Positions 1 through 64,000 of a stretch of DNA of 64,000 nucleotides are shown here, one piece after another. The position numbers were made by a program, and so were the translations under genes. This stretch comes from Candidatus Nanoarchaeia archaeon (lineage in GTDB: Archaea; Nanobdellota; Nanobdellia; Woesearchaeales; JANQNC01). The stretch covers positions 594,154 through 658,153 of the forward strand of contig JANQNC010000001.1 of NCBI GenBank assembly GCA_028279745.1. Direction: 5' to 3'. Numbering within the stretch: position 1 is the first letter of the stretch; each line of letters begins with the position of its first letter. The notes under the pieces are model-generated. The model searched no databases, was not told the DNA's origin, and saw only the letters and a program-made list of their open reading frames with translations.

Positions 1-638
1 ATGTAGCATCACAAATCCCTGCAGAAGTTTTAGGGGTTAAAGCAGGAGATAAAGTGCTAGATATGTGTGCAGCGCCAGGAAGCAAAACAACACAGCTAGG
101 AGCTTTAATGAAAAACAAAGGCGTGATAGTATCAGTTGAGAATATGCTTGGAAGAGTTAAGGTATTGCGTAACAATCTAGAAAGATGCGGAGTAAGTAAT
201 TGTTTGGTGTATAAGAAAGATGCAAGATTCGTAAATGAGCTAGGGATCGAGTTTGATAAAATATTATTGGATGCGCCGTGTTCAGGAAACTACACACAAG
301 AAGAAACCTGGCTAAGAGAAAGAAAAGTAGAAGATTTCAAAGCAAACGCAAGAACACAAAAGGAGATGATAAAATCAGCAGTTAAGTGTTTGAAAAAAGA
401 TGGTGTGCTAGTTTACAGTACCTGTTCACTAGAACCCGAAGAAAATGAAATGGTCATACAATGGGCTTTAGATAAATTAGATGTTGAGTTAATGGATATC
501 AAGCTTAAAGTGGGTGATGAAGGCATTACAAATCCATTTGGGAAAGAATTGGATGAAAATGTTAGTAAATGTGTAAGAGTGTGGCCGCACAAAACAGGCC
601 TGCAAGGTTTTTTTGTAGCTAAATTAAAGAAGAAATAG
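1..638 (+). CDS. NOL1/NOP2/Sun-family RNA (cytosine-C5) methyltransferase, 3' part (gene starts upstream of window)
   Basis: The frame is open from base 3 and reads VLDMCAAPGSKT (SAM-binding motif), DAPCSGN (catalytic Cys motif) and VYSTCS. The ORF track begins it at an internal Met. Confidence 0.8.
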   Translation, partial: VASQIPAEVLGVKAGDKVLDMCAAPGSKTTQLGALMKNKGVIVSVENMLGRVKVLRNNLERCGVSNCLVYKKDARFVNELGIEFDKILLDAPCSGNYTQEETWLRERKVEDFKANARTQKEMIKSAVKCLKKDGVLVYSTCSLEPEENEMVIQWALDKLDVELMDIKLKVGDEGITNPFGKELDENVSKCVRVWPHKTGLQGFFVAKLKKK

Positions 639-2162
639 TTATTCTTTAGGTGAGATTTTGATTAATGTTTCGTTGGTAGGATCTAATAGTTGATCTGTGT
701 GCAAGTAACCTTCGAAAACAGTAGAACCAACTTTAGAAAGTTGATAGTTAGAATCAAGATAATCCAACAATGGCTGACCACCATAATTTATTGCAGAACT
801 CCAGGTTGTATAAACAGGTCTTCCTTCATCTAATGCGGCGGTTAGTTTTGGTAATAGCTCTTCAGACTCAACCAATACAAACTCCCTGTTAGCATAGTAG
901 TCAACAAAAATCCAATAATACCCCGAGATCAAGATCAATGAGTTAGGCTCTGTTGTTTCTTCCATATACATAAAGAACTCTTTAGTTCCAACAGTGTCAT
1001 GTCTGTACTTTATGACGGGATAAGCTGTTGCAAAAGTTGAGATTAAGATGAATAGCAGTAAGATCATGCCTATCAGTCTGGACTTTTTGAAAATATGTTC
1101 AAGACCGATTGAGCCTACGAAAATGAAAGGTAAAAATAAGACTAATAACATTCTTGGTCGGTAAACTGCGTTGGCAGTCATAACAAAAATGAAAACTATC
1201 AATGATGCAAGGAAATATATTGATATCTTTCGGTATACTTTTTTGAAGAAGATAAGATATAAAGCAAATATGAATGAAAGAGAGAATACCATAGTGAAAA
1301 TATTATTTAGATCAAGCAATATAGGAGTAAGCATAGTTCCGTAAGAAGTTTTCTGGCCGAAAAGCATGGTCTTTATTGTTGTGCCAAGCCAGAACTTAAG
1401 TTCTAATAAAATAATTATTAAGAAAGGTATGAAAAGATAAAGGAAATTCCTTAACTTGAATTTCAAGTCAGGTATCTTAAAAGAGAACTTCTTATCCTTG
1501 AATGAAAAATGAGGGAAAATGTAAAAAGCAAAGTATAATGGAAGAAGCATAAGTTTTATTTCCCTTGTCCCCATACAGAGAGCAATGGTCCCTCCTGACA
1601 AGGCTAAGAAAAGTTTTGACTTGTCTTCCAAGCCTTTGAATAAAAGATAGAAAGCAAGGATAAGATAGAACTGACTAAACCCATGTTCTTTACCTGAAGT
1701 GATTGCGTTAAGCAGAACATAGTTAAAACCGTAAATCAAAGTTACTATTGTTGCAAGAATGTCACTCTTTGAGATAATCTTGGTTAGCTTGTACATGAAG
1801 AATACTGCTAAAGATGCCAAGATAATATTTAGGTATATGTATAAGAATTCTGCAGATGTGTTTCCAGTAATAAGCTTGAAAGGTGCAAAGAAAATCATAG
1901 TTGTTAAAGGAACAACACCTCTCCAACCAATCTCATCAGTTTCTCCCGAGAGAAGGTTTTCAGTTTTCCAAGGCCAACCAGTACTATCACCATGCAACAA
2001 ACCATTAGCTGAGAAAGAAATACAGATTATCAAGAACAACGCAGTTATTATGAAAGGGAGAAATTTAACAGGGATCTTAATCTTGTCAACAACATTATTC
2101 AACCTACTATTTAACTTAGAAAAAACCGACAAATTCACGTTTAGCTCTTCTTCATCCGGCAA
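639..2162 (-). CDS. multi-pass membrane protein, GT-C-fold glycosyltransferase-like (PMT/ArnT-like)
   Basis: The 507-aa product has more than 10 predicted TM helices and a soluble C-terminal domain. The ORF starts on a TTG and has no in-frame ATG nearby. A homology search is needed to confirm the family. Confidence 0.45.
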   Translation of the reverse strand: MPDEEELNVNLSVFSKLNSRLNNVVDKIKIPVKFLPFIITALFLIICISFSANGLLHGDSTGWPWKTENLLSGETDEIGWRGVVPLTTMIFFAPFKLITGNTSAEFLYIYLNIILASLAVFFMYKLTKIISKSDILATIVTLIYGFNYVLLNAITSGKEHGFSQFYLILAFYLLFKGLEDKSKLFLALSGGTIALCMGTREIKLMLLPLYFAFYIFPHFSFKDKKFSFKIPDLKFKLRNFLYLFIPFLIIILLELKFWLGTTIKTMLFGQKTSYGTMLTPILLDLNNIFTMVFSLSFIFALYLIFFKKVYRKISIYFLASLIVFIFVMTANAVYRPRMLLVLFLPFIFVGSIGLEHIFKKSRLIGMILLLFILISTFATAYPVIKYRHDTVGTKEFFMYMEETTEPNSLILISGYYWIFVDYYANREFVLVESEELLPKLTAALDEGRPVYTTWSSAINYGGQPLLDYLDSNYQLSKVGSTVFEGYLHTDQLLDPTNETLIKISPKE

Positions 2163-2244
2163 GATACCCCTCCTCTTTTTTAGCCATCACTCTAAGGACT
2201 TCTGTATTTAAATGTTTGGATAATGAGAATTTATAAAAAAAAGA

Positions 2245-2356
2245 GGACAGCTTCCAGCATTTCCCGTTCATGAGAACAGTACAGTACTGAACGGAGGATT
2301 GCTTAACTTCCGTGTTCGAAATGGGAACGGGTGGAACCAAACCCCTTTGGCCGTCC
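2245..2356 (-). rRNA. 5S ribosomal RNA
   Basis: The reverse complement contains the universal 5S core CCACCCGTTCCCATTTCGAACACGGAAGTTAAGC and a GGGAAATGCTGG helix-IV/V-like segment. Its termini, GGACGGC and GCTGTCC, pair as helix I. It is not linked to 16S or 23S genes. Confidence 0.8.
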
Positions 2357-2378
2357 ATTATTGAGGAATAATAAATCC

Positions 2379-2386
2379 TTTATAAA
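2379..2386 (-). promoter_or_regulatory. TATA box (TTTATAAA) about 26 nt upstream of the 5S rRNA 5' end
   Basis: The palindromic TTTATAAA sits at the canonical archaeal -26/-27 position relative to the inferred 5S start. Confidence 0.4.
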
Positions 2387-2445
2387 GATTATGGATAGTA
2401 TATAAAAAAGCTTATAAATGGAGTTAGGTGAATGGATGAAGGGGT

Positions 2446-4299
2446 GTGGTAATGAGCTTATTCAGCATAATACTGTTTTTTGTATATCTGTGGGGCTTCG
2501 GGTTTTCTGTAACTCGATTTGTGAAACACTCTGAAAACTTCTGGGAACGAAACATAATGTACTTAGGGGTTGGGTTAGGAGTTTATTCTTTGCTTGTTAT
2601 AATCTTAAATTGGATACACGTTCCATTAAACTGGTTCATATTCTTAATCTTAAGTTTAATAGTTCCTGTTGTTTACTTGGTTAAATCTCTAAAGAAAGAA
2701 GAGATAAACTTTGACACTAAAATGTTTAAGTTGACAAAGTCAAACTTAAGGGTTTGGGTGTTGTTAGTTCTAGCTTTTGTATTATTTTTAGTTTATGTCA
2801 AAGGATCATTCAGCTATCCTTGGGTAGAAGATGGAGATCCATTTGAGCATTTACTTGGGATAGAGTATGTTGCAGAAAAACAAACATGGTTCTTTGAAGA
2901 TAATGTACTTGAAAAAAGATCCTTGATGCACTACCTAGAACCTTATCCGCCAACCTATGACGCAATAATAGGAATACAACACCAAGTAACAAACTCAATA
3001 GTCTGGACAACAAAAATATTCAACGTTTTCTTAATAACTTTAGGACACATATTCTTTTACTTCTTTTTAGCAAGGTTTATGGAGAACAAGAATAAAGCGT
3101 TGTTTGCATCATTCTTACTAATCATAATACCTTGTTTCTTAAGCCATTTCATATGGTCTTCAACATTAGCAATTACATTATTCTTCCCAGCATTCTACTG
3201 TCTGGAAATGATAAAGAAAGATAAGAAGTGGATGTATCCATCTATTGCATTAATAACTGCAATAATGATCGCACAACCAACTAATAACGTAATATTTGGA
3301 ATAATGTTTGGCATTTATTGGATAGTAAAATCGATATATGAGAAAAAGTTTTTAGTTCCTGAATTCTTAGTGGGAGTGGTTGGATTGATTGCTTCTCTGA
3401 TAATATACTGGATACCTATACTTCTCAGATTTGGATGGGAGAAGTTCAAAATTGGATTGGTAATAGTCCCAAGTATAGGTTTGGATGTTAATGAAGGTAA
3501 CTTTTACGGGTTAAGTGATTTTATGAGCTCAGCATTGAATAACAAAATAGACAACCCTATTGGATTGGGAATTGTTTTATTTTTACTTGTTGTTGTCTCT
3601 GCAATTATTGCGCTTGTAAGATTGAAAAAGTTAGCAAGCAAGAAAAATTTATGGGTGACAATAACCTTACTTTGGCTGTTGTTTGCATTCTTAGGATTGC
3701 ATCAAGCAAGACTGCCACTTCCATTCACACTATTCGCATATAGGTTCTGGGCAATATTTGCAATACCTGCTGTGATGATAGCTGCAGAAGGTGTTTCTCA
3801 GATAATACAGTTGTGCAAGAAACTTAAGTTTTCACATTATTTTGTAACAATACCTTTATTTGTGTTGTTATTGGCAACTTCGGCTTATCCAAAATATTCA
3901 GTACAAACAGCGATGTGGCCAGCACACGCTTATGGATCTGTAGAGGAAATGATGTCTTACGAATGGGTAAGAAACTCTATACCTCAAAATAGTTATGTAA
4001 TTCCATTATGTAACGACAATGACTGGAGCGACAGAAAAATAATAGGTCTAGATATGATGGTTGAGTTCTGGGATTTAGATCTAAGAGATTTCAGAAGAGG
4101 GTGGGTCAATAAATCAACAGACGAGATCCATACAAGACTGAAAGAAAAAGGATATGAGTTTACAACAATAGACAGTTCATGCGTAACACAAGGATATGAT
4201 CCTGAAGAAGTACAGAAAAAAGCAGAAGAGATGATCGGAACAGGAAAATTCCAACTAATCCATCAAAACACAGGACTTCTTGTCTTTAAGATAATATAA
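2446..4299 (+). CDS. multi-pass membrane protein with C-terminal extracytoplasmic domain (possible GT-C/oligosaccharyltransferase-like)
   Basis: The 617-aa product has about 13 hydrophobic helices followed by a roughly 150-aa soluble C-terminal domain. No diagnostic motif was recognised. Confidence 0.35.
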   Translation: MVMSLFSIILFFVYLWGFGFSVTRFVKHSENFWERNIMYLGVGLGVYSLLVIILNWIHVPLNWFIFLILSLIVPVVYLVKSLKKEEINFDTKMFKLTKSNLRVWVLLVLAFVLFLVYVKGSFSYPWVEDGDPFEHLLGIEYVAEKQTWFFEDNVLEKRSLMHYLEPYPPTYDAIIGIQHQVTNSIVWTTKIFNVFLITLGHIFFYFFLARFMENKNKALFASFLLIIIPCFLSHFIWSSTLAITLFFPAFYCLEMIKKDKKWMYPSIALITAIMIAQPTNNVIFGIMFGIYWIVKSIYEKKFLVPEFLVGVVGLIASLIIYWIPILLRFGWEKFKIGLVIVPSIGLDVNEGNFYGLSDFMSSALNNKIDNPIGLGIVLFLLVVVSAIIALVRLKKLASKKNLWVTITLLWLLFAFLGLHQARLPLPFTLFAYRFWAIFAIPAVMIAAEGVSQIIQLCKKLKFSHYFVTIPLFVLLLATSAYPKYSVQTAMWPAHAYGSVEEMMSYEWVRNSIPQNSYVIPLCNDNDWSDRKIIGLDMMVEFWDLDLRDFRRGWVNKSTDEIHTRLKEKGYEFTTIDSSCVTQGYDPEEVQKKAEEMIGTGKFQLIHQNTGLLVFKII

Positions 4300-4300
4300 A

Positions 4301-4972
4301 ATGGAAGCAAAAGAAAGAGAGAACTTGATTTATTCAAAAGGGAAAGATAACCCTATCGAAAAAGAAGAAAAGATAATGATATCTTTATTGCCTGATGCAG
4401 ATAAAAAAAAATTACTTGATATTGGATGTGGCGTAGGAACAATCTCAAAAGAGCTGCAAAAAAAAGGATTTGATGTTATAGGCATAGACTTTTCTGATGT
4501 TGGTGTGAAGAAGGCAAAAAAGAAAGGAGTGAAAGCAAAAGTATGTGACGTTGACAAAAAAGGACTGCCATTCGATAAGAATAGTTTTGGCGTAGTGTGG
4601 GCAGGAGACGTTATAGAACACGTGTTTGACCCAATAAATCTATTCAGAGAGATTACAAGAGTGATGAAACCAAAAGGGAATGTTTTAGTTACAGTACCAA
4701 ACGATTTTAATCTTCTGATGAGGTTATATGTGCTAATTACAGGCAATACACCACAATACTTAACTTACAAAAATCTGGAGCAGTGTAAACATCATACAAT
4801 GTTTAGCTGGAAGCTATTGAAATATATGCTGAAAAAAGGGAAGTTAAAGGTAGAAAAGTTTAGATCAATAGTGCGAGTGCCTTTCACAAAGATAGAGTTC
4901 AGTACAAGATTAAAGATAGTTGGAATACTATTTGGGAGAATCTTCATAGTTAAAGCAGGATATTTAAGATAA
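4301..4972 (+). CDS. class I SAM-dependent methyltransferase
   Basis: Motif I reads LLDIGCGVGTIS, followed by the acidic loop DVIGIDFSD and motif GDVIEHV. Confidence 0.7.
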   Translation: MEAKERENLIYSKGKDNPIEKEEKIMISLLPDADKKKLLDIGCGVGTISKELQKKGFDVIGIDFSDVGVKKAKKKGVKAKVCDVDKKGLPFDKNSFGVVWAGDVIEHVFDPINLFREITRVMKPKGNVLVTVPNDFNLLMRLYVLITGNTPQYLTYKNLEQCKHHTMFSWKLLKYMLKKGKLKVEKFRSIVRVPFTKIEFSTRLKIVGILFGRIFIVKAGYLR

Positions 4973-5012
4973 GAACATAGCATTTTTAAATTAGATAAAA
5001 CACTTAACAATC

Positions 5013-6305
5013 ATGACTTTGATCAATTATATATTGGACATGTGGCAGAATCCATATGTAAAAAAAACAGTAAAAGGATCTGCAGCAGTGTTCTCAATGG
5101 CATTACTGACCGGGTTAATAGGTTATGTGATTAGGATTGTATTATCAAGACAGTTATCGCTTGAGGATTTTGGGCTTTTTTATGCAGTATTCACTTTTGT
5201 AATCTTCTTTGATATGTTCAAAAACTTAGGTTTAAACCATGCATTGATGAAGTTCATACCTGAGTTTAAAGTAAAGAAAAAATACGGTGAGATAAGGTCA
5301 ATAATCAAATATGTGTTATTTACAAATTTAACAGCAGCAATAGTTATATCTGCAATCTGGTTAATATTTTCAAATTATCTTGCAGCAAACTATTTCAATA
5401 ATGTAATATCCACAGAGTTATTATTCATATTATCAATCTACTTTGTCATAAGTGTGTTTTTAGACACTCTTGCATACAGCTGTTTAGGATTTCAGAGAAA
5501 CCTGTTCTTTTCATTAAGGTTATTTTTAATCAACGTGTTTGTGTTGGCAGGAATTGTTCTGTCTAAAAATTTGGGAGTTATTTCCCCTGCATTATCTTAT
5601 GCTGGCGCAGTTATACTCACAGGGATAGTTTTTGTGTTTCTTTTCAAAAAATCTTTCAAAATACCAAAACGAAAAAGCAAGTTTTCATCAAAACTGTACA
5701 AACAACTTTTCAAATTTGGGATCCCCCTAACTTTAACAATAGCGGGATCTACAATAATCGGCTACATAGATGTTTTAATGCTGACATTCTTCAGAAACTT
5801 AGAAGAGGTGGGAGTGTATAGCGCAGTTTTACCTTCAGCAATATTCTTTTCAGTGATCGGACGAGCAATAGGAACTGTGTTGATTCCAGTTGTATCTGAA
5901 ATGTGGGCAAAAAAGAAATACAAAGAAGTCAATAGAGGAGTAAAACTAATCAATTATTATCTATCATTACTACTTGCACCTTTAGTTATAATATTCTTCA
6001 TATTCTCAAAACAGATAATCACAATACTCTTTGGTGAACAGTTTGCAATAGGACATATAGCTTTCAGAATACTCATAATAGGGGCGGCATTCCATTCACT
6101 GTTCTCAATTAATGGGAACTCAATAACCGCAAGAGGTAAGCCTCAAACCGTGACAAAAATAGTTTTATTTTTAGCAGTTGTTAATATAATAGTAAACTTA
6201 CTGCTAATTCCAAAATACGGGATGGTGGGTGCAGCAATAGCAACCTCTTTGAGTTATTTCTTGGGATTCTTACTGATAATAAGAAAATCAAGGTCACCTA
6301 AGTAA
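5013..6305 (+). CDS. Wzx/MOP-family lipid-linked oligosaccharide flippase (polysaccharide biosynthesis protein)
   Basis: The 430-aa product has about 12 TM helices and the typical N-terminal VKGSAAVFSMALLTGLIGYVIRIVLSRQLSLEDFGLFYAV. Confidence 0.65.
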   Translation: MTLINYILDMWQNPYVKKTVKGSAAVFSMALLTGLIGYVIRIVLSRQLSLEDFGLFYAVFTFVIFFDMFKNLGLNHALMKFIPEFKVKKKYGEIRSIIKYVLFTNLTAAIVISAIWLIFSNYLAANYFNNVISTELLFILSIYFVISVFLDTLAYSCLGFQRNLFFSLRLFLINVFVLAGIVLSKNLGVISPALSYAGAVILTGIVFVFLFKKSFKIPKRKSKFSSKLYKQLFKFGIPLTLTIAGSTIIGYIDVLMLTFFRNLEEVGVYSAVLPSAIFFSVIGRAIGTVLIPVVSEMWAKKKYKEVNRGVKLINYYLSLLLAPLVIIFFIFSKQIITILFGEQFAIGHIAFRILIIGAAFHSLFSINGNSITARGKPQTVTKIVLFLAVVNIIVNLLLIPKYGMVGAAIATSLSYFLGFLLIIRKSRSPK

Positions 6306-7361
6306 AGGTAAGAACCTTTTTAGGAAAGTTTCTGGGCTGTGTTCTTTAAGGACTTTTGTTTTAGCATTCTTGCCAAAAAAAATCAGTTTCTTGAAATTTA
6401 TCTTTCCGCCAGATATGAATGACTCAATCGAGTTCGATAAAGACTCTAGACTGTCTTTTTTGAATATAAACCCGTCTTTTCCGTGAGAGGTGTAACACTT
6501 AGTCCCATTATCAGAAGATAATATTACAGGAATCCCATAAGACATCGCTTCTAGATTTGAATAAGAAGCAGGTTCGTTATTGCTTGGAACAATGTAAAGA
6601 TCTGATTTTAGGAATAGTTTTTCCATATCTTTGTGAGCCACATTTTTATGGATCTTTATATCTATTTTTGCGGAGTTGATCTTCTTCATGACCGCATCAT
6701 AATAAGCGTTTTTGTAAGAAAGAGCGCCTGCAATAGAGAGATTAAACTTTATCTTTGGGTATTTTTCTTGAAGCTGGTTTAATGCTTCAATCAGCAAGAT
6801 ATGATTTTTTCTCTTTTCGTTAAACTTCCCAATGCATAAAATGTTAAGTGTGCTGCTTGTTTTGAAACTTTTAGTTTTTGAGGATTCAATAGGGCAAGGT
6901 ATGTAGTGAACATTCTTTAATTCCTTCTTTCCAGTTATGTAACCTTCTTTCACACTTGCATAGATCATTGTTCTTTTTGGGATAAGCAAGAATTTTACAA
7001 TAGGGTAAGCTAGTTGATATAATGGGTTCTTAAGGTGCTTAATCTTCTGAACGTTAACAATGAACTTTAGGCCTTTTAATTTGCAAAAAAACATAGCTAG
7101 AAAAGTTGACGGCACATTTATCTCTTTGAGTACAACAAAATCGTAATTCTTCTTGATATTCTTCCACAACTGGAAAATGTTTGGAAAAAATAGGCTGTTA
7201 ATTATTCTTGATTTGATCTTTATAGACTTAAATTCAGCTGGAACCTTTCTTTGTCCTATAGATAGAAGAGTTACGTCTGCAACTTTGGACAATGATTTCA
7301 AAGTATGGTAAACATTAGGGTGGTAGTTCTGGATAAAAAGTATCTTCTTTTTGGAATTCAT
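6294..7361 (-). CDS. glycosyltransferase family 4 (GT-B, retaining)
   Basis: The C-terminal EX7E-type motif reads PASYSNLEAMSYGIPVILS, typical of a GT4 fold. Confidence 0.7.
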   Translation of the reverse strand: MNSKKKILFIQNYHPNVYHTLKSLSKVADVTLLSIGQRKVPAEFKSIKIKSRIINSLFFPNIFQLWKNIKKNYDFVVLKEINVPSTFLAMFFCKLKGLKFIVNVQKIKHLKNPLYQLAYPIVKFLLIPKRTMIYASVKEGYITGKKELKNVHYIPCPIESSKTKSFKTSSTLNILCIGKFNEKRKNHILLIEALNQLQEKYPKIKFNLSIAGALSYKNAYYDAVMKKINSAKIDIKIHKNVAHKDMEKLFLKSDLYIVPSNNEPASYSNLEAMSYGIPVILSSDNGTKCYTSHGKDGFIFKKDSLESLSNSIESFISGGKINFKKLIFFGKNAKTKVLKEHSPETFLKRFLPLLR

Positions 7362-7975
7362 TTTTTCTTAAGTATGAAAAGCAGTTGAGGAGCATAAACT
7401 TTTCTAAAGAATGAAAAGAAACGTTCAACAAAGTACTGCCAGTTTGTTTTAGGATCAAAGTAGTAATATACTGAAAGAATTTTTAGGTCAAATCTCTCAG
7501 CCAACTGTTTTAAAGTGTAATAATCATAATAACAAGAATGGTTCTTATTTGGTATAATTTTACCGAATAAAAGATTTCTTAAAACAGTTCTGATTCCAAA
7601 AGCGTTAGGTGTAGATAATGCAATCTTCCCATCTGTTTTTAGGTGTTTTTTGATGTTTTCAATAAAAAGGCCGGCATTTGAAACATGCTCAATGAGTTCA
7701 CCTGCAACGATAACATCAAATTTCTTGTTTAGCTTAAAGGTTTCAGCGTTGCCTGCAACTATATTATAGCCTTTACTGCTTAGTTTCTTTACCTCTTCCT
7801 TAGCCATATCAACACCCGTGACTTCTTTTGCGACTGATTGGATCAATTTATGCAACCAGAAAGGATTTTTTTCAGTAAGGGCTTTATGATCAACACAACC
7901 AATATCTAGAACTACCTTATTCCTGCAAAGAGCCATTATCTTTTCTTCTCTTCTTCTTATTATTGTTGGTTTCAC
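7358..7975 (-). CDS. class I SAM-dependent methyltransferase
   Basis: Motif I reads VLDIGCVDH. Its 4-nt overlaps with the neighbouring genes indicate an operon. Confidence 0.65.
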   Translation of the reverse strand: MKPTIIRRREEKIMALCRNKVVLDIGCVDHKALTEKNPFWLHKLIQSVAKEVTGVDMAKEEVKKLSSKGYNIVAGNAETFKLNKKFDVIVAGELIEHVSNAGLFIENIKKHLKTDGKIALSTPNAFGIRTVLRNLLFGKIIPNKNHSCYYDYYTLKQLAERFDLKILSVYYYFDPKTNWQYFVERFFSFFRKVYAPQLLFILKKK

Positions 7976-9078
7976 TTTCTACAAATATCCACATATAACT
8001 TTTCAGTTTTTGAGACTGTGTGTTTTATATCAAAATATTCTTTAACTCGCTTATAAGCATTGTTGCCTAGTTTAGATGCAAGCTTCTTGTTTTTTATAAG
8101 TCTTATTATTGAATTAGCGGTTTTTTTAGGGGAACTTACTGGGACAAGCGATGCCTCCTTCCCGTTTCTTGCGACTTCAGCATTTTCAGGAATGTCGGTT
8201 GTAATTATTGCTTTTTTCATGGCCATCGCTTCAATCAGACTATTGGATTGGCCTTCTGTAAGTGTTGCGCTTATCCAAATATCAGATATGGAAAGAAGAT
8301 TGGGAATGTCGCCTCTATAACCTAGGAATCTTACGTTCTTAACATTCAACCTTTTAACCAAACTCTTTATCTTTTTTGTTTCATCTTCATAATCTGTGCC
8401 CCCACCAACTACGAGGAAGTTTAAGTCTGTCTCTTTTTGAGCGATCTTCACAGATTTGATCAATGTTGGATAATCTTTTTCTTTTCTTAAGTTTGCAACA
8501 GAGATTAGGGTAGGGATGTTTTTCAGATTAAGTGCTCGTTTAATGGTTGAAGCTTTCTTTGTTGGTTTTAACTTTCGTAAATTAACACCATTATAGATCA
8601 ATTTTATCTTATTCTCCTTAATCCCATACCCCTTAACAAATCTCTTAAGATTTAGTGAGTTCACAGTATGAACATCTACCAGGTGCTGAGTGAACCCATC
8701 AACAAGCCTCTGGAAGGCATTAACTAACTTACCTCTGACTGATGAGATTATTTTGCAATTCGTTCCTTTAGCGGCAAGTCTGCCCACAATATTAGCATGA
8801 TACATGAAACAGTGCAGTATGTCTGGTTTTTTTGTTGTGATTAATCTTCTTAACTTCTTGATTGCTTTGAAGAACTCAAAAGGAGTTTTAACATTAAGGG
8901 TGTAGACAGATATGCCTTTATTTTTCAGATTTGATGCAATCTTGCCACCTTTAATCATGCTACAGACAGAAACATCAAACTTTTTCTTGTCTATACTGTT
9001 AACTAATTTCTCAAGCATGCGTTCTGCTCCACCTACTTGGAGGTCGGTTATGAAATAAAGAATTTTTTTCTTTTTCAT
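7972..9078 (-). CDS. glycosyltransferase family 4
   Basis: The N-terminus carries FITDLQVGGAER and the C-terminus carries EGQSNSLIEAMAMKKAIITTD. Confidence 0.75.
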   Translation of the reverse strand: MKKKKILYFITDLQVGGAERMLEKLVNSIDKKKFDVSVCSMIKGGKIASNLKNKGISVYTLNVKTPFEFFKAIKKLRRLITTKKPDILHCFMYHANIVGRLAAKGTNCKIISSVRGKLVNAFQRLVDGFTQHLVDVHTVNSLNLKRFVKGYGIKENKIKLIYNGVNLRKLKPTKKASTIKRALNLKNIPTLISVANLRKEKDYPTLIKSVKIAQKETDLNFLVVGGGTDYEDETKKIKSLVKRLNVKNVRFLGYRGDIPNLLSISDIWISATLTEGQSNSLIEAMAMKKAIITTDIPENAEVARNGKEASLVPVSSPKKTANSIIRLIKNKKLASKLGNNAYKRVKEYFDIKHTVSKTEKLYVDICRK

Positions 9079-10190
9079 TTTAGTAAGCCCATAAATTTCT
9101 TAACACTTAGCTCCCAGTCAAAATCTTTCACACTTTTCTTTATGCATGTTGATAAGGATTTTCTTAGTTTTTGATCTTTGAGTAAATTTATTATGTTTTT
9201 TCTTAGTGTTGAAGAGTTATTGGGAGTTATGAGGATCCCTTTTCCTTTGTCGCTTAATATTTCTCTTGTTCCACCCACATTAGTAGCAATTATGGGCTTG
9301 CCAACAGCTGCTGCTTCTAAAACAGATGTTGGAAGGCCTTCTGCGTAAGAAGGGTTGACAAATATATCTGTAATGTTTAACACGTTGATTATCTCTTTTT
9401 CTGTATTTTCACCCATGAAAAGAATTTCTTTTCTGTTTTTTGCAAGCTGTTTTAGTTTGGATTCATAAGGACCTTTTCCAACTATCAAGATTTTTATGTT
9501 ATCTATATTTTCTGTTGCTTTTAGCAAGTCTTGGACACCTTTTGCATGAATCAATCTTCCTATAAATGTTATTATCTTTGTATCTTTTGGGATCTTTAGC
9601 TTGGTTTTTAAGTTAGTCTTCACTTTCCTGAATTTTTTAGTGTCAACACCATTATGTATCAGTTTTATGCTCTTAGCACCCATCTTTTTAGAAAAATTAC
9701 AGCACGCTTTGCTTATACCTACAACTTTCCAAGCGTTGCTTATCACTTTCTTTCCGAGAGTCATATCGTATAAAAATGAGAATAGCTCTACTAGCTTATT
9801 AGGATGGTTTACAAATGAATTCCCATGTTCTATATGGATGAGCTTCAAATTATGCTTTTTAGCAAACTTCAAACCCATATTAGAAGTGTAGAAAAACCTT
9901 GTTTGGGTGATGACGCAGTTGTATTTGTTGTTTTCTATCTCTTTCATAAGTTTTTGGAACTGGTTGTTCTTTTTTGGAACTGCATAAGTGCCTTTCAGAA
10001 TATACTTTGAAGGCAATCTGTAAATGTTTATGCCTTTGTACTTTTCTTTTGATTTCTTCTTTTCAGTGTTTAAGGTTACAACATCTATTTTTATCTTTTT
10101 TTTAGCAAGTCTTGTTGTTAATTCAATAAGGTACTTCTCTAGACCTCCCTGAAAAGGGTAAAAATGCGTAGAAAAAAACAAAAGTCTCAT
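9075..10190 (-). CDS. glycosyltransferase family 4
   Basis: The C-terminus carries YAEGLPTSVLEAAAVGKPIIATNVGG. Confidence 0.75.
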   Translation of the reverse strand: MRLLFFSTHFYPFQGGLEKYLIELTTRLAKKKIKIDVVTLNTEKKKSKEKYKGINIYRLPSKYILKGTYAVPKKNNQFQKLMKEIENNKYNCVITQTRFFYTSNMGLKFAKKHNLKLIHIEHGNSFVNHPNKLVELFSFLYDMTLGKKVISNAWKVVGISKACCNFSKKMGAKSIKLIHNGVDTKKFRKVKTNLKTKLKIPKDTKIITFIGRLIHAKGVQDLLKATENIDNIKILIVGKGPYESKLKQLAKNRKEILFMGENTEKEIINVLNITDIFVNPSYAEGLPTSVLEAAAVGKPIIATNVGGTREILSDKGKGILITPNNSSTLRKNIINLLKDQKLRKSLSTCIKKSVKDFDWELSVKKFMGLLK

Positions 10191-10528
10191 TTTTTCAGTG
10201 CAACTTTCCTGACAATCGTCTCTACTCGCTTCTCTGTCTTTCTCACACTCTTATAAAGGTAGAATATTATTATCGTAAAGAACATAAATCCACCAATAAC
10301 AAAAAAGTCAACTGTTCTTTGGATCTCAAGACTTTCCATAATGCCATAAACCACTTTTGGGAAGATGGTTATGAACAAGAAAAAAAGCCAAACCAATATC
10401 CACAATGAAAAATCTTTAACATCGTAGTCTTTCTTTCTAAAACTTAGAAAAGTCAAATAGATCATAATCAACCCAAACAAAATACCTAATATCTGAACTC
10501 CTGGAATCATTTTACAAACCTCCACCAA
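10187..10528 (-). CDS. small membrane protein (DUF2304-like, typically paired with a GT2 enzyme)
   Basis: The 113-aa product has 3 TM helices and lies immediately upstream of the GT2 gene, overlapping it. Confidence 0.4.
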   Translation of the reverse strand: MVEVCKMIPGVQILGILFGLIMIYLTFLSFRKKDYDVKDFSLWILVWLFFLFITIFPKVVYGIMESLEIQRTVDFFVIGGFMFFTIIIFYLYKSVRKTEKRVETIVRKVALKK

Positions 10529-11172
10529 ATCATACTAAACACTATCTTTATACCATCAAAAATTGTTGTTCCTTTATACTTATCAGAATATATCGTTTTT
10601 ATAAATATTTCTTTACATTTAAGCTTATTCTTGCCTGCCAAAGCAATCATTTCAGACTCAACACTATAGCTGCTTGAAGTCCATCTAATCTTCTTATATG
10701 CATCAGCAGTCATAGCACGATATCCTGACTGAGTATCATGAATGTTAATGTTAAATAAAATCTTGCTCATAAAACTGATAAACCAGTTTCCGAATTTGTA
10801 AACTATTGGCATGGTTCTTGTTCTTCTCCTGGATCCGAAGATGATATCTCTCCCTTTAAGCACGTTCAAAAATCTTGGAATTTCGTGAGGGTCGTGCTGA
10901 TTATCAGCATCTAGAAAAACTATGTTGTCTGCTTTATTCCTCACTGCAAATTCTGCACCAGTTTTCATCGCTGCACCTTTACCCAAGTTGATAATGTGCC
11001 TGATAACTTTAACCTTCTCTTCTTTAGCCACTTTGGAAGTGTTGTCTTGACTTCCATCATCCACCACAACGATGTCTTTTGAATATTTCTTAACTTTCTT
11101 AATTACCTTAGTGATGTTTTTTTCCTCATTATGGGCAGGAATTATTACAAAAGTTTTCATCTTAATCAACAA
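10507..11172 (-). CDS. glycosyltransferase family 2 (dolichyl-phosphate hexose synthase-like)
   Basis: The sequence reads [12 protein letters not shown]...[12 protein letters not shown] with a DAD motif. Confidence 0.75.
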
Positions 11173-11857
11173 ATCTGTACTTTACCAGATACCAAATAGC
11201 TAAAACACCATCTGTCCATCTGATCTTTTTACCTTCTTTAAAATCTCTGCACTTGTAATAAACAGGGACTTCTATGATCTTGTGATGTTTCTTTAGAAGT
11301 TTAGCCGTCACTTCGGGCTCAAAATCAAATCGTTTAGATCTTAGTTTTATGTTTTTGATTATTTCAGATTTGAAAACTTTATAACAAGTCTCCATATCAG
11401 TTATCTTACTGAAAAATAAAAGATTTGTTATGAAAGTAAGAAGCCTGTTGCCAAGATAATATGAGAAATACCTTGCACTGTGTTTTTTCATAAACCTGGA
11501 ACCAAAAACAACATCAGTTTTTCCGTCAACAATAGGTTTCAGAAGTTTTGGGTATTCAAAAGGATCATATTCAAGATCTGCATCCTGGATAAGAACGATA
11601 TCTCCTGTTGCTTCCTTAATTCCTCTTCGTAAAGCAGCACCTTTACCTTTGTTTTTTGGTTGAAGTATCAGTCTAGTGTAAAGTTTTCCCTTGTATGGCT
11701 TAAGAAGCTCCACAGTATTGTCTTGACTACCATCATCAACTATAACAATCTCTTTTTTTAGTTTAAGTTTAGATAAGTCTACTTTGTTAACTGTTTTCAA
11801 GACTGTTAAAATGTGCTTCTCTTCATTATAGGTTGGAATTATTATGCTTAGTTTCAT
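11162..11857 (-). CDS. glycosyltransferase family 2 (DPM1/dolichyl-phosphate glycosyltransferase-like)
   Basis: The sequence reads [13 protein letters not shown]...[12 protein letters not shown] with DADLEYDP. Confidence 0.75.
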
Positions 11858-13626
11858 TTTTCGTATACTGTATAATCTGTGAAGTCTCTCTTTATAAATC
11901 CATAGCTTGATAATGCTTCATCTATCTTTGCAGGCGTTTCTATCTCTCTACCTTTATTTGCTATGAAAACAAATACTTTAGCTTGAGAAGATATTTCAAC
12001 CAATCCAGGCAGATCATTAGCCAAGAAAGGATTAAGATATGCTCCAGGAATAAACCTAGAGTAAGTTCTTACCTTCTTAGGTTCAGATTCCTCTTCAAGA
12101 ATGAAAGTATTAAACATAAACGAATCGGGACTGTACTGGAACTGAGGTCTTGAAGGATCAAACTTGATGTAACTTACTGAATACCTGTTTTCCTCAAGTT
12201 TGGCTTTCTTGTATTGTTTTAGTTCTGCTGCTGTGTTAAAAATAGGCATGCTATCTTTATTTTCACCTTTCATCTTTGCAATTAAAGATTTTGTCAGAGA
12301 GATTGCTGCAATCTGAGGTTTTTCGTGAATAAAGTCTCCGCTATCATAACAACATTCTAGATTAACAAGGAAAATAGGGCCTGCGGCAGTTGAAACATAT
12401 TCAAATGCATCCCTGTTAATGTCTCCTTTTGCATGTTTGATCACAGAGGTAAAACCTATGTTAAGCAATAGCAAAAATATTGTGATTAATATAAAAAATA
12501 TCATAAACAAACTCTTCAGATTAATCTTTTTACCAAGCCAAGAAAAGAAAATGTGCATTCCTTTAACCGTAAATAGGGCAACAAAAGGTATAACATGCAT
12601 TATGTATCTTAGCTGTCTGTTTGAAATCAAGAAAGTTGAAAGTATAATTATGGTTAGGACAAGGAAAACCATCTCTTTATTTTCTGATATGAAACTGTCT
12701 TTCTTCTTGAAGAACAGTATGAAAGGAATCAAAGCGAATAGTGCCAGGAAGAATGTTTCAAAAGTTAGCTGTATTGGGAAGTGGAAAAGCCAAGCAAGAC
12801 CAGAACCTCTCCCTTCAGATACCCCCTGCCAAAGAAGCTGCTTGTAAGTCTCGAACTTGATAAGACTAAACCAGACCCAAGGCAAAGTGATTATGAAAGT
12901 AATTACTAATTGAATTATGAACTCTTTTATCAGCTTAAATGGTTGGTGTTTCCTAATGAATAAGAATATTGCATATGCTAAAATGAATGCAGCTGCAAAA
13001 ATAATTGATTGATACCTTATTAGGAAGGCCAGTGCTAAGAATATCCCTCCGATGAATATTGAAATGCTTCCCAGGCTTACTTTTTTGTTGTTTATGTTGA
13101 TTGCAATCCTTTTTGAGCCTTTAATAAATGTGAAATAAAACCACCCCAAGAAGATGTAACTTACTGATGTATCAACCATAGAATCTCTGTTGAATAAGAA
13201 GATGTAAGGAATCAAACTGCATAGGATGACTGTGCAGTAAGCTAGAAGTTTATTGTTGAAAACTTTTTTTGATATAAGATAAAGGAATATTGAACCTATA
13301 ACGAAAAAGAACATCGAAGGCAGTTTTGAAGCGTATTCATTGGGGCCTGCTATAAGGAAGAAAAAAGATTGTGCTATTGCGTGTAAAGGAGGATCATGTA
13401 ATACATAAAAACCTATAGCTTGCTTTTCATTATATGCTTCCATAAAAGATTCAACACCCATAAAATTACCTTGGAGTATGTTTGAAAAATACTTATAGAA
13501 GAAAACACCTTGGTTTGCGTGTCTTGACTGATCATAACCAAGATTAGAACTTATATTAATATGAAAAAGACCCACAAAAATAACTAAAATAAAAAATAAA
13601 ACTAAAAATTCTTTTTTAATCTTCAT
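11854..13626 (-). CDS. GT-C-fold membrane glycosyltransferase-like protein
   Basis: The 590-aa product has a polytopic N-terminal half and a soluble C-terminal domain. Confidence 0.45.
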
Positions 13627-16600
13627 TACCTTTTACCCTCGACCAAAATCAGGTGATATCCGAATTGAGTCTTGACTGGCTGTGAAATTTCTCCCACCTC
13701 TAAGTTAAATGCTGCCTGTTCAAAAGGAGCAACCATCATACCTTTACCGAACCAACCAAGGTCTCCTCCTCTCACTGATGAAGGCCCTTCAGAATATTCT
13801 GTTGCAAGTTCTGCAAAATTCTCTTCAGTTGCATTTTCTCTTATCTCGTTGATAAGGCTTAATGCTTCCTCTTCAGTTCGGTTGTCTAAGTTGATAAGTA
13901 TGTGTCTTGCTTTTATCTCATTCTTTAACACTTCGTTATATGCTGTGCCGTCCCACTTAACCTTGTAGATGTAGATTCCTCGTGCTTTATGGAACAGTTG
14001 GAAATATTTAGAGAATCTGCCTTCAAAGAAGTAAAGGTGTGTGAAAACTGACTCAGTCAGAGCAGGATCAGACACAAGAACTCTTTCGTTTTCCATATCG
14101 AATAGAACATCATAAGGAATTCCTGAATCGTTGTACTCTTCTTTAAGAATTCCTTCTTCAAAGAACATCGTTCCATTCTCCGCAGACACGCCATTAAACC
14201 CTATTTTAGCAAAACCTGCAGGTCTTAAAGAAGAACCGCCAACTACTGCGCCAGTATCTGAGTTTTGAGTAACTAGGTTGAATGTAGCAGACTCATTGAT
14301 TATAGAGACTGAGTCAAGAACCAAATTATTAACTCCTTGTCTTCCAAGGCCAATAGATAATCTGCAATCGTAACCTTCTTGGGTCTGTGAACAACTTTTC
14401 CATCCCCCACTTATGTAAGAAGGCCAAGGACTTATCCACTGATCTGCATTAGTATTTTTTATGTCAAAGTAAACTTTATTTGCGGTATTCTCATCTAACC
14501 CATATCTGTCTTTCAAAAGCTGTATGCCTTCACCAACTTTTAATTTTCTTACTTGGTTGTGCATCTCTGCTTTTGTGAAATTCCATGAACCAAAGTGCGC
14601 CCAAACACCTGACTTACCAATCATATCGCTTGAAACAATATAGTAATTTTCCCAAGGCTCGCAATGTGTACTTTCGATTATAGATGAGGTTTGTTGTGAT
14701 GTGAAACCTTCATCAGATAACAGCTGTGCTGCTTCATCTTCATCTAGAAGAATCAGTTGGTTAAGTATTTCTATAGATTTTACAGTATCGTTAGCTGTGA
14801 AGCTTTCTAGTTTTACTGAAGCATTATTTTGGTCACAGTTAAGCATCCTAAGTATTGCTGCAGATTCTTCTTCTGAATTAGTCAGTAATGATTTACCAAC
14901 CCAATGAATCCTTTTTCCTTGGTCACCACCATCGAAAGTTACTGGTCGTTCAGCAATTGCTTTAAACCAATGACCAAAGTCCCACCAGCTTGTTATAATT
15001 GCATTGTCAACAGTTGAATCTTCCTTGATCGTTATTAAAGAACTGTACCAACCATCATTCATACTTGGTGTTTCTGAAACTGCAACTTGATATCCTCTAA
15101 CTGTAGGGAATAACACAATGAAGAAAATTATTATTACAATCAAAGAGGTCATAACCCACGAAGGCATGTCAAGTTCTTTTTTGGTCCATCTTCTAAGCGG
15201 TTCGTATATTGTTCCAATAAGAACGCCTATAGCTAAAGCGAACCCAGGAACTAAAATTGCACTAAACCTTATACTTTTGATAGCAGCATAAGTTCCTGAA
15301 ACAAACCAGACTGCAAGTAAAATTGCACTAACCATGTAAAAACTCCAAAGTTTGTCTTTCTTTACAAGTTTTAGGATTGCAACAGTGAACAAAGCTACAA
15401 CTCCCCCAATAGCTACAAAGAATAATAAGCCTCCCATAGAGTTCATAACACCTGATATGCTTGAAGGATTAAGCTCTGCAACTGTCGTTAAAACGTTAGG
15501 CCATAAATTAACTTCAGCAACTGCCTTAAGATTTATGAACCATAAAGGTTTTCCTAATGCGCCAACAACACTTGTGAACCCTTCAGAGAATTTTCTTCCA
15601 GATACTAAGAAGATAAGTGAACTGAATATTGCAGTACTTAGGAATATTGTGATCAGTCCTGATAAAGGTGTTGTTATTGAAGATAGTGATTTCTTAATGT
15701 GTTTTCTGTTCTTGATCAGTTGGATAACTAACATGGCTCCTGCAGCAGTCAGTAGGAAAACAAAGTTATACCACCAACCACTCCATAAAGAGTTGTGTAA
15801 AGCTATAATAAATCCTGAACCTGCAAACAGAGCTATCTTTTTCTTAAGATCTTTTGAAGTGTAAGCTTCTAAGAACAGCCAGATTGCCGTTACAGGAAGC
15901 AAGAAGTGATAAGCGTCAGTGTCTGCAAAACCTGCTGTAGTTCTAGTCATCAATGCAGGATGGACTGCTGCCAAAGTTGCTGAAATGAACCCTCCAACAT
16001 TGCCTGCAATCTTTCTTCCCAAAAAGAAAAGAGGGATAACCCCTAAAGTACAGATCAATAACGGAGATAGGAATGCTGCCTGCATAACGGTGTAGTCTTT
16101 GTTGAATATACTCATTATTCGATATATCCAAGATTCAAATAGAGGGTGGAAGTTACCTTCTTGTTCAACCTGCCATCTTCCTTTTTTTAGGATGTCATAA
16201 CTTTTTCCGTCAATCTCTATCTCTCCAATGTGGCCATTGTTAACATAGTTTAAAGCGTGTTTGTACCAAAGATAGGGATCTATAGCTAAAAGATATGTGT
16301 TGCCATTTTCATCCTGATAGAAAGACCTTAAACTATTGGCTTGGTCTTTGATGGCTTGCTCTATAGCATCACCTTGTTCAGCCTTAACCTGCTCAAATTT
16401 TTTCAAAGCTTCAGCTCGTTTTTCTGCAGCAGGAAGGAAAGGGTATTGAGATTCAATCTCAGATTCATAGCTAGATATCAAATTATTATAAAGCTGATCT
16501 CTTACTCTATCTTCAAAACCAGACAGGTAAATTGGTTGAGCTCTTAGAAAGATACTCAAAAATATTGGGATAAGTATCAGTAATATTAAACCAGATTTTT

Positions 16601-16895
16601 TGAAAAAGCTGGTTACTCCTTTAAGGTCAACAGAAACTTCTTCATCTTCAGACTTAGTTTCAACTTTATGTTCTGGTTTTTGTTCTTTGTGCTTTTTAGA
16701 TTTTCCTTTGAAAATTTTCTTGAAATCTATAGTGATCTCTTCCTCATCAGAATCAACTTTTTTATCTTCTTTATGCTTTTCGCTAGCTTCAGAATGCTTT
16801 TTATGCTCTTCAGTACTCAATGTATGACACCCCCAATATTTAGCTAAAATATCGACACTGCATTTATAAAGGTTATGATTGGCATATATAAACAA
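13626..16895 (-). CDS. aglB: archaeal oligosaccharyltransferase AglB (STT3) with C-terminal parvulin (PpiC) PPIase domain
   Basis: It has a polytopic TM domain, a DPYLWY motif in the first external loop, and the catalytic WWDFGHW motif (WWDYG family) at about 14974-14987. The last roughly 95 aa read HILINL...[43 protein letters not shown], a clear parvulin signature. The N-terminal 100 aa are Lys/Glu-rich. The ORF opens on a TTG. Confidence 0.85.
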
Positions 16896-16930
16896 TTAGC
16901 TTTAAATATTAGCTAAAGAGCGTCAATAAT

Positions 16931-17515
16931 ATGAGACGAAGAAACAAACCAAAATTCGGATGGGTCATGCCAATGTTTATAGTAGTAATCATGGTAGGAA
17001 GCACATTTGGAATAATGCTTGGAGGGGACTCTGGAGTCAGCACATACTATAATGATCACAAAATAAAACCTCTAGAAGAAGGTTATGAAATTAAAGCAGG
17101 CGATCTAAAGATATATTCTTCGTTTCATCCGGAACAAGTTGAAAGCATACCTTCACCCGCAATAAATAGTTTTGATTTTATAGGGAAACAAGCAGTCATT
17201 GCATTTGATCCAGAACAAGAAAATCCAATGTATGGAGATTATGCAAGATTCCAGCTTGGAAAATTTTTGAACAGCTTACAAATTCCAGTTGGTGCTGGAG
17301 CAACAAAAGAAGGGAATCATACACTACCTATTGTGAGTTGTGAGAATGCAACAGAAAACACCGTAGTGATTGTCTTTAAAGAAGGAGAGATTACAAAAAT
17401 AGTACAAGAAGATCTTTCATGTTATGTTCTAGAAGCAGCAACACCACAAGATATGATAATGGTGCAGGACAGGTTTAAGTTAACACTTGCGGGCGTTATG
17501 GAAGGATCAAACTAA
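16931..17515 (+). CDS. hypothetical membrane-anchored protein
   Basis: The 194-aa product has a basic N-terminus (RRRNKPKFG) followed by a single TM helix. It is divergent from aglB. Confidence 0.4.
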   Translation: MRRRNKPKFGWVMPMFIVVIMVGSTFGIMLGGDSGVSTYYNDHKIKPLEEGYEIKAGDLKIYSSFHPEQVESIPSPAINSFDFIGKQAVIAFDPEQENPMYGDYARFQLGKFLNSLQIPVGAGATKEGNHTLPIVSCENATENTVVIVFKEGEITKIVQEDLSCYVLEAATPQDMIMVQDRFKLTLAGVMEGSN

Positions 17516-17989
17516 ATTAATCTTTATTTCTTTTATCAATTCGTTAGGAGACCTAGTAGTTGTATCTACAGTTATTATTGTGTTGTGTTTTAACTCTCTA
17601 GCTTCATTCAAGCAAATGTCAAATATTTCTGCATCCAGATTTTCTCTTACTTTTTCTTCATGATACTCTCTGCTCTTTAGTCTTTTTTCCAGTTCTTTTA
17701 GACCACATTTTGTTACGATACACAAATCTACCTTGTCTTTTGGTAAATTATGAGAAAGATGAGAGTCAATAACTGCATCTTTGTTCTTGTCTATTATTTT
17801 TATTAGCTCTTCATTTAGCTTTTCTGTGTCAATAATATCACACTTTCTCTCATTGTCGTAACCTTCAGAAAGATTCTTTTCTTTGATAAGTTCTGAGACA
17901 TCAACGTACGTTAATTTATGTTGTTTTGCCAAAGCTTTAGCTAATGAAGTTTTGCCGGTGCAAGGTGTGCCTGTAACTATTATTATCAT
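17507..17989 (-). CDS. adenylate kinase isoenzyme 6 / Fap7-type NTPase
   Basis: The P-loop reads IIVTGTPCTGKTS. Its length and the GYD..E..CDI.D motif match AK6/Fap7. Confidence 0.75.
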   Translation of the reverse strand: MIIIVTGTPCTGKTSLAKALAKQHKLTYVDVSELIKEKNLSEGYDNERKCDIIDTEKLNEELIKIIDKNKDAVIDSHLSHNLPKDKVDLCIVTKCGLKELEKRLKSREYHEEKVRENLDAEIFDICLNEARELKHNTIITVDTTTRSPNELIKEIKINLV

Positions 17990-18031
17990 GTGGTTAAGTA
18001 TTAAGAATTAGTATAAAAATGTAGGTGAAAA

Positions 18032-20158
18032 TCAGTCTTTTTTCTCTTTTCCTTCTTCATTATCTTCTTTCTTATGCTCTTTCTTTTTATCTTTCTTCTT
18101 CATATCTTCTGCAAGCTCAAGACCTTCTTTCTCTGGCTTCTTTTTCTTCTTTTTAGAATCCTTCTCTTCATTCTTTCTTCTTTTGAACAAGCCCAACAGA
18201 CCTTTCTTCTTCTTAGGCTGATCTTTTAATCGTTCAATAAGCTCTTTTCTAGTCTTAATCTTAGCAAGCTCTCTTGAAAGAACACTGTTCTTAAGAACAT
18301 ACTTAGCCCAGTTAGCAAAATCATTCTTATCTCTGTTTGAGTAACGCCTAAATGTCTTATCATCCATGTACTCCAAAGCTTCAACCATATCCTTAAGGCT
18401 CTTGATTACCGAACCATCATCAAGCTTAAAGTACTGTCCTGGTTTGATAGCATCAAATGCAGAAGATAACTTTCTTTCCAGCTTTTCTTTATCTCTGTTT
18501 CTTACAGCTTTAGCCGCGTGAAGGTGCAAGAATCTTAACTTCATAACCTGCTGAAGCAAAAGCATCAATATGAAAACTCCCGCAGCATAAGCTAATAATA
18601 TGTAAATCTCATTTGAGAGAGTGTAAAGATCAATTCCAAACAACATTGACTTCTTGATAAGCGCTTCACCCATCACAAACGGATTAAAGTCTGCTATCTG
18701 CTTAATGTAATCAGGCATGCTTTCCAAAGGCAAGATAAGATTTGATAGGAATAATAAAACTGAACTAACAGACACTGCAGCAAGCATAGCTGTCTCTTCC
18801 TTATTGAAAACCGTTCCAATAAGCATCCCAAGGAATATGAAAAGAATGACAAGAATTGCAACTATCAATAAAGTAACACCGAAATTGTTTAAGATATTAA
18901 TGTTGAATCCCCAATAAGCGACTGAAAGTATTATTGCAAGCTGAAGAACCAAGATAAATAAAGAAGATATGAAGTTTCCAGTCACAAAAGTTATATTCTT
19001 AACAGGCGCTGTAAAGTTCCTAAAGAAAGCGTTGCTTGTCTTTTCTCTGATCACAATACTGCAAGAAAGCATAACTGAAACAAACATGACTAAAAGTACG
19101 AGCAAAGCAGGAAGTAAGTAGTTCAGATGAGTTGATTCTGTTGTGATGGGTTCCACTTTAGTCTTGATAGGGCTTACAATACTTGAAGCAGAAGTGACAC
19201 CAATACTCTCAATGCTGTTGTTAAGCTCTGTGTTTGCATCCTGCATGGAATTCAAAAGATCAATTGAAGATGATATATCTGAAGAGATAGATGAAGACTT
19301 TGATATAATATTGCTTTGAGAGTTGCTTATCTTACTGACTAAAGAGTCCATATCTGAAACGTCCAAAGCGTCAATGTCTGTTTTCATAGTCTCGAGCTTA
19401 GTTGTTGCAGCAGTAAGAAGATTTTTGATTTCTGTTTCTTGGGAAGATGCCTCAGATGGAAGACTATTTGCTTTTGAAGTAACATCATCAATCAACTTAT
19501 CAAAAGTCTCTGCTAAATCATCTGCAATGTCTTTTAGTGAGGTGACATCTTCAGCTAAAGCATCAAGGTCATTTGAACTAAAAGAGTTCGCGCTTGACCT
19601 TATAGCGGACGTAGTGGATGTAAGCTGATCAGCTTTAGATAAAAGATCGTTAACATCTTCACTCTGGTTTGAGAGATGCCCCCTAGTCAAATCAATCCTA
19701 CTCAGCAAAACATTAGTCATATCAAGACTAAGCTCTGAAGATTTGCCAACCGCAATGTCTGAAACGCTCTTACTAACCATCCATGCTAAGTTAACATTGG
19801 ACTCATCAAGATGGAAAACTATCTCATTCGAGACATCATTGATAATCTCCATATTTGCCGGAAAAACAACACAGGCATGAATAGTCCTGTGCTTTACGTC
19901 AGCAACACACCTTTCAAAATTATCATAAGTGATCGTGTTAAATTCTTCATCCAGCTCAGAAACAAATAAGTTAGAAGTTTCACTGAATGAATCTGAGTAA
20001 ACCCCCACATTAATATTGTATGAGCTTGCGTTATTAAATGCAAGACCAACAAGAAGCATAATAATCAAAGGACCAATTATAACTATGAAAGCGCTCCTTT
20101 TAGATCTAAGCAAAAGCTTCAAATTCTTGCTTACAATCTTCAAAAACTTATTACTCAT
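18032..20158 (-). CDS. ABC-2 type transporter permease with large extracytoplasmic coiled-coil domain and Lys-rich C-terminal tail
   Basis: It has an N-terminal TM helix, a roughly 300-aa Ser/Asp/Leu-rich extracytoplasmic region, 5 C-terminal TM helices and a cytoplasmic KKKDKKKEHKK tail. It overlaps the ATPase gene by 8 nt. Confidence 0.6.
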   Translation of the reverse strand: MSNKFLKIVSKNLKLLLRSKRSAFIVIIGPLIIMLLVGLAFNNASSYNINVGVYSDSFSETSNLFVSELDEEFNTITYDNFERCVADVKHRTIHACVVFPANMEIINDVSNEIVFHLDESNVNLAWMVSKSVSDIAVGKSSELSLDMTNVLLSRIDLTRGHLSNQSEDVNDLLSKADQLTSTTSAIRSSANSFSSNDLDALAEDVTSLKDIADDLAETFDKLIDDVTSKANSLPSEASSQETEIKNLLTAATTKLETMKTDIDALDVSDMDSLVSKISNSQSNIISKSSSISSDISSSIDLLNSMQDANTELNNSIESIGVTSASSIVSPIKTKVEPITTESTHLNYLLPALLVLLVMFVSVMLSCSIVIREKTSNAFFRNFTAPVKNITFVTGNFISSLFILVLQLAIILSVAYWGFNINILNNFGVTLLIVAILVILFIFLGMLIGTVFNKEETAMLAAVSVSSVLLFLSNLILPLESMPDYIKQIADFNPFVMGEALIKKSMLFGIDLYTLSNEIYILLAYAAGVFILMLLLQQVMKLRFLHLHAAKAVRNRDKEKLERKLSSAFDAIKPGQYFKLDDGSVIKSLKDMVEALEYMDDKTFRRYSNRDKNDFANWAKYVLKNSVLSRELAKIKTRKELIERLKDQPKKKKGLLGLFKRRKNEEKDSKKKKKKPEKEGLELAEDMKKKDKKKEHKKEDNEEGKEKKD

Positions 20159-21134
20159 TCTCCTTCCTCACCAAATAGTTAAATGCTTCCCTAAGAGACG
20201 GCTCGTTAACCCTAATATCTCTAAGTGTCTCATCAGAGTGTTTCATTGCTTTCATAAGATCTGAAAGAACCTCGTAAGGTTTTTCTGTATGAATCGTTAA
20301 CCTGCCATGTTCCTCAACAGACTTGTTAAGATCTTTTTTGTTCAAGCTTTCCAGGAGTTTTTTGTAATTTCCTGGTTCTGATAATAATATAATCTCAGTA
20401 TCTTTAGAGAACCTTCTCTTAATGTTACGTGGAGTGTCTATGTTGCATATTCTTCCTTCAAACAGAAGACCCACTCTGTCGCACAATATTTCCAGTTCAT
20501 CTAAAAAGTGAGATGAGATGATAATTGTTGTTCCTTTATTGTTTATTTCACTTATAATATCCCACATCTGCTCTCTCAAAACAGGATCTAAATCAGCAGT
20601 CGGCTCGTCCATGATCAAAACTTTAGGGTCATGGATTAAAGCACAACCAATATCAAGACGCTTTTGCATGCCTCCTGACAAATTTTTAGCTAATGTTTTC
20701 TTTGCAGATTCCAAATCCAAGAACTTCAATAATGCTCTAATGTTGGAAGTCCTAGCCTCTTTAGAAATATTATGCAAACATCCAAAATAATCAAGGTTTT
20801 CGTAAACTGTCAATCCCGGATAGAAAGAAGGTGTTTGAGAAGCAAACCCCACGATTTTCTTAACATCCATAACATTACCATAAACTGACCTAAAAGTAGT
20901 CTCTTTATCAGAGAGCTGTAAAAGATGATCCATCCTGAAACTTATGTCTCCTTCATCAGGCCTTATGAAACCAACCGTTGAGTTAAGCAAAGTAGTTTTA
21001 CCTGAACCACTCATACCAATAATTCCAAAAATCTCGCCAGAACGAATATCAAGGTCTATCCCATCTAAAACTATATGGTTGCCAAAACTCTTAACAACCC
21101 CCTCAATCTTAATAACTGTATTATGACCCGTCAT
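20151..21134 (-). CDS. ABC transporter ATP-binding protein
   Basis: Walker A reads GMSGSGKTT, the signature reads LSGGMQKRL and Walker B reads LIMDEPTADLD. Confidence 0.85.
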   Translation of the reverse strand: MTGHNTVIKIEGVVKSFGNHIVLDGIDLDIRSGEIFGIIGMSGSGKTTLLNSTVGFIRPDEGDISFRMDHLLQLSDKETTFRSVYGNVMDVKKIVGFASQTPSFYPGLTVYENLDYFGCLHNISKEARTSNIRALLKFLDLESAKKTLAKNLSGGMQKRLDIGCALIHDPKVLIMDEPTADLDPVLREQMWDIISEINNKGTTIIISSHFLDELEILCDRVGLLFEGRICNIDTPRNIKRRFSKDTEIILLSEPGNYKKLLESLNKKDLNKSVEEHGRLTIHTEKPYEVLSDLMKAMKHSDETLRDIRVNEPSLREAFNYLVRKENE

Positions 21135-21219
21135 CCTAATAATAAATAGTATAAAGCATTTTTAAATGTAATGTTTTTTGAAAAGATTTAAAAATTATCT
21201 AAAAGATACTGTCTGTAAT

Positions 21220-21678
21220 ATGAGATGCGAAATGTGCGGAAAAGAAGCAACACTAGTCCGAGCTAAAATAGAGATGGCAGAGATGGACGTATGTGAAAAG
21301 TGCGCAAAACACGGTGTTGTGTTGAGAAGACTTGATGTTCCTTCCGCTAAAAAGAAAGAAAGAAGAGAGATAAAACCACAAAAAGAGATCATAGAAGAAG
21401 TTGTGGAAGATTACGCGCAAATAGTAAGAAAAAGCAGAGAAGACAAAGGGATGAGTCAAGAAGATTTTGCAAAAAAACTAAACGAGAAAGAAAGCGTGAT
21501 ACACAAAATAGAAACTGGCGGCCTGATTCCAAGTTTGAAGCTGGCTAGAAAGCTAGAAAGGTTATTACACATCAGATTAATCGAGATTGTTGAAGAACAT
21601 CACAATGCTGCTCCAAGTTCAAGCAAGAAAGGAAGTGAGTTGACACTTGGCGACCTAATAAAAATAAAGAAAAAATAA
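21220..21678 (+). CDS. mbf1: archaeal multiprotein-bridging factor 1 (zinc ribbon + XRE-type HTH)
   Basis: An N-terminal C-x2-C...C-x2-C ribbon (MRCEMCGKE...CEKCAK) is followed by an HTH (MSQEDFAKKLNEKESVIHKIETG). The start was taken at the internal Met. The ORF track starts at 21178. Confidence 0.7.
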   Translation: MRCEMCGKEATLVRAKIEMAEMDVCEKCAKHGVVLRRLDVPSAKKKERREIKPQKEIIEEVVEDYAQIVRKSREDKGMSQEDFAKKLNEKESVIHKIETGGLIPSLKLARKLERLLHIRLIEIVEEHHNAAPSSSKKGSELTLGDLIKIKKK

Positions 21679-23088
21679 CTATTTCTTAAACACTGCAAAG
21701 TATTCAAAAACACTTGAAGTGTTGTATAATAATTCTGAGCTGTCTGAAAGACGATTGAACTCTTCTCTTTTCATCACTTCACATTCTTCATCCACACAAG
21801 GGAAAGTGGAGCTGGAGAAAACAAAAAGATTATAGGAACTAGATTCGTTAAGGAACAGGTCTACGCTTGTAGGCAGATCAAAATATCTCCCATAAAACTT
21901 TTGATCTGTGCAAGGCACAACAATGGCAGTTGTTGAGAAAAGAGAATACTCTTCATCGTAACTGCTGAAAAAACTGCAAAGGTTTGTGTGAGCAGTATCC
22001 ATCTTTCCAAGGAAACCATACCCTAAAATAAATGAGTTAACCAGTATAAATACAACTACTGCGAAGACCAGCAGGTTGCTTATCCACTTAGACTTCCTTT
22101 TTATGAAAAACATGAGCTCATCCAAAGAGTGAGCAACCATTATCGTAATGAAAGGAAGGAACAATAAACCATACCTAAACTCTTTATGAGACAGCCAAGA
22201 AAAGTAGACTGTCAAAAATATTGCCGCAGTGACAAACAAATCAAAAGAAAAATCTTCGTGGAGCTTATTTTTGAAATAAAAGAAAACAAAAGCGATAAGA
22301 AGAATAAAAATCCAGTTATTAAGGAAAAACTGAACAAAGTAATAATAAAACGGCTGGGAATAGATTGCAATATTGTACCTGGTTATGTCTGCGTTAGCTA
22401 TTATAAACGGCCTTATCATTGAGTCAAAGAAGTTTGCAGTCACATCTCTGTAAAAGAAAATATTGAAAATGAAAAATAGTGAAGCAGGAATTGAGTAAAA
22501 GATTATGAATTTTATTATCTTTCTTATCTTAGCTACTTTGAAGATCATGAAAATTAACAAAGGTATCAACATCAAACCTGACGGAAACCTAATCATAAAA
22601 GCCAATCCTGCAAACAAGCCACACAATCCATACTTTTCTTCCTTAAAGAAGTAAATCGACGTAAGTAAAAGAAAAACTGCAGGTATCCCAGTAAGAAGCC
22701 TATGAGAAAAAGCAAAGAATAGAGGGAATGAAGCCAACAGTAAAACAGACCAGATTGCCGTATTTTTGTTAAAAAACTTCTTTGATAACATATAAGTCAT
22801 CGATAATGCACCAATCGCAAATGTAAGAGCTATCATTCTTCCAAATAAAACTATGGGAATATTTAGTTTCCAACCAACACCCAACAGCAGAGGGAATAGT
22901 ATAGGCCTCATCTCAGAATAAAAACCCGTCTGACCTAAAGAGTATATGAATTTAGCAATACCTATGTATTCATATTCATCGAAAAATAAAGAGTTGTAGG
23001 TTGTAAGAAGGATAATTTTTGCAGTAAGAAAAACAGCTAAAATAGCTACAAAAATCCAGTTTTCCTTGAACCAATTATTCTTCTTCAT
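21679..23088 (-). CDS. GT-C-fold membrane glycosyltransferase (PMT_2/ArnT-like)
   Basis: The 469-aa polytopic product has a first-loop FFDEYEY (DE motif) and a SHRLLTG region typical of PMT_2. Confidence 0.55.
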   Translation of the reverse strand: MKKNNWFKENWIFVAILAVFLTAKIILLTTYNSLFFDEYEYIGIAKFIYSLGQTGFYSEMRPILFPLLLGVGWKLNIPIVLFGRMIALTFAIGALSMTYMLSKKFFNKNTAIWSVLLLASFPLFFAFSHRLLTGIPAVFLLLTSIYFFKEEKYGLCGLFAGLAFMIRFPSGLMLIPLLIFMIFKVAKIRKIIKFIIFYSIPASLFFIFNIFFYRDVTANFFDSMIRPFIIANADITRYNIAIYSQPFYYYFVQFFLNNWIFILLIAFVFFYFKNKLHEDFSFDLFVTAAIFLTVYFSWLSHKEFRYGLLFLPFITIMVAHSLDELMFFIKRKSKWISNLLVFAVVVFILVNSFILGYGFLGKMDTAHTNLCSFFSSYDEEYSLFSTTAIVVPCTDQKFYGRYFDLPTSVDLFLNESSSYNLFVFSSSTFPCVDEECEVMKREEFNRLSDSSELLYNTSSVFEYFAVFKK

Positions 23089-23794
23089 TTTCTACTTCAC
23101 AAAAATCAGGCTTTTCAACATAATCATGACAGATTATATTAGCAAAATTTTTCTTGCTTATCACGCCTTGATAAACTTTATCATTAATCACAAGAGACGG
23201 CACAGAAGTTATGTTATATCTTGCTTTCAAGACCAATAAAGATCTTTCCTCTTCTTCATTGTTTAAATCGAGTGGGAAGATAAGCAACTGCTTATCCAAC
23301 TGTTTCTTGTAAAAAGTCAGAATAGTCCCTTGAATATTACACTCAGTGCATTTATCATCAAAGAAGTAAAGCACAGTAACTATATCCAAACCACAATCTT
23401 TCTTAGCCTGCTCAGCGAACAACCAATATCTTAAATTATCCAACGTGTACTGTCTTGATAAAAGATCAAACTTGTCTTTATTAAAATCAGACTCCTCGTT
23501 ATATGCTTCGATATCTGCCAAACTCTCACTCAAATCTTTAATTATATTTTCAAGTGTTGACTCAAGAACTATACAAGCTTCTGCACTGCTATTAAGAGTG
23601 TTCATAAAAAGGTACTGGAACTGCATGCTATCATAATCAAGATTCTGCATCTTGTTCTGGTTTTCTATGGATCTTACACGCTCGTTATCAACAACCAACC
23701 CAACTGAAAGACCCAACGCAAAAACTAACGAAGTGATAAAAAAAGCCACAATATACTTCTTATTGCTTCTTGCTCTAAATGAATTCTTTACCAT
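23075..23794 (-). CDS. membrane-anchored thioredoxin-fold protein (CxxC)
   Basis: It has an N-terminal TM anchor, a CTEC motif, and ITSVPSLVINDKVYQG, which resembles the thioredoxin/DsbA cis-Pro region. Confidence 0.4.
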   Translation of the reverse strand: MVKNSFRARSNKKYIVAFFITSLVFALGLSVGLVVDNERVRSIENQNKMQNLDYDSMQFQYLFMNTLNSSAEACIVLESTLENIIKDLSESLADIEAYNEESDFNKDKFDLLSRQYTLDNLRYWLFAEQAKKDCGLDIVTVLYFFDDKCTECNIQGTILTFYKKQLDKQLLIFPLDLNNEEEERSLLVLKARYNITSVPSLVINDKVYQGVISKKNFANIICHDYVEKPDFCEVENEEE

Positions 23795-25035
23795 TTCTGT
23801 TTAACCCCCAACACCAACTCAAACAATGAGATAAAGCATATGAAACTTATAAATATATTGTAAAAAAACAGATAAGCTAATAAGCTGAAAGAACCGTGCT
23901 TAAATAGCTTCTCCTCTGCATTCTTGTGAGAGAATAAAAGCATAGCGACCACCAAAAGGAATGCAAAATAAAGGATCACTATCGCGCCAAAACGAATATC
24001 TAAAATGTTAAATGAAAAAGACAAAGTAGACATGAAATGGAATATGTTAAAATTCAGTGCGGCAAGATTTGAGAACAGATGATACAGTGGTTTGAACGTA
24101 AAATATGCTGTGAAGAAAATAACTGAAAATGTAAGCATAAATGAGAAAACATTAAATGGTAGCTGAAGAAGACCAAAATCACCATATTTCTTATTAAGAA
24201 CCAACCCCCTATTCTTTAGGACAGTCAAAAATCCTCCCTTAAACCATCTTCTTCTCTGCTTAATAAGACCTTTAGGTGTGTCAGGAGAAACAGTGTAAAC
24301 ATATCCATTAAAACATTGCTTTATCTGATAATGTTTGCTTTGAAGCCTGTAAACAATCTCTTGGTCCTCAGTCAAGCTTTTAGTGTCAAAACCGCCAACT
24401 TTCTGTATAACATCTGTCCTATAGATACTGAAAGGGCCAGGAGCAACAAACAACATATTAAGCCTGGACATCATCCTAGCAAAAAACATAACTGTGATGT
24501 ACTCAAGCCTTTGCATCTTCTGAATAAGTGTTTTTGGTTTAAAGACCTTCATTGCAGGAGTTATGATCGCAACTTTCTTATTGTTTAACTGTTGGTATAA
24601 AGAGATCTGCTTCTTTAATGTTAAAGGATCAACAAAAGAATCCGCATCCAAATTTGCAAAAAACTCGGTTTTAAGAGTGCTAAGAACTTTATTAATAGAT
24701 GCAGCTTTACCCATATTCTCATGATGGATAACCTTCATGTTTCTGTCTTTGTATTTTGTTGCTGCTTTTTTCATAACAGCTAAAGTGTTATCTGAGCTGC
24801 CATCATCAACAGCGTACACTGAAAGTTTTTCTTTTGGGTATTCTAGCTTCATAATCGAGTCTATAGTCTTTCGTATTGTAGAACCCTCGTTAAATGCAGG
24901 GACAATAACTGCGACTGTGGGGAAATACTTTAACTTTGTAGATATTTTCTCCTTCTTGAAAATGTGCTCTTTATCTAAGAAGGTCAGCATCCAAAATACA
25001 AAAAAGTAAAGCGAAACAAACTGCAAACTCCACAT
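23788..25035 (-). CDS. processive family-2 glycosyltransferase (cellulose/chitin/PNAG synthase-like, QxxRW)
   Basis: It carries VAVIVPAFNE, AVDDGSSD, DADS, TEDQE and QRRRW, plus C-terminal TM helices. Confidence 0.75.
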   Translation of the reverse strand: MWSLQFVSLYFFVFWMLTFLDKEHIFKKEKISTKLKYFPTVAVIVPAFNEGSTIRKTIDSIMKLEYPKEKLSVYAVDDGSSDNTLAVMKKAATKYKDRNMKVIHHENMGKAASINKVLSTLKTEFFANLDADSFVDPLTLKKQISLYQQLNNKKVAIITPAMKVFKPKTLIQKMQRLEYITVMFFARMMSRLNMLFVAPGPFSIYRTDVIQKVGGFDTKSLTEDQEIVYRLQSKHYQIKQCFNGYVYTVSPDTPKGLIKQRRRWFKGGFLTVLKNRGLVLNKKYGDFGLLQLPFNVFSFMLTFSVIFFTAYFTFKPLYHLFSNLAALNFNIFHFMSTLSFSFNILDIRFGAIVILYFAFLLVVAMLLFSHKNAEEKLFKHGSFSLLAYLFFYNIFISFICFISLFELVLGVKQKW

Positions 25036-25054
25036 CAGAATCTTTAGCGCTATG

Positions 25055-26389
25055 TTAATTTGAATTCACCCCCCTAACTGCCCAGATCTCATTTTTACTG
25101 TCAGAGTAAGCAAGCTTAAACTTGTCACTCTTTTTCAATAAAAATAAAAGCCCTTCTTCATCTCTACTCCAGATAAGACCTTGCTTCATATCTTCAGTTA
25201 TCCAGATATACTTTATGCTATTATCTTTTAGAATGTCTAAAGTCTGGTCTAAGTTTCTATTACTGAACATATTGCTTGAAACCGACTCCATCTTGTTGTT
25301 ATCATCTGAAAAAGGTTTATTGGATGTATGATATGAAATCCAGAACCCATAGCTGTGGTGAGTCAAGATTGTGTTATTATCTGAGTTCTTGTTTAGCCAA
25401 TCCAGTGATTCTAGGGCTTCTTTTGATGGTTCAGAAAAGGAGGTTCTGTGTATGTAAGAAAGTGATGAAAAAAGCAAACCAAAAATAACTGCAAGCATAG
25501 TCAAAGATTTAATCAAGTCTACAATATACTTTCTTTTCATTATTGAAGAGAACGCATAAGTAGAAAAGACGATTATGAAAATGTTAACAAATATAAAAAC
25601 CCAGCTTGCAAAAAATAAAGCTGTGAGTGCAAGAATAAGCAAACAAACATACGCAGGGTATAACTTAAGCTTGTGTTTACTTGCGATAAAAATACCTATT
25701 ATGAACAACAATACAGTAAATATGCTGAACCCCAACCAAGAACCTAGGTCAGTTATCACTTCTGAAAGTATCAGTGAAAATGAAGACAGGTTATTTGTTG
25801 AGGGGATTGTGAAAGATTTAACAAGTGATGCAACAATCATGAAGATTATCGAAGGAATTAAAATCTTTGAAAGCTTTCTATTGTAAAAAATAAGTGAAAT
25901 TAGACATATTAAAATTATCAGGGTTTCTAAAGTTCCAAATAACGAAGAGGTTATGAGCAATAAAACAGACATGATGTTTAGCAGTTTGTTTTTTGATTGC
26001 AGCAACAATGTAGAAAGTAAAAACAAGAATAAAAGCATAGAGTGCGGTGTTGGAAATACTACACAATAAATCAATGCAGGGGATATTGCGAAAAATAAAG
26101 ATGCAAGTAGTGAAAACTTAACATTTGCCTTGAACTTGATGAGTAAACGGTAAAATATTATAACTGATAAGAATGTGAATATGAACGATAAGATGAAGGG
26201 GTTGATGAGTTGTGTTAAGAAAATGAAGGGGTTGTTAATATTGTAAATGAGATGATAATAAGGATCTGAACCAGGGAACGACCCTTTAAAGATAATCGTT
26301 CTAATCATAACAGGGAATAACAAGATTATGAGTGAGATGGGTGTTAGTGCAAGTAATGCTTTTGAATTAGTCCACTTCATCCATAACAC
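25055..26389 (-). CDS. divergent AglB/STT3-like polytopic membrane protein (degenerate WWDYG: HHSYGFW)
   Basis: It has a DPYYH motif in the first loop, about 11 TM helices and a soluble C-terminal domain. HHSYGFWISY replaces the WWDYG motif. Confidence 0.4.
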   Translation of the reverse strand: MLWMKWTNSKALLALTPISLIILLFPVMIRTIIFKGSFPGSDPYYHLIYNINNPFIFLTQLINPFILSFIFTFLSVIIFYRLLIKFKANVKFSLLASLFFAISPALIYCVVFPTPHSMLLFLFLLSTLLLQSKNKLLNIMSVLLLITSSLFGTLETLIILICLISLIFYNRKLSKILIPSIIFMIVASLVKSFTIPSTNNLSSFSLILSEVITDLGSWLGFSIFTVLLFIIGIFIASKHKLKLYPAYVCLLILALTALFFASWVFIFVNIFIIVFSTYAFSSIMKRKYIVDLIKSLTMLAVIFGLLFSSLSYIHRTSFSEPSKEALESLDWLNKNSDNNTILTHHSYGFWISYHTSNKPFSDDNNKMESVSSNMFSNRNLDQTLDILKDNSIKYIWITEDMKQGLIWSRDEEGLLFLLKKSDKFKLAYSDSKNEIWAVRGVNSN

Positions 26390-27828
26390 CCCACTTCGTA
26401 AATTAACACATTCTTATTGTAAACTTTTTCAAAACATTCAGAGTTAAGGTAATCTGGAGGCGTATCTTCCAGATATATGTAATCCACATCGTACTTAGCC
26501 AATAAATCTAAAGCTATTGTTTGGAACTTAGCATTGTATACTGTGTTGACATCATCTAATCTTATTTCTGCATCAGGTATGTTTAAAAAATTAGTATCAA
26601 TAACATTTTTTCTATCTGCAATTGACGTGATAAGATGGCCTTTATGCACATCAGCCAGAACTGTTGTGTTTTCTTCTGTGTTTTCACTTATCCATTCTAG
26701 CGCTTCAATAGTATCATCAGAAACAGAACTCTTAATGTTAAGATCCGAATAAACAAAAGATGGAATAACTGAATTGAATACAAAAATTATGAATATCAAT
26801 ATAGCAAATAAAGGGATCCTATTTGAAAACTTAGTCTTTGCAACATATTTGAAAATAAAATTAAGACAAGGGCTTAATAATACTACTAGCGTGACTCCTA
26901 AAAATACTGCACCCAGTTCTGGTGTGAGCAGTTTGAAAAATAAAAGAAGGAAAATAGTTATTGCTAAAGATGTAAAAATGTAAACAGGTCTGCTTTTTTC
27001 CACAAAAAAGTATCTATATACTGAGTAAACTCCGCAAACAAAAGGGATAATACCAATAAGAAGCATCAACTCTATCACATTTGCTGATGTGAAATACTGA
27101 TTCAGGAGTAATTCAGGAATGTTTCTCCAGATTATTGATGCTCCACTTGCAAGGAACGCATCCTTGAAGAAAATGATGTATGCCCAAACAGATATGAAAA
27201 TGAAGAACAGTATCGATTCTAATCTTGCTTCCTCAATCTTGACATCTTCAACTTTCGCCAGTATAAGATATATCCCTAAAGCTAAAGCAAGAATAGATGC
27301 AACAGGACTTATTAGTGCTAAGATAAAACAACCTATAACAAAAAAAGTTGAGTGCTTATTTATTTCTAAAAGCAGATAGACAAGCAAGAAGAAAAAAGGG
27401 ATTAAGAGTGAAAGGGTTGAAACTTTGTTAATTGTTTCGGTGAGGTAGATTGGGATAAAAATAGATACAAAAGATGTGAAAAGAGATATGTTTTTGCTGT
27501 TCGTAATCCTTTTTGATAAAAGAAAAATTACTAAGACTAAGCTTGAAGCCAGGATGTTTGGAATTATCTTTCCAACTAACGTTATCGGCAAGAAAAGATT
27601 AAAGATGGCTAACAAGTAGTGGAATATAGGTAGGAACGATAAAGTCCTTCCCCCATAGCTCAAAGGGTCATCGTACAATGGGATAAAGTTTTCTTTTATG
27701 TTTTCTACCTGTCTTAAGTTAAAGTAAGCTTCATCCCCTGTGAATGAAGGAGTTTGGAAAGCAAAAAATAACCTAAAAGACAGAGCTATAACGAAGAAAA
27801 GAATCAACCATTTATACTCGGATTTCAT
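26377..27828 (-). CDS. divergent AglB/STT3-like polytopic membrane protein
   Basis: It has DEAYFNLR in the first loop (compare DPYFNYR of STT3). The polytopic region is followed by a C-terminal domain that lacks a canonical WWDYG motif. Confidence 0.4.
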   Translation of the reverse strand: MKSEYKWLILFFVIALSFRLFFAFQTPSFTGDEAYFNLRQVENIKENFIPLYDDPLSYGGRTLSFLPIFHYLLAIFNLFLPITLVGKIIPNILASSLVLVIFLLSKRITNSKNISLFTSFVSIFIPIYLTETINKVSTLSLLIPFFFLLVYLLLEINKHSTFFVIGCFILALISPVASILALALGIYLILAKVEDVKIEEARLESILFFIFISVWAYIIFFKDAFLASGASIIWRNIPELLLNQYFTSANVIELMLLIGIIPFVCGVYSVYRYFFVEKSRPVYIFTSLAITIFLLLFFKLLTPELGAVFLGVTLVVLLSPCLNFIFKYVAKTKFSNRIPLFAILIFIIFVFNSVIPSFVYSDLNIKSSVSDDTIEALEWISENTEENTTVLADVHKGHLITSIADRKNVIDTNFLNIPDAEIRLDDVNTVYNAKFQTIALDLLAKYDVDYIYLEDTPPDYLNSECFEKVYNKNVLIYEVGCYG

Positions 27829-27944
27829 ACTGGTTTGAGTTTCAGAATCATATATAAATAGTGCGGAAACGGTTTATAAAACTTATAAATAGCTTCGGGA
27901 AGTGCTAAGATAAGCATATAAATGAGTTAGAACACCTTATAATT

Positions 27945-28646
27945 ATGAAAGTAAGCTCAGGAAATGAAGCAATTGATAGATTATTGGAAGGGGGGGTTGA
28001 GACAGATGTGATAACTACTGTCTATGGGCCTGCTGGTTCAGGTAAGACAAATATTGCTTTGATAATGGCAGTCAAAGCTGTTTCATCTGGCAAAAAAGTT
28101 GTGTTCATCGATACAGAAGGTGGTTTTTCTATTGAAAGGTTAAAACAGGTCTGCCATGACTATAAGAAAGTACTTGATCAGGTGTTGTTTTTCAAACCGA
28201 CTTCATTCAAAGAACAAAATAATGCGATCGATAAGTTGAAAGGGATACTTAATAATAAGATTGGGTTAGTAATAGTTGACTCAATTGCTCATCTGTATAG
28301 GATCGAGATGGCTGAAAAAGAAGCAATCTATTCTGTAAACAAAGCGATGGGGAAGTCGATTGGGATATTGACTGAAGTTGCCAGACTGAATAAAGTTCCA
28401 GTTTTAGTTACAAATCAAGTTTATTCTGCATTTGATGAAAGAGAGAAAGTAAATATGGTGGGTGGAGATTTACTTAAGTATGGAAGCAAATGTTTAGTTG
28501 AGTTACAGAAAACACCTGAGGGCAATAGAAGGGCTGTTCTTAAGAAACATCGGAGTCTTGCTGAAGAGAAAGACATCGTGTTTAGGATAGTCAATGATGG
28601 GATAAAGGTTACAAAAGAAGGTAAAGGTTTTGGTTTGTTTAAGTAG
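27945..28646 (+). CDS. radB: RadB (RadA paralog, KaiC/RecA-fold ATPase)
   Basis: The 233-aa product lacks an N-terminal HhH domain. Walker A reads GPAGSGKTN. It also carries VVFIDTEGGF and a Walker B VIVDS. Confidence 0.85.
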   Translation: MKVSSGNEAIDRLLEGGVETDVITTVYGPAGSGKTNIALIMAVKAVSSGKKVVFIDTEGGFSIERLKQVCHDYKKVLDQVLFFKPTSFKEQNNAIDKLKGILNNKIGLVIVDSIAHLYRIEMAEKEAIYSVNKAMGKSIGILTEVARLNKVPVLVTNQVYSAFDEREKVNMVGGDLLKYGSKCLVELQKTPEGNRRAVLKKHRSLAEEKDIVFRIVNDGIKVTKEGKGFGLFK

Positions 28647-28655
28647 AGTTTGGGA

Positions 28656-29555
28656 TTATTTTGTTTTCGAATAACTGTTCTCGGATGTAATGTCTCTCCC
28701 CTTGTCTACGTGAGGTGTGAATTTGATATCAATCCATTTAGACTTAACATTAATGGAACCATCAGGCATGTGTTTCACATAAGAATCTTTAGGAACGAAC
28801 TGATTATCAAGATGGAATACTCCCCCTGTTGAATCTAAATACTGCTTCATATCATCAGTGAATTTATAACGAGTAACACCATGTTCAGAACAAATACCTG
28901 AACTGAAATCAACGCTGGAGTCTGCCTTCCTAACACGATTTAAGTTGATTATTCCAGAAACCATGTCAACAACAGATACCCTTGCAGTATGTTTGCCTTT
29001 GAAAATAGAATGCATAACTTCAGAAGTCTCTTTTTGAGAATTATCATGGTATGCCTCTCTAGCTTTTGTTTCAGGCATTTTAGATGCCTCCTGTTCAAAT
29101 ACCTCAGGATCGCAATGAATATGCCAACCTTCAACCCTTTTATTGCCCTTAGCTAACTTTGCCAGATAGTCTCTATCCACTAACACTTCAGCTCTTATAA
29201 AACTAGAGTGGTTGTACAATTTTTCACGATATCCAGTTTCATGCCATTCTTTTTTGTCAGGCAAGTAGACCCAGTTTTCTTCAAGAGGCTGATTTAATAA
29301 AGTACGCATGTCTTGTATCCCTTCATCCATGCCTTTATTAACAACCTGCCGCGTTTTATTTTCAGTGTTTAACGCCAGCTTATCTACTAATTCATTATCA
29401 CGTTTTGGGATTCTATACTCATAATATTTTATATAATTGTAAAGTTCTTTATGGGGAATTGGAACATTAGGAAATAACTTTTCTACTGCCATTGAGGCTC
29501 CAAAGTAATAAGATGCCACAACCCATGTCCAAAATAATTTCTTTTTGAATCCCAT
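28656..29555 (-). CDS. secreted hypothetical protein
   Basis: Signal peptide MGFKKKLFWTWVVASYYFGASMA. The start was taken at this Met. The ORF track extends to 29585. Confidence 0.4.
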   Translation of the reverse strand: MGFKKKLFWTWVVASYYFGASMAVEKLFPNVPIPHKELYNYIKYYEYRIPKRDNELVDKLALNTENKTRQVVNKGMDEGIQDMRTLLNQPLEENWVYLPDKKEWHETGYREKLYNHSSFIRAEVLVDRDYLAKLAKGNKRVEGWHIHCDPEVFEQEASKMPETKAREAYHDNSQKETSEVMHSIFKGKHTARVSVVDMVSGIINLNRVRKADSSVDFSSGICSEHGVTRYKFTDDMKQYLDSTGGVFHLDNQFVPKDSYVKHMPDGSINVKSKWIDIKFTPHVDKGRDITSENSYSKTK

Positions 29556-29556
29556 A

Positions 29557-29688
29557 TTATACTCCCAAAATCTCATTAACTGCAAATTCGATAGCGTGAG
29601 ATTTATTTCTAAATACTCCTTTGCTGACTTGCTCTTTAATTCTAAAAAGGGTTTCAGTATCTATTGAAACGCATATTTTTTCCTTCAT
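29557..29688 (-). CDS. ribbon-helix-helix (CopG/Arc-like) small transcription factor, 43 aa, not in ORF track
   Basis: Manual translation gives MKEKICVSIDTETLFRIKEQVSKGVFRNKSHAIEFAVNEILGV. This shows the beta-strand (ICVSID), helix, helix pattern of RHH repressors. A TATA box TATATTTAAA lies 25-30 nt upstream. The gene is 1 nt upstream of the secreted-protein gene. Confidence 0.5.
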   Translation of the reverse strand: MKEKICVSIDTETLFRIKEQVSKGVFRNKSHAIEFAVNEILGV

Positions 29689-29747
29689 ACAGGTATGACT
29701 AAGTATAACCTATATTTAAATCTTTTGTTTTTTAGCCACTTGCGAGT

Positions 29748-29768
29748 AGTAACATATAACTAGTTACT
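29748..29768. promoter_or_regulatory. inverted repeat AGTAAC-N9-GTTACT upstream of RHH gene promoter
   Basis: This perfect 6-bp inverted repeat lies about 60-80 nt upstream of the RHH gene start. It is a candidate operator. Confidence 0.3.
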
Positions 29769-29813
29769 GCTGTTTATTACGTAATTCTATTCCCATTTAG
29801 GCACCAGATGTGT

Positions 29814-30049
29814 ACCTATTATGTAGGTATTTTTACTTACAATTTGAGTTATTTTACTTACTAATTAAGTATATTTACTTATTTTGTAGGTTTTTTACCT
29901 ACTTAGTAGGTTTAATTACTTACATAGTAGGACAAATACTTACATGGTAAGTCTTTTTTACTTACATAGTAAGTACAATAGAAAGTTTTATAAAGGATTA
30001 AACTTACAATGTAAGTTATTATAAATAAATAACAACTTACATAGTGAGT
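29814..30049. promoter_or_regulatory. array of seven 15-bp palindromes ACYTAC-N3-GTARGT plus TTTTACTTAC half-site direct repeats (candidate operator array)
   Basis: Palindrome copies lie at 29814-29828, 29897-29911, 29918-29932, 29938-29952, 29960-29974, 30002-30016 and 30035-30049. Half-sites TTTTACTTAC lie at 29831-29840 and 29853-29862. The last two palindromes flank the TATA-like TTATAAATAAAT at 30018-30029, just upstream of the ATG at 30058. Confidence 0.55.
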
Positions 30050-30057
30050 ATTAAAAC

Positions 30058-30276
30058 ATGATGGATGAGTATGGGAACGAAATAGAGACTTCTAAAATAT
30101 TTATACCTATCTCGATCTTCGAAGATAGAAGACTTTCTGCATTAGAATCAATCGTTGAATATCTCAAAGAAAAAAGACATCTAACACTACACCAAATTGG
30201 AGTCATGCTCAACAGAGATGACAGAACAATCTGGACAACATACAACAGAGCAAAACAGAAGAGGAAGAAAAGATGA
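30058..30276 (+). CDS. small HTH DNA-binding protein (sigma-70 region 4/LuxR-like helix)
   Basis: The 72-aa product carries LTLHQIGVMLNRDDRTIWTTYNRAKQKRKK, which resembles L..EIA..LG.S..TV..R..RA. It overlaps the next gene by 4 nt. Confidence 0.5.
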   Translation: MMDEYGNEIETSKIFIPISIFEDRRLSALESIVEYLKEKRHLTLHQIGVMLNRDDRTIWTTYNRAKQKRKKR

Positions 30277-32669
30277 AACATCACATAAATAACGCAGTCG
30301 CACTAATGTCGGTCATCCTAATACTTACAAGTTCAGTCTTAGTATACAATAGTGCAGAAAACATGCTAACAGGCTATTCAATCTATGATCCTGATGCAGA
30401 AATCTGCCACCAAAATATTGATTCATGTATTGACTTAGATGGAGATGGAATGGTCGGATCCGGAAGTAATGACGAAACAATATTCTCCTGTTTAATTGAT
30501 GAAAATGGACTGGGTTGTCCTGCAAACGATGCTGAATGGATTACTTTATTTGGAAACAGCAAAGAAAACTTCACAATACTAGCAGACTTTGACAATGATG
30601 GAGGAGTTAGCCAGTTAATAGACTTCCAAAGATGTTACGTGACAATGAGAGACAGAGCGATAGATGAAGGCACTTCCTATAATGTAACATGTAACCTACC
30701 ACAAGACGCAGTTAATGATGAAGTCTGCAGGTTTGGATGTCCAGACCTAAACGGAGATGGATTTGTAGACAAGTATGACTTAGCAATCTTAACCTCAGAC
30801 TCAGTATGGAAAAATGATAGTTTCAACCAAACATATCCTATGGCAGACATGACAAATGATTCTGTTGTAGATTGGGCAGATAGAAACTGTATGAGCCTGT
30901 ACTCAAATGAGTATGCACTATGCAACTTACCAAGACACTTCGAACATGAAAATGTGTATGTGTGTCCTGACTTAGAAAATATTACAACAGACTTAGACAA
31001 TGATGGATTTGTAGGAGTGAATGATAAAGCGTTGTTTGACTCTTACTTCGATGATGGTTTGTCAGTTGTTGACTTCACAGGAGAAGGAGACATCAACTGG
31101 AAAGACAGATGGGTCTTTGATGAATATTACAACTACAAAGCAGGAAGCGAATTCAATCAAAGCGTATTGAAAGTTGTAGGATGTAATTTGTACCATGCAG
31201 CATGGCACACAGGAGGGTTGGATCAGAACATTTCATGGGGGTTCACAGGAAGTGGAGGAATGCCGCAATCGATAAACTTCACCGTATTCGACAGTCCTGC
31301 AGATAATTTCGACTCGATGGGCACAACATATGGATGGCTAACAAAAGCAAGAATAAGAATAGAAGGAAACCCTGCAAATACCAAACCAATAAATGTAACG
31401 CTAATAGAACCTTCAACAGGCAAGACATTAGCAAGAACAGAAATACCTCCATTCGGAGATACAAGATGGGCTACAGCATACTTTGCATTACCACCTTACA
31501 CAAATCCAAGACTAACCAATGGAAGTAATTACACTTTGGTCCTTGATAGTCCTGTAACTGAGTTCTATGAAATACAAGGAGGACACAACTTCCAGACCTG
31601 GATGACAACAGCACATGGAGACTTGAATGGAGATGGAATAGTTGATAGTTTAGATGATCTAATCATATCTGCAATAAACGATAATCTGCAGTTTAATGGG
31701 ACAAGTAACTGGAGTTCAGATTACGATCTTAATAACGATTCAATAATAGACAATCTAGATCTGCAAATATTTGTTGATGCTGTTGGAAGCCCACCAATAT
31801 CTTCACAATCAACAATAAGTGTAGGAAGCTATTCACAAACTTTGCTGAATGGAGGAGGAATAATTCCAAACGGAGGCTTTAGTACATCTAACGGCACGGG
31901 TTGGCCACACAAATGGGTGGATAACCAACCAGATGTGGATGTTCCAACTGACATAAGTGTTGTTTCAGGAGAACTAAACATAACTGTAAACAATAACACA
32001 GGCAGTTTTACAGGTGTAAGAAGTAAAAAACTAAAACTAAAACCAAACACAAAATACAACGTAACTGCAAAAATAAAAATCCCAACCTCGATAACACAAT
32101 TAGATGGAACTTGGGAGCTACACCGACATGCACACAATGGGTTCTGTTCAGGAACGCCCGCTTGTCACGATTACACCTTATTAGGCGGGGACTACAGCTG
32201 GGATAATAGTACTTCTAGAGGGGTATGGCACGACAAATGGTGGACAATTGAAACCGGCGAGAATGTCAAAATAGGCTATGTGTTTGTTATAACAGATGTA
32301 AATGGTGGAAACGGAACAATACTTGTTGATGATGTAAGCCTCCACGAAGTTCCAGGATACGAATGGTTCGGCGGAGCTATAAAACTAAGACAGAAGTTTA
32401 CAGCAAACACAGACTCACCAATAAAAGTTGTTCAGCTAAATCTTGCGATGGATAAAGGAAATGATGATGACATCACTGTCAAGATCCTAGATGAAACGTT
32501 CACCCCAGTAGGAAGCACAGTAATACCTGCACTACACAACAGTACACCAACAATCTACAACGCAACGTTCACTCCTGCAGTTGCAGTTACACAAGACCTA
32601 GATTATTACATTGAAGTAAGTTCGCCAGGAGAATATACAGATTACAGATGGTTCGCAAACTATGACTAA
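30273..32669 (+). CDS. surface protein with four dockerin-like Ca-binding repeat pairs and a CBM4_9-like carbohydrate-binding module
   Basis: It has a signal/anchor peptide. Paired loops occur at DLNGDGFVDKYD/DMTNDSVVDWAD, DLDNDGFVGVND/DFTGEGDINWKD and DLNGDGIVDSLDD/DYDLNNDSIIDNLD. The sequence NGGFSTSNGTGWPHKW...KPNTKYNVTAKIK matches the CBM4_9 pattern. Confidence 0.6.
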   Translation: MKHHINNAVALMSVILILTSSVLVYNSAENMLTGYSIYDPDAEICHQNIDSCIDLDGDGMVGSGSNDETIFSCLIDENGLGCPANDAEWITLFGNSKENFTILADFDNDGGVSQLIDFQRCYVTMRDRAIDEGTSYNVTCNLPQDAVNDEVCRFGCPDLNGDGFVDKYDLAILTSDSVWKNDSFNQTYPMADMTNDSVVDWADRNCMSLYSNEYALCNLPRHFEHENVYVCPDLENITTDLDNDGFVGVNDKALFDSYFDDGLSVVDFTGEGDINWKDRWVFDEYYNYKAGSEFNQSVLKVVGCNLYHAAWHTGGLDQNISWGFTGSGGMPQSINFTVFDSPADNFDSMGTTYGWLTKARIRIEGNPANTKPINVTLIEPSTGKTLARTEIPPFGDTRWATAYFALPPYTNPRLTNGSNYTLVLDSPVTEFYEIQGGHNFQTWMTTAHGDLNGDGIVDSLDDLIISAINDNLQFNGTSNWSSDYDLNNDSIIDNLDLQIFVDAVGSPPISSQSTISVGSYSQTLLNGGGIIPNGGFSTSNGTGWPHKWVDNQPDVDVPTDISVVSGELNITVNNNTGSFTGVRSKKLKLKPNTKYNVTAKIKIPTSITQLDGTWELHRHAHNGFCSGTPACHDYTLLGGDYSWDNSTSRGVWHDKWWTIETGENVKIGYVFVITDVNGGNGTILVDDVSLHEVPGYEWFGGAIKLRQKFTANTDSPIKVVQLNLAMDKGNDDDITVKILDETFTPVGSTVIPALHNSTPTIYNATFTPAVAVTQDLDYYIEVSSPGEYTDYRWFANYD

Positions 32670-35600
32670 AAAAACACAAAATAAAAACATGTTGATGCTT
32701 TTGATAGTTGCAACACTATTTGCAATAACCTCTGTAGATGCTGTCCTAAACTGTACTTCGACAGATCCTTGTGAAATTCCTTTTACAGGCGGACACCCAC
32801 CAGGATTCCCCGCGCCACTAGAAAATTTACAATGTGGAGAGACGTTCTATTATGAATTTGAACTTCCAAGAAACCATAACTGCCAAGCCACAGTAATATT
32901 TGATGTGACTGATGGAGCAAACACCTCAAATAAAATAACATTCGGAGGCGATGATTTATTACAGAACTGTCAGAGAGTAATAACTTCAGCAGACTCACAA
33001 CAATGTGAAAACGTAAACATAAATGTGCCCATGGGAATAGATGAACTATTCACAGTAACTGCAAGCAGACCTGTAGAAGGGACTGAATGTAATAGCAGTG
33101 TAGAGATAGATTACACCTTAGCATATTATGCAACCTGCGCAACTACAAAAGACGGGTGGGGAAAGAATGGAAGTTTTGTAAACACAACTGGTGGAGAATT
33201 TTATTTTGAAACACTAATAGGTGAGGGTGGTAACTTCTCAGGACTGTCTATCTTTGATGTTAACAGCGATAATGTAATAAATGATACAGACTACTATGAC
33301 ATACTTTCAAGAGATGGTGAGCGAGACGGAACATTCTGGACCCCACTTATAGACTTTAACGCACAGTTTGGGGTATATGAAGTACTGCTTGATTATACGC
33401 TGGGATTCAGAGCATACTTAGGAAAAATAGTAAATGGAGCGATGCCAATAAGGTGGTTTATAACACAGGAAAATGATGGACGATGCTCATACGATGAAGA
33501 TAACACAAGCACAGACTGCCACTATTGTAACAACGATGGGTTCTGCGCAATAAACGAATATGAATACTTAGGAGAATCATGCCAAGACTGTAACGGGACA
33601 TTCCCACTAGAACCACAGATGACAGAGTTTGATTCTTGTAGCGAAACAACAGACATGGCAGACGTATTAGATATAGAACACGCAGAAAACTTCACAATAG
33701 AAGGAGAAGAACCAGGATGTAATGACGGAAACATCATGTTCACTCAAGAAATTAATCTAACAAATTCAGGATCAGGATACATACCATTAGACATTAACAC
33801 TTCAATAGACATAATTGACAATTACATAAGCGTAAATACAATAGAAGCACCACAGTTAGAGAAAGAAGCACAGCTGACAATCTACAACAGAACATGGTGC
33901 CACCCAGGAATATTAAAGAATGGTGCAGAATGTGTTGATTGTCCAGTACAAGAGTATGGAGATAAAATAAAATCATTAAACGCAACAGGAATAGCTGATG
34001 CAGACTTACTAACTAATGTAACAGGGCAAAGCTTTACACTAGAACTACAAGCAGAAAACTACACATTTGGGAAATTAACACAAAATAATGTTTACACACA
34101 GCAACAAGTCGGACAGGATAGCCCAATAAGTGTTGAGATAGTATCGGGGGCATTAACAACCAACGCAAGAATAAATATAACAGGAATAAACAAAATAATC
34201 TACCTGCCAAAGATGAACTTGGGAGGAGGACCATCTAAAGTTTATGTTGCAGAAGATGGAAGCACTTACACAGGTGCGGCACTTACAACAATATCAAAAT
34301 CTGCAGCAGATCCAATAAAAGTAACTTCACTTAGTGCAGTGAACACTTCAGGACCTCATGGAAAATCATTCTTCTGGTTCTATGCAGGAGAAACACCTAC
34401 ACTATTCGCAACAATAAATAATGATGGGATCTTCAATGCGACAGGCACAACAACAGTTCCAACACAGGTAAAAATTGTGTATACTGCAGAGTATCCTGTT
34501 AATATCACTCTAGACGGACACCATCTATTCCTACCTTCAACATTCCCCATATCTAATGCTGCATATCCTGCAACAAACAACATAACATACAAAGAAAGAG
34601 ATTTAGTGAATGTTAAAAGAACTCCTGAAAAAGATCTAAGCATAGTAGATAAAGATCCAACTAACTTAACATTTACAGTTCCAGCATTCGGATCAGAACT
34701 AATAACAGTATACGAATCAGAAGACCTAGTCCCAAGCTACAGTAACTTCAACGGAAGCACAACAAACTTCTGTTATGCAAAAGATGAAACGACAACACGA
34801 GAACTATCAATATTTAGAGCAGTCATTGAAGATACATCAAATGCAAAACTAGGATTAGTAAGTTATGCAAACTTTACAAAACTAGACCTTAATAATGAAA
34901 TCATCATGGGTGGAAGCAACAAGACAAAAATAATCTGGATAAACGGAAGCACAAGCGATGAGTTTGAAGGAAAAGCTGCAATAATAACATTCCACAGAAT
35001 GGATATAGTGCACCCACAAATAATGGGAACTGTAACAAATGTAGTTCCAATAAGACATTACGTGCCTCCAGGAGAAACACTATCAGAATTCATATTCTAT
35101 GCGGAACTAACTGGTAGTTCACCAATAAACATAACAATAGTAGACGCAGATAATCCAACAGAATTCCTAAGTGATATAGATAATATCACAATAAGAAATG
35201 GAACACAAGAAGTAAGAATTAATGTAAGTGATCACTTCAGTGATGACGATGTTAATGTGACTGACTTAGAGTATGGGGTTGCGAACCAAACAGGAAGCAT
35301 CAAAGTAACATTTGAGAAAGCAGCAAACGTAGTGACAGCAATAATAAGACCATTAACAAGGTTCTTCAATCCGTTCAGTTTCCAGTTCTTCGTTTATGAA
35401 CCTGGAGTAATTGATGGAGAGTCTGCATTCTCTAATTTCCTATTTGGAAACATACTGCCAGACAGACCACCAATACAAACACAAACAATACTAGACATAG
35501 TGTTCAATGAAGATGAAAACGGAACAATAGACTTATCTGACTACTTCGAAGATCCTGACAACCATCCATTACATTATACTTGGACACCGATAGATGCTGG

Positions 35601-38600
35601 CGGAAATATAACAATACACAAACAAGGAATGGCACAAAGCTTATGGTGGAACATAACTAATGCAACTTACACAGGGAATAACAGCATGACATTCCTACAA
35701 GAAGTTATTGCATTAGTTCAAACAAATACAACCGAACTACTTGCATCTCCAGGAACTTACGGATACATAGTGGCAGCAGGTTATGCAGACCAGACAGCTG
35801 AAGAAGGAACAGACCTACTTAGAATAAACTTCTGGAACACAACAGGAAATGGAATGTCATTCCCAGAAGGAAACATAAGCATAACATATGACAACGGAAA
35901 AGATCTGAAGATATACATACCTGAAGTTACCTATACTGATAGGAATAACTTCTCACTATTCGTATCAAAAGACGGATCAACATACTATGATGAAGGACTA
36001 ACACAGATTGCAAAAGTCTCACCTAACCCTATAGTTGTTCCTAGCTTAGTAATAGAACCAGATAGTGATTGGCACGGCAAGAGAACAATAGTCTTCATAG
36101 CAAACGACACAATACACAAGAAAACAAGCAACAACGTAGACATAATTGTTCATAACCTAAACGATGCACCAAGGAAACACAAAGACATTGATGATATAGT
36201 AATGCTAGAGGGAACTGTTGAGTTTGTTGTAAATGTAACACCCGACTACTTATTCGATATAGACATACCTACAGACACCGAGTTTGAAGCAGATGATGAA
36301 CTAACATTAACATATTCAAAACAGGGCGGCGGTGATGCTGAGTTTATCAACTTAACATTCAGCAATAACGGAGTTTATAGCGTTACAGAAGATAAACCAG
36401 TTAATATAACAGTTAAAGCACTGGATTTCCCATACTGGAACGGGTATGAAGCACTAACAGTAAAAGCAACAGACTCATACGGTAAGAGTGTTGAGACAAA
36501 CTTCACAGTATACATAATAGAAGTACCAACAGATCTTAACAGAACAATACTTCCAGCATACATCCCAATGGTTGAAGATGAAACTTATCCATTTGAACTG
36601 AACAACAACTGGTTTGTGGATGTGGAAGGAGATGCAACCTACAGATACTTCGGATTAAATTCAACAAACATAACAATAGAACTGAATATCGATAGTGGAA
36701 ATGGAACAATCAGAGCAGATCCAGACTGGTTTGGTGTAGCTGTAGTTAATTTCTCAGCATCAGACGCGACAAGCAACGTATCAGATATGTTTGTGATAAA
36801 TGTAACACCAGTAAATGACGCGCCAAGATTATATGGAGACATAGAAGTAAAACCATGGCCAAAAGATGAAAGTTATCTGGTTAATTTATCAGACCACTTC
36901 TACGAAGCATACGGAGAAGACACAAACAGTCTAGTGTTCTCAGACATAGACATAATACCAACACTAAGCACAACCTATCATGAACTAATCGCAAACAGCT
37001 ATACTAGTGAGACTGCAAACATGACCCCTGACACAGGATGGTACGGATCAGGATGGATAACCTTCTGCGCAGACGATGGTCAGTATCAGACGTGCAGCAA
37101 CATAGTAAGACTAAACATAACATCTGACAAACCGCCACAGTTAATATCACCATTCAATAGTCCGGAAATATGGCCAGAAGATAATGTTAACTACATCAAC
37201 CTAGAAGAACACTTCTGGGATGAAGAATTAGGAAGTGAGTTAGATTTCACACCATCACTAATAGGACCATTTGATGGATTCAACATAACACCATACGGGG
37301 AGTTGATTAACAGTAATGTATTACTTAACTTAAGCAACGTAAGAAAAGCAGCATACAACTTAACACTGGGAGGAGGATTCACATTCATAGCAGCAGACAA
37401 CAGTGGAAGATACTTAACAACCGCATATGGAACAAACGGAACACAGACACCAATCTTCCTATTAAGCCCACTACAACACAATGCAAAACCAATCAAGATA
37501 TACAAGACAAGCATGAAAGATCCAAGCTTTGAACTACCTGAAGAGACTTATAATTTAACAGGAAACGCAAACATTAGTGTAAGTTACACAGCTTATGAAG
37601 GAGATAAGTCAAGGAGAGTAGAAAGAAACATCGGAACAGGAATAACAGGAATAACAACAATAGATCCTATACCTGTAGTCAGTAACCAACAGTACACAGT
37701 ATCAGCAGTAATAACAACAGAGAACATAAGAGATCCTGGTGAGTCTGTAACAGTGGCAATAGAATGTGATGGCATAGCAACTGAAGTAGCAATACCAGGA
37801 ATGACAACACAAAAACAAGGACTGACAGATTGGGAGGATTGGGACACAATACAAAGAGTATACAACGTAGGATCAAGCACAGAATGTAGACCAAAATTAA
37901 TAATGGGATCTGGAACACTAGGTACTTTCTGGGCAGATCTATTCAACTTCGATAAGTACTACCCTACCAACACACCTGAAAGAGAGATGTCAATAACAGA
38001 ATCAAGCTTAGAATCAGCAACAGGAGGAGTAGAAGTATTCTTACCTGAACTAAACAACACACTACAAGCAATATACTTAGGAATAGACGGAACAACATAC
38101 TATGATGAAAACATGACAGTAGTTGCAAGAAGATCACCAAACATGGCATTAGTGCCAGACGAACACTGGTACGGCAACAGAACAATGGCAATAATTGCAA
38201 CAGACGGAATGTTTAACAGAACATCAAACAATATAAAATTAAGAATAGAACCAGTAAATGACATTCCAATATTCAAAGGACCAATCCAAAACATACCAAT
38301 GAATGAATCTGAAAGCAGAGCTGTAATACTAAGTAACTACTTCGAGGATGTTGAAGACAAAGTAGATCTAGATTACACACTTATCACAAACACAGAACCA
38401 GGAAACATATTTGTTACCATAAATAAAACTGAAAACGAAACAAACGCAACAATAACGACTGCACCAGGATGGGTTGGGTTTGGAGAACTACAATTTAAAG
38501 CAACAGACTCAAAAGGAGCGTCCAACGAGAGCAATGTGTTCATAGTATATGTTGGCGAGTATTCAGACAAAGTATTCGCAATACCTGGAGCAAATACAAC

Positions 38601-41600
38601 ATACTTCCTGGTAGAAGACCAAGGACCAAAACAGTTCCCAGTCAAAAACAAATACTTCAATGACACAGATGATGATGCAGTTTATTGGTACACAATAGAT
38701 GAAACCAAGTTTAATATGACTGCATGGGACGAAGACGCAGGATTCGGATTCATCAAACCATTACCAGACTATTGTAACTTTGTAAGCTGCACAAACACAA
38801 ACGGATATGACAATATAACATTACATGCACAAGACCCAATATCTGGAATAGTAAACACAACAGTGCAAATGGTTGTGGAATGTGTACCGGACATACCAAG
38901 AATAGAAGACGACATATACATAACCTTCCCAGAAGATACAAACTATTACACACTAATCGAATATGGATATGACCCGGATAAGATATGGGGTTGTGATAAT
39001 GTAACTGTAGAGTATCCAAGCTACGCAAATGTAAGAGTGAATCTATCAACATTCGATGGATTCAACATGAGCTTCCAGCCAGAACCTAACTTCAACGGAA
39101 TAGAGATAATCAATGTTACATTAACAGATGCTTATGGACTACAGAATTCAACAATCGTAACAATAAACGTTACACCAATAGATGATCCAACACAACTTAA
39201 CTGGACACCTTATGGATATACAATACCTGAAGATACTAACTTAACAGAAAACGTAAGCGACAAGATATGGGATGTTGATAACGTATTAACATTAAATGCT
39301 ACATACGATCCGTCAGTAATTGCATCAATAATATTTGAGCCGACCATGACCGTAGTCCCACTGATACAGAATTTCCTACAACAGATGATAGTGACACCAG
39401 TAATGGATTGGTTTGGCTTAACATTCTTCGATGTATATGCTACAAACGAATCAGGAGATGTTGTTGCAAATGTTTCATTGTATCTAAATGTAACACCAGT
39501 CAACGATGCACCAGTATGTGACGAGCAGATTGCAGATCAGGTAATGTGCGAAGATACCTTGCTTGACATACTGATAAATGGAAACATAATAGATGTAGAT
39601 AATGAAACATTAAATTACTTTGCACAAAATTTGACTGCAGGAATTGATAATGTGACATTCTTCAACGGGTGGAGAGATGAAGAAACATTATCAGAAAACA
39701 TACACTCCGTTACAGAATTTAATGATGTGCTTTATGCAGTAGGAGATGATGGATACATTGCAAGATACTATGATAAAGGTAATTGCACTGCAGAGTATGG
39801 ATGGGAGCAGGTAGAAAATACCTCAACTGCCAATGATTTACGAGCGGTCCATGGATACAACGGAATGTTGTTCACAGCAGGAGACAATGGAGAAGTTGAT
39901 GTGTATAATGGAACATGGAACAATGTAAGTAAATTTACAAGTTTAGATCTTCACGCACTGGAAACATACGATAATAAGCTATGGGTTGGAGGAGATGAAG
40001 GAGAGATATGGACATATAATGGAAACAACTGGACCAATATGACTAACTTATTCATCAACAGCCACGTAAGACATCTGAAAGCATTTGACGAAATACTGTA
40101 TGTGGGACAGTCATCAGGAACACACGGAGAAAAAATAGATTATTACAACACGAGCGAATGGAGAAACATAGTTAATGAACCATTAAACGGAAGCATAAAG
40201 GCAATGGAAGAATATGACGGAAAACTATTCGTTTCAGATGATAATGGAAGTATCGCGCACTTAGTTGAAGAAACATGGACATACCTAACAGGAACAAATG
40301 TCAATGACATAGAAAGTATGACTGTCTTTGATGGAATGTTATATACCGGTGGCGCTAGTGGAGAGATCGATAGATTTGATGGCACAGTATGGGAAAACGT
40401 GACAGGAACAACAACAGGGTTCACAACAGAGATGATACCATATAAACACTCCAAATATAACAATAATAGAGATTACCTATTCACATTCTCAAACGGAGAT
40501 GTAGATTCATATACAGGAGGATTCACAGCAGTAATCAATAGTTCAGACAACTGGTTTGGAAATGCAAATGCAACAATAGGCGCGACAGATGGTGAAATGA
40601 ACGGAACATGCGACCCAATCAATATAGAAGTGACACCAGTTGAAGATAATCCAACATTTGTCTCAATGTGGCCATGGATCAACACAGTAAGCATACTGAC
40701 AGAATCATATGATGTTGATAACTTGTACTCATACCTACAGAACTTAACATTAGATGTGTATAATGCAACCATCGAGAACAATGGAAGCTTATTATGTAGT
40801 GGTGTAAATGTTGAAAATGTAAGTTGTGAGTTCCCACAACCTGAAGATAACATGACACACACCGTGTTCGGATACTTATACGACAGCAACGGAAATGAGG
40901 CAGATAACAATCCACTAAATGCAAGCTATGAGTTTAATCCACCTACTGTTAACACAAATGCAGATGAAAGATTCTGGTTCATAGGGGATAATGGAACAAT
41001 CACAATAGGAACAACAGATGATACCGGATTATTGAATATTCAGTACTGCGTAGCAGATTATTATGAAGATGACTGCACAATAAATGAAACTGTTGCAGCG
41101 AGTGGAACTGTGAACTCACTAATACTAAGTGTAGAATGTGCACCTACAGATATAATGTGCAGAACAAAAGTCAAGTTCACAGCACAAGACATCTTCGGAA
41201 ACTATGCAGAAGAAGGAAGTGGAAGAGTCAACATGATATATGGCTCAGAAATCTATAATACCACCGTCAATGAAACAAGAAACGGAGAAAAAGTAGTTGT
41301 GTTAAATGGATCAGTAGTAAACAACTCAAACATAATCAGAAGTCTAGTAAGAAACGTAACATACAACGAAGTGACAATAATAGACAGTGAAGACAAGAAT
41401 AGTGTAACAAGTAATGCTATGATCTTTGTTGATCCATCAATACTAGAAAATAACACATACATAGGACCTAACACTTTGATCAATGCAATAATCAAACACA
41501 GCACAATAGAAGATAGCGATGTAAGAGACTCAGAAGGATGCCACATGATAATAAATGAAAGCACCATAATAAATGGAGCGATAATAAATGGAACTGTGAC

Positions 41601-42660
41601 CTGGAACGGAACAGTCTATAGTGCAGGTGAGCTAACAATAAAAGATGAAAATACAAATTGTGTATTCGATCAGTTCGAGCAAATACAAACACCACCTTCC
41701 GGAGGCGGAGGCGGCGGCGGAAGCTGCACACCTAACTGGGAATGCACAGAGTGGACAGAATGCGGATATTATAGCGGCATAAGGACAAGGACTTGCATAG
41801 ACACAAGAAATTGCAACAGAGACAGACCTGTAGAAAGAGAAACTTGCAGAGGAATACCTGCATGCTCAGACGGATTATGGAACAATGGAGAAGAAGGAGT
41901 AGATTGCGGAGGCAAATGCACGCCTTGTTCAGGTGAAGAAGAAATAACCGGCAGACCAATCATAGAAAGACCTGTAACTCCAATTGAAGAACAACCAGAC
42001 ACAATAGAGCCTCCAGTAGAGGAAGAAACAAAAGTTCCTTGGTGGTTCTTACTACTATTACTATTGTTCATAGTTGCAGTAATAGGATTCATTGCAGCAG
42101 ACATGAGAAAGAGACAAACAGTAATCCCAACAGTTAAAGAATCAGTTACACCAGTAGCAGTAGCTGAAAAACCAAAACAAGGAGTGTTGATGGTTGAGGT
42201 AGAAGAGTTAGAAAAATCAATACAGTCAGTGTTAGGCAGCGGATTTACTGTAGAAGATGTCAAACAAGCACTAATGAGAAAAGGATGGGACGAACAAACA
42301 GTTAACTTTGCATTGAAAGAAGCAGTTATCAAGAAGTATAAACTGCATGAACCTCACGGTGAATTAGAGAAATTAGAAAAATCAATATCATCCGTAGTTG
42401 GACACGGATATACTTGCCAAGACATCAGGAAGTCATTAGTCAAGAAAGGCTGGCCAAGAGATGTGGTAGATGAGGCATTACATGAAACAGTAGTAAGAAA
42501 TGAGAAACTACATGAAGTACATAATGATGTTGAACAACTGGTTAACTCTATCAAAGCAGTAAGGTGTCATGGATATGCTAAGGACGCAATCAAGAAAAAG
42601 CTATTAGATAAAGGATGGCCTCTTGCTAAAGTGAATGAAGCTATGAAAAAAGTTCCTTAA
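32662..42660 (+). CDS. giant (3332 aa) type-I membrane surface protein: cadherin-like repeats, 7-bladed beta-propeller, Cys-rich module, TM helix, cytoplasmic triple repeat
   Basis: A single uninterrupted ORF with signal peptide MTKKTQNKNMLMLLIVATLFAITSVDA. It has recurrent VTPVNDAP, NDIPIF and VEDNPTF motifs (cadherin-like DxNDNAPxF). It has blades of the form hL(Y/F)xxGDxGEIxxYNGTxW (about 39.7-40.5 kb). A Cys-rich module lies at about 41.70-41.94 kb. A TM helix WWFLLLLLLFIVAVIGFIAA lies at about 42.04-42.10 kb. N-x-S/T sequons are extremely frequent. Confidence 0.8.
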   Translation: MTKKTQNKNMLMLLIVATLFAITSVDAVLNCTSTDPCEIPFTGGHPPGFPAPLENLQCGETFYYEFELPRNHNCQATVIFDVTDGANTSNKITFGGDDLLQNCQRVITSADSQQCENVNINVPMGIDELFTVTASRPVEGTECNSSVEIDYTLAYYATCATTKDGWGKNGSFVNTTGGEFYFETLIGEGGNFSGLSIFDVNSDNVINDTDYYDILSRDGERDGTFWTPLIDFNAQFGVYEVLLDYTLGFRAYLGKIVNGAMPIRWFITQENDGRCSYDEDNTSTDCHYCNNDGFCAINEYEYLGESCQDCNGTFPLEPQMTEFDSCSETTDMADVLDIEHAENFTIEGEEPGCNDGNIMFTQEINLTNSGSGYIPLDINTSIDIIDNYISVNTIEAPQLEKEAQLTIYNRTWCHPGILKNGAECVDCPVQEYGDKIKSLNATGIADADLLTNVTGQSFTLELQAENYTFGKLTQNNVYTQQQVGQDSPISVEIVSGALTTNARINITGINKIIYLPKMNLGGGPSKVYVAEDGSTYTGAALTTISKSAADPIKVTSLSAVNTSGPHGKSFFWFYAGETPTLFATINNDGIFNATGTTTVPTQVKIVYTAEYPVNITLDGHHLFLPSTFPISNAAYPATNNITYKERDLVNVKRTPEKDLSIVDKDPTNLTFTVPAFGSELITVYESEDLVPSYSNFNGSTTNFCYAKDETTTRELSIFRAVIEDTSNAKLGLVSYANFTKLDLNNEIIMGGSNKTKIIWINGSTSDEFEGKAAIITFHRMDIVHPQIMGTVTNVVPIRHYVPPGETLSEFIFYAELTGSSPINITIVDADNPTEFLSDIDNITIRNGTQEVRINVSDHFSDDDVNVTDLEYGVANQTGSIKVTFEKAANVVTAIIRPLTRFFNPFSFQFFVYEPGVIDGESAFSNFLFGNILPDRPPIQTQTILDIVFNEDENGTIDLSDYFEDPDNHPLHYTWTPIDAGGNITIHKQGMAQSLWWNITNATYTGNNSMTFLQEVIALVQTNTTELLASPGTYGYIVAAGYADQTAEEGTDLLRINFWNTTGNGMSFPEGNISITYDNGKDLKIYIPEVTYTDRNNFSLFVSKDGSTYYDEGLTQIAKVSPNPIVVPSLVIEPDSDWHGKRTIVFIANDTIHKKTSNNVDIIVHNLNDAPRKHKDIDDIVMLEGTVEFVVNVTPDYLFDIDIPTDTEFEADDELTLTYSKQGGGDAEFINLTFSNNGVYSVTEDKPVNITVKALDFPYWNGYEALTVKATDSYGKSVETNFTVYIIEVPTDLNRTILPAYIPMVEDETYPFELNNNWFVDVEGDATYRYFGLNSTNITIELNIDSGNGTIRADPDWFGVAVVNFSASDATSNVSDMFVINVTPVNDAPRLYGDIEVKPWPKDESYLVNLSDHFYEAYGEDTNSLVFSDIDIIPTLSTTYHELIANSYTSETANMTPDTGWYGSGWITFCADDGQYQTCSNIVRLNITSDKPPQLISPFNSPEIWPEDNVNYINLEEHFWDEELGSELDFTPSLIGPFDGFNITPYGELINSNVLLNLSNVRKAAYNLTLGGGFTFIAADNSGRYLTTAYGTNGTQTPIFLLSPLQHNAKPIKIYKTSMKDPSFELPEETYNLTGNANISVSYTAYEGDKSRRVERNIGTGITGITTIDPIPVVSNQQYTVSAVITTENIRDPGESVTVAIECDGIATEVAIPGMTTQKQGLTDWEDWDTIQRVYNVGSSTECRPKLIMGSGTLGTFWADLFNFDKYYPTNTPEREMSITESSLESATGGVEVFLPELNNTLQAIYLGIDGTTYYDENMTVVARRSPNMALVPDEHWYGNRTMAIIATDGMFNRTSNNIKLRIEPVNDIPIFKGPIQNIPMNESESRAVILSNYFEDVEDKVDLDYTLITNTEPGNIFVTINKTENETNATITTAPGWVGFGELQFKATDSKGASNESNVFIVYVGEYSDKVFAIPGANTTYFLVEDQGPKQFPVKNKYFNDTDDDAVYWYTIDETKFNMTAWDEDAGFGFIKPLPDYCNFVSCTNTNGYDNITLHAQDPISGIVNTTVQMVVECVPDIPRIEDDIYITFPEDTNYYTLIEYGYDPDKIWGCDNVTVEYPSYANVRVNLSTFDGFNMSFQPEPNFNGIEIINVTLTDAYGLQNSTIVTINVTPIDDPTQLNWTPYGYTIPEDTNLTENVSDKIWDVDNVLTLNATYDPSVIASIIFEPTMTVVPLIQNFLQQMIVTPVMDWFGLTFFDVYATNESGDVVANVSLYLNVTPVNDAPVCDEQIADQVMCEDTLLDILINGNIIDVDNETLNYFAQNLTAGIDNVTFFNGWRDEETLSENIHSVTEFNDVLYAVGDDGYIARYYDKGNCTAEYGWEQVENTSTANDLRAVHGYNGMLFTAGDNGEVDVYNGTWNNVSKFTSLDLHALETYDNKLWVGGDEGEIWTYNGNNWTNMTNLFINSHVRHLKAFDEILYVGQSSGTHGEKIDYYNTSEWRNIVNEPLNGSIKAMEEYDGKLFVSDDNGSIAHLVEETWTYLTGTNVNDIESMTVFDGMLYTGGASGEIDRFDGTVWENVTGTTTGFTTEMIPYKHSKYNNNRDYLFTFSNGDVDSYTGGFTAVINSSDNWFGNANATIGATDGEMNGTCDPINIEVTPVEDNPTFVSMWPWINTVSILTESYDVDNLYSYLQNLTLDVYNATIENNGSLLCSGVNVENVSCEFPQPEDNMTHTVFGYLYDSNGNEADNNPLNASYEFNPPTVNTNADERFWFIGDNGTITIGTTDDTGLLNIQYCVADYYEDDCTINETVAASGTVNSLILSVECAPTDIMCRTKVKFTAQDIFGNYAEEGSGRVNMIYGSEIYNTTVNETRNGEKVVVLNGSVVNNSNIIRSLVRNVTYNEVTIIDSEDKNSVTSNAMIFVDPSILENNTYIGPNTLINAIIKHSTIEDSDVRDSEGCHMIINESTIINGAIINGTVTWNGTVYSAGELTIKDENTNCVFDQFEQIQTPPSGGGGGGGSCTPNWECTEWTECGYYSGIRTRTCIDTRNCNRDRPVERETCRGIPACSDGLWNNGEEGVDCGGKCTPCSGEEEITGRPIIERPVTPIEEQPDTIEPPVEEETKVPWWFLLLLLLFIVAVIGFIAADMRKRQTVIPTVKESVTPVAVAEKPKQGVLMVEVEELEKSIQSVLGSGFTVEDVKQALMRKGWDEQTVNFALKEAVIKKYKLHEPHGELEKLEKSISSVVGHGYTCQDIRKSLVKKGWPRDVVDEALHETVVRNEKLHEVHNDVEQLVNSIKAVRCHGYAKDAIKKKLLDKGWPLAKVNEAMKKVP

Positions 42661-42668
42661 GTCAAAAA

Positions 42669-43178
42669 ATGGAAGACATACACAATAAATGGCCCCACAG
42701 ATGGGTAAATTCAAAAGCAGCATCTGAAAACTCTAAACTGCATGGTCTTGGGGTATTCGCTAAAGAAGAAATAAAAAAAGGAGAACTAATCTGCATTCTT
42801 GGAGGAGTTATAGTTCCCAGTTCTGAAATTAAAGAATACTGGGGCAAGATGAGTCATGTGGGGATACAGATCCACGAGGACTTTTTTATGGTTCCCACAA
42901 CAAGAGAAGAGTTAGAACAAAACGGTGTATTTAACCATTCTTGTGAACCAAATATCGGCTTCTTGGAGGATATCCAGTTTGTAGCAATAAAAGATATACA
43001 ACCTGGAGAAGAGTTGGTTTTTGATTACGCATTTAGCGAAACTTTAATGGACCCTTTTGAATGTAAATGCGAGTCTGACAAATGTAGGAAAACAATAACT
43101 TCTAACGACTGGAAAATCAAAGAAATACAAACAAAATATAAAAAATACTTCTCTCCTTATTTAAGAAGAAAAATTTAA
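42669..43178 (+). CDS. SET-domain protein (lysine methyltransferase)
   Basis: It carries GLGVFAKEEIKKGELI, NHSCEPN, GEELVFDY and a post-SET Cys cluster CKCESDKC. It lies 9 nt downstream of the giant gene. Confidence 0.8.
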   Translation: MEDIHNKWPHRWVNSKAASENSKLHGLGVFAKEEIKKGELICILGGVIVPSSEIKEYWGKMSHVGIQIHEDFFMVPTTREELEQNGVFNHSCEPNIGFLEDIQFVAIKDIQPGEELVFDYAFSETLMDPFECKCESDKCRKTITSNDWKIKEIQTKYKKYFSPYLRRKI

Positions 43179-43184
43179 AAAAAA

Positions 43185-43787
43185 TTATTCTTCTGTGAAA
43201 TCTTCAACAGTTGGTTCGAATTCTTTATCTGAAGAGATCATACCTTTAGCTTTTAGGAACTCTCTAGTTAAAATCCAGAATATCAAACCTAAAGATTTCT
43301 TACCTTTGTTGTTACACGGAACAACCAAGTCTAAATTGTTTGTCTGGTTATTGGTGTCACATAAAGCGATGACTGGCACACCAATATTCATAGCGTCATC
43401 AACGATGTTCTTGTCAGGCCAAGGGTCTGCAACAAGAATAACTTTTGGTTCTATGAAGTTTTCAAGTTGAGCGTTAGTCATAACACCTGGCGGATAACGT
43501 CCTGCAAATATCTTAATCCCTGTGTGCTTACCTGTTAGTTTAGCGGGCTTCCAAGCATTCTCCCTTCTAGCTGCAATAACAATCTCTTCAGGTTCATACT
43601 GAGCCAAAAGCTTAGCTGCTACATTGATTCTTTCATCAATCTTTTTCAAATTAAGAACTGATAGACCATCTGGTCTTGTCTTATAGATGAAATTCTCCAT
43701 GTACTTAGTCTTAAACTTAGTACCTATGTGGATACCTGATTTCAGATAAACATCTGAGGGTATCAACAAATTATCTTCTTCTGCCAT
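43185..43787 (-). CDS. rps2: 30S ribosomal protein uS2 (archaeal type)
   Basis: It carries YLKSGIHIGTKFKTKYMENFIYKTRPDGLSVLNL and KIDERINVAAKLL. Confidence 0.85.
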   Translation of the reverse strand: MAEEDNLLIPSDVYLKSGIHIGTKFKTKYMENFIYKTRPDGLSVLNLKKIDERINVAAKLLAQYEPEEIVIAARRENAWKPAKLTGKHTGIKIFAGRYPPGVMTNAQLENFIEPKVILVADPWPDKNIVDDAMNIGVPVIALCDTNNQTNNLDLVVPCNNKGKKSLGLIFWILTREFLKAKGMISSDKEFEPTVEDFTEE

Positions 43788-43890
43788 ATTTTATACCTTC
43801 TGCAAAGAAATCTTATGTTTCATTGCACTTTTTTTTGCCTCATGCAAATTCGGCTTTACAGCTAATAGTTATAGGTTTATTTATAAATCT

Positions 43891-44319
43891 TTACCTTATC
43901 AGATCTGCTGTGACAGCGCTTAAACTAGCAGGTAATGCAAGTATTATAGACCTCTTAAACGCAACAATGGGGTGTAATTGCCAAGGTGCTTTCTCAATCA
44001 TCACCAGAAGAAATGTTACAGTAGCAAAAATGACCACATAAGAAGAAAGTACTTTTTTCCAATAACCCCAATCTTCCAAAGTTACAACAACATGTTTATA
44101 CCCCGTGTGGAAAGTTGCAACCGCAATTATGAATAAAGAAAAGATAAATATTATTCCAACATTAAATTCTTGTATTGTCTCACCAATACGCCAAACCTCT
44201 TCAGTAAAAGCCACAGGAACAGCCAATAAACAAGAACCAAAAATTAACTGCGCAATATCCTCAGGATGAATCTCGTGTGCAGTCTTCTTCCTTTTGTGAT
44301 GGTTATTGAACAAATTCAA
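43891..44319 (-). CDS. small integral membrane protein, function unknown
   Basis: The 142-aa product has 4 predicted TM helices. Confidence 0.4.
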   Translation of the reverse strand: MNLFNNHHKRKKTAHEIHPEDIAQLIFGSCLLAVPVAFTEEVWRIGETIQEFNVGIIFIFSLFIIAVATFHTGYKHVVVTLEDWGYWKKVLSSYVVIFATVTFLLVMIEKAPWQLHPIVAFKRSIILALPASLSAVTADLIR

Positions 44320-44372
44320 ACCTCTTTTTAGGATTTATTGGTTTTTTGATTTATAAATGTTACTGAAAAGAA

Positions 44373-44906
44373 TTATTTACGCTTGATGAAAACAAATCCT
44401 GCTAAAGCAGCCACTAAAATAACCAGAATTGCTGTTAAATTGAATTCAGGGATCACCTCTTGTTCAGACCCTTCAGGAACACACTGACCTAGATCACAAA
44501 AGAATCCTTCACTACACTCAATAGGAACATTGCTGCATCCATCTTCTTCTGGAGAACATGAGTCTATTGTACAAGGGTCTTGATCGTTACAGCTCCAATC
44601 TTCTTCAGAACCAACACTACAATAACCATCTCCTCCCACTAACAGCTCACAAGAGCCAATCCTATGAACTAAAGTAAGGCCATTACAGTAATAACCATTA
44701 CAAATCTCTTCAACACCTATAGGTTCTGCAGGCTGACAAGAATCAAACCCATCACACCTAAATTGAAAACTTACAAGAGTGTCAGGGTCACCACATAACG
44801 GAAGTTGACCACAGGGTGTGCCTGCAGACTCGTTTGAACAATCATCAAGTGCATAAGCTAAACTAATCGAGAAAAGAACTGCAAATAGTACTGATGCTTT
44901 CTTCAT
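44373..44906 (-). CDS. secreted Cys-rich protein with PEF-CTERM-like C-terminal anchor
   Basis: It has a signal peptide and more than 20 Cys in its ectodomain. The C-terminus reads CVPEGSEQEVIPEF followed by a TM helix and KRK. A paralog lies at 48253-48564. Confidence 0.5.
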   Translation of the reverse strand: MKKASVLFAVLFSISLAYALDDCSNESAGTPCGQLPLCGDPDTLVSFQFRCDGFDSCQPAEPIGVEEICNGYYCNGLTLVHRIGSCELLVGGDGYCSVGSEEDWSCNDQDPCTIDSCSPEEDGCSNVPIECSEGFFCDLGQCVPEGSEQEVIPEFNLTAILVILVAALAGFVFIKRK

Positions 44907-44985
44907 AGTATGCTTTTAGGTTTTGTAGTATATAAATCTTTTCAAAAAAGAAAATAATAAAAAGAACAAAAACTAAGATGAGTTT

Positions 44986-45507
44986 ATGAGACTATTTATA
45001 GCAGTAGAAGCAAGTGAAGAAGTTAAAGACTATCTAAAAGAAATTCAAAACAAAATAAAGAAAGCAGGGATAAGGCTGACAAAAGGATTTCATTTGACTT
45101 TAAGATTTGTTGGAGAAGTTCCGGATGAAAAAGTTGATCATCTGAAAAAGTCTCTTTCTGATATGAGATATGAGCCGTTCAAAGCTAAGCTAAATGGGAT
45201 GGGTTATTTTCCAGAAGAAGGAAAGTTAAGAGTTGCGTGGGTTGGATTGCATCCAGAGGATAAGATAAAAGAGTTGCATGAAAAAGTAGATGATGCAGTT
45301 GCAAAAATAGGATTCCAAAGAGACACAAGATTTAAGTCGCACATAACAGTTGCGAAAGTTAAGTTTATGAAAAACAAAAGAGAGTTCAAAGATAAGATAT
45401 TAAGCATAAATGTTAAACCAATGGATTTTATGATTGATAAGATAAAGTTGATAAAAAGTACTGCAACTGATACAGGTCATGTTTATGATACGATTGCGGA
45501 ATTCTAG
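44986..45507 (+). CDS. RNA 2',3'-cyclic phosphodiesterase (LigT/ThpR, 2H family)
   Basis: It has two H-x-T/S-x motifs, FHLTLRF and SHITVAK. The 173-aa length fits. Confidence 0.85.
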   Translation: MRLFIAVEASEEVKDYLKEIQNKIKKAGIRLTKGFHLTLRFVGEVPDEKVDHLKKSLSDMRYEPFKAKLNGMGYFPEEGKLRVAWVGLHPEDKIKELHEKVDDAVAKIGFQRDTRFKSHITVAKVKFMKNKREFKDKILSINVKPMDFMIDKIKLIKSTATDTGHVYDTIAEF

Positions 45508-45552
45508 AATAAGAAAAAAAGTAAAAATAAGAAAAATAAAAGAAAGGAAAAA
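45508..45552 (-). terminator. oligo-T tract downstream of TRAM gene (minus strand)
   Basis: The minus strand reads TTTCTTTTATTTTTCTTATTTTTACTTTTTTTCTTATT immediately after the stop codon. Archaeal terminators are T-rich. Confidence 0.3.
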
Positions 45553-46026
45553 TTATTCCTCTTTCTTCTCTTCTTCAGCCGGTTCTGGAAGGTCGTCAGG
45601 AGTTTCAGGCTCTTCTTCTACTGGAGCTTCTTCCTTAGTCTCTTCTTCAGCTGGCTCTTCACCAAAGTCATCAGATGCAGGTTCAGGTTCTGCAGGCTCT
45701 TCAGCCACAGGCTCTTCCTCTGCTGCAGGCTCTTCACCAAAATCATCTGAAGGTGCTTCCTCTTGAGGAGCTTCTTCAGCTGCAGGTGCATCTGCTGCGC
45801 CAACAACTTCACCAAAGCCTACTTTTCGCAGAACTCTGCTGATCTTAATCTTAACGTTGTCTCCTTCATTTACGTTAGGGACAAAAACTACAAATCCCTT
45901 AACTTTTGCGATACCATCACCTTTCTCGCCTACTGCTTCTATATTTACGTCATACTCTTCCCCGACCTTAACAGGGACAAATCGCGGTCTTCTGTCAAAA
46001 CCGCCTCGGTCATTTCCATATTCCAT
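45553..46026 (-). CDS. TRAM-domain protein with acidic low-complexity C-terminal tail
   Basis: The N-terminal TRAM-like beta-barrel reads VGEEYDVNIEAVGEKGDGIAKVKGFVVFVPNVNEGDNVKIKISRV. The tail is Glu/Pro/Ala-rich with a repeated SDDFGEEPA. Confidence 0.6.
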   Translation of the reverse strand: MEYGNDRGGFDRRPRFVPVKVGEEYDVNIEAVGEKGDGIAKVKGFVVFVPNVNEGDNVKIKISRVLRKVGFGEVVGAADAPAAEEAPQEEAPSDDFGEEPAAEEEPVAEEPAEPEPASDDFGEEPAEEETKEEAPVEEEPETPDDLPEPAEEEKKEE

Positions 46027-46137
46027 ATTGTTTACCTCTGTATTTAATAGCTGCTTAGCTTATAAGCAACGAGCCATAGTTAGTATATTGAGTATTTAAA
46101 TCTTTTCTTAGAAGTATATAATAAAAAAATAAAGACC

Positions 46138-47100
46138 TTAAAGGTCCTTAATTCCAAGCTCTTCAATCATGAAGTTGCACTCAGCATCTGGCAAGTTTGG
46201 TGCGTCAACAAGTTTTGCAACTCTTGAGCCTTTCTTACCTTTTCTCAGATAAATCCTGAATGTTGAGTTATGACCAACAATATGTCCTCCGATAGCTTCA
46301 GTAGGGTCACCAAAGAATTGATCTGGCTTTGACATAACTTGGTTTGTAACGATAACACAAACGTTATACATCTGAGCAACTTTAGCTAAGTCATGCATGT
46401 GCTTGTTTAGTTTTTGTTGCCTATCCGCTAGTGTTCCTCTACCCACAAACTCAGCTCTGAAGTGAGATGTTAATGAGTCTACTACTAACACTTTTACGTT
46501 AGTTCCACTCTTGATTAACTCTTCAGCTTTGCTAACTAATAACATCTGATGATCTGAATTGTAAGCTCTAGCAACCTTAACGTTTTTTAGAACTTCATCA
46601 GGATCTAAGTTTGCACCTTCTGCAAATTGTTTGATTCTTTCAGGTCTAAAGCTGCCTTCAGTATCAATATAGATCGTTTCTGATTCAGGATCTTGAAGCT
46701 GAGCAGTTACTGCAATTAAGTGTGCTATTTGAGTTTTGCCCCCACCATAAGGAGCGTAAAGTTCTGTGATAGACCCAGTTTCAAAACCACCACCCATGAT
46801 ATCGTCAAAACTTTGACTTGATGTGGATAGTTTAACTATTAACTCTCTCTTCTTAAGAAGTTCATCTCCTGATTCGAAACCCATCTCCAATGCGTCTCTT
46901 GCAGAAGATATCATCTTTCTTGCAGTTGATTCTGTAACGCCCGCAGCGTCTACCATCTTTCCAGGAGTAGATACAGCAATGCTCATTAAGTTGTCAAAAC
47001 CTGCTCCGACAAGTTTCTCAGCAGTTGCAGCCCCTACACCAGGCAATTCTTGAATTTGTTGTGCTTCAGTCATATTATCACCTTTTTTTTCTTTTTTCAT
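46138..47100 (-). CDS. radA: DNA repair and recombination protein RadA
   Basis: It has an N-terminal HhH (ELPGVGAATAEKL), Walker A (GGGKTQ) and VLVVDSLTSHFRAE. Confidence 0.9.
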   Translation of the reverse strand: MKKEKKGDNMTEAQQIQELPGVGAATAEKLVGAGFDNLMSIAVSTPGKMVDAAGVTESTARKMISSARDALEMGFESGDELLKKRELIVKLSTSSQSFDDIMGGGFETGSITELYAPYGGGKTQIAHLIAVTAQLQDPESETIYIDTEGSFRPERIKQFAEGANLDPDEVLKNVKVARAYNSDHQMLLVSKAEELIKSGTNVKVLVVDSLTSHFRAEFVGRGTLADRQQKLNKHMHDLAKVAQMYNVCVIVTNQVMSKPDQFFGDPTEAIGGHIVGHNSTFRIYLRKGKKGSRVAKLVDAPNLPDAECNFMIEELGIKDL

Positions 47101-47160
47101 TTTATTATACCTTGATTTGTTTATATACTCTATTTTAGGCCATGTCCAGTGACCAGTGGT

Positions 47161-47179
47161 GTACGGAATGCATTCCTAC
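47161..47179. promoter_or_regulatory. 19-bp palindrome GTACGGAATGCATTCCTAC in radA divergent promoter region
   Basis: The 12-bp core GGAATGCATTCC is perfect. It lies 60 nt upstream of the radA ATG, between the divergent genes. Confidence 0.3.
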
Positions 47180-47263
47180 CAGTAGTATAGTCGAGGAGTT
47201 TAATAAACTTTTTTATGCAATTATCGGAAAGAGTTATAAAGGCTACAGTATTCCTAGTATATA

Positions 47264-47422
47264 ATGGTGGTAAATCTCCCGAAATATAAGAAGAAATGCA
47301 GAGGATGTGACAAGTTTAAATTCATCAAACCAGGATGGAGCTACTGCATGGAATGTTACGAGAAAAACTACGGAAAATACAAGGGAGAAGACAGAAAGTT
47401 ATTTGTTAATGCAAATAAGTAA
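47264..47422 (+). CDS. small zinc-ribbon protein (52 aa), not in ORF track
   Basis: Manual translation gives MVVNLPKYKKKCRGCDKFKFIKPGWSYCMECYEKNYGKYKGEDRKLFVNANK. It has a CxxC...CxxC ribbon. A TATA-like AGTTATAAAGG lies 22 nt upstream. Confidence 0.4.
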   Translation: MVVNLPKYKKKCRGCDKFKFIKPGWSYCMECYEKNYGKYKGEDRKLFVNANK

Positions 47423-47424
47423 AA

Positions 47425-47772
47425 TCAATTTGACTTCTTTAGAGCTTCAGCAAAATCTTGTACTGTTCTGTAAAAGAATATGTGAGGCAATGAACCAACT
47501 TTTGTAAGTTTTACAGTTTCTTCAACAAGAGGTGTTGTGATAACTCTAAGATATCTTTGAGAGCCGTTGATGTTGTTTAGAACTTTAGCCAACAACCCAA
47601 TTTCAACAGAGTTAATCTTATCTGATTTGCCAAAATCAATAACAATATCTCTAAGAGAATCTTGTCTTAAACAGCCATGTACTTCTTTCTTAAGCTTATC
47701 CCACTCATTACCATATTGCTTGTCATATTTCAAGTACGTAAAACCAGGATAATCCTTTCTAATCAAAGGCAT
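47425..47772 (-). CDS. STAS-domain (SpoIIAA-like) protein
   Basis: VIDFGKSDKINSVEIGLLAKVLNNINGSQRYLRVI matches the STAS core. Confidence 0.5.
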   Translation of the reverse strand: MPLIRKDYPGFTYLKYDKQYGNEWDKLKKEVHGCLRQDSLRDIVIDFGKSDKINSVEIGLLAKVLNNINGSQRYLRVITTPLVEETVKLTKVGSLPHIFFYRTVQDFAEALKKSN

Positions 47773-47834
47773 TGTTCTATCAGAAAAGAGGTTTTTATTT
47801 ATAAATGTTTCGTTTTTTAACTACTTTAAAGTAG

Positions 47835-47996
47835 TTACTTCTTTTTCTTTATACTTAAACCAATCACAAAGAAAGCCAACCCAATAATCCAAATACCTGT
47901 GTTAGGTTTTGCTATACCCACAATAAACCAAACAGCACCTAACGTAATGAAGATCTCTCTGTCAACTTTCTTAACTTGTTCTAACGCTTTTTTCAT
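47835..47996 (-). CDS. tiny membrane protein (53 aa), not in ORF track
   Basis: Manual translation gives MKKALEQVKKVDREIFITLGAVWFIVGIAKPNTGIWIIGLAFFVIGLSIKKKK. Its ATG overlaps the stop of the upstream gene (ATGA). Confidence 0.35.
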   Translation of the reverse strand: MKKALEQVKKVDREIFITLGAVWFIVGIAKPNTGIWIIGLAFFVIGLSIKKKK

Positions 47997-48256
47997 TTTA
48001 AGATAAAAAAGATTATTCCCAAGATTAAAGTCAGTGCCAAAAGTGCTCCGACCACCAAAGCGGTTACTTTAGATTTTTTAAGGTTTGTTTCAAACTTGTT
48101 AATGCTCACCAAACCATAGATGAAACAACCCATACCCACCCCTTTTATCAGATCCTGGATGACCTCTTTGCTTGAACCTGCAAAGAACCACATCAAAACA
48201 CCTGCAATAGTTAAAGCGATCGCTAAAACTTTTCTATTTTTTTCTACTTCACTCAT
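47993..48256 (-). CDS. small membrane protein (87 aa)
   Basis: The product has two TM helices. Its 4-nt overlaps with flanking genes indicate an operon. Confidence 0.4.
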   Translation of the reverse strand: MSEVEKNRKVLAIALTIAGVLMWFFAGSSKEVIQDLIKGVGMGCFIYGLVSINKFETNLKKSKVTALVVGALLALTLILGIIFFILK

Positions 48257-48564
48257 CTTTTATGTGCTACGAACAATCCACCCAATACAAGAGCAAGAAC
48301 TATTGCAACAATGCCTCCTGTTGATAACTCTGGAATCTCTTCAAATCCTTCTGGCACACACATCCTGCCTTCTTCACAGAATTCACCATTCCACTGACAC
48401 TGATAGTACGGGTTATCTCCCACAAAACGATTTGGGCATTCTTCAAATGTGTAAATTCCACACGCTTCGCCAGGACCTGCCTGGCTAGGATCAAAACAAG
48501 TTTCTATTGCCAGTGCAGTTGTTGTCAATAATAAAGTCATCATCAGAAAAAATAGTTTTTTCAT
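48253..48564 (-). CDS. secreted Cys-rich protein with PEF-CTERM-like anchor (paralog of 44373-44906)
   Basis: It has a signal peptide and 8 Cys. The C-terminus reads CVPEGFEEIPEL followed by a TM helix and HKR. Confidence 0.5.
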   Translation of the reverse strand: MKKLFFLMMTLLLTTTALAIETCFDPSQAGPGEACGIYTFEECPNRFVGDNPYYQCQWNGEFCEEGRMCVPEGFEEIPELSTGGIVAIVLALVLGGLFVAHKR

Positions 48565-48809
48565 TTTCGTTTGCCTCTCTTTTTTGATTTTTTACCTTTC
48601 ATCTTTGAAAACACAAAAATGTAAAGTATAGGTAGAATACCTAACGTGTTAAAGATAAATATGCAGATGAACCACGCTAACTTGTTATTCTTTGCAGCTT
48701 TCCACATCGCAATACCTTTCCAAACTGCTTCCCAGATCATCAAAGGTATAATCGCAAGTGATATGCCTGCAAGTAAAGTTTCGTATGACATTTTAGTGCA
48801 TAATGGCAT
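48561..48809 (-). CDS. small membrane protein with basic C-terminus
   Basis: The product has two TM helices and a KGKKSKKRGKRK tail. Confidence 0.4.
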   Translation of the reverse strand: MPLCTKMSYETLLAGISLAIIPLMIWEAVWKGIAMWKAAKNNKLAWFICIFIFNTLGILPILYIFVFSKMKGKKSKKRGKRK

Positions 48810-48848
48810 TGAGAGTATTTAAATATTTAGAAAAAAAAAGAAAAAATC

Positions 48849-49106
48849 TTACTTTTTACAGTAAGCATGCTTCATAGGCACTATGGCAGCAACAACTGCA
48901 ATAACCAAATACCAGTACCATTCAAGGTAAAGTATTCCTGACCAAAGCTTTGCAACCATCAAGATAAAAGCTGCAGCTGAAAGTTTAGTCAAACTTATAT
49001 CATACCATTTCAAGTTCTTTATTTTTTTATTTAAATTTTTGAAACACATATTATCACCTCTTTGTTTTTGAAATTGCCATAATAACAAAACCCGCACCAA
49101 GACCAA
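48849..49106 (-). CDS. small membrane protein
   Basis: Two TM helices. The true start is probably the internal Met (MCFKNL). Confidence 0.35.
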   Translation of the reverse strand: MVLVRVLLLWQFQKQRGDNMCFKNLNKKIKNLKWYDISLTKLSAAAFILMVAKLWSGILYLEWYWYLVIAVVAAIVPMKHAYCKK

Positions 49107-49221
49107 TTAACGTACCTGCAGGAATATTACCTGTAATAAAACCAACACCAATACCTATCAATAGACCTCCAGGAATAAATAAACCTGAAGGATCGTCTTT
49201 ATCACTTTTCTTCTTAACCAT
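49054..49221 (-). CDS. glycine-zipper micro membrane protein (55 aa), not in ORF track
   Basis: Manual translation gives MVKKKSDKDDPSGLFIPGGLLIGIGVGFITGNIPAGTLIGLGAGFVIMAISKTKR. Confidence 0.35.
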   Translation of the reverse strand: MVKKKSDKDDPSGLFIPGGLLIGIGVGFITGNIPAGTLIGLGAGFVIMAISKTKR

Positions 49222-49278
49222 AACAACCACCTCTAAGGGTTTTTTGTTCTATGAGTTTAAAAAACTAGCGGTAGAATA

Positions 49279-49539
49279 TTACTTAGGATAAAATGCTTCT
49301 TTTAGTTTGTTACTAAAATCGGATCTGAACTTATGACCGCATTTCTTGCAAGTCCAGCCACCCCACAAAAACTGATCCCAACTGTCAGGAATTCTTATAA
49401 GAGGTGGTTTCTTGCCGCATTTAGGGCAAGGCTTTCTGGTTATGTAGTTAAAGATCAACAAAATAATAACTATTGGAACACAAAATATTGCAACTACCGC
49501 AACCATCATAATGAGTGTGATAACTATTTCTGAAACCAT
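49279..49539 (-). CDS. membrane-anchored zinc-ribbon protein
   Basis: It has an N-terminal TM helix and the ribbon CPKCGKK...CKKCGHKF. Confidence 0.45.
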   Translation of the reverse strand: MVSEIVITLIMMVAVVAIFCVPIVIILLIFNYITRKPCPKCGKKPPLIRIPDSWDQFLWGGWTCKKCGHKFRSDFSNKLKEAFYPK

Positions 49540-49575
49540 ATAATGAAGGAAATTGAAGAAATATATAAATTATAG

Positions 49576-50034
49576 CTAAAAAATGTTATTTGTTAATTTC
49601 AAAAAACCTAAAGTGATAAAAACTCCCAACATAATGTAATCTGCAATGCCTCCAGATTTAAGGAAGCCTTTGAGTTTTAGTTTCTTTAGTGGGAAAAGGA
49701 AAGCAATGCCTTGATGGTTCAATGCGTCAAGTATTAAATGAGACGAGTAACCAACCAAGATCGCTATGATTATTAATTGATTACCCCATGCAAGATAAGC
49801 TAAGATAGCGAATAAAGCAACCGCCAATAACGAGTGAAAGAAACCTCTATGACTGAAAAGCCAACCCAAAGGCTTAAACCATCTGCCAAGTTTAGAATCC
49901 GGGTGATCAATATCTGCAAATATCGAAGACACAAGAACAAAAAACATGAACAGAAGTTCTTGGCTGATGTTAAAAAAATCTATAGCATATAACCCAACTA
50001 AAAAACCAAAAGCAAGGTGAGTGAAGAATTTCAT
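49576..50034 (-). CDS. membrane-bound metal-dependent hydrolase (DUF457/YdjM-like)
   Basis: The 152-aa product has 4 TM helices and conserved His residues (ADIDHPDS, FFHS, SSHLILDALNHQG). Confidence 0.55.
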   Translation of the reverse strand: MKFFTHLAFGFLVGLYAIDFFNISQELLFMFFVLVSSIFADIDHPDSKLGRWFKPLGWLFSHRGFFHSLLAVALFAILAYLAWGNQLIIIAILVGYSSHLILDALNHQGIAFLFPLKKLKLKGFLKSGGIADYIMLGVFITLGFLKLTNNIF

Positions 50035-51023
50035 TTTAGCGCTTTTGCTTCTTCCTCAGGATTAGGGTTGGTGAAAACCAAATTAGAAGTGAATTCAAGG
50101 TCATTACTCATAGGATTCCGTCTTGTCTTGCCAACAACCTTAATTATAGAACCAACAACATCATTTCTAAGTTCTTCAAACTCTTCAGGATTATCCTTAA
50201 TTTTTAAGAAATCATCATTCTTTGAATTGAAAAGTCTAAGAACCTGGTTTCTGTAAAAAGCAGTTCTTATAACTCCAGAACCATCATCAACTGATGCATT
50301 TAGCACGTATGAGAAAATAGGTGTTACTTTACCATGTTGTTGGCAGTTGTAATCTTCTTCAGATCTAACCCTTCTACCACATTGAGGGCAGACCTCAAAA
50401 AAGTTAGGATTAAAAACTTGAACAACATGTCCCAATAAGTCTATGTTTTCGTCGTTTTCTTGTAATTCACTAATCTTCTTTCTAGTAGATGGTGCAAATG
50501 TTGATTCTTTAACTTCAATTGAGACTCCTTTTGGATTCATGACCATATCAGACTTATCATTAAGATGTAGTTCTCTAAAACCTTGGTTCTCTTTAACCCT
50601 TGCATTCTTTATCTTGATTATATCTCCTTCCTTAATCTCCCTTAATTTGTCTGCTTGATCGTTCCATAAAGTGATCCTTATCTTGCCAGTCTCATCACCT
50701 ATGAAAAATGCGCCAACTTGGCCTTCCCGATCATTTTTTGTTTTGAACTTTCTAACATCAAAAATTCTAGTAACTTTACCAACAGTATTAACACTTCTTC
50801 TGTCAGTAGAAATATTTTTTATCTTAAGCTCTCCCTGCGGAGCTATTTCCTCAAAAAGCTTAACACCTTTCTCATTAGCAATTATGTGTGCTGCGCCCTC
50901 TTTTGAGATCAAACCAGATAATTGCTCAAGCTTATCTGCAACCAATTCATCAATCTCTTCAGTAGAAATCTTTGTTGTTTCTGAAATCTTTTCAACTATC
51001 TCCGAATATGTCAGTCTAAACAC
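50031..51023 (-). CDS. rpa: replication protein A (ssDNA-binding, OB folds + zinc ribbon)
   Basis: It has two OB-fold regions (VGKVTRIFDVRKF...GQVGAFFIGDETGKIRITLW) and a C4 ribbon CPQCGRRV...CQQHG. Confidence 0.85.
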   Translation of the reverse strand: MFRLTYSEIVEKISETTKISTEEIDELVADKLEQLSGLISKEGAAHIIANEKGVKLFEEIAPQGELKIKNISTDRRSVNTVGKVTRIFDVRKFKTKNDREGQVGAFFIGDETGKIRITLWNDQADKLREIKEGDIIKIKNARVKENQGFRELHLNDKSDMVMNPKGVSIEVKESTFAPSTRKKISELQENDENIDLLGHVVQVFNPNFFEVCPQCGRRVRSEEDYNCQQHGKVTPIFSYVLNASVDDGSGVIRTAFYRNQVLRLFNSKNDDFLKIKDNPEEFEELRNDVVGSIIKVVGKTRRNPMSNDLEFTSNLVFTNPNPEEEAKALK

Positions 51024-51083
51024 TTTTAATCCCCCTCCCTAACTTGTAGAGCGGAGCAGATCATATAAAAAAGTATCTGTTAG

Positions 51084-51920
51084 CTATTTAAAGAAAAATA
51101 AGACCTTCTTAAAGAATATCAAAATTAGGATAATCACAACAATTGCAACCAGTAATAAAGTAGTCAGATTAAAACCGAATTTAAAAATACGTTTACTCTT
51201 AATATTTTCTGGATTTTGAAACAAATCTGAAACTTCTGATCCAGTCAGAACTCTGTCCCAAATCGCAGCTTCATCGATTAATCCTTTAAACGCATGAAAA
51301 TTATCCCAAGGCTGAGCACCAAAGTTTAAGTCTAAGTCTGGAGACTTTCTCCAACCATTGCCTGTTGATGAGTTGTCTTCAATCTTACCATTAACAAAAA
51401 GTTGGGTTCCTTCAGAAGTATCCCAAGTTATAGTTATATGATACCATTGGTTTAATAGAACCTCTGTAGTTGATATTAGTTCTGTTGGTGTGTTATCTTT
51501 CATCATGTGAAAATGGAATCTATTGTCCTTCTCTTCTCCACCTACAGAAACATATTCATAATCACCATACCTGCCGATAAACCTTGGCGAATCATTTTTG
51601 TTAGAGTTATAGCTCATAGGGTAAACCCACATAGAAATAGAACCCCTTTCCATATTATCCATATTGTTTAGCTTGTTGTTAAACCAAATCTTTTCTCCAT
51701 TACCCCCAAATCTTATTGATCCACCCACTTTACCGTTAGGCTCATACCTTGCACCTGAAGAAAGAACTGCGTTGATTGAACCCCAATCATCTCTTACTGG
51801 ATCAAACCTGCCGTCAAAACTCCAATAGCCAACTAAACCTTCTTCATGATCAAGAGGGTCTGCACTGACTAAGCTTATTGTGACTAATAATAGTAGTGTA
51901 AAAGTAAATAGTTTATTCAT
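51084..51920 (-). CDS. LamG/concanavalin-like domain surface protein with C-terminal TM anchor
   Basis: It has a signal peptide. LVGYWSFDGRF...GGSIRFGGNGEKIWF is typical of a LamG jelly-roll. The C-terminus has a hydrophobic helix and a basic tail. Confidence 0.55.
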   Translation of the reverse strand: MNKLFTFTLLLLVTISLVSADPLDHEEGLVGYWSFDGRFDPVRDDWGSINAVLSSGARYEPNGKVGGSIRFGGNGEKIWFNNKLNNMDNMERGSISMWVYPMSYNSNKNDSPRFIGRYGDYEYVSVGGEEKDNRFHFHMMKDNTPTELISTTEVLLNQWYHITITWDTSEGTQLFVNGKIEDNSSTGNGWRKSPDLDLNFGAQPWDNFHAFKGLIDEAAIWDRVLTGSEVSDLFQNPENIKSKRIFKFGFNLTTLLLVAIVVIILILIFFKKVLFFFK

Positions 51921-51955
51921 AAGTGAGCATCTTAGTGCATTTTATAAAAATGTTT

Positions 51956-53248
51956 CTAAAGAAATGGTGCAATGTCTTTCTGTTTAGGTATATGATTAAT
52001 GAAATAAATGTGTCTAAAGGAAGGGTGAGAGTAAAGTTTAATTCTACCCGAAACTTTGTACTCCAAGACATCTTCACCATGTATCTTGCACGGCTTCTTT
52101 TTCATCTGTCTTGCACCATTAAGTATGTTGCCATCGCAAAAACTCTCAAGATGAGATATGCAATGCTCCCAAGTCTTAGCAGAGTCTGTTGCATTTGTGA
52201 CTAAAGTAACGATGGGGTAATGATAGTCTGCACTACGGTCTAGTGCATTGTCAGTTACAATAACCGAGTAATAATTATCAATATCAAGTTTCTTACATAT
52301 GTCTGTGTAGATTTTACCCATAATAAGTTTTGGTTTGTTTGTTTTATTCACAAAATTTAGATCAAATGTATTTACACCTAATTTTTTACAAACCCCCTCA
52401 AACACATCATCAAGAGTGAGATTCTTAAGATTTAGCTCGCCATCAAAGGTTTCAATATCACACCCCATCATGTTCAGCAAGTCCCTATGCTTCGCCATCA
52501 CTTTAGGACGTCTTCCTTTATTCAAACTTTTAATATATGAACTGAACCCCTTAGTTAATTCAGCCAGGTGTTCATCCATTTTTTCACTTAGTAACGGAAT
52601 GTATTTTCGATTCATGACCTCCAACGTCATATGTTCACGTGCATTCGCTATTAGAGGGACCGAGTATGCGGCATCAAATAAATCCCTAAACCTTCTTTTT
52701 GCAGTATCATATTTTGTGGTTCTACTGCCCCAATCAAAAGTTGCTGAAGAGATTATAGTTGAGTACTTTCGTTTTCCCCTTTTCTTTTTATATGTGTTAA
52801 CAAAATTAAATAATCCTTTTCTAAGATTGTTGCTTATTTCACAAGTGTCATCCCAGTCTAAGAAAATAGCTGTTTTATTCTCATTGGTCTGTTCGTGAGA
52901 TTTTGAAATAGAATAAGATCCAACAATACTCCACTCCCTCATCGCTTTTTTCGCAGACTCTTCTACACTTAACCCACTTTTTTTCTTATTGGTGACACAG
53001 TAATAAAAGAAAGCCACATTGAGCTTGGACCTTGCAAGGAAATGTTTATAGATACTTTCAAGTTTTTCTACAGGAAGTCTGCAGTTGTACTTAACTTCTT
53101 TACTCCCATCAAAAAGTTCTGTAAAAACACCTACTGCTTCCATAGGGTGCATCTCAATCTTATCCTTAAAGAGGTTGTCACTATCTACATGGTTGACTTT
53201 GTTAAAAAAAGCCTCATATTCCTCAATAAACTGCTCTAAGTTTGCCAT
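51956..53248 (-). CDS. hypothetical cytoplasmic protein (430 aa)
   Basis: A long ORF with no recognised family. It carries a GS...(about 20 aa)...DWDD segment. Confidence 0.35.
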   Translation of the reverse strand: MANLEQFIEEYEAFFNKVNHVDSDNLFKDKIEMHPMEAVGVFTELFDGSKEVKYNCRLPVEKLESIYKHFLARSKLNVAFFYYCVTNKKKSGLSVEESAKKAMREWSIVGSYSISKSHEQTNENKTAIFLDWDDTCEISNNLRKGLFNFVNTYKKKRGKRKYSTIISSATFDWGSRTTKYDTAKRRFRDLFDAAYSVPLIANAREHMTLEVMNRKYIPLLSEKMDEHLAELTKGFSSYIKSLNKGRRPKVMAKHRDLLNMMGCDIETFDGELNLKNLTLDDVFEGVCKKLGVNTFDLNFVNKTNKPKLIMGKIYTDICKKLDIDNYYSVIVTDNALDRSADYHYPIVTLVTNATDSAKTWEHCISHLESFCDGNILNGARQMKKKPCKIHGEDVLEYKVSGRIKLYSHPSFRHIYFINHIPKQKDIAPFL

Positions 53249-53406
53249 TTTTAGTTGAAATTACCAAGAACCACCTCTTAGGTAGTTTAAAAGGGATAGT
53301 GGGTTATATATAAGGGTTTAGAAAAATATTTAAATAGATTTAATTATTTTCTATATAGAAAATAAATAGGTGAAGATATAAATTTTATTTTAATTTTTGG
53401 CATAGT

Positions 53407-55425
53407 TTAAGGGAAAAGCCTTACTGAGAAAGAATCCAAATCATATAGTTGGTTGCCAAACTTGTCAACGCCAACAACAGCGAAATGATAAATCTTGCCT
53501 TCAGTTTCAGTTAAAGAAACTTGTATAGGTTTGTAATATGTCTTGGTTTCCTTGTCAAAATAGAAAACATCTGGATGAGTTACCATATCTGATTCAGTTG
53601 TTGCATCTTGAACAGTTGAAAGAACAAGTTTTTCCTCCCTAAAAGCATCACTAACTTTCTTAAGATCAACAAGAGGCTTGTAATAAACAACATAGTGATC
53701 TATATCAGGGGAAGGACTTTGCTTAAATGATAGCAGTGCTGTTCTTGGAATTGTTTTAGGAAAACTAACTTCTATTGCAGGAGGTGGTGAAGAGTCATTA
53801 ATGTACAAAGCAAAGTTAATTGACACATTCTGTATTCCTTCTGATGTTAAAACTTCATTGTAAGTTGGGATACACATCTTAAAGGTTCGATCATCAAGCC
53901 TGCATTCGTTATCAACAGAGTTAACACTTGATAAAATATTATTTTCTTTATGGACTACAAGCTTGTCTTCAACATCAGAGATGAAAAGATTAGAGATGAA
54001 ACCTCGTTGAACATTTTCAATATCCGTAATCTCTATCTGTTGATTTGCTAAGACTGCAAAAGTCTTTGAACCATTTTTTATTATTTCAAACTCACTACCT
54101 TCAACAAAAATCTCACACTCACAACCATCATCTTTTGAATTTAAGCAAGAGTCAAGCTGTTCTCTGAAAGATCGTAATGGATCTAGTTTGTCACACTGAT
54201 AAGACATTTGCCAGCCATTAAAAGCAGCTTCGTTAGCTACACACTCACTAAGAGCATAAGAGTCTGTTACTGTCAGATCTTGTTTTGAGTTACATGTATC
54301 TGATAGCTGTTTTGCCAATCTTACATAAGCAGAGTAGTTTAATGAGGATTTTTCAAAAGGAATATTGAAGTAAGGCATCCTTGAATATAATCCAACAGTC
54401 CCGAATGTTGTCTCGACATCTCTCCCCAATGATTCTTGCAATGCGTTGAAAGGGTTTACAGCTCTTCCGTTGTACTGATCTTGATAAATTCCAAAATGCA
54501 AGTGGGGTTGAGTGTTATCAGGAATTCCGCAAGTGTTTCCTGGTTTAGTGGAGTCGCAATCAGTGTAACATCCTAAATTATCACCTACCGTGCCAAGAAT
54601 TTCGCCAGCGTTAATTGTATCTCCAACTCTCCAAACTCTGTCTTCATCAGTGTTAATACCATACTTCTCTAAATGAGCATAATAGAAATAGTTGCCTTCA
54701 CTATCTCTTACGCCTATCCTATTACCACCCCATTCATTACACCCTATCCGTTCAATCCTTCCTGAGACTGATGCTATTACAGGTGTACCCATAGGTGCAA
54801 AAATATCTGTGCCTTCGTGAAGTCTTCCGCCGGGCCTTTCATAACCCCAATCGTTCTCAAAATAATATTTTTCTTTAACCGGGAAATATTCTAGTTTGCC
54901 ATCATAGAAAGCACCTTGACCAACCTTAACTGTTATAGGTGCGACAGGAGTTGCTAGAATTCTGTCTTCTGTAATGTTTATCTTATAGTTATTTTTCTTT
55001 AACCTGAAGTTAGCCTCGTAAATATCCAAAGGACTGTTAAGGTTATTGTTGAATATTGATACAAAATTGTTTGGAATATTATCTAAGTTGTAAACCGTGG
55101 ATTCGTTTGACCATAATGTGAAACCATAATAACTATTTTCCATTTCTGCACTGCCGCCCTGATTTCCCAAATCATACAATGATTGCTGAGATGAAATAAC
55201 TGCAGAATCTGTAATGTAGTTTACTGCTTTCTCAGCATCTGCATATCTGTTAAAAAGATCTACCTGTCTCTCTCCAACATACCCATCTTGAACATAATCA
55301 AACTGTTTTACAGAAAGAACCCTATAACTTGCAATCATAAAAACCAAGAATCCCAAAACTAGGAAAAGATTGAAAAATTGGGATTTCTTATTTAACATTT
55401 TAGTTATACCTCTGCAACTCAACAT
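53407..55425 (-). CDS. M23 family metallopeptidase (LytM/lysostaphin-like) with pilin-like N-terminus
   Basis: It has the HxxxD motif (LHEGTDIF) and the HxH motif (PHLHFGIY). The N-terminus reads MLNKKSQFFNLFLVLGFLVFMIAS (basic, then hydrophobic). It is the last gene of the pilin-like operon and overlaps the upstream gene. Confidence 0.75.
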   Translation of the reverse strand: MLSCRGITKMLNKKSQFFNLFLVLGFLVFMIASYRVLSVKQFDYVQDGYVGERQVDLFNRYADAEKAVNYITDSAVISSQQSLYDLGNQGGSAEMENSYYGFTLWSNESTVYNLDNIPNNFVSIFNNNLNSPLDIYEANFRLKKNNYKINITEDRILATPVAPITVKVGQGAFYDGKLEYFPVKEKYYFENDWGYERPGGRLHEGTDIFAPMGTPVIASVSGRIERIGCNEWGGNRIGVRDSEGNYFYYAHLEKYGINTDEDRVWRVGDTINAGEILGTVGDNLGCYTDCDSTKPGNTCGIPDNTQPHLHFGIYQDQYNGRAVNPFNALQESLGRDVETTFGTVGLYSRMPYFNIPFEKSSLNYSAYVRLAKQLSDTCNSKQDLTVTDSYALSECVANEAAFNGWQMSYQCDKLDPLRSFREQLDSCLNSKDDGCECEIFVEGSEFEIIKNGSKTFAVLANQQIEITDIENVQRGFISNLFISDVEDKLVVHKENNILSSVNSVDNECRLDDRTFKMCIPTYNEVLTSEGIQNVSINFALYINDSSPPPAIEVSFPKTIPRTALLSFKQSPSPDIDHYVVYYKPLVDLKKVSDAFREEKLVLSTVQDATTESDMVTHPDVFYFDKETKTYYKPIQVSLTETEGKIYHFAVVGVDKFGNQLYDLDSFSVRLFP

Positions 55426-55897
55426 AAGCAGTCTTATTTATTGAAACAGGAACATAAGCGTCAACTGAAGTTGTTGGCGTACCACCAGCACCAGCACCAG
55501 AACCTGCAAAACGATCAGGATACCCTTTTTTTTCGTAAATACTTATTTCGTATCCTACTTCAATCTCATTACTTCCCTTTTTGTAAATATAGATTGCTGA
55601 AGACAGCGCTTCGGTTGTCTTATTGTCAAGAATTCCTCTTAATGATCTATCGTTATAGGTTAAGGCAATCAACTCAGACATCTTAATTGTTTTATTGTTT
55701 ACATCAACGGGCGTCCTAAGATAGTTAAGCAATACTAAGTTGGATGAAACCTCATTTGCTTTGCCCTCAATAGCGACTTCTCCCCTGTCACCTTGAACTG
55801 TAAACAAGACAAAGAAAACTGCTGCAATAGACACAAATGCAAGTATTGAAAATGTGTCAAGGTAAACATTTCCCGCCCAAAGTCCTTTCCTATTCAA
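55400..55897 (-). CDS. pilin-like/class III signal peptide protein
   Basis: MNRKGLWAGNVYLDTFSILAFVSIAAVFFVLF. It overlaps the M23 peptidase gene. Confidence 0.4.
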   Translation of the reverse strand: MNRKGLWAGNVYLDTFSILAFVSIAAVFFVLFTVQGDRGEVAIEGKANEVSSNLVLLNYLRTPVDVNNKTIKMSELIALTYNDRSLRGILDNKTTEALSSAIYIYKKGSNEIEVGYEISIYEKKGYPDRFAGSGAGAGGTPTTSVDAYVPVSINKTAYVELQRYN

Positions 55898-56417
55898 CTT
55901 CTACCACCACATCTAAATCTAATCTTCCCTTCTCAAGACTATTGTCTTTATGATACAAAATATAATATGACTTCTGAATATTTTCATACTGCTTGAAAGA
56001 AGTCAGAGGAATCCACCTATCATACCACAACTTATTGAAGTAAGAAGTCGAGATTATATTGTTGTTTTCATCTACTAACTCCCCTTTGAAAGCAATCAAA
56101 GGTTGTTGTCTTGCGGTATAGTTAAAGGCTTTTGAAAGTCTATCGTTGAGCACTGTTTCGTTGCTGAAGTATTGATAGTCTATGATGCCCGGGTGACAGA
56201 TCTCATCACAGTAAGTAAAACCATTATTGCTAAATAAGACTCTTGAAACCATAATCTCAGATTCTGCCTTGGCAGTATCAAATGCGATAGTGAAAAAAGA
56301 GCTTATGAAAAAAATAACAACAAAGACAACAATAGCAAGGAAAATAAAATTAAGAATAAGGTTTGGTTTTTTGAATCCAAGCAACGCTTTCTTATCCATA
56401 ATACTCCCCCACTGCAT
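55890..56417 (-). CDS. pilin-like membrane protein
   Basis: MDKKALLGFKKPNLILNFIFLAIVVFVVIFFI. Confidence 0.4.
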   Translation of the reverse strand: MQWGSIMDKKALLGFKKPNLILNFIFLAIVVFVVIFFISSFFTIAFDTAKAESEIMVSRVLFSNNGFTYCDEICHPGIIDYQYFSNETVLNDRLSKAFNYTARQQPLIAFKGELVDENNNIISTSYFNKLWYDRWIPLTSFKQYENIQKSYYILYHKDNSLEKGRLDLDVVVEVE

Positions 56418-57363
56418 TCTTAACTTTCAGAGCAAATTCTTTTCTTTTTTCTAAGTTGTTATATGGGAAGTCCTTGCTGACTTCTACCATAACTGAAACA
56501 TCTGATTTACTGTTCTTTATGAAAGATTTTTCAGTGATAGTTATGTCCCCTTTGTCCAATTCATCCATTTCAGAAAATTCGTTGATCAAAAGACAGGCAA
56601 ACTTCTTGTTCTTTAACGAATCATCTTTGATCTGGATATTAACTTTGTCTTCTTCAGTCAGAACGAAAGAAACTGTAAACGCTTTGTCTTGAGTAATACT
56701 TAACCGCGTAGTTTCAGAAACTTCCACATTATCATTCCGAGTCATAAAAACAGGATCAGGGATAAGTTGTGATTTAACTGCATTAGCTAAAATCCAAGTC
56801 ACATTAGCTTCACGATTCTGCTCAATAACCATGCCTGGGAAACTACCTTGGTAAGAAGGATCTAAAACGACACCTTCCTTTTCTTTTCTGAAATTCTTAT
56901 TTAGTGCTTCTGCGCAACCTAGTCTGTCTGATACGAATTTTATCTCTCCACCACTTATTGAAAGTGTGTTTGATGATTTTTTGAAGCTGATATCTGAATT
57001 GTTTATGAGATTTAGATGAGTGTAAGCTACAGATTGTTCTAGATTAGAATCAGACACGTAGGGAAAACTTATTCCATTAACGGGTTCTTTAAAGAAAATA
57101 GTTGCTTTCCCACCTTCAAAGCTAGCGCTGAAATTATTTATCCTGCCAGTGTAAATATAATTTACATCACCTGGTGCACCATATATGGATGTGGTCATCA
57201 AACCTACTTCCTTAGCAAGATAAATCTTATCAAACAAAATATCATTCTTAATATCACTAAGTTTAACTGAAAAAGAGATAAAAACAGTAAGAACTAACGC
57301 AATTTCCATCAAAACCCACAACATACTATGGGTTTGTGCTCTTTTACCTAACCCCTTTTTCAT
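56392..57363 (-). CDS. type IV pilin-like protein (class III signal peptide)
   Basis: MKKGLGKRAQT/HSMLWVLMEIALVLTVFI. Confidence 0.5.
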   Translation of the reverse strand: MKKGLGKRAQTHSMLWVLMEIALVLTVFISFSVKLSDIKNDILFDKIYLAKEVGLMTTSIYGAPGDVNYIYTGRINNFSASFEGGKATIFFKEPVNGISFPYVSDSNLEQSVAYTHLNLINNSDISFKKSSNTLSISGGEIKFVSDRLGCAEALNKNFRKEKEGVVLDPSYQGSFPGMVIEQNREANVTWILANAVKSQLIPDPVFMTRNDNVEVSETTRLSITQDKAFTVSFVLTEEDKVNIQIKDDSLKNKKFACLLINEFSEMDELDKGDITITEKSFIKNSKSDVSVMVEVSKDFPYNNLEKRKEFALKVKNAVGEYYG

Positions 57364-57403
57364 ATATACAATATTATATTACCGTGTTTATAAATGTTAT
57401 TCC

Positions 57404-58003
57404 TTAAGAAGAGAAAGTCAGAGTTATAATCTCGTTAGATTCCTTCTTATTAATCATGAACTCTTGACTGCCGAAATCAGATGTAGGATAAAGAATAAAA
57501 TTCAAGTTTCCTGATGATTTGTAATCTTTAGCATTACTGAAGAATTTTGTCAAATCTTTATTTACAACAAATACAACCTTCTTATTGTAACCAACACAAT
57601 CAATAGGATCTTCAAACCTACGATCATTTTGCTTGAAGTAACACAGACAAGATTCCTGCAGACCACAAAGCAAAGGTTTAGGCAAGAAATCATCGACAGT
57701 TCTTGAAGAAGGACAGTCATTATCAAACTTATCATTACAATCATAAGAATAAGCAACAACTTTCACACTATTATCAAAACTGACAATTAGTGAGGAAGTG
57801 AGTTCTTCTTCTGACCTAATCAACTCATCAACATTTGTTGAGAGCCTATCAAAATTATTCTTAGAAAGCTCTGATACTTTACTTCCAAAAAAGAAATCAT
57901 AGATCCCTCCAAATAAAGGAGTGAAAATCCCTAAAAGAATAACTGCAAAAATAGCCAAACCTATAACCGTTTCAGTAGGAATCTTAATACCTTTCTTATT
58001 CAT
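57404..58003 (-). CDS. type IV pilin-like protein
   Basis: MNKKG/IKIPTETVIGLAIFAVILLGIF. The start was taken at the internal Met. The ORF track extends to 58075. Confidence 0.5.
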   Translation of the reverse strand: MNKKGIKIPTETVIGLAIFAVILLGIFTPLFGGIYDFFFGSKVSELSKNNFDRLSTNVDELIRSEEELTSSLIVSFDNSVKVVAYSYDCNDKFDNDCPSSRTVDDFLPKPLLCGLQESCLCYFKQNDRRFEDPIDCVGYNKKVVFVVNKDLTKFFSNAKDYKSSGNLNFILYPTSDFGSQEFMINKKESNEIITLTFSS

Positions 58004-58004
58004 T

Positions 58005-58214
58005 TTAACCAAAGTTCTGACATTCAGGCAAACCAGGATTATTAATACAAGTAGAAAGATTTGTAATAGTCTCATTTTTAGGAGTTAAACCCGCAATGTT
58101 TTGTAAAACGTTACCAATCTGTTCTCTAAAAACCCATGCCATCAACGCAAGAAACAATAAAGCTAGGATAAACATAACCATCCAAAACTGAAGTTCTGCT
58201 CTCTTATCCATCAT
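58005..58214 (-). CDS. mini pilin-like protein (69 aa)
   Basis: MMDKRAE/LQFWMVMFILALLFLAL. It has 2 C-terminal Cys. Confidence 0.45.
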   Translation of the reverse strand: MMDKRAELQFWMVMFILALLFLALMAWVFREQIGNVLQNIAGLTPKNETITNLSTCINNPGLPECQNFG

Positions 58215-58217
58215 ATA

Positions 58218-58505
58218 TCACCCAAATATAGGAATGCAACACTGTCCATCTTTGTCTTGATCTGTTGTTGTGCCAACATATTTACAACCAGGAGTCAGAA
58301 GAACTGTTTCGTTTGAAGCGCACCTCTTATCATCCTTATCATCCATACATGTACCTTTCTTAGCCTCACAACTGTTCAAGCCCTGTGAAAATCTTCCAGA
58401 CTGAGTTGAAAAAATCCAACCTATAACCACTAAAGCAATCAAAGCTAAGACTGCGATAACAATAACGTTAATGGGCATTCCCTGCCCATTCTTAGAAAAA
58501 AACAT
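58218..58505 (-). CDS. small Cys-rich pilin-like protein (95 aa), candidate major pilin
   Basis: MFFSKNGQG/MPINVIVIAVLALIALVVIG. It has 6 C-terminal Cys. It is a paralog of the next gene. Confidence 0.55.
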   Translation of the reverse strand: MFFSKNGQGMPINVIVIAVLALIALVVIGWIFSTQSGRFSQGLNSCEAKKGTCMDDKDDKRCASNETVLLTPGCKYVGTTTDQDKDGQCCIPIFG

Positions 58506-58509
58506 TTGT

Positions 58510-58800
58510 TTACTCTCCTATCTTAAGACAACAGTACTGCGGTTGATCATCCACATTTCTACAGTTAAGTCCTGTTGTGTCTCTTATGTATCCGTCAATC
58601 AAATCCCCATCTGCGCTTGTCTGACATCCAGAATCAGTCGTACAGATGTAGTTTCCCGGCTGGCTTTCACAATCACTAACTTGTGTGCTAAAGAAACCTA
58701 ACCTTGACATGAATATAACACCAACTACAACTAAAACAAGCATAACCAAAATAGCGATGATAATAACATTCATCGGCAAACCTTGAGCTTTTTTATCCAT
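58510..58800 (-). CDS. small Cys-rich pilin-like protein, candidate major pilin
   Basis: MDKKAQG/LPMNVIIIAILVMLVLVVVG. It has 6 C-terminal Cys. The start is placed at the ATG. The ORF track extends to a GTG at 58809. Confidence 0.55.
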   Translation of the reverse strand: MDKKAQGLPMNVIIIAILVMLVLVVVGVIFMSRLGFFSTQVSDCESQPGNYICTTDSGCQTSADGDLIDGYIRDTTGLNCRNVDDQPQYCCLKIGE

Positions 58801-58856
58801 GATAATCACCTCTCTAATAGTATATGAAAAATGGCAATGTTAGTTTATAAAGGTTT

Positions 58857-59579
58857 CTACTTATTCAGACTATCTATATACTTAACTCTAGAATCTACAT
58901 CAGAAGTTCTTGAAGAGATAAAAACTTCAGTGTAACCAGTTAGTTTAGTTTTTTGCACAAACAGCTCAAGTCTTGATCCAAATTCTGGTTTATTCGTTCC
59001 GCCAGTGCCGCCATTAAAGATCACAAGATAAGTTAAAGGATCTTGACCAACTCTCACGCCGTGATTAAAAGGGTCTTCAGGAGATGCTCTGAAATTAATA
59101 TCACCATCAAAAGTTATACATGAATCAACAATAAAATTGTCATTGTGGTCATCACCTTCAAAAGTGTCACCCCAACCATCATCCTCATAGTTACAAATAC
59201 ATGCTTTGTCTCCGCATTCAGCAGGTTTAGGAATCTTAAAATTCTTATCAGCATCAGTTGTGCCCCCACTAGGACAGAGATTAGGAGATGAGGCTAGACA
59301 TCTGGTGTCAAAACCAACCATGGCAGTCTCTTTATCAAGCCAGAACTCATCAATAGACCTGTAAGATTCATCTTTATCATCTGTCAAAAGAGAGTTAATC
59401 GTGGTTCTTAGGTTTATGATATCTGTGGTTTTCTTTGTTGCATTCTCATCATTAAAGAAGTTAAATTTCCCAGCTAACTCTCTTATCTTTCCAGGACCTA
59501 TCGCAATTGAAACTATCAAAAGAAAAATCATCAAACCTGCAAAAACCAGCTGCCAACTTAAAGCTCCTTTTTTCATCAT
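58857..59579 (-). CDS. type IV pilin-like protein (240 aa)
   Basis: MMKKGA/LSWQLVFAGLMIFLLIVSIAIG. Confidence 0.5.
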   Translation of the reverse strand: MMKKGALSWQLVFAGLMIFLLIVSIAIGPGKIRELAGKFNFFNDENATKKTTDIINLRTTINSLLTDDKDESYRSIDEFWLDKETAMVGFDTRCLASSPNLCPSGGTTDADKNFKIPKPAECGDKACICNYEDDGWGDTFEGDDHNDNFIVDSCITFDGDINFRASPEDPFNHGVRVGQDPLTYLVIFNGGTGGTNKPEFGSRLELFVQKTKLTGYTEVFISSRTSDVDSRVKYIDSLNK

Positions 59580-59734
59580 CCACCACCAAAAGTAAGAGTT
59601 TCGGCAATCTTTTCTATGCCTCTACCGATCTGATCACGGAAAAAGAACAAAACAATAAGCAAGACAACTAATAAGATAATTACATAAATCCACTTACCCA
59701 ATTTGTCCCACATATTCTGTGCTTTTTTATTCAT
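59576..59734 (-). CDS. micro pilin-like protein (52 aa), not in ORF track
   Basis: Manual translation gives MNKKAQN/MWDKLGKWIYVIILLVVLLIVLFFF... It overlaps the downstream gene by 4 nt (ATGA). Confidence 0.45.
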   Translation of the reverse strand: MNKKAQNMWDKLGKWIYVIILLVVLLIVLFFFRDQIGRGIEKIAETLTFGGG

Positions 59735-59772
59735 AATAACCCTCTTAGTCTTCTTATTATATAAAATTTGTC

Positions 59773-60555
59773 TTAATCAATTCTTCTTTGTTTTACTAAC
59801 TCTTCACAACCAATCTCAGACATGTGATCATAAGGACTTACAAACACCTTATACTCTGCTTCTGCAATCCCTGTAGCTTCAGCAAACTTTTTAGGAGCGT
59901 AACCCATCAAAACAACAGCGTAGTCATTATTCTCATGACCAGCATCTATCAAACCATCCATAGTGTAAAATACTTGTTCAGTGTAAACATTAGCAATCTT
60001 ACTGACATCAATTCTCTCAATAAACGGTTCATCTAAAGGAAACGCTTTGACGAATTTTCCACTATAACGTTTGTCTGTGTAATTCAAAAAAGCCTCTTTC
60101 TCCAAAACATAAGTTTCATCACCTGAGAGCTCAGTTATCTCATCAAAATTAACAATAAAACGAGAACAGACAAAACAATAAAAATCATTAGTCAAGATAT
60201 GGTTCTCAAAAGGATCTAGTTTTCCTTCACCGAACTGGACCCAGCATTCTCTCATCAAAGGAGTTATTTGGTTTAATAGCTCTTCGGTCTGTTTTTCAGC
60301 GTCCTTTTCTTTAACAGTAAGGTTTTCCCTCCAGTTAGTTTCACACATCAAAGGAACGTTAGTGCCGGAAACAAAATAAGAAAGCAAACTTCCCTGTTCT
60401 TTATCCATCGCTTGAATTGTCGCTAAACAAGAAGCTGCCTTCTGACCAGAAGGGTAAAGAACTTTTCCAGAAAGCTGAACGAAAAATATTACAAAAATTA
60501 GTACTGCAACTCCAAAAACCCACCATAAAACCTTATTTGCTTGTCCTTTTCTCAT
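59773..60555 (-). CDS. type IV pilin-like protein (260 aa)
   Basis: MRKGQA/NKVLWWVFGVAVLIFVIFFV. Confidence 0.5.
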   Translation of the reverse strand: MRKGQANKVLWWVFGVAVLIFVIFFVQLSGKVLYPSGQKAASCLATIQAMDKEQGSLLSYFVSGTNVPLMCETNWRENLTVKEKDAEKQTEELLNQITPLMRECWVQFGEGKLDPFENHILTNDFYCFVCSRFIVNFDEITELSGDETYVLEKEAFLNYTDKRYSGKFVKAFPLDEPFIERIDVSKIANVYTEQVFYTMDGLIDAGHENNDYAVVLMGYAPKKFAEATGIAEAEYKVFVSPYDHMSEIGCEELVKQRRID

Positions 60556-60558
60556 CTT

Positions 60559-61440
60559 CTAGTTATGCATGTAATAACAGACATTCCCCACATTAGTAAC
60601 CTCATCAGGCAAACCTTTAGTTCCTTGCACAGTTTCAGTTATATCAAAACTGCTAAGTATTAATCTATCAGTTCCAATCCAGATAGAAGAGACAAACTCT
60701 TCATCATTCAAATCTGTATCAACATTAATGACAAAACCAAAAAAGTCTTTTCCTATAATGAAAGCTTCATTAACAGTATTACCTAAAAGCCTGTATTCAT
60801 AAACTGTATTGTCTCTTGTGGTTAACACCAGAGGATTGTTGTCTCTTTTTGCCTGTAATAGTTTATCCCAATAACCTTTCTTATCCACTTTCCAAAGTAC
60901 TGAGTAGTTTTCAGAGGTGTCAACAACAGCGAGATCATTCAAATCCATAAACTGCTGAACTAAAACCCCAGATGCAGTGTGCTGAGTCATACGATCGAAA
61001 AAATAATCTGTCTTGGAACCAGGAACAAAATTATAGGTAGACCAATAAGGGATTTCCCTTATCTTTTCTTCCTTTTCAAAGTAAAGCTCAGAACACACCA
61101 AACAGTTAGACTTACCTCTATACCTATCTTGTATGTAAGGGTTTTGTTCACCAAAACCAACACCATTAGTGCAACTTACTAATCTTGTCAAAATCTTCTT
61201 CTTCAACTTATCAATATCATCAAAATCAGTCTCCTTGTAATTTGTGGGTTTTTCCCTAGGACAGTTTAGTTCTCCCTTCCCCTGTGAAGATAAAGCAATC
61301 TGCGCAGTACAAAGACTGGACGTTCTTGTCCTGTCAAAAAAGTTAACAATACCTATCGTGATTATAAGAAGAACTATCGCAATACTAACAAGCAAGATAA
61401 GATTCTTTATCGTGTTCATGCCCTGTGCTTTTTTGTTCAA
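60559..61440 (-). CDS. type IV pilin-like protein (293 aa), TTG start
   Basis: (M)NKKAQG/MNTIKNLILLVSIAIVLLIITIG. With the TTG start at 61440 the N-terminus matches the family pattern. An alternative ATG lies at 61419. Confidence 0.5.
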   Translation of the reverse strand: MNKKAQGMNTIKNLILLVSIAIVLLIITIGIVNFFDRTRTSSLCTAQIALSSQGKGELNCPREKPTNYKETDFDDIDKLKKKILTRLVSCTNGVGFGEQNPYIQDRYRGKSNCLVCSELYFEKEEKIREIPYWSTYNFVPGSKTDYFFDRMTQHTASGVLVQQFMDLNDLAVVDTSENYSVLWKVDKKGYWDKLLQAKRDNNPLVLTTRDNTVYEYRLLGNTVNEAFIIGKDFFGFVINVDTDLNDEEFVSSIWIGTDRLILSSFDITETVQGTKGLPDEVTNVGNVCYYMHN

Positions 61441-61559
61441 CTTAACCCTCCTGCTGTGAGAATCCTTCTCACCACTATAAATGCAATTATCATAAATATC
61501 AAAATAGAAACAATAATTATTATGGGATTAATTCCAACTTCTTCTCCTTTTTTATCCAT
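61437..61559 (-). CDS. micro pilin-like protein (40 aa), not in ORF track
   Basis: Manual translation gives MDKKGEEVG/INPIIIIVSILIFMIIAFIVVRRILTAGGLS. A GGAGGTG Shine-Dalgarno-like sequence lies 8-14 nt upstream. Confidence 0.45.
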   Translation of the reverse strand: MDKKGEEVGINPIIIIVSILIFMIIAFIVVRRILTAGGLS

Positions 61560-61560
61560 T

Positions 61561-62028
61561 TTATCTACACACCTCCAAATATAAAGTAAGCAATGAACCA
61601 TATGTGGTTCTTAAAGGTTGGTAAGCGTTTTCTCGTTCACCACGACAGCCACTATTAATACCAACAGGTAAACTTTCTCCATCCACGTCTGCCTCAAACA
61701 CAAAACTCCTGTCCTGCACAGTGAGTGTTTTATCTAAAATATAAGCAATCGTACGGTTGACATAAGAGCAACTGTGCTCGTTATCACAAACTATTGCACC
61801 CCTAGTAGCACAATCAAGCAACAAGTCCTGAATATTAAGGCCTCTGCAAGTAGTAGTTGTGTACTGCAATGAATTTAAGGTAGATGAAGCAACAACACTT
61901 GTCGTAACTCTTTGCTCAAGCTCTGACTGAGGTCTCAAAACAACAAAAGCAATGAAAAACAGCAGACCTACCGCTATCAAAATCACAACAACAACCATAC
62001 CCATAACTTCTGTCTGTGCTTTCTTCAT
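61561..62028 (-). CDS. type IV pilin-like protein (155 aa)
   Basis: MKKAQT/EVMGMVVVVILIAVGLLFFIAF. Confidence 0.5.
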   Translation of the reverse strand: MKKAQTEVMGMVVVVILIAVGLLFFIAFVVLRPQSELEQRVTTSVVASSTLNSLQYTTTTCRGLNIQDLLLDCATRGAIVCDNEHSCSYVNRTIAYILDKTLTVQDRSFVFEADVDGESLPVGINSGCRGERENAYQPLRTTYGSLLTLYLEVCR

Positions 62029-62029
62029 C

Positions 62030-62509
62030 TTAACCCGTCCTAATCGTAATCAAACCCATGTGATACTCATCCTCAATAGGATACCATAATGAAACTGGAA
62101 TAAACGAGGCAGTTCCTATCGTTGTTCTGTTGTATAAAATACGGGACCAATTTCCAGGATAAACCTCTTCAACAATCACAAGACTGTTTCCTAACTCATC
62201 ACTATAATAAATTCTGTTAGTGCCATTAGCCATAACTTCTGATAACGATTCCAGTTTCAGTACATCAATGCAAGTAAAAACATCATCTCCCCCACCACAC
62301 TGAAGCTCAGGTAAAAAGAGAAGCTTTTGCATGTTCTCAATAGCTTTCAAATCTCTATACTTTTTAATATCTTCTTTGGCACTTCCAACTTGAATGTTAG
62401 CATAAAAAACTAACCCGATCACTAGAATGAAAAAGAAGACTATTAAAACCATCATCGTCTCCATCATTTTCATCTGTGCTTTTCTCATTTTCAATAAACC
62501 AACGGACAA
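62030..62509 (-). CDS. type IV pilin-like protein (real start probably Met at 62488: MRKAQM...)
   Basis: MRKAQM/KMMETMMVLIVFFFILVIGLVFYA. Confidence 0.5.
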   Translation of the reverse strand: MSVGLLKMRKAQMKMMETMMVLIVFFFILVIGLVFYANIQVGSAKEDIKKYRDLKAIENMQKLLFLPELQCGGGDDVFTCIDVLKLESLSEVMANGTNRIYYSDELGNSLVIVEEVYPGNWSRILYNRTTIGTASFIPVSLWYPIEDEYHMGLITIRTG

Positions 62510-63546
62510 GACTGCCTTCTAATATAATTATCCTGATACGAGTCAAGACTTAAAGCATTAGTTGTTAACGTGTCCCTTACAGAAGGACTGTAACCTAAAC
62601 TTGCAGTCACAATCATCTCATCAATAATTGAGTCAGGCTGGAAATAATAATCACGGCAGTACTCAGGAGCAAGATTTGGGTTTTGTTGAAGCTTTAACAT
62701 CCTGTTCTTGTACACTTGAGCAACTATGCTGAATGTATTTAACGCTTTATTCATGTTGCAATCATAAGTATCTTTAGAATCTGCAAATATAGCAGCATAC
62801 ATGGTGGCTTCAGAATCAGAATCAGTGCCGAAGAAAGGGGATGTGCCTTCAGAAACTAAAGATTCCTGATCCATTACATAAAAATTAACATTGTAAGGTG
62901 GAGAAGATGTTATGCTTACTGCCCTGACATCAGGGTCAGCAAAATTATAAAAACGAGACAGATCAAGATTTTGGATATTGTTATCACAATCAAAACATAC
63001 AATCTTAATCTTATAACCACTACTTATGTCAATAGTATCAACACTGTTCTCATCAACCAAATCAACATTCAAAAACTTGTTAGCCATACGCTCATAAACA
63101 TCATTAGTCAAAAGCGAGTTGGTGTTAGTGTCAAGAATAACATATTTTGCATCAGGACTTGTGATAAACAAAAGATTTGTGACCTTAAATGGAATGCTCC
63201 AAGGCATGCTCCACAATAACATAGTCCTGCCTTTAACACGGTCAGGAGTAAAAATGGCCCGGTAGTTAATGCTTTCAGACACTCCCTTGAGCCTATAATC
63301 CTCACAGCTGAAAAAGATTTCTAAATCATGAAGGTTAAGCTCGGCAGCACTTCCCCCGCTAACTCTTGCAGAAGTAATCTTAGTCTCTAAATCTTTAATT
63401 AAGGAAGCGCTAAGCTTCTGTTCAGAAGCTTCCCTCTGCTGCAAAACAAAAACAACAAAGAAAGAAAGGATTATTGCTCCAGCTACTAAAACAAACATCC
63501 AGTTAAACTGTATCTCTATCGCACCCTTCTTCCTCATTCTTCCCAT
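62491..63546 (-). CDS. type IV pilin-like protein (351 aa)
   Basis: MGRMRKKGA/IEIQFNWMFVLVAGAIILSFFVVFV. Confidence 0.5.
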   Translation of the reverse strand: MGRMRKKGAIEIQFNWMFVLVAGAIILSFFVVFVLQQREASEQKLSASLIKDLETKITSARVSGGSAAELNLHDLEIFFSCEDYRLKGVSESINYRAIFTPDRVKGRTMLLWSMPWSIPFKVTNLLFITSPDAKYVILDTNTNSLLTNDVYERMANKFLNVDLVDENSVDTIDISSGYKIKIVCFDCDNNIQNLDLSRFYNFADPDVRAVSITSSPPYNVNFYVMDQESLVSEGTSPFFGTDSDSEATMYAAIFADSKDTYDCNMNKALNTFSIVAQVYKNRMLKLQQNPNLAPEYCRDYYFQPDSIIDEMIVTASLGYSPSVRDTLTTNALSLDSYQDNYIRRQSCPLVY

Positions 63547-64000
63547 TCTGTAACCTTAACTCCTCCTCTAACACCCTCAAACTGGAGCTCCACATAGCCA
63601 CTAATAACTTCAGAACAGAAATAGTAAGGATGTTCAAGCTTTACCTTGCCAACTGACTCAGCAGAAACAACACCATCACTGTCTATAAGAAACAGATTAG
63701 TGTTTGATTCTCTAAGCTCTGGAGATATATCGGGGCCAGAAGGCCTAATACTAATTTCATCAAGAATCAAAGGGTAATCTGAGGTAATTATTCCACCTGA
63801 ATCAGTATCTGCACTTACAAAAGTGTTATAGTTAACTTCATAATCAACTAAACATACCGCTGAGTAGTCTGAAGGAACCTTGTATTCTACCTGGTCAATA
63901 CTCCTAAATCTAGTTCCATCAACAGCATTCGACACACCATTAACAAATCTAGTGTACAAAATCTTATCTTGGTTCTCAAGCTGTTGACCAACAAACCTAA
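63534..64000 (-). CDS. 3' part of a further operon gene (open to window end; 5' end beyond 64000)
   Basis: The frame stays open through base 63998. The track's first residue is a TTG codon. The gene overlaps the downstream gene by 13 nt. Confidence 0.4.
   Translation of the reverse strand, partial: RFVGQQLENQDKILYTRFVNGVSNAVDGTRFRSIDQVEYKVPSDYSAVCLVDYEVNYNTFVSADTDSGGIITSDYPLILDEISIRPSGPDISPELRESNTNLFLIDSDGVVSAESVGKVKLEHPYYFCSEVISGYVELQFEGVRGGVKVTEWEE

Follow-up and report, generated by a model that had tools for sequence, protein, structure and literature searches.

The window, which is the whole stretch of 64,000 nucleotides that was analyzed, is part of a 1.3-Mb contig. It encodes RadA, RadB, and AglB/STT3, confirming the archaeal origin proposed in an earlier sequence-only reading. 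A DPANN-type, Woesearchaeota/Nanoarchaeota-like archaeon is the best explanation of the source lineage. The ORF that the same reading had placed at 30273–32669 was borne out, and it encodes a protein of 798 aa on the plus strand. We refer to this protein as the head and to the 3,332-aa product of the giant ORF behind it as the stalk. The cassette contains the following features.

29836..30048, + strand: phased array of nine 13-bp palindromic boxes, CTTAC-N3-GTAAG
30058..30276, + strand: first cassette gene, encoding a basic protein of 72 aa; its stop overlaps the start of the head gene
30273..32669, + strand: head gene, ORF of 798 aa, stop codon included
30273..30365, + strand: N-terminal hydrophobic segment of the head, residues 1–31, signal peptide or signal anchor
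30405..30665, + strand: Ca-loop pair 1, residues 45–131, with DLDGDGMVGSGSND at 54 and DFDNDGGVSQLID at 105
30726..30923, + strand: Ca-loop pair 2, residues 152–217, with DLNGDGFVDKYD at 158 and DMTNDSVVDWAD at 192
30963..31142, + strand: Ca-loop pair 3, residues 231–290, with DLDNDGFVGVND at 240 and DFTGEGDINWKD at 267
31170..31610, + strand: beta-rich domain 1, DUF4082-like, residues 300–446
31611..31787, + strand: Ca-loop pair 4, residues 447–505, with DLNGDGIVDSLD at 450 and DLNNDSIIDNLD at 485
31830..32342, + strand: variable inserted module, residues 520–690, with an N-G-x-F...G-W start, faintly CBM_4_9-like
32355..32669, + strand: beta-sandwich domain 2, DUF4082-like, residues 695–798, a paralogue of domain 1
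32662..42660, + strand: stalk gene, giant ORF of 3,332 aa, directly downstream and overlapping the head gene by 8 nt (ATGACTAA)

The head is built from three Ca-loop pairs in a cysteine-rich unit of ~270 residues, followed by a beta domain, the fourth pair, the insert, and the second beta domain. An NCBIfam scan of the whole protein found no family.

Modules of the 798-aa head

The head contains eight D-x-[DN]-x-D-G loops, and each is followed by a helix. The pattern D[LFM][DNT]x[DE][GS] was observed 8 times versus 0.06 expected (20,000 shuffles, maximum 3), and the strict 12-residue loop pattern was observed 4 times versus 0.08 expected in shuffles of the protein. The six peptides quoted in the earlier reading were all located (residues 158–173, 240–255, 450–465, 483–500, 533–545, and 590–602). 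Its count of four repeat pairs also held, as the eight loops form the pairs 54/105, 158/192, 240/267, and 450/485. Its pairing was wrong, however. The loops at 450 and 483/485, taken as separate modules, are two halves of one module. The spacings are 51, 34, 27, and 35 residues, so that the dockerin-like spacing of ~34, claimed as 31–34 residues for every loop, is found in only two of the four pairs.

The modules differ in how closely they resemble dockerins. Pair 4 is the most canonical, with a PF00404 score of 21.6 bits over residues 448–500 and 2y3n_B (E 0.0033) and 5lxv_B (E 0.0073) as its best PDB sequence matches. Pair 2 is also dockerin-like (PF00404 21.4 bits over residues 158–205) and has weak PDB dockerin matches to 2ccl, 1ohz, and 4fl4 (E 0.27–0.79). 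Pair 1 is atypical and was not recognized by PF00404; it has 51-residue spacing, loop insertions, and extra helices between the loops, and in the AlphaFold 2 (AF2) model a helix follows either loop. Pair 3 is atypical as well, with 27-residue spacing and Thr/Glu at ligand positions. A Pfam scan of the isolated pair 3 segment gave no match, and the segment aligned with the dockerin 3ul4_B over residues 236–283 at E 0.27. The claim of four dockerin modules was thus supported for modules 2 and 4, whereas modules 1 and 3 failed the family model. Likewise, the two-segment dockerin layout of ~60–70 residues was complete in modules 2 and 4 and partial in modules 1 and 3.

The whole-protein PF00404 score was a marginal 23.1 bits, 0.2 bits above the gathering cut-off of 22.9 bits, which neither of the two matched modules reached alone. 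Homologues passed clearly, with 61.3 bits in three stretches for P0016 and 39.5 bits for P0013. The PDB sequence matches of the head were all dockerins, with the exception of the Clostridium thermocellum entries 8x39/8x3a, a double-dockerin. The earlier reading had named loops scoring only as generic EF-hand or thrombospondin-type repeats, together with the lack of a cohesin partner in the genome, as the finding that would speak against it. PF00404 was the top family, and EF-hand models reached only about 13 bits (EF-hand_5 and EF-hand_1, 7.8–13.2 bits; cut-offs about 25). A Pfam scan of the head gave no match to TSP3 (thrombospondin type 3). With PF00404 above all EF-hand models and TSP3 without a match, thrombospondin type 3 and generic EF-hand repeats were ruled out. 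In the AF2 model, the loops have no entering helix; the exception is loop 2 of module 1. These results supported the assignment of the loops as dockerin-type.

Residues 33–300 were modeled by AF2 with a pLDDT of 79.3 and a pTM of 0.63, and every loop was followed by a helix. Single modules of this model gave target-normalized TM-scores of 0.54–0.70 against solved dockerins. Foldseek dockerin matches of the three-module model were not significant by E value, the best being 0.096 (8x39_A, a double-dockerin). We infer that Ca2+ is bound by the eight loops, which would form dockerin-type modules (F-hand pairs). In the family alignment, Cys45, Cys52, and Cys121 of pair 1 and Cys156, Cys206, and Cys217 of pair 2 are invariant, and Cys152 is kept in at least 90% of members. 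This cysteine richness suggests disulfide bracing of the modules.

The only hydrophobic stretch of the head is at residues 7–26 (hydropathy maximum 2.03 at residues 7–8, averaged over 19 residues), within a helix predicted at residues 2–31. N-termini of the family appear to resemble class III signals, with K/R-G/A-Q/S/E followed by about 20 hydrophobic residues. The head has 23 N-glycosylation sequons versus 10.3 ± 2.9 in shuffles, the stalk has 122 versus 44 expected, and an AglB/STT3 N-glycosylation locus is located 13 kb upstream. The single N-terminal hydrophobic segment and the sequon excess point to the export that had been claimed for this protein. From its sequons, the head is probably N-glycosylated.

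Beta domain 1 is kept in all family members (phmmer versus fused homologues, E 1e-8 to 1e-16), and P0016 matches DUF4082 over residues 309–401. The counterpart of beta domain 2 in the fused homologues is their second beta domain, at about residues 520–640 (phmmer). For PF13313 (DUF4082), the head scored 20.4 bits in two stretches, the best at residues 705–788 and the other in beta domain 1, below the cut-off of 28.4. Two remote relatives have DUF4082, P0029 with 33.6 bits and P0051 with 22.4 bits. The full-length AF2 model, made from three sequences, was poor (pLDDT 41.4). In it, the beta domain 2 block had a pLDDT mostly of 68–91, dropping at the last residues, and residues 505–690 fell below 50. 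Foldseek with the confident C-terminal part retrieved generic jelly-rolls only.

The CBM4_9 module claimed in the earlier reading was not confirmed. PF02018 (CBM_4_9; gathering cut-off 25.9 bits) had no match in the head even at E ≤ 10, and the related PF22637 (CBM_4_9_1) scored 13.7 bits against the whole protein and 16.9 bits against the segment alone, below its curated cut-off of 27. The inserted module aligned with PDB 8xmz_A at E 0.029 and, pairwise, with the CBM_4_9 repeats of P0083 at BLAST E 3e-5. A word-indexed search for homologues of the CBM-like segment gave no relatives. In the alignment, the module is divergent in P0002 and missing from P0003. In fused homologues, about 20 residues lead from module 4 to beta domain 2, with no comparable insert. 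Its absence from P0003 and the fused homologues places the module outside the conserved function.

A giant surface protein split into two genes

An exhaustive HMMER profile search gave 18 matches at E ≤ 1e-30, and 13 of them, proteins of 860–3,458 aa, have the head. Relatives of the head occur in Nanoarchaeota and Woesearchaeota MAGs. The head homology of P0006–P0018 was recovered at profile E 1e-69 to 1e-98, and BLASTP of head residues ~10–515 against the fused proteins gave E 1e-46 to 1e-74. In giant archaeal homologues of 2,000–3,500 residues, the first ~500 residues match the head, and the remainder matches the 3,332-aa ORF in the same order; the head aligns to fused-protein residues ~10–520. 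For example, stalk residues 198–444 correspond to residues 670–903 of P0016, and stalk residues 3021–3228 to its residues 1913–2138. Therefore, the two genes represent a split giant surface protein, and a natural separation of head and stalk is shown here. This context was absent from the sequence-only account. The fused homologues were recovered by exhaustive HMMER only. A word-indexed search with the 18-sequence head alignment, in which 8,000 candidates were scored, gave 5 proteins, and we suspect that its index was swamped by D/N/G-rich words. A profile search of GTDB representative genome contigs with a 3-sequence alignment found no relative.

In the window, head and stalk are not covalently continuous; the stalk is a separate ORF, as it is in the contigs L001 and L002. 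We ruled out that a frameshift or a faulty assembly caused the split, as three independent assemblies have the break. The 8-nt overlap of stop and start, the stalk's own signal peptide, and its extra N-terminal domain also contradicted that explanation.

All eight loops and ten cysteines are kept in the split clade. Across the 18-member alignment, 8 cysteines are invariant and another 2 are conserved to at least 90%. Most fused homologues no longer keep ligand positions 1 and 3 in the first loop of module 3. In the split clade this loop is nearer canonical, reading DLDNDG in the window protein and P0002 and DLGNDG in P0003.

The stalk has a C-terminal TM helix in addition to its signal peptide, and its cytoplasmic tail contains three RecX-HTH-like repeats. 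A single Ca loop is located at residue 199. In the fused proteins, the stalk part has a single Ca loop, an LVDFNAIFG...CN-DGFC domain, and cadherin-like, Ig-like, and PKD repeats, as well as a Cys-rich region, a TM helix, and a tail of cytoplasmic repeats. The repeated Ig-like, cadherin-like, and PKD domains of the fused homologues are above Pfam thresholds. The window stalk gave faint cadherin-like and Ig-like Pfam matches below threshold. Neither the window stalk nor the L001 stalk has the Nup98-like autopeptidase motif HF[ST]xY that occurs in the fused homologues.

Residues 27–~175 of the stalk form a Cys-rich, lineage-specific N-terminal domain with eight invariant cysteines in all three split loci. 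No counterpart was detected in 12 fused homologues, and the domain therefore arose at the break point. With the first 330 stalk residues as the PDB query, it had no PDB match, and it had no Pfam match.

Role of the head and its dockerin-type modules

The 798-aa protein is, on balance, probably the exported, Ca-dependent distal head of a DPANN giant surface protein that is encoded by two genes in this lineage. The dockerin-like modules would mainly serve Ca2+-dependent folding and stiffening of the tip, with protein–protein contact as a possible further role, and the beta-sandwich modules would be the likely ligand-binding parts. Head and stalk might join non-covalently after export. The assembly may then provide attachment to a surface or a host cell, the function put forward for other giant surface proteins of DPANN; this adhesion role is suggested by architecture and analogy. 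DPANN archaea are tiny, mostly uncultivated, and live attached to other cells, and the conserved Cys-rich Ca-loop head is a concrete candidate for the tip by which those with Woesearchaeota/Nanoarchaeota-type genomes would recognize and hold their hosts.

Giant membrane-anchored DPANN proteins have been proposed to mediate host binding (PMC10266531). Nanohaloarchaeal SPEARE-type proteins resemble the split protein in their size of several thousand residues, their TM anchor, and their long extracellular part (PMC10266531). Unlike SPEARE, the window proteins lack a VirB4/TraG-like ATPase and a coiled-coil tip; Ca-loop modules and beta-sandwiches make up their tip, and the gene is split. The likeness is one of architecture. 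RTX-type giant adhesins, such as the ice-binding adhesin of Marinomonas primoryensis, also have an envelope-anchored repetitive stalk that folds outside the cell in a Ca2+-dependent way and a distal ligand-binding beta-sandwich. They differ in domain families, secretion route, and organism, and may be compared with the window proteins by analogy only.

The modules might instead be working docking devices for a non-cohesin receptor, such as the stalk Cys-rich domain or a host surface protein, which we consider unlikely. With a host surface protein as receptor, the conserved three-plus-one dockerin head would be a host-recognition tip of DPANN ectosymbionts, and the 72-aa regulator would turn it on and off through the phased operator array. 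We also regard a genuine cohesin–dockerin system as improbable. Four working dockerins would then plug into cohesin proteins elsewhere in the genome or on the host and yield an extracellular multiprotein complex, like that proposed for ANME and shown for Archaeoglobus. The PF00404 assignment of the head, the clear scores of its homologues, and the canonical loop spacing and residues of modules 2 and 4 are consistent with such a system. The nearest solved structures are cohesin-binding dockerins, one of them a double-dockerin, and archaeal dockerin–cohesin pairs have been verified experimentally (PMC9012536).

The cohesin search argued against it. Cohesin (PF00963) had no match in the head at E ≤ 10, in the 3,332-aa neighbor at E ≤ 0.1, or in the other scanned window ORFs at E ≤ 0.001, and none was found in three fused homologues. 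The scan covered nearly all window ORFs of at least 150 aa, outside about 5.0–11.2 kb and 20.2–23.1 kb; a genome-wide search for cohesin proteins had been proposed earlier, and the negative result applies to the 64 kb. In addition, two of the four modules are degenerate, and the TM anchor of the fused homologues makes a dockerin unneeded for surface attachment. Among non-cellulosomal dockerin-like modules, many are found where there are no cohesins, as stated in PMC9012536, which cites Peer et al. 2009. Because the fused homologues are already anchored in the membrane and the search detected no cohesin, the modules would not recruit the head to a cohesin scaffold.

Comparison with known dockerins led to the same view. 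Type I dockerins (PF00404; 2y3n_B, 1ohz_B, and 2vn5_B) share with modules 2 and 4 the D-x-[DN]-x-D-G-x-[VI]-x-x-x-D loop pairs and helices ~34 residues apart. However, they are located at the C-terminus of enzymes, whereas the window modules are at the N-terminus of a surface-protein head for which no catalytic domain, cohesin, or scaffoldin was found. The window modules are also cysteine-rich, and two of them diverge too far for PF00404 to recognize. The double-dockerin dDoc_0689 of Clostridium thermocellum (8x39/8x3a) likewise has tandem modules packed together in one polypeptide, and both entries align to head residues 156–285 by sequence; the match is weak, with a TM of 0.17–0.30 over the whole model. 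It belongs to an S8 protease and binds a ScaD cohesin, whereas the window head is part of a giant surface protein of an archaeon for which the search gave no cohesin.

The dockerin-like modules of Archaeoglobus fulgidus and ANME-1/-2 are archaeal and extracellular, are not cellulose-related, and are often on surface or S-layer-type proteins (PMC9012536). A difference is that those genomes encode cohesins, up to 5 per protein, while none was detected in the 64-kb window. The window comes from a DPANN lineage, and its modules form a fixed three-plus-one head of one giant-protein family. The notion that such systems are rare in archaea is outdated, since dockerins and cohesins have been reported in large numbers from ANME archaea and verified in Archaeoglobus (PMC9012536). 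Four dockerins in one polypeptide are not unusual either: double to septuple dockerins have been described (PMC12484212), and library proteins with 4, 5, 6, 8, and 9 PF00404 modules were easily found. Our verdict is that the modules belong to the set of non-cellulosomal archaeal dockerin-like modules. They add a case of dockerin-type modules outside any cohesin scaffold. Current views stand, as both dockerin-like modules in archaeal surface proteins and giant adhesins of DPANN were known before.

That the modules bind the Cys-rich N-terminal domain of the stalk, a non-cohesin receptor that would reunite head and stalk, is decidedly unlikely. The conservation of this domain in all three split loci, its absence from the 12 fused homologues, and the more canonical first loop of module 3 in the split clade would agree with it, as would the coupled translation suggested by the overlapping stop and start. 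However, all four modules are already present in fused proteins, where re-joining is unneeded, the domain has no database match, and there are three split loci only. Finally, a carbohydrate-binding or -active part in a cellulosome-like degrading complex with a working CBM4_9, as the sequence-only reading implied, has very little probability and is largely refuted: the N-G-x-F...G-W start and the PF22637, 8xmz_A, and P0083 matches favor it, but PF02018 had no match, all CBM-type scores were below curated thresholds, the module lacks relatives in the word-indexed search, is missing from P0003, and has no room in fused homologues, and the scanned window ORFs yielded no glycoside hydrolase, cohesin, or scaffoldin. 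The Ca-dependent distal head remains our preferred reading.

Upstream boxes and the 72-aa gene

The nine boxes upstream of the head gene are spaced by 21, 21, 20, 21, 20, 22, 42, and 33 bp, and a BRE/TATA-like GAAAGTTTTATAAAGG is located inside the 42-bp gap. Six of the seven box matches with at most one mismatch in the whole window are in the array, a putative operator and promoter of the cassette. The 72-aa protein is weakly HTH-like (Pfam HTH_11 15.4 bits, below threshold), and a PDB sequence search with it gave nothing meaningful.

The 72-aa, head, and giant genes co-occur in L001 and L002, with ends overlapping or abutting. A 72-aa ORF takes the same position in both contigs, and the one in L002 is close in sequence. 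The overlapping stop and start of head and stalk (ATGACTAA) suggests coupled translation. The homologous cassettes of L001 and L002 also have the same upstream box layout. The 72-aa protein might regulate the operon via the phased palindromes. The array is strikingly regular, and its nine palindromes on a 21-bp phase could become a tractable model of archaeal gene control.

Putative calcium-binding loops and probable dockerin identity of the head

The ORF at 30273..32669 (+) was present and encoded a protein of 798 residues, called here the head. All peptides quoted in the sequence-only reading were found in it, at residues 158–173, 240–255, 450–465, 483–500, 533–545, and 590–602. Its layout is as follows.

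Residues 7–26: single hydrophobic segment
Within residues 45–290: three Ca-loop pairs
Residues 300–446: beta domain 1
Residues 447–505: fourth Ca-loop pair, canonical
Residues 520–690: variable insert, CBM-like
Residues 695–798: beta domain 2

A motif scan found eight Ca-loop-like motifs at residues 54, 105, 158, 192, 240, 267, 450, and 485, with the consensus D-[LFM]-[DNT]-x-[DE]-[GS]-x-[VI]. This loop pattern occurred 0.06 times on average and three times at most in 20,000 composition-preserving shuffles of the head. A stricter 12-residue loop pattern was observed four times versus 0.08 expected from shuffles. The loops are a real feature of the head, and its Asp/Asn/Gly-rich composition is not the cause. 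They form four pairs, 54/105, 158/192, 240/267, and 450/485 (modules 1–4), with spacings of 51, 34, 27, and 35 residues, respectively; only two of the four have classical dockerin spacing. Four pairs had been claimed and four exist, but the loops originally counted as the third and fourth (450 and 483/485) belong together as halves of a single module.

The head was aligned with its family (18 sequences), including fused members, in which the head is part of a longer protein. Loop ligands were mostly conserved, and the first loop of pair 3 had lost positions 1 and 3 in most fused members. Cys45, 52, 121, 140, 156, 206, 217, and 231 were invariant, Cys152 was at least 90% conserved, and Cys304 was found in all 16 members reaching that far.

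The Pfam model Dockerin_1 (PF00404) matched two stretches of the whole head with 23.1 bits, 0.2 bits above the gathering score of 22.9. Scanned singly, module 2 (residues 158–205) reached 21.4 bits and module 4 (448–500) 21.6 bits, and the stretches around pairs 1 and 3 gave no dockerin match. Family members P0016 (61.3 bits, three stretches) and P0013 (39.5 bits) clearly exceeded the gathering score. An NCBIfam scan assigned the head to no family. A generic EF-hand or thrombospondin-type reading of the loops was rejected; EF-hand models scored at most 13 bits, and the Pfam scan contained no thrombospondin-type repeat.

When a head profile was run against all PDB sequences, only dockerins matched, plus two entries named 'Serine protease' (8x39 and 8x3a), all weakly; the best match was 2y3n_B (E = 0.0033). 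In the fold search, 8x39 proved to be the double-dockerin from Clostridium thermocellum Clo1313_0689. The AlphaFold 2 model of the full head from three sequences was poor (pLDDT 41). The model of residues 33–300 from a 16-sequence alignment reached pLDDT 79.3 and pTM 0.63, and each loop in it is followed by a helix. Foldseek analysis of the latter model gave no significant match in the PDB; the top matches were the double-dockerin 8x39_A (E = 0.096) and the single dockerins 2y3n_B, 6kgc_B, and 2vn5, and calmodulin-type EF-hand proteins were interleaved with dockerins. The non-significant match to 2y3n_B had a target-normalised TM-score of 0.70 and an rmsd of 2.7 Å over 58 columns. We concluded that the head modules are probably dockerin-type F-hand pairs, two canonical and two divergent, and that the first three pairs are built into a single cysteine-rich unit.

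The head family and the split from the stalk

A word-indexed search with the head found two relatives only, P0002 (774 aa, 45% identity) and P0003 (612 aa). Each of the eight loops was kept among the three proteins, as were ten cysteines. Their alignment was used for an exhaustive HMMER search against 1.84 billion representatives, which gave 109 matches, 18 of them at E ≤ 1e-30. Thirteen proteins of 860–3,458 residues (P0006–P0018, the fused homologues) matched the head with their first 400–500 residues (HMMER E values 1e-69 to 1e-98). Such fused relatives were found in Nanoarchaeota and Woesearchaeota metagenome-assembled genomes. BLASTP and sequence reading aligned the head to residues ~10–520 of each fused protein. 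The 3,332-aa stalk encoded directly downstream (32662..42660, +) was collinear with the remainder of each by BLASTP; in P0016, for example, stalk residues 198–444 corresponded to 670–903 and 3021–3228 to 1913–2138. As head and stalk together are collinear with the fused giants, the two window genes are the split form of one giant protein.

The gene break is real, because the two genes overlap by 8 nt (ATGACTAA), the stalk has a signal peptide of its own and an extra domain, and the same layout recurs in L001 and L002, which are independent assemblies. The extra domain is Cys-rich (stalk residues 27–~175, window 32740–33190), with eight invariant cysteines in all three split loci. No counterpart was detected in 12 fused homologues, and the domain had no Pfam or PDB match; it appeared at the gene-split point. 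At the sequence level, fusion in relatives and conserved operon order showed that head and stalk are one functional unit.

Beta domain 2 (685–798) matched beta domain 2 in the fused proteins (about residues 520–640) and, more weakly, their beta domain 1, indicating that the two beta domains are paralogues. DUF4082 (PF13313) matched two stretches of the head with 20.4 bits, below the cut-off of 28.4.

In several fused homologues (P0008, P0011, P0014, P0015, and P0018), beta domain 1 is separated from module 4 by a large FG-GAP (integrin-alpha-like beta-propeller) insertion, with seven repeats in P0014 (148.6 bits). Repeated modules of ~90 residues end in H-F-T-x-Y in P0010, P0012, P0013, P0015, P0016, and P0017, and in G-F-T-R-Y in P0009. 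The H-F-T-x-Y ends resemble the Nup98 H-F-S site, and the Nup98/S59 autopeptidase model scored 28.7 bits in P0016 (cut-off 28.4) and 27.0 bits in P0014, which suggests that the fused giants may cleave themselves. The window stalk and the L001 stalk lack the motif. Toward its C-terminus the window stalk has a Gly run followed by Cys-rich modules and a TM helix, and it ends in a cytoplasmic tail. Three ~40-residue repeats in this tail, G-x-G-[FY]-T-x-[EQ]-D-[VI]-[KR]...K-G-W, are weakly similar to the first of the RecX three-helix domains (22.1 bits, cut-off 26). The tail of this surface protein may serve in signalling or DNA binding.

Search for cohesin partners, the CBM-like insert, and the proposed role

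Pfam was run against the head, the stalk, three fused homologues, and nearly all other window ORFs of at least 150 aa, those left out lying between about 5.0–11.2 kb and 20.2–23.1 kb. Within this set no cohesin model matched; the window represents 64 kb of a 1.3-Mb contig, and a cohesin may be encoded elsewhere. Pfam domains of the fused homologues were FG-GAP repeats, Big_9, cadherin-like and PKD domains, beta-propeller repeats, and a C-terminal TM helix; the window stalk had cadherin-like and Big_9 matches below threshold only. As these proteins have their own membrane anchor, dockerins are unneeded for fixing them to the cell.

Cohesin–dockerin systems had been considered rare in archaea and four dockerin modules per protein unusual anywhere. 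Neither statement holds as worded. [quoted passage not shown] Matches of the same HMMER search carried three to nine PF00404 modules: nine in P0036, eight in P0023, six in P0028 and P0032, five in P0025, and four in P0026. Double, triple, sextuple, and septuple dockerins and a solved double-dockerin have been reviewed (PMC12484212). A true cohesin–dockerin system with partners encoded elsewhere is unlikely, given the lack of a cohesin match among the scanned ORFs and the self-anchoring of the family proteins. Slightly less likely still, dockerins might re-join head and stalk via the new N-terminal domain of the stalk.

The insert at residues 520–690, which had been assigned to CBM4_9, opens with N-G-x-F...G-W, a motif typical of CBM4/9-type jelly-rolls. 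It was faintly similar to the CBM_4_9 repeats of the heparinase-like P0083 (pairwise E = 3e-5; P0083 itself scored 62 bits with PF02018) and to PDB 8xmz_A (E = 0.029). PF02018 had no match in the head, and the related PF22637 scored 13.7–16.9 bits (cut-off 27). Every CBM-type score was under its curated threshold, the region was modeled with low confidence, and CBM_4_9 membership was not established. Word-indexed search found no relatives of the insert. It is missing in P0003, and only ~20 residues separate module 4 from beta domain 2 in the fused homologues, which thus have nothing comparable there. The insert is lineage-specific and possibly a sugar-binding jelly-roll. A cellulosome-like carbohydrate-active role for the head is very improbable.

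We consider it fairly probable that this protein is the exported, Ca2+-folded head of a non-covalent head–stalk giant adhesin. N-glycosylation sequons numbered 23 in the head versus 10.3 ± 2.9 in shuffles and 122 in the stalk versus 44, and no shuffle reached the observed numbers; the AglB locus lies near the cassette (the 72-aa gene, head, and stalk). The head would be exported, glycosylated, and folded around Ca2+. Its four F-hand pairs would stiffen and organise the distal tip, possibly also making protein contacts, while the beta-sandwich modules would bind the target and the head would associate with the stalk non-covalently. The whole assembly would act as an adhesin; the analogy is to other giant surface proteins of DPANN archaea, for which host binding has been proposed (PMC10266531). 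The initial observation was confirmed in part and its interpretation partly supported: the non-cellulosomal archaeal multi-dockerin-like modules form a conserved head, which belongs to a giant surface protein in split form. The finding does not contradict current knowledge. It offers a testable candidate for a DPANN attachment tip, and the cassette also offers a neat regulatory array.

Putative cassette regulation and window surroundings

Two features precede the head gene.

29836–30048: palindrome array of nine 13-bp boxes, CTTAC-N3-GTAAG, upstream of the 72-aa gene
30058..30276 (+): first cassette gene, encoding a 72-aa basic protein with a weak HTH_11 match (15.4 bits); overlaps the head gene start

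The boxes are spaced by 21, 21, 20, 21, 20, 22, 42, and 33 bp (strict ~21-bp phase), and the 42-bp gap contains a BRE/TATA-like element. The whole window had seven matches when at most one mismatch was allowed, and six of them fell inside the array. The spacing pattern was repeated upstream of the L001 (679–913) and L002 (9547–9780) cassettes, whose proteins are only ~45% identical. The 72-aa protein is conserved, specific to split-type cassettes, and had no PDB relative. The array is probably an operator for this first gene. Fused-type loci had no such array, and two of them (L004 and L006) had a small AbrB/SpoVT-like ORF (…GQIVIPK-IR…EEGAAF…) upstream of the giant gene. With this ORF in place of the 72-aa protein and array, the two gene forms are paired with different small DNA-binding proteins.

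The window is archaeal (33–39% G+C), with RadA, RadB, AglB/STT3 oligosaccharyltransferase, and 5S rRNA. Other features are as follows.

11162–16895 and 23788–25035, minus: N-glycosylation region
11162–11857 and 23788–25035, minus: two GT2 glycosyltransferases
11854–13626, minus: PMT_2 membrane protein
13626–16895, minus: AglB/STT3 with fused C-terminal PpiC-type rotamase domain, 1,089 aa
28656–29585, minus: 309-aa ORF between RadB and the cassette, no Pfam match
42669–43178: SET-domain (lysine methyltransferase-type) protein directly after the stalk gene, 60.1 bits
53407–55425, minus: M23 peptidase-domain protein adjoining class III signal-like ORFs
53407–63546, minus: run of ORFs with class III (prepilin-type) signal-like N-termini (MRKGQANK..., MNKKAQGM..., MKKAQTEV..., MRKAQMKM..., MRKKGAIEIQ...)

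The 309-aa ORF was not found at the equivalent position in L002. The ORF run at 53407–63546 probably represents a type IV pilus-like locus. A resemblance to class III signals is shared by the N-termini of the head family.

What the first reader, a model, noticed from the sequence alone, without database searches (positions are those of the whole stretch)
32662..42660. 3332-aa single-ORF surface protein with mosaic architecture
The architecture is signal peptide, roughly 1100 aa of unassigned beta-rich sequence, at least six cadherin-like modules ending in V(T/N)P(V/I)(N/D)D(A/I/N)P motifs (36.15, 36.8, 38.25, 39.17, 39.5 and 40.63 kb), a 7-bladed propeller (39.7-40.5 kb), a Gly7 linker plus a 10-Cys module (41.70-41.94 kb), a Pro/Glu-rich stalk, a single TM helix and a 180-aa cytoplasmic tail. 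A 10-kb uninterrupted ORF is improbable by chance in 33% GC DNA, where stop codons are frequent. The gene is therefore under strong selection to remain intact.
Basis: partly seen in the sequence, partly recalled or inferred. Interest (0 to 1): 0.7.

Follow-up and report, generated by a model that had tools for sequence, protein, structure and literature searches.

The report
Giant glycosylated archaeal surface adhesin
This is a real 3332-residue gene for a sugar-coated, membrane-anchored, modular surface protein of a tiny symbiotic-type (DPANN, Woesearchaeota-like) archaeon. It is most likely an attachment protein, and its most conserved part is an unexpected RecX-like tail inside the cell.

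Summary
The ORF 32662-42660 (+) is real: 3332 codons with no stop (chance about 1e-106). Intact syntenic orthologs of 1606, 2646 and 2954 aa occur in other metagenomes. The host is a Woesearchaeota-like DPANN archaeon.

Corrections:
- There are about 11 Ig/cadherin-like "tandem-95" modules, not 6.
- Three of them are split by nested inserts, one being the propeller.
- The 10-Cys block is two modules: a 6-Cys thrombospondin-repeat-like unit and a 4-Cys unit.
- The 184-aa tail is three RecX-type three-helix repeats.

The ectodomain carries 122 N-glycosylation sequons against 44 expected, and the tail carries none. The tail is the best-conserved part (72-87% against 43-56% identity). It belongs to a family of C-terminal tails, those named being Woesearchaeal, on about 167 otherwise unrelated protein clusters, mostly membrane-anchored.

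The gene ends a translationally coupled operon (72-aa HTH-like protein, 798-aa dockerin-like glycoprotein, giant). The operon sits behind a conserved array of 9 palindromes.

Best reading: a regulated, Ca2+-stiffened, glycosylated adhesin whose tail binds a conserved cytoplasmic partner. The N-terminal 920 aa remain unassigned. I class it as a new variant of a known kind (giant DPANN surface proteins), of moderate interest.

The parts
29814..30049 (.). Array of 9 (perhaps 10) palindromes ACTTAC-N3-GTAAGT, mostly 21 bp apart. It flanks two TATA-like A/T boxes and ends 8 nt before the 72-aa gene. Putative operator array of the operon.
   Evidence: 10 matches in the window against 3.5 expected, 9 of them clustered at 29835-30049. 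Searches show the sequence. The same array sits upstream of the orthologous 72-aa gene in L001 (8 sites), L003 (10 sites) and L086 (8 sites). A tenth site at 29814-29830 was read by eye. Operator function is inferred.
30058..30276 (+). 72-aa basic protein with a weak HTH signature; first gene of the operon. Its stop overlaps the next start (ATGA).
   Evidence: One search gives coordinates and the overlap. The orthologs in L001 and L003 are 89% identical to each other. The Pfam HTH_11 hit is weak only (E 0.018). DNA binding is inferred.
30273..32669 (+). 798-aa secreted or anchored partner glycoprotein. It has four dockerin-like Ca2+ loops and a sequon excess, and overlaps the giant's start by 8 nt.
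   Evidence: Pfam Dockerin_1 scores 23.1 bits against a cut-off of 22.9; DUF4082 is weak. Loops lie at aa 158, 240, 450 and 485. There are 23 sequons against 10 expected, z 4.6. Orthologs occur in L003 (45% identity), L086, and split in two in L001.
32662..42660 (+). The giant gene, 3332 aa.
32662..32742 (+). Signal peptide (aa 1-27, ending ...SVDA|V).
   Evidence: Hydropathy. The N-terminus aligns from residue 1 with the orthologs. The cleavage site is inferred.
32743..33951 (+). Cys-rich distal head (aa 28-430, 19 Cys). It has an invariant aromatic core FWTPLIDFNAQFGVYE..LDYTLGF..Y.GKIVNGAMP and one dockerin-like loop (aa 199). The fold is unassigned.
   Evidence: No Pfam or PDB sequence hit. 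The AlphaFold model failed (pLDDT 38). The core aa 172-432 recurs inside another Woesearchaeal giant, P0109.
33952..35505 (+). Unassigned beta-rich region (aa 431-948). It contains one strong copy (aa 508-555) and one weak copy of a roughly 57-aa 'IYLP...DGSTYYD..LT.IAK..P' unit.
   Evidence: (mostly strands at low confidence).
35506..39519 (+). Ten Ig/cadherin-like 'tandem-95' modules. They lie at aa 949-1017+1068-1172 (split), 1183-1290, 1304-1390, 1402-1494, 1800-1871 (C-terminal half), 1881-1970, 1984-2081, 2090-2179 and 2189-2286.
   Evidence: NCBIfam tandem-95 repeat scores 86 bits against a cut-off of 90, in 5 stretches. Pfam Big_9 scores 32.4 and 24.3 bits on segments against a cut-off of 23.6; Cadherin_4 and Cadherin_5 fall below cut-off. 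An iterated local HMM gives per-module i-E values of 1e-8 to 1e-21.
37144..38058 (+). 305-aa non-Ig insert (aa 1495-1799) nested before a half Ig module. It ends in a 'DGSTYYD' unit. Fold unassigned; possibly a jelly-roll or sugar-binding domain, which is a guess only.
   Evidence: No Pfam hit even at E 10. Only a non-significant PDB hit to a xylanase, E 0.64. Present in P0002 and absent from P0001.
39667..40506 (+). Beta-propeller-like repeat domain (aa 2336-2615), with 6 clear and 1 degenerate blade of about 40 aa. It is nested inside the eleventh Ig-like module.
   Evidence: Blade register. Weak hits to several propeller families (WD40_like 23 bits, DUF6242, WDR55), all below cut-off. Flanking half-modules. 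Present in P0001 and absent from P0002 and P0009.
40507..40659 (+). C-terminal half of the eleventh Ig-like module, ending VTPVEDNP.
40660..41691 (+). Membrane-proximal region. It comprises about two further beta domains (aa 2667-2860) and an Asn/Ser/Ile-rich short-repeat segment (aa 2861-3010), beta-helix-like by homology to P0005.
   Evidence: Aligns with the Nanoarchaeota beta-helix protein P0005. No Pfam hit of its own. The fold is inferred.
41701..41721 (+). Gly7 hinge (aa 3014-3020).
   Evidence: It is conserved as a run of 6-10 Gly in orthologs and in P0005.
41725..41847 (+). 6-Cys module (C3022-C3062) with the pattern W.C..W..C...G...R.C; thrombospondin-type-1-repeat-like.
   Evidence: AlphaFold pLDDT about 90 with three strands. 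Foldseek local matches converge on TSR-fold proteins: MIC2 8j64_B (prob 0.90), pleiotrophin, midkine, and complement C6/C8/C9. However E is 1.2 or above and there is no Pfam TSP_1 hit.
41863..41928 (+). 4-Cys module C.DG..N..E.G.DCGG.C..C (C3068-C3089).
   Evidence: The motif recurs, often in tandem, in 20 of 150 tail-family proteins. It is modelled at low confidence.
41938..42033 (+). Pro/Glu-rich stalk (aa 3093-3124).
   Evidence: Disordered in the model.
42034..42105 (+). Single transmembrane helix (aa 3125-3148), acidic outside and RKR inside.
42106..42657 (+). Cytoplasmic tail. A linker is followed by three RecX-type three-helix repeats (aa 3181-3230, 3231-3285, 3286-3332; nt 42202-42351, 42352-42516, 42517-42657).
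13626..16895 (-). Context: AglB/STT3 oligosaccharyltransferase fused to a PPIase, inside a glycosylation gene cluster. It is the likely enzyme that glycosylates the giant's 122 sequons.
   Evidence: The link to the giant is inferred.

Best explanation
The gene encodes a giant type-I membrane glycoprotein of a Woesearchaeota-like DPANN archaeon. It most likely acts as a long-reach adhesin.

Shown:
- It is a real, conserved gene.
- The N-terminal 3100 aa are predicted to lie outside the cell. They are extremely acidic and packed with N-glycosylation sequons.
- The ectodomain holds 11 Ig/cadherin-like modules, with three other domains nested in module loops.
- A Gly hinge, two small disulfide modules and a Pro/Glu stalk lead to one TM helix.
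- The 184-aa cytoplasmic tail is three RecX-type three-helix repeats and is the most conserved part.
- The gene is the last, translationally coupled member of a three-gene operon preceded by a conserved palindrome array.

Inferred:
- The Ig modules form a Ca2+-stiffened rod, tens of nanometres long. The rod presents the Cys-rich head, the propeller and the 305-aa insert to ligands on a host cell or surface.
- The co-transcribed dockerin-like glycoprotein works with the rod.
- The tail holds the protein to a conserved cytoplasmic partner. The same tail serves this purpose on many unrelated Woesearchaeal surface proteins.
- The 72-aa protein binds the palindromes and switches this very costly operon on and off.
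For: Gene reality. Five orthologous loci share the same operon and synteny.

Organism: RadA, RadB, AglB and S2 are present. RadA is at best 72% identical to Nanoarchaeota/Woesearchaeota genomes.

Exposure and glycosylation:
- 122 sequons against 44 +/- 6 expected, none after aa 3000.
- Only this protein and its operon partner are sequon-enriched among 42 window ORFs.
- The ectodomain has net charge -292.

Extender modules: NCBIfam tandem-95 at 86 bits, Pfam Big_9 above cut-off on segments, and 11 modules by iterated HMM.

Adhesin-like evolution: whole modules are gained and lost between orthologs of 1606-3332 aa.

Tail:
-.
- The tail family has 167 representative clusters.
- Among the best 150 hits: median 3 repeats; 127 end at the C-terminus; 88 of the 98 proteins of at least 400 aa have a TM helix upstream of the first repeat, typically 40-100 aa before it.
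- Named members are Candidatus Woesearchaeota.

Operon and operators.

Precedent: nanohaloarchaeal SPEARE proteins share the topology, have their most conserved part in the cytoplasm, and are proposed to mediate host attachment (PMC6642349).
Against: - No ligand, host or expression data exist.
- The distal 920 aa, the 305-aa insert and the propeller have no confident fold or family. The AlphaFold model of the N-terminus failed, and there are no Pfam or PDB hits.
- The cadherin-like assignments sit at or just below curated cut-offs.
- Ca2+ binding is inferred from acidic motifs only.
- The tail's partner is unknown.
- A tandem three-helix repeat is a simple fold. It is also found in phage Ltp and in designed proteins.
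- The palindrome-regulator link is untested.
- A structural (envelope) role would fit most of the same data.
Confidence: 0.6

Rival explanations
1. It is the cell's main envelope (S-layer-type or sheath) glycoprotein. On this view it is a structural coat anchored by its C-terminal TM helix, not an adhesin.
For: The features match archaeal S-layer glycoproteins: signal peptide, heavy sequon load, very acidic ectodomain and a C-terminal TM anchor. The gene sits next to a large glycosylation cluster and in a conserved housekeeping neighbourhood of radB, S2 and radA.
Against: - No S-layer family was hit in Pfam or NCBIfam.
- Length varies two-fold between close relatives by module gain and loss. 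That is unusual for a lattice-forming protein.
- The same tail and Cys cassette sits on many different ectodomains within the lineage, including a subtilase, beta-helix proteins and EGF-like proteins. It is therefore an anchoring device rather than part of a lattice.
Confidence: 0.15
2. It is a cellulosome-like scaffold for capturing or degrading polysaccharide. On this view the giant carries sugar-binding modules and docks the dockerin-bearing 798-aa partner.
For: The upstream partner has four dockerin-type loops and a marginal Pfam Dockerin_1 hit. The partner has weak CBM-like and DUF4082 hits. The 305-aa insert has a non-significant similarity to a xylanase region.
Against: No cohesin, CBM or glycoside-hydrolase family was detected in the giant or its neighbours at any threshold tried. 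The partner gene is split and shortened in L001 while the giant stays intact.
Confidence: 0.1
3. The RecX-like tail really works like RecX. On this view it binds RadA filaments or DNA at the membrane, coupling cell contact to recombination or DNA uptake.
For: - RecX is likewise three tandem three-helix bundles of about 50 aa each (PMC2500204).
- The gene lies between radB and radA in all loci that include those positions.
- In P0005 an SSB-like OB-fold gene overlaps the 3' end.
Against: - NCBIfam RecX equivalog scores are 13-18 bits against cut-offs of 146-240.
- Repeat number in the family runs from 1 to 13, on many unrelated surface proteins. This argues for a generic role.
- The radA/radB linkage is one inherited synteny, not independent evidence. 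P0109 has no such neighbours.
- Two of the three repeats carry no net positive charge, unlike RecX's basic face.
Confidence: 0.06
4. It is not a functional gene, but a chance ORF, an assembly chimera or a decaying pseudogene.
For: None beyond the general caution that metagenome assemblies can collapse repeats. Read coverage could not be examined.
Against: - Chance is about 1e-106.
- Codon-position bias is present.
- Intact orthologs occur in four other assemblies from different samples.
- No near-identical internal DNA repeats exist.
Confidence: 0.01

Closest known systems
SPEARE proteins of Nanohaloarchaeota (Hamm et al. 2019, PMC6642349)
   Same: Both are giant DPANN proteins of 3-8.5 kaa. 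Nearly all the length is extracellular, with adhesion-type domains. There is one TM helix near the C-terminus, and the cytoplasmic portion is the most conserved region. A host-attachment role is proposed.
   Different: No serine-protease, laminin-G or type III restriction-enzyme domain was detected here. The cytoplasmic part is a RecX-type repeat tail instead. No sequence similarity was found, so this is not a member.
Bacterial 'tandem-95 repeat' / cadherin-like (Cadherin_4, Cadherin_5, Big_9) giant adhesins
   Same: Both have runs of roughly 95-aa acidic Ig-like modules ending in ..VNDAP-type motifs. Non-Ig domains, presumed to bind ligands, are embedded in the rod. The best non-orthologous database hits are such proteins.
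   Different: The host is archaeal, and the orientation is N-terminus distal with a C-terminal TM anchor plus cytoplasmic tail. The protein is heavily N-glycosylated. Scores sit at or just under family cut-offs. Three modules are split by nested domains.
RecX (bacterial RecA regulator; 3C1D, 3E3V, 3DFG)
   Same: The tail is three tandem three-helix units of about 50 aa. RecX is the best natural match by sequence profile and by fold.
   Different: Here the unit is the cytoplasmic tail of a membrane protein in an archaeon, and copy number in its family is 1-13. RecX equivalog models are far below cut-off. Function on RadA is untested.
Thrombospondin type-1 repeat adhesins (e.g. apicomplexan MIC2/TRAP)
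   Same: A small 6-Cys, Trp/Arg-containing three-stranded module lies close to the membrane, followed by a TM helix and a conserved tail. Foldseek local matches converge on TSR-fold proteins.
   Different: E-values are not significant and there is no Pfam TSP_1 hit. The Cys spacing differs. This is a resemblance of fold and layout only.
Archaeal S-layer glycoproteins with a C-terminal membrane anchor
   Same: Both have a signal peptide, an acidic N-glycosylated ectodomain and a C-terminal TM anchor.
   Different: No S-layer family signature was found. This protein is much larger, modular and variable in length between relatives, and has a structured cytoplasmic domain.

Membership tests
Tandem-95 / bacterial cadherin-like Ig repeat proteins | Multiple roughly 95-aa repeat modules matching NF012211 or Pfam Cadherin_4/5 or Big_9 above curated cut-offs | tested here: inconclusive
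   NF012211 scores 86 bits against a cut-off of 90, in 5 stretches. Big_9 scores 32.4 and 24.3 bits on 400-aa segments against a cut-off of 23.6. Cadherin_4 and Cadherin_5 fall below cut-off. A local iterated HMM finds 11 modules.
Tandem-95 / bacterial cadherin-like Ig repeat proteins | Ca2+ binding at inter-module acidic motifs | not testable with these tools
   Only acidic motifs (F.D.D.D..NDAP) and a net charge of -292 are seen.
RecX | Tandem three-helix repeats of about 50 aa each | tested here: met
RecX | Full-length match to RecX equivalog models; a small soluble protein | tested here: not met
   NCBIfam RecX models score 13-18 bits against cut-offs of 146-240. The domain is the tail of a 3332-aa membrane protein.
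RecX | Binds and destabilises RecA-family filaments through a conserved basic face | not testable with these tools
   Net charge of the repeats is -1, -1 and +5.
SPEARE proteins | Serine protease, laminin-G/adhesion and cytoplasmic type III restriction-endonuclease domains | tested here: not met
   None of these families appears in Pfam or NCBIfam scans of the whole protein or of segments.
SPEARE proteins | Giant ectodomain, C-terminal TM helix, cytoplasmic part the most conserved region | tested here: met
Archaeal S-layer protein families | Match to a known S-layer domain family | tested here: not met
   No such hit.
Archaeal S-layer protein families | Forms the regular, abundant envelope lattice | not testable with these tools
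   Needs proteomics or tomography.
Thrombospondin type-1 repeat | Pfam TSP_1 signature (W..W..C, C.G.G...R.R.C, 6 Cys) | tested here: not met
   No TSP_1 hit at E up to 1 on the segment. The motif here is W.C..W..C......G...R.C.
Thrombospondin type-1 repeat | Three-stranded, disulfide-stapled elongated fold | tested here: inconclusive
   The model is confident, with three strands. Local Foldseek matches to MIC2, pleiotrophin, midkine and C6/C8/C9 TSRs have prob 0.75-0.90, but E is 1.2 or above.
Seven-bladed beta-propeller | Seven roughly 40-aa four-stranded blades closing a ring | tested here: inconclusive
   Six clear and one degenerate sequence repeat. Weak hits to five propeller families all fall below cut-off. 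No structure model was made of this part.
Cohesin-dockerin (cellulosome-like) system | Dockerin on one partner and cohesin on the scaffold | tested here: not met
   Dockerin_1 is marginal in the upstream protein, 23.1 against 22.9. No cohesin hit occurs in the giant.
Diversity-generating retroelement target | Template/variable repeat pair near the gene | tested here: not met
   No repeat of any part of the gene above 78% identity occurs anywhere in the window. A reverse-transcriptase gene was not specifically searched for.

The most novel reading that the evidence does not exclude
The RecX-type 'KGW' three-helix repeats may be an undescribed cytoplasmic coupling module, so far named only in Woesearchaeota. 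On this reading they tether many different type-I surface proteins, this giant cadherin-like adhesin among them, to one conserved intracellular partner. That partner could be a scaffold, or RadA/DNA. DPANN cells would then have an outside-in adhesion-receptor architecture: cadherin-like repeats, then a TSR-like module, then a TM helix, then a conserved tail. This is analogous to eukaryotic cadherins or apicomplexan TRAP/MIC2. It would be expressed from an operon switched by a small HTH protein acting on a roughly 10-site operator array.
Probability: 0.2. Interest if true: 0.75.

Novelty: new variant of a known kind. Interest (0 to 1): 0.45.

Why it matters
DPANN archaea are thought to live attached to other cells, but for Woesearchaeota neither hosts nor attachment molecules are known.

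This locus supplies several concrete, testable parts:
- A candidate adhesin with defined modules.
- A conserved operon partner.
- A candidate regulator with its operator array.
- A cytoplasmic tail module that marks a whole set of Woesearchaeal surface proteins. The tail profile could be used to catalogue the surface proteome of these uncultured organisms.

The two-fold length variation between orthologs shows module shuffling at a probable host interface. If the tail has a specific partner, that would reveal how an archaeal cell links surface contacts to its interior.

Tried and rejected
1. AlphaFold on aa 28-948 with the 3-ortholog alignment gave mean pLDDT 38. It was unusable, so no fold search was run on it.

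2. The search for homologous proteins with two sub-queries returned nothing, although orthologs exist (aa 3010-3332; aa 28-470). I treat this as a limit of the word index, not as absence.

3. Scans of GTDB genomes and JGI metagenome contigs with N-terminal patterns found no relative. The tail patterns found one further partial ortholog, L085.

4. PDB sequence searches gave nothing significant. The queries were the whole protein, the Cys modules, the N-terminal profile, the 305-aa insert and the propeller.

5. Foldseek against the PDB with the C-terminal model gave no hit at E 0.001 or better. Only the recurrence of TSR-fold proteins among small local hits is used, and only as a lead.

6. The afdb50 library was unavailable.

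7. My idea that the 305-aa insert is a CBM4_9-like jelly roll rests on remembered motif patterns. No tool supported it, so it is kept only as a guess.

8. A cohesin in the giant was not found.

9. A DGR or assembly-collapse signature was not found.

10. Literature searches for RecX+DPANN, Woesearchaeota+cadherin+surface and DPANN+cadherin returned nothing relevant.
Full report
**1. Observation**

The ORF listing and translate show one ATG-started ORF, 32662-42660 (+), of 3332 codons. With the window's composition a stop is expected every 14 codons or so. The chance of 3332 stop-free codons is about 1e-106. The five other frames of the same DNA hold 82-382 stops, and their longest open stretch is 194 codons.

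- A hydrophobic signal-peptide core at aa 10-27.
- Six ..V(T/N/E)P(V/I)(N/D/E)D.P motifs, at nt 36142, 36796, 38239, about 39170, 39484 and 40624.
- A blade-repeat region at aa 2343-2612.
- Gly7 at aa 3014-3020, followed by exactly ten Cys at aa 3022-3089.
- A Pro/Glu stalk.
- One TM helix at aa 3126-3148.
- A 184-aa tail.

There are no near-identical DNA repeats in the gene or window; the best is 72-78% over 41-74 nt. Repeat collapse is therefore unlikely, though coverage could not be checked.

**2. Organism and neighbourhood**

The neighbours include RadA, RadB, ribosomal protein S2, and an AglB/STT3 oligosaccharyltransferase fused to a PPIase. There is also a long run of glycosyltransferases and a flippase. 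The organism is therefore an archaeon.

RadA is at best 72% identical to genomes labelled Nanoarchaeota, Woesearchaeota or Nanoarchaeia among GTDB species representatives. I conclude it is a Woesearchaeota-like DPANN archaeon with no close sequenced representative.

**3. Orthologs and selection**

A search of 5.8 billion proteins with the whole protein found only two close relatives: P0001 (2646 aa, 50% identity) and P0002 (2954 aa, 46%). A profile search later added P0009 (1606 aa). A contig scan added a partial copy, L085.

All lie in the same place: glycosyltransferases, two unknown genes, radB, a 72-aa gene, a dockerin-like gene, the giant, then S2 on the other strand, with radA, where the contig extends that far, further on. 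They are orthologs and all are intact.

The orthologs differ by whole blocks:
- P0001 lacks aa 1253-1936 of the window protein.
- P0002 lacks aa 2080-2162 and 2207-2630, including the propeller, and has an extra Cys-rich stretch near the N-terminus.
- P0009 lacks most of aa 430-760 and the propeller.

The window copy is the longest known. Identity to P0001 and P0002 is 43-56% along the ectodomain. In the three tail repeats it is 72-87% to P0001 and 55-76% to P0002, and much of the second repeat is invariant.

**4. Anatomy of the ectodomain**

Pfam and NCBIfam give only weak or borderline hits:
- NCBIfam tandem-95 repeat: 86 bits against a cut-off of 90, in five stretches.
- Big_9: above cut-off on two 400-aa segments.
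- Cadherin_4 and Cadherin_5: below cut-off.

An HMM seeded on one module was iterated over the orthologs and bacterial tandem-95 proteins. It finds eleven modules. Three are split:
- aa 949-1017 and 1068-1172 flank a roughly 50-110-aa insert.
- A half module at aa 1800-1871 follows a 305-aa non-Ig region (aa 1495-1799).
- The last module is interrupted by the blade-repeat domain, and its C-terminal half ends at aa 2666.

A roughly 57-aa unit ('..I(Y/F)(L/I)P..(6-12)..(Y/F)(V/L)..DG(S/T)TYYD..LT.IA(K/R)..P') occurs three times strongly and once weakly. It closes two of the inserts; I cannot assign it.

The blade region has six clear repeats and one degenerate repeat of about 40 aa. It hits five different propeller families, all under threshold. 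Seven blades is reasonable but unproven.

The first 920 aa have no Pfam or PDB match, and the AlphaFold model was useless (pLDDT 38). This stretch comprises a 19-Cys head with an invariant aromatic core and a beta-rich region.

The ectodomain has net charge -292 (14.5% Asp+Glu, 5% Lys+Arg). It carries 122 N-x-S/T sequons against 44 +/- 6 after shuffling, with none after aa 3000. Among 42 ORFs of the window, only this protein (z 11) and its upstream partner (z 4.6) are enriched.

**5. The membrane-proximal cassette and the tail**

Aa 2861-3283 align with P0005, a Nanoarchaeota beta-helix protein that is otherwise unrelated. The shared cassette consists of:
- an Asn/Ser/Ile-rich short-repeat segment,
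- a Gly run,
- a 6-Cys module,
- a 4-Cys module C.DG..N..E.G.DCGG.C..C,
- a Pro/Glu stalk,
- a TM helix,
- repeats of the form ..L..YI...L..G.....I...L...GW....V.

A profile of the tail was searched against 1.84 billion cluster representatives. It found 167 proteins at E 0.001 or better, but only three at 1e-30 or better. Among the best 150:
- The median is three repeats and the maximum thirteen.
- In 127 the repeats end within 30 aa of the C-terminus.
- Of the 98 proteins of at least 400 aa, 88 have a hydrophobic helix upstream of the first repeat, typically 40-100 aa before it.

Their ectodomains are unrelated: a subtilase, beta-helix proteins, laminin-G/DUF2341, EGF-like Cys repeats. The few that carry names are Candidatus Woesearchaeota. 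The tail is thus a reusable cytoplasmic module of type-I surface proteins; the members that carry names place it in this lineage.

The nature of the tail rests on four lines of evidence:
- Pfam RecX_HTH1 scores 30.2 bits (cut-off 26) on the segment, and 48 bits in P0008.
- A 68-sequence profile of single repeats was searched against PDB sequences. The best natural hits are RecX 3e3v (1.6e-4), 3d5l and 3c1d, ahead of UBA domains. Designed three-helix miniproteins score higher.
- AlphaFold with a 30-sequence alignment models aa 3019-3332 at mean pLDDT 78. The model has a TM helix and three three-helix units at 82-96.

The 6-Cys module is modelled at pLDDT about 90 as three strands. Its local Foldseek matches converge on TSR-fold proteins: MIC2, pleiotrophin, midkine and complement C6/C8/C9, with prob up to 0.90. 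E-values are 1.2 or above and Pfam TSP_1 is not hit. This is a lead only.

**6. Operon and control region**

The giant's ATG lies 8 nt inside the end of a 798-aa gene (30273-32669). That gene's ATG in turn overlaps the stop of a 72-aa gene (30058-30276).

The 798-aa protein has a signal-anchor-like N-terminus and four dockerin-type D.N.D..(I/V)D..D loops. It has a marginal Dockerin_1 hit and a sequon excess. It is conserved in L003 and L086 and split in L001.

The 72-aa protein is basic, has a weak HTH_11 hit, and its L001 and L003 orthologs are 89% identical to each other.

Immediately upstream, at 29835-30049, lie nine copies of the palindrome ACTTAC-N3-GTAAGT, mostly 21 bp apart. By eye there is a tenth at 29814. 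The last two bracket a TATA-like box, and the array ends 8 nt before the ATG. Only 3.5 matches are expected in the entire 64-kb window. Equivalent arrays of 8-10 sites stand at the same place in L001, L003 and L086.

I infer that the small protein binds them and controls the operon; this is not tested. Another Woesearchaeal giant with the same C-terminal cassette (P0109) also has a small DNA-binding-type gene overlapping its start.

**7. Mechanism proposed**

Shown: gene reality, topology signals, sequon excess, Ig-module count, nested inserts, modular indels, the tail's fold type and conservation, operon coupling, and the conserved palindromes.

Inferred:
- Sec export and AglB glycosylation.
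- An acidic Ig-module rod of tens of nanometres, stiffened by Ca2+.
- The distal head, propeller and insert acting as ligand binders for a host cell or surface.
- The Gly hinge and Pro/Glu stalk giving flexibility at the membrane.
- The tail binding a conserved cytoplasmic partner that retains or organises such proteins.
- The 72-aa protein acting as a switch.

I give this 0.6.

The rivals are:
- An envelope-lattice protein (0.15).
- A cellulosome-like scaffold that uses the dockerin partner (0.1).
- A true RecX-like action on RadA or DNA (0.06). The position between radB and radA is suggestive but is a single inherited synteny.
- A non-gene (0.01).

**8. Comparison with known systems**

The nearest described analogue is the SPEARE protein family of Nanohaloarchaeota. 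The two share size, topology, adhesion-type ectodomain, the cytoplasmic part as most conserved region, and a proposed attachment role (PMC6642349). None of SPEARE's defining domains is present here, so this protein works like one but is not one.

Its extender modules relate it to bacterial tandem-95 or cadherin-like adhesins, at borderline scores.

I found no paper linking RecX-like repeats to DPANN surface proteins. The searchable library is limited, so this is weak evidence of novelty.

**9. Verdict**

This is a genuine and well-observed feature. Its general kind, a giant modular surface protein of an episymbiont-type archaeon, is expected, so a specialist would not be greatly surprised.

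The new elements are the RecX-type tail family, the TSR-like and 4-Cys membrane-proximal cassette, domains nested inside Ig modules, two-fold modular length variation among orthologs, and the conserved operator array with its small regulator. I class it as a new variant of a known kind, with interest 0.45.

Noticed in passing
window 29814-30276: Nine or ten ACTTAC-N3-GTAAGT palindromes at roughly 21-bp spacing lie directly upstream of a conserved 72-aa HTH-like gene that heads the operon. The array is conserved in L001, L003 and L086. This looks like a multi-operator control region.
   Followed up: yes
window 13626-16895 (-): AglB/STT3 oligosaccharyltransferase carries a C-terminal parvulin-type PPIase domain (1089 aa). 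It lies inside a glycosylation gene cluster spanning roughly 2446-27828. The fusion might couple glycosylation with folding of exported proteins.
   Followed up: no
window 53407-55425 (-) and 56392-57363 (-): A 672-aa Peptidase_M23 protein and a weak Amidase_3-like protein: peptidoglycan-hydrolase-type genes in an archaeon. The M23 gene is syntenic in L001 and L002. This may hint at a bacterial host or prey.
   Followed up: no
window 42669-43178 (+): A 169-aa SET-domain (lysine methyltransferase-like) gene starts 9 nt after the giant's stop on the same strand. It is absent at this position in L001, L002 and L086.
   Followed up: partly
window 44373-44906 (-): A 177-aa ORF with a Dictyostelium-type Cys-rich repeat (Dicty_CTDC, 30 bits). 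It is another small Cys-repeat protein near the giant gene.
   Followed up: no
giant aa 508-555, 617-655, 1071-1127, 1786-1832 (nt about 34183-34326, 34510-34626, 35872-36042, 38017-38157): A recurrent roughly 57-aa unit '..IYLP....VYV..DGSTYYD..LT.IAK..P' closes the nested inserts. It is also found in the orthologs and in P0130. It matches no family.
   Followed up: partly
L087 7708-18377 (P0109, NCBI GCA_964414985.1): Another 3458-aa giant that shares the head core (aa 172-432) and the C-terminal cassette. It has FG-GAP and PKD domains. A 98-aa MazE/AbrB-like gene overlaps its start, so the pairing of a small DNA-binding gene with a giant surface gene recurs.
   Followed up: partly
L001 3669-5577: In L001 and L002 the dockerin-like partner gene is split into 264-aa and 309-aa ORFs and lacks the middle part, while the giant stays intact.
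   Followed up: partly
window 25055-27828 (-): Two adjacent unknown proteins (444 and 483 aa, no Pfam hit) keep their place beside radB in L086 (445 and 483 aa), and partly in L001. They are conserved lineage-specific genes of unknown role.
   Followed up: no
window 2242-2358 (-): A lone 5S rRNA gene. No tRNA genes occur in the 64-kb window.
   Followed up: no
tools: the search for homologous proteins returned no hit for two sub-fragments of the protein, although the full-length query had found 46-50% identical orthologs. The afdb50 fold library was unavailable. Negative results from these calls should not be read as absence.
   Followed up: no

Follow-up and report, generated by a model that had tools for sequence, protein, structure and literature searches.

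Three tandem three-helix bundles form the cytoplasmic tail of a giant Woesearchaeales surface protein and belong to a large DPANN repeat family

The giant surface protein and its locus

The window, meaning the whole stretch of 64,000 nucleotides of the Candidatus Nanoarchaeia contig JANQNC010000001.1 that was analysed here, carries a gene for a type-I surface protein of 3332 aa (Table 1). There are two hydrophobic segments in this protein by KD hydropathy, the signal peptide and the transmembrane (TM) helix, and between them lies an ectodomain in which 122 N-x-S/T sequons were counted where shuffled sequences would have 44, while the tail that follows the TM helix has none. An AglB/STT3 gene is present in the same window. 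Nine stretches of the giant protein are matched by the NCBIfam tandem-95 repeat, with 86 bits, and there are weak cadherin-like and Big_9 matches. A Cys-rich module precedes the TM helix and the tail here, as it also does in P0001, P0002, P0004, P0020, and L084. No match to this juxtamembrane module was found in Pfam, and a thrombospondin-type identity that had been considered for it was dropped, as Pfam gave it no support. A SET protein is encoded downstream of the giant gene, and an exact look-up of it gave no match. The giant gene and the partner ORF upstream of it are flanked on both sides, within 4 kb, by RadA and a RadB-like gene, and this RadA is closest to Woesearchaeota/Nanoarchaeia.

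Table 1. Features of the giant surface protein gene, in positions of the window
Feature	Position	Strand	Basis
Giant type-I surface protein gene, 3332 aa	32662..42660	+	single uninterrupted ORF
N-terminal signal peptide, aa 1-27, MTKKTQNKNMLMLLIVATLFAITSVDA	32662..32742	+	hydrophobic segment aa 11-29 (KD scan); n-h-c pattern read from sequence
Extracellular domain, rich in N-glycosylation sequons	32743..42036	+	
Juxtamembrane Cys-rich module, CTPNWECTEWTEC...RTRTC...C then CSDGLWNNGEEGVDCGGKCTPC	41725..41928	+	read from sequence
Single TM helix, aa 3127-3146, WWFLLLLLLFIVAVIGFIAA, then DMRKRQ	42040..42099	+	KD hydropathy; helix at residues 8-34 of AF2 tail model
Low-complexity cytoplasmic linker, TM to repeat 1	42100..42195	+	pLDDT <50 in AF2 tail model
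Repeat 1 (bundle core aa 3182-3221 + linker KKYKLHEPHG)	42196..42360	+	sequence comparison; three helices in AF2 model
Junction of repeats 1 and 2, EAVIKKYKLHEPHGELEKLEKSI, 23 aa, invariant among orthologues	42319..42387	+	identical in P0001 and P0002
Repeat 2 (core aa 3237-3276 + linker RNEKLHEVHN)	42361..42525	+	sequence comparison; AF2 with alignment
Repeat 3 (core aa 3292-3331), at C-terminus, most basic copy, net +7	42526..42657	+	sequence comparison

The tail and its three repeats

The C-terminal 185 residues are cytoplasmic: after a disordered linker come three small three-helix bundles, strung on short linkers like beads. Their placement on the cytoplasmic side is supported by the absence of sequons, by the lysine-rich composition (14% Lys), and by the charge asymmetry across the TM helix in the repeat family described below, where the net charge is +2.1 on the side of the repeats and -0.2 on the opposite side. 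The first bundle core starts at aa 3182, the TM helix having ended at aa 3146, and the core of repeat 3 ends one residue ahead of the stop codon.

The initial annotation had placed three tandem repeats of 45-50 aa behind the TM helix, beginning at 42108. The tandem arrangement is borne out by pairwise BLASTP (E=2e-20 between repeats 1 and 2, E=3e-11 between repeats 2 and 3), these values putting the repeats far beyond chance. The period is 55 aa rather than 45-50 aa, with a last copy of 44 aa, and 42108 falls on the first residues after the TM helix, with the repeats proper starting only at 42196. The consensus that had been drawn up for them fits repeats 1 and 2 well and repeat 3 less well. 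Identity to repeat 1 is 49% for repeat 2 and 36% for repeat 3, with 12 invariant columns, and repeat 1 is acidic by net charge. There is no repetition to be found among the three repeats at the DNA level, and the duplication is therefore old; no further copies are present in any frame of the window.

Among the orthologues of the giant protein (P0001, P0002, and P0004) the tail is the best-conserved part, and every repeat has stayed distinct from the other two. Identity to orthologues is 79% and 65% over the repeats, compared with 52% and 47% over the final 600 ectodomain residues. The junction between repeats 1 and 2, with its invariant KYKLHEPHGELEKLEK, has a single conservative change, from E to D, in L084.

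Predicted fold

The proposal that each repeat is a three-helix bundle holds up in the AF2 model of repeat 2, built with an alignment of 115 sequences, which has a pLDDT of 82.9 and helices at residues 3-16, 21-31, and 35-47. Indeed, the same pattern of three helices appears three times in the single-sequence AF2 model of the tail. In these models the bundle spans about 40 aa, helix 1 being followed by a Gly-aromatic loop, and the linkers between bundles are predicted to be non-helical; the pTM of the tail model is 0.45, which makes the mutual orientation of the three bundles unreliable.

When the family profile is compared with the PDB, the best match is the designed HHH miniprotein HHH_rd4_0518 (8skx), with an E of 5.7e-8 over 41 columns. 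This match runs across all three helices and therefore supports the bundle fold, the likeness of this artificial protein being one of idealised HHH sequence pattern and neither of ancestry nor of function. With the repeat model, the top 50 PDB neighbours in Foldseek are of HTH type or RecX, with no UBA domain among them and none at E<1. With the model of the whole tail, Foldseek returned generic helical-repeat proteins alone, at E>0.18, and RecX was not retrieved.

A family of GW repeats in DPANN archaea

The bundles belong to a large family, found mainly as the extreme C-terminal cytoplasmic tails of single-pass surface proteins that have very different ectodomains. This family, the DPANN "GW" three-helix tail repeats as defined by profile A2, has at least 372 cluster representatives at E<=1e-3 in an exhaustive HMMER profile search, and the handful of its members that are named are from Woesearchaeota/Nanoarchaeia. 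The family consensus is L..YI...l.kG(Y/F)(S/T)..eIk.aLl..GW.eevVD.al, and all three repeats of the window match the profile L..YI....kG(Y/F)(S/T)...I(K/R)..L...GW....(V/I)D, with 36-47 bits against the iterated family HMM, although they have S in helix 1 where the family has Y. The loop-1 Gly is conserved in 95% and is followed by Y/F in 65%, the residue before it is K/R/Q/H, a near-invariant Trp sits in the turn between helices 2 and 3, and helix 3 has A/V and then L/F/I. Family-wide conservation falls almost entirely on residues of the core or of turns (L, Y/F, I, G, I, L, G, W, V), with one basic and one acidic position besides. No binding surface common to the family is evident.

Layout was scored in 150 proteins, these being the protein of the window and 149 of the top 150 matches. 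In 100 of them a TM helix is followed by C-terminal repeats, while in 10 the repeats are N-terminal to the TM helix or helices, including those of multi-pass proteins. No TM helix was found in 34, some of which are complete soluble proteins made solely of repeats. The number of copies is most often three, with a range of 1 to 13 and usually 2-3 in tails, and the gap between the TM helix and the first repeat is typically 10-60 aa (median 29 aa). The net charge per repeat averages +1.1 (SD 3.6). The ectodomains include LamG, DUF2341, MopE, NosD, PKD, Big_7, and InlB-B domains.

No dedicated Pfam family was found that covers the tail repeat. DUF7376 was rejected as the family, since it reaches 25 bits against a cut-off of 27 and a scan of the 115 repeats and of 30 family members did not bring it up again. 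A word-indexed homologue search found no match with the tail and a single 80-aa protein with the family alignment; no relative was found with the tail in a scan of genome contigs, and a scan of metagenomes recovered a single orthologous contig, a short one. The arrangement had been put forward as new to archaeal surface proteins. Literature searches on DPANN/Woesearchaeota surface proteins and on RecX- or UBA-like archaeal membrane proteins turned up no description of the tail, but the module itself is far from peculiar to this protein, given the number of clusters in which it occurs, mostly behind a TM helix.

Similarity to RecX and to UBA domains

By sequence, the bundles come closest to the tandem repeats of RecX among known families, and UBA domains are at much the same distance. 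The isolated tail gets 35 bits with RecX_HTH1, above the cut-off of 26, and the full protein gets 22.1. The family profile matches RecX in the PDB (3c1d) with an E of 0.002 over positions 6-42, and hhalign gives 86.7% to repeat 2 of E. coli RecX over 40 columns. RecX_HTH1/2/3 match 23 of the 115 family repeats, compared with six for the UBA-type models. The IMG automatic name of the orthologue P0002 is OraA/RecX. All RecX equivalog models reach 16-33 bits, far below their cut-offs of 146-350; their multi-repeat matches are collinear. For the RecX equivalogs of NCBIfam (PRK00117 models) the scores are 28.8 bits or less, against cut-offs of 146-266.

RecX has three tandem three-helix repeats of about 50 aa (PMC2500204). 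Both RecX (PF21982/PF02631/PF21981; PDB 3c1d, 3e3v) and the tail are made of tandem three-helix repeats, typically three and up to five in RecX, at a period of 55 aa in the tail, and they share the pattern ..kG(Y/F)....I...L...G(I/W).....(V/A)..a(l/m). RecX is, however, a bacterial inhibitor of the RecA filament, a soluble stand-alone protein of 150-270 aa that is usually encoded beside recA, the repeats of which pack into a rigid curved rod with a conserved basic concave face that binds the groove of the RecA filament. The tail forms the C-terminal end of an archaeal membrane protein of 3332 aa; its linkers are flexible, and a near-invariant Trp sits in the turn between helices 2 and 3. The similarity between the two may be one of a shared small fold only.

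The initial annotation had called the repeats UBA-like. Like the tail repeats, UBA domains (PF00627; c-Cbl, HHR23A) are indeed three-helix bundles of about 40 aa in which helix 1 leads into a Gly-aromatic loop, and the helices are similarly spaced, but the loop is K/R-G-Y in the tail and M-G-F in UBA, and loop 2 of the tail is longer and carries G-W. In UBA domains, ubiquitin is bound by a patch made of this loop-1 motif (MGF/MGY) and the hydrophobic end of helix 3. Pfam UBA reaches 21.3 bits (E 2.4e-4) on the isolated tail, just below its gathering score of 22.4, and 12.5 bits in the full protein; at E<=0.01, UBA matches five of the 115 family repeats and UBA_6 one. By hhalign the probability is 91.7% for the UBA domain of c-Cbl and 71.9% for a small alignment of UBA sequences, but five of seven canonical UBA sequences stay below 30%, and E. 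coli EF-Ts, which has a UBA-like TS-N domain, is at 0.2%. To align the UBA profile, a gap of 3 residues has to be opened in loop 2. In the PDB, the UBA domains of CBL, a Ubc enzyme, and MARK4 are matched at E 0.02-0.07 over helices 1-2 only. The label is partly supported, in so far as there is likeness to PF00627 and to c-Cbl, and goes too far in that the gathering score is not reached, RecX matches are commoner, and no UBA is among the top 50 Foldseek neighbours, none of which has E<1; as both weak UBA-profile similarity and a three-helix fold were found, it is not overturned.

Possible roles of the tail

That the bundles are readers of Ubl modifiers of the SAMP/Urm1 type, or bind NAC or the nascent-chain machinery, and so couple the adhesin to cytoplasmic protein modification, is quite improbable. 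The profile score, the c-Cbl comparison, the weak PDB matches, and the conserved Gly-aromatic loop and hydrophobic positions of helix 3 would be in keeping with such a role, against which stand the poor agreement with most canonical UBA sequences and the residue before the loop Gly, which is K/R/H and not M/L. No Ubl, E1-like, or JAMM genes were found among the approximately 30 ORFs scanned in the window, and nothing emerged in support of the coupling to SAMP/Urm1 or to NAC and the nascent chain that had been suggested. It is likewise very doubtful that the tail binds DNA or the RadA filament in the manner of RecX, so that nucleic acid or the recombination machinery would be tethered at the membrane under the surface protein. 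In its favour, no curated family matches the sequence better than RecX, which also has the three-repeat plan, the tail is basic (pI 9.2), repeat 3 strongly so, and the RadA and RadB-like genes are close by. The low average charge of the family repeats, the acidic repeat 1, the equivalog scores, and the lack of a RecX neighbour for the whole-tail model all speak against it, as do the linkers, predicted to be non-helical, where RecX forms a compact rod. Closeness to RadA finds no support in the sole orthologous locus, which is too short to show it, and a functional link of the tail protein to the flanking RadA and RadB-like genes is probably coincidental. A module that is carried by hundreds of unrelated surface proteins would also be a poor fit to a regulator of recombination.

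A simpler role, which is nevertheless rather unlikely, is that of a passive anchor, in which folded basic bundles with no specific partner would act as a topogenic stop-transfer signal and as a mechanical stopper against the TM helix being pulled out under load. The unvarying placement of the module just after a single TM helix and on its positive-inside face, the conservation across the family at structural positions alone, the variation in copy number from 1 to 13, and the adhesion-type ectodomains would all suit this, but complete soluble proteins made only of repeats exist. The tails of orthologues are more conserved than the ectodomain, the repeats are distinct from one another, and the 23-aa junction is invariant, a degree of constraint that exceeds what a passive plug would call for. 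The presence of one C-terminal module on many different surface proteins of a single lineage might, by formal analogy with C-terminal sorting signals, indicate a tag recognised by a trafficking or secretion system, such as ESCRT/vesicle loading or polar targeting, that delivers surface proteins to a particular site. This is highly unlikely, as the module is far larger than known prokaryotic C-terminal sorting signals and is found as well at the N-terminus of multi-pass proteins and in soluble ones.

The most likely role, with about an even chance of being the correct one, would be that of a multivalent cytoplasmic docking or anchoring module for proteins, common to many surface proteins. The tail would then tie the membrane anchor of these proteins to a cytoplasmic partner or scaffold, for which candidates include the soluble family members that have several repeats, and adhesins might in this way be held, positioned, or clustered at the membrane. 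In bacteria, RodZ, a single-pass membrane protein, binds the MreB cytoskeleton through its cytoplasmic HTH domain. By analogy, the tail may similarly be a small helical HTH-like cytoplasmic domain beside a single TM helix that serves docking and not DNA binding, although RodZ, whose single Xre-type HTH is N-terminal, is of type II, and no sequence relationship to it is claimed.

Significance for DPANN archaea

DPANN archaea need contact with host cells, and giant surface proteins are prime candidates for making it. The tail module may be of use as bait for the intracellular partners of such proteins and as a sequence tag with which to catalogue the surface proteome of uncultured DPANN, and it merits a domain model of its own; should it be a mere structural stopper, its value would lie mainly in annotation. 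Docking could extend to a lineage-wide system in Woesearchaeales-type DPANN, with dozens of different surface proteins per cell plugged by their RecX/UBA-like three-helix tails into one scaffold beneath the membrane, of which the soluble multi-repeat proteins would be part, although this is doubtful. If it were so, these wall-less ectosymbionts would gain a membrane skeleton for anchoring, clustering, or signalling from the adhesins that make contact with the host.

The giant protein and its tail

The giant protein is encoded by one uninterrupted ORF with the tail region at its 3' end. It starts with a typical signal peptide, followed by an ectodomain of approximately 3100 aa for which Pfam and NCBIfam give weak hits to repeats of the tandem-95, cadherin-like, and bacterial Ig types. 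Asn and Thr make up 20% of the ectodomain residues (window 32743-42036), and it contains 122 N-x-S/T sequons where shuffles that preserve composition predict 44 (2.75 times expectation), implying very heavy glycosylation of this surface protein. Toward the C-terminus come a Cys-rich juxtamembrane module, one hydrophobic helix, DMRKRQ, and the tail, whose 185 residues contain no sequons and have 14% lysine and a pI of 9.2. Together, the signal peptide, the distribution of sequons, and the positive-inside rule place the tail in the cytoplasm.

The initial annotation had recognized three tandem repeats in this tail. These are borne out (BLASTP E=2e-20 between repeats 1 and 2 and 3e-11 between 2 and 3, with 12 columns invariant in all three), with minor corrections to their start and to their period, which is really 55 aa. 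Tandem Repeats Finder saw no DNA-level repeat at the tail, so the copies arose long ago. When all frames of the window, the 798-aa ORF included, were scanned with an HMM of these three copies, no additional one came up.

The Cys-rich extracellular module reads CxxxWxCxxWxxC...RxRxC...C, then CSDG..N..E.G.DCGG.C..C. By eye it is like a thrombospondin type-1 repeat, but Pfam, in which it has no match, does not support this reading. The module also precedes the transmembrane helix and tail in the orthologues P0001, P0002, and P0004, in the family member P0020, and in metagenome contig L084 (51-1322), and a 194-aa mini-protein consists of a signal peptide, the Cys module, a transmembrane helix, and two repeats.

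Features of the giant gene and its surroundings in the window
Feature	Position	Strand	Remarks
5S rRNA gene	2242-2358	-	solitary; Rfam 69 bits
Flippase-like gene	5013-6305		glycosylation cluster around AglB/STT3
PMT_2	11854-13626		same cluster
AglB/STT3 oligosaccharyltransferase	13626-16895	-	1089 aa; C-terminal PPIC-type peptidyl-prolyl isomerase domain fusion
Alg9-like GT22	21679-23088		same cluster
RadB-like Rad51/KaiC-type ATPase	27945-28646	+	short; with RadA flanks giant gene region
798-aa ORF	30273-32669	+	8-nt overlap with giant gene start; weak dockerin-like and DUF4082 hits
Giant protein ORF	32662-42660	+	3332 codons
Cys-rich module	41725-41928		aa 3022-3089
Transmembrane helix WWFLLLLLLFIVAVIGFIAA	42040-42099	+	aa 3127-3146; by hydrophobicity; DMRKRQ follows
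Repeat 1	42196-42360	+	tandem tail repeat
Repeat 1/repeat 2 junction EAVIKKYKLHEPHGELEKLEKSI	42319-42387		23 residues
Repeat 2	42361-42525	+	49% identity to repeat 1
Repeat 3	42526-42657	+	36% identity to repeat 1
SET-domain protein gene	42669-43178	+	begins 9 nt past giant gene's stop codon
RadA (HHH_5 plus Rad51)	46138-47100	-	full length

A family of tail modules

When the three-repeat profile was run exhaustively with HMMER against 1.84 billion cluster representatives, 372 proteins matched at E<=1e-3, of which 27 are at E<=1e-10. After two local rounds of profile refinement the repeat was present in 149 of the best 150 hits, which with the window protein form the scored set (n=150). These carry 466 repeat units, with the hit-set consensus KLKKYIKKALKKGYSKEEIKKALLKKGWPEEIVDKALKKV and a period of mostly 43-64 aa; there are three copies in 64 proteins, two in 55, and at most 13.

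The layout of the giant protein, in which a hydrophobic helix and a gap (median 29 aa) are followed by repeats that stop no more than a few residues short of the C-terminus, is found in 100/150. The arrangement is thus not peculiar to the giant adhesin. Mean net charge around the transmembrane helix is +2.1 on the repeat side versus -0.2 on the opposite side. Ten proteins have N-terminal repeats before one to six transmembrane helices, while 34 have no such helix, some being gene fragments and some complete soluble proteins with a Met start. The ectodomains are mutually unrelated, including DUF2341 with LamG, MopE Cys motifs, NosD/beta-helix, PKD, Big_7, InlB B-repeat, and beta-propeller types. 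Members for which the source names an organism are from Candidatus Woesearchaeota or Nanoarchaeia.

Two unusual members are candidate scaffold components. P0016 (833 aa) is soluble and highly basic, with coiled-coil-like repeats and six tail repeats at its end, and P0007 (517 aa) is a multi-pass membrane protein whose five N-terminal repeats also match DUF494/Smg at 45 bits.

No Pfam family above threshold was found for the module, save borderline RecX_HTH1 sums in multi-repeat proteins, and IMG pipeline labels are 'OraA/RecX' for one orthologue and 'YceG' for one small member. No description of it was found in the literature on DPANN/Woesearchaeota surface proteins or on RecX-/UBA-like archaeal membrane proteins. 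The earlier statement that the arrangement is not known in archaeal surface proteins agrees with the literature searched, but does not hold as uniqueness; the arrangement extends beyond the giant adhesin, yet is undescribed as far as we can tell.

Predicted fold and likeness to RecX and UBA

In the AlphaFold2 model of the tail alone, the transmembrane helix and a disordered linker of about 25 aa are followed by three units of three helices each (pLDDT 75-89), and the linkers between units are not helical; the mutual orientation of the units is unreliable, given a pTM of 0.45. Repeat 2, modelled with an alignment of 115 family repeats (A2), has helices at 3-16, 21-31, and 35-47 (mean pLDDT 82.9). 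The prediction of a three-helix bundle for each repeat is solid. Independently of the models, the A2 profile matches all three helices of the solved designed miniprotein 8skx (E=5.7e-8), a best match that puts the family near an idealised three-helix sequence. This computational HHH design outscores every natural solved protein against a natural archaeal profile.

The isolated tail matches RecX_HTH1 first in Pfam, at 35 bits (gathering score 26), with DUF7376 at 25 bits (cut-off 27) and UBA at 21.3 bits (cut-off 22.4); RecX_HTH1 falls to 22.1 bits when the full protein is scored. Scanned singly against Pfam (E<=0.01), the 115 diverse repeats match RecX_HTH1/2/3 in 23 cases, RepB_primase_C in 8, and UBA or UBA_6 in 6. 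In NCBIfam, both the tail and small family members match RecX equivalog models best, often collinearly over two to three repeats, but at only 16-33 bits versus cut-offs of 146-350. Among PDB sequences A2 matches RecX 3c1d (E 0.002, positions 6-42 of 44), then UBA domains of CBL, a Ubc enzyme, EF-Ts, and MARK4 (E 0.02-0.07, helices 1-2 only).

With hhalign, A2 aligns to repeat 2 of E. coli RecX at 86.7% probability over 40 columns and to E. coli EF-Ts at 0.2%. The values for the c-Cbl UBA (91.7%), a seven-sequence UBA alignment (71.9%, with loop 2 gapped by 3 residues), and the remaining single UBA domains (<30%) are weaker evidence. Foldseek gave no PDB match with E<1 for the single-repeat model; its best 50 are HTH-type three-helix domains (IstA, LuxR/GerE-type, DeoR, Tc3), Pex14-N, and RecX 3e3v (TM 0.59, rmsd 2.6 Å, 46 columns), with no UBA domain among them. 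We read the repeat as a small three-helix bundle of generic type, lying in sequence on the boundary of RecX-type repeats and UBA and leaning towards RecX/HTH on curated models and the neighbours of the predicted structure. Nor is the tail module a RecX orthologue.

Conservation of the repeats

The giant protein has orthologues in P0001 (2646 aa), P0002 (2954 aa), the more distant P0004, and contig L084. The repeat region is 79% identical to P0001 and 65% to P0002, compared with 52% and 47% for the last 600 ectodomain residues. Repeats pair 1-1, 2-2, and 3-3 in the orthologue alignment, so the three copies were already distinct before these lineages diverged and have stayed so. Family-wide, the conserved columns are those of core and turn (L, Y/F, I, G, aromatic, I, L, G, W, V/I); the only standout polar columns are a basic one after the helix-2 Ile (81% K/R) and Asp/Asn early in helix 3.

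The repeat 1/repeat 2 junction is unchanged in P0001 and P0002, L084 differs from it by a single conservative substitution, and His-containing linkers of similar kind (DIFEPHN, DLHKPHED) are present in P0004 and the family member P0009. The junction holds an H-E-P-H motif, kept although the orthologue ectodomains are only about 50% identical, and might serve as a short linear motif for binding or as a metal site.

Neighbouring genes

The 798-aa ORF probably encodes a co-transcribed surface protein, and the AglB/STT3-PPIC fusion seems unusual. Contig L084 is without the SET gene and has two small reverse-strand ORFs there instead, with ribosomal protein S2 still syntenic. RadA is 62-72% identical to the RadA of the best 80 genome matches, among which those with a named lineage are Nanoarchaeota, Woesearchaeota, and Nanoarchaeia, except for a MAG set labelled 'uncultured Methanosarcinales archaeon'. 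No tRNA was found in the 64 kb window.

Possible role of the tail

The module is a folded, multivalent, cytoplasmic one present across the lineage; many kinds of surface protein bear it, it also occurs free in the cytoplasm, and purifying selection acts on it more strongly than on the ectodomain. Together these points suggest a protein-docking module, to which we would give about an even chance, that would link surface proteins, at their membrane anchors, to a partner or scaffold in the cytoplasm. Obvious candidates for such partners are the soluble multi-repeat proteins, through homotypic or heterotypic contacts. In RodZ, a cytoplasmic HTH domain binds MreB, which would be a parallel in logic.

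That the tail is a passive stop-transfer signal and mechanical stopper matches its position and the confinement of family conservation to structural columns, but fits poorly with the invariant junction and the soluble members, and is unlikely. A sorting tag is less probable still. The initial annotation had UBA-like tail modules that would allow coupling to SAMP/Urm1 or the nascent-chain machinery; it is partly right about the fold and, in our reading, the UBA label describes the pattern fairly without amounting to demonstrated family membership. The family and function that it proposed are wrong, or at least unsupported, and a reader of ubiquitin-like proteins is improbable. There is similarly little chance of a RecX-like binder of DNA or RadA, as the family repeats are just mildly basic and the proximity of RadA and the RadB-like gene is probably coincidental.

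The repeats are real and well defined, and the tail of the giant protein is one case of a cytoplasmic module that is widespread on the tails of DPANN surface proteins and for which we found neither a Pfam family of its own nor a description. This wider family, beyond what had been claimed for the one adhesin, is the more interesting result: here small three-helix bundles of RecX/UBA-like kind recur in an architectural role that is new for them.
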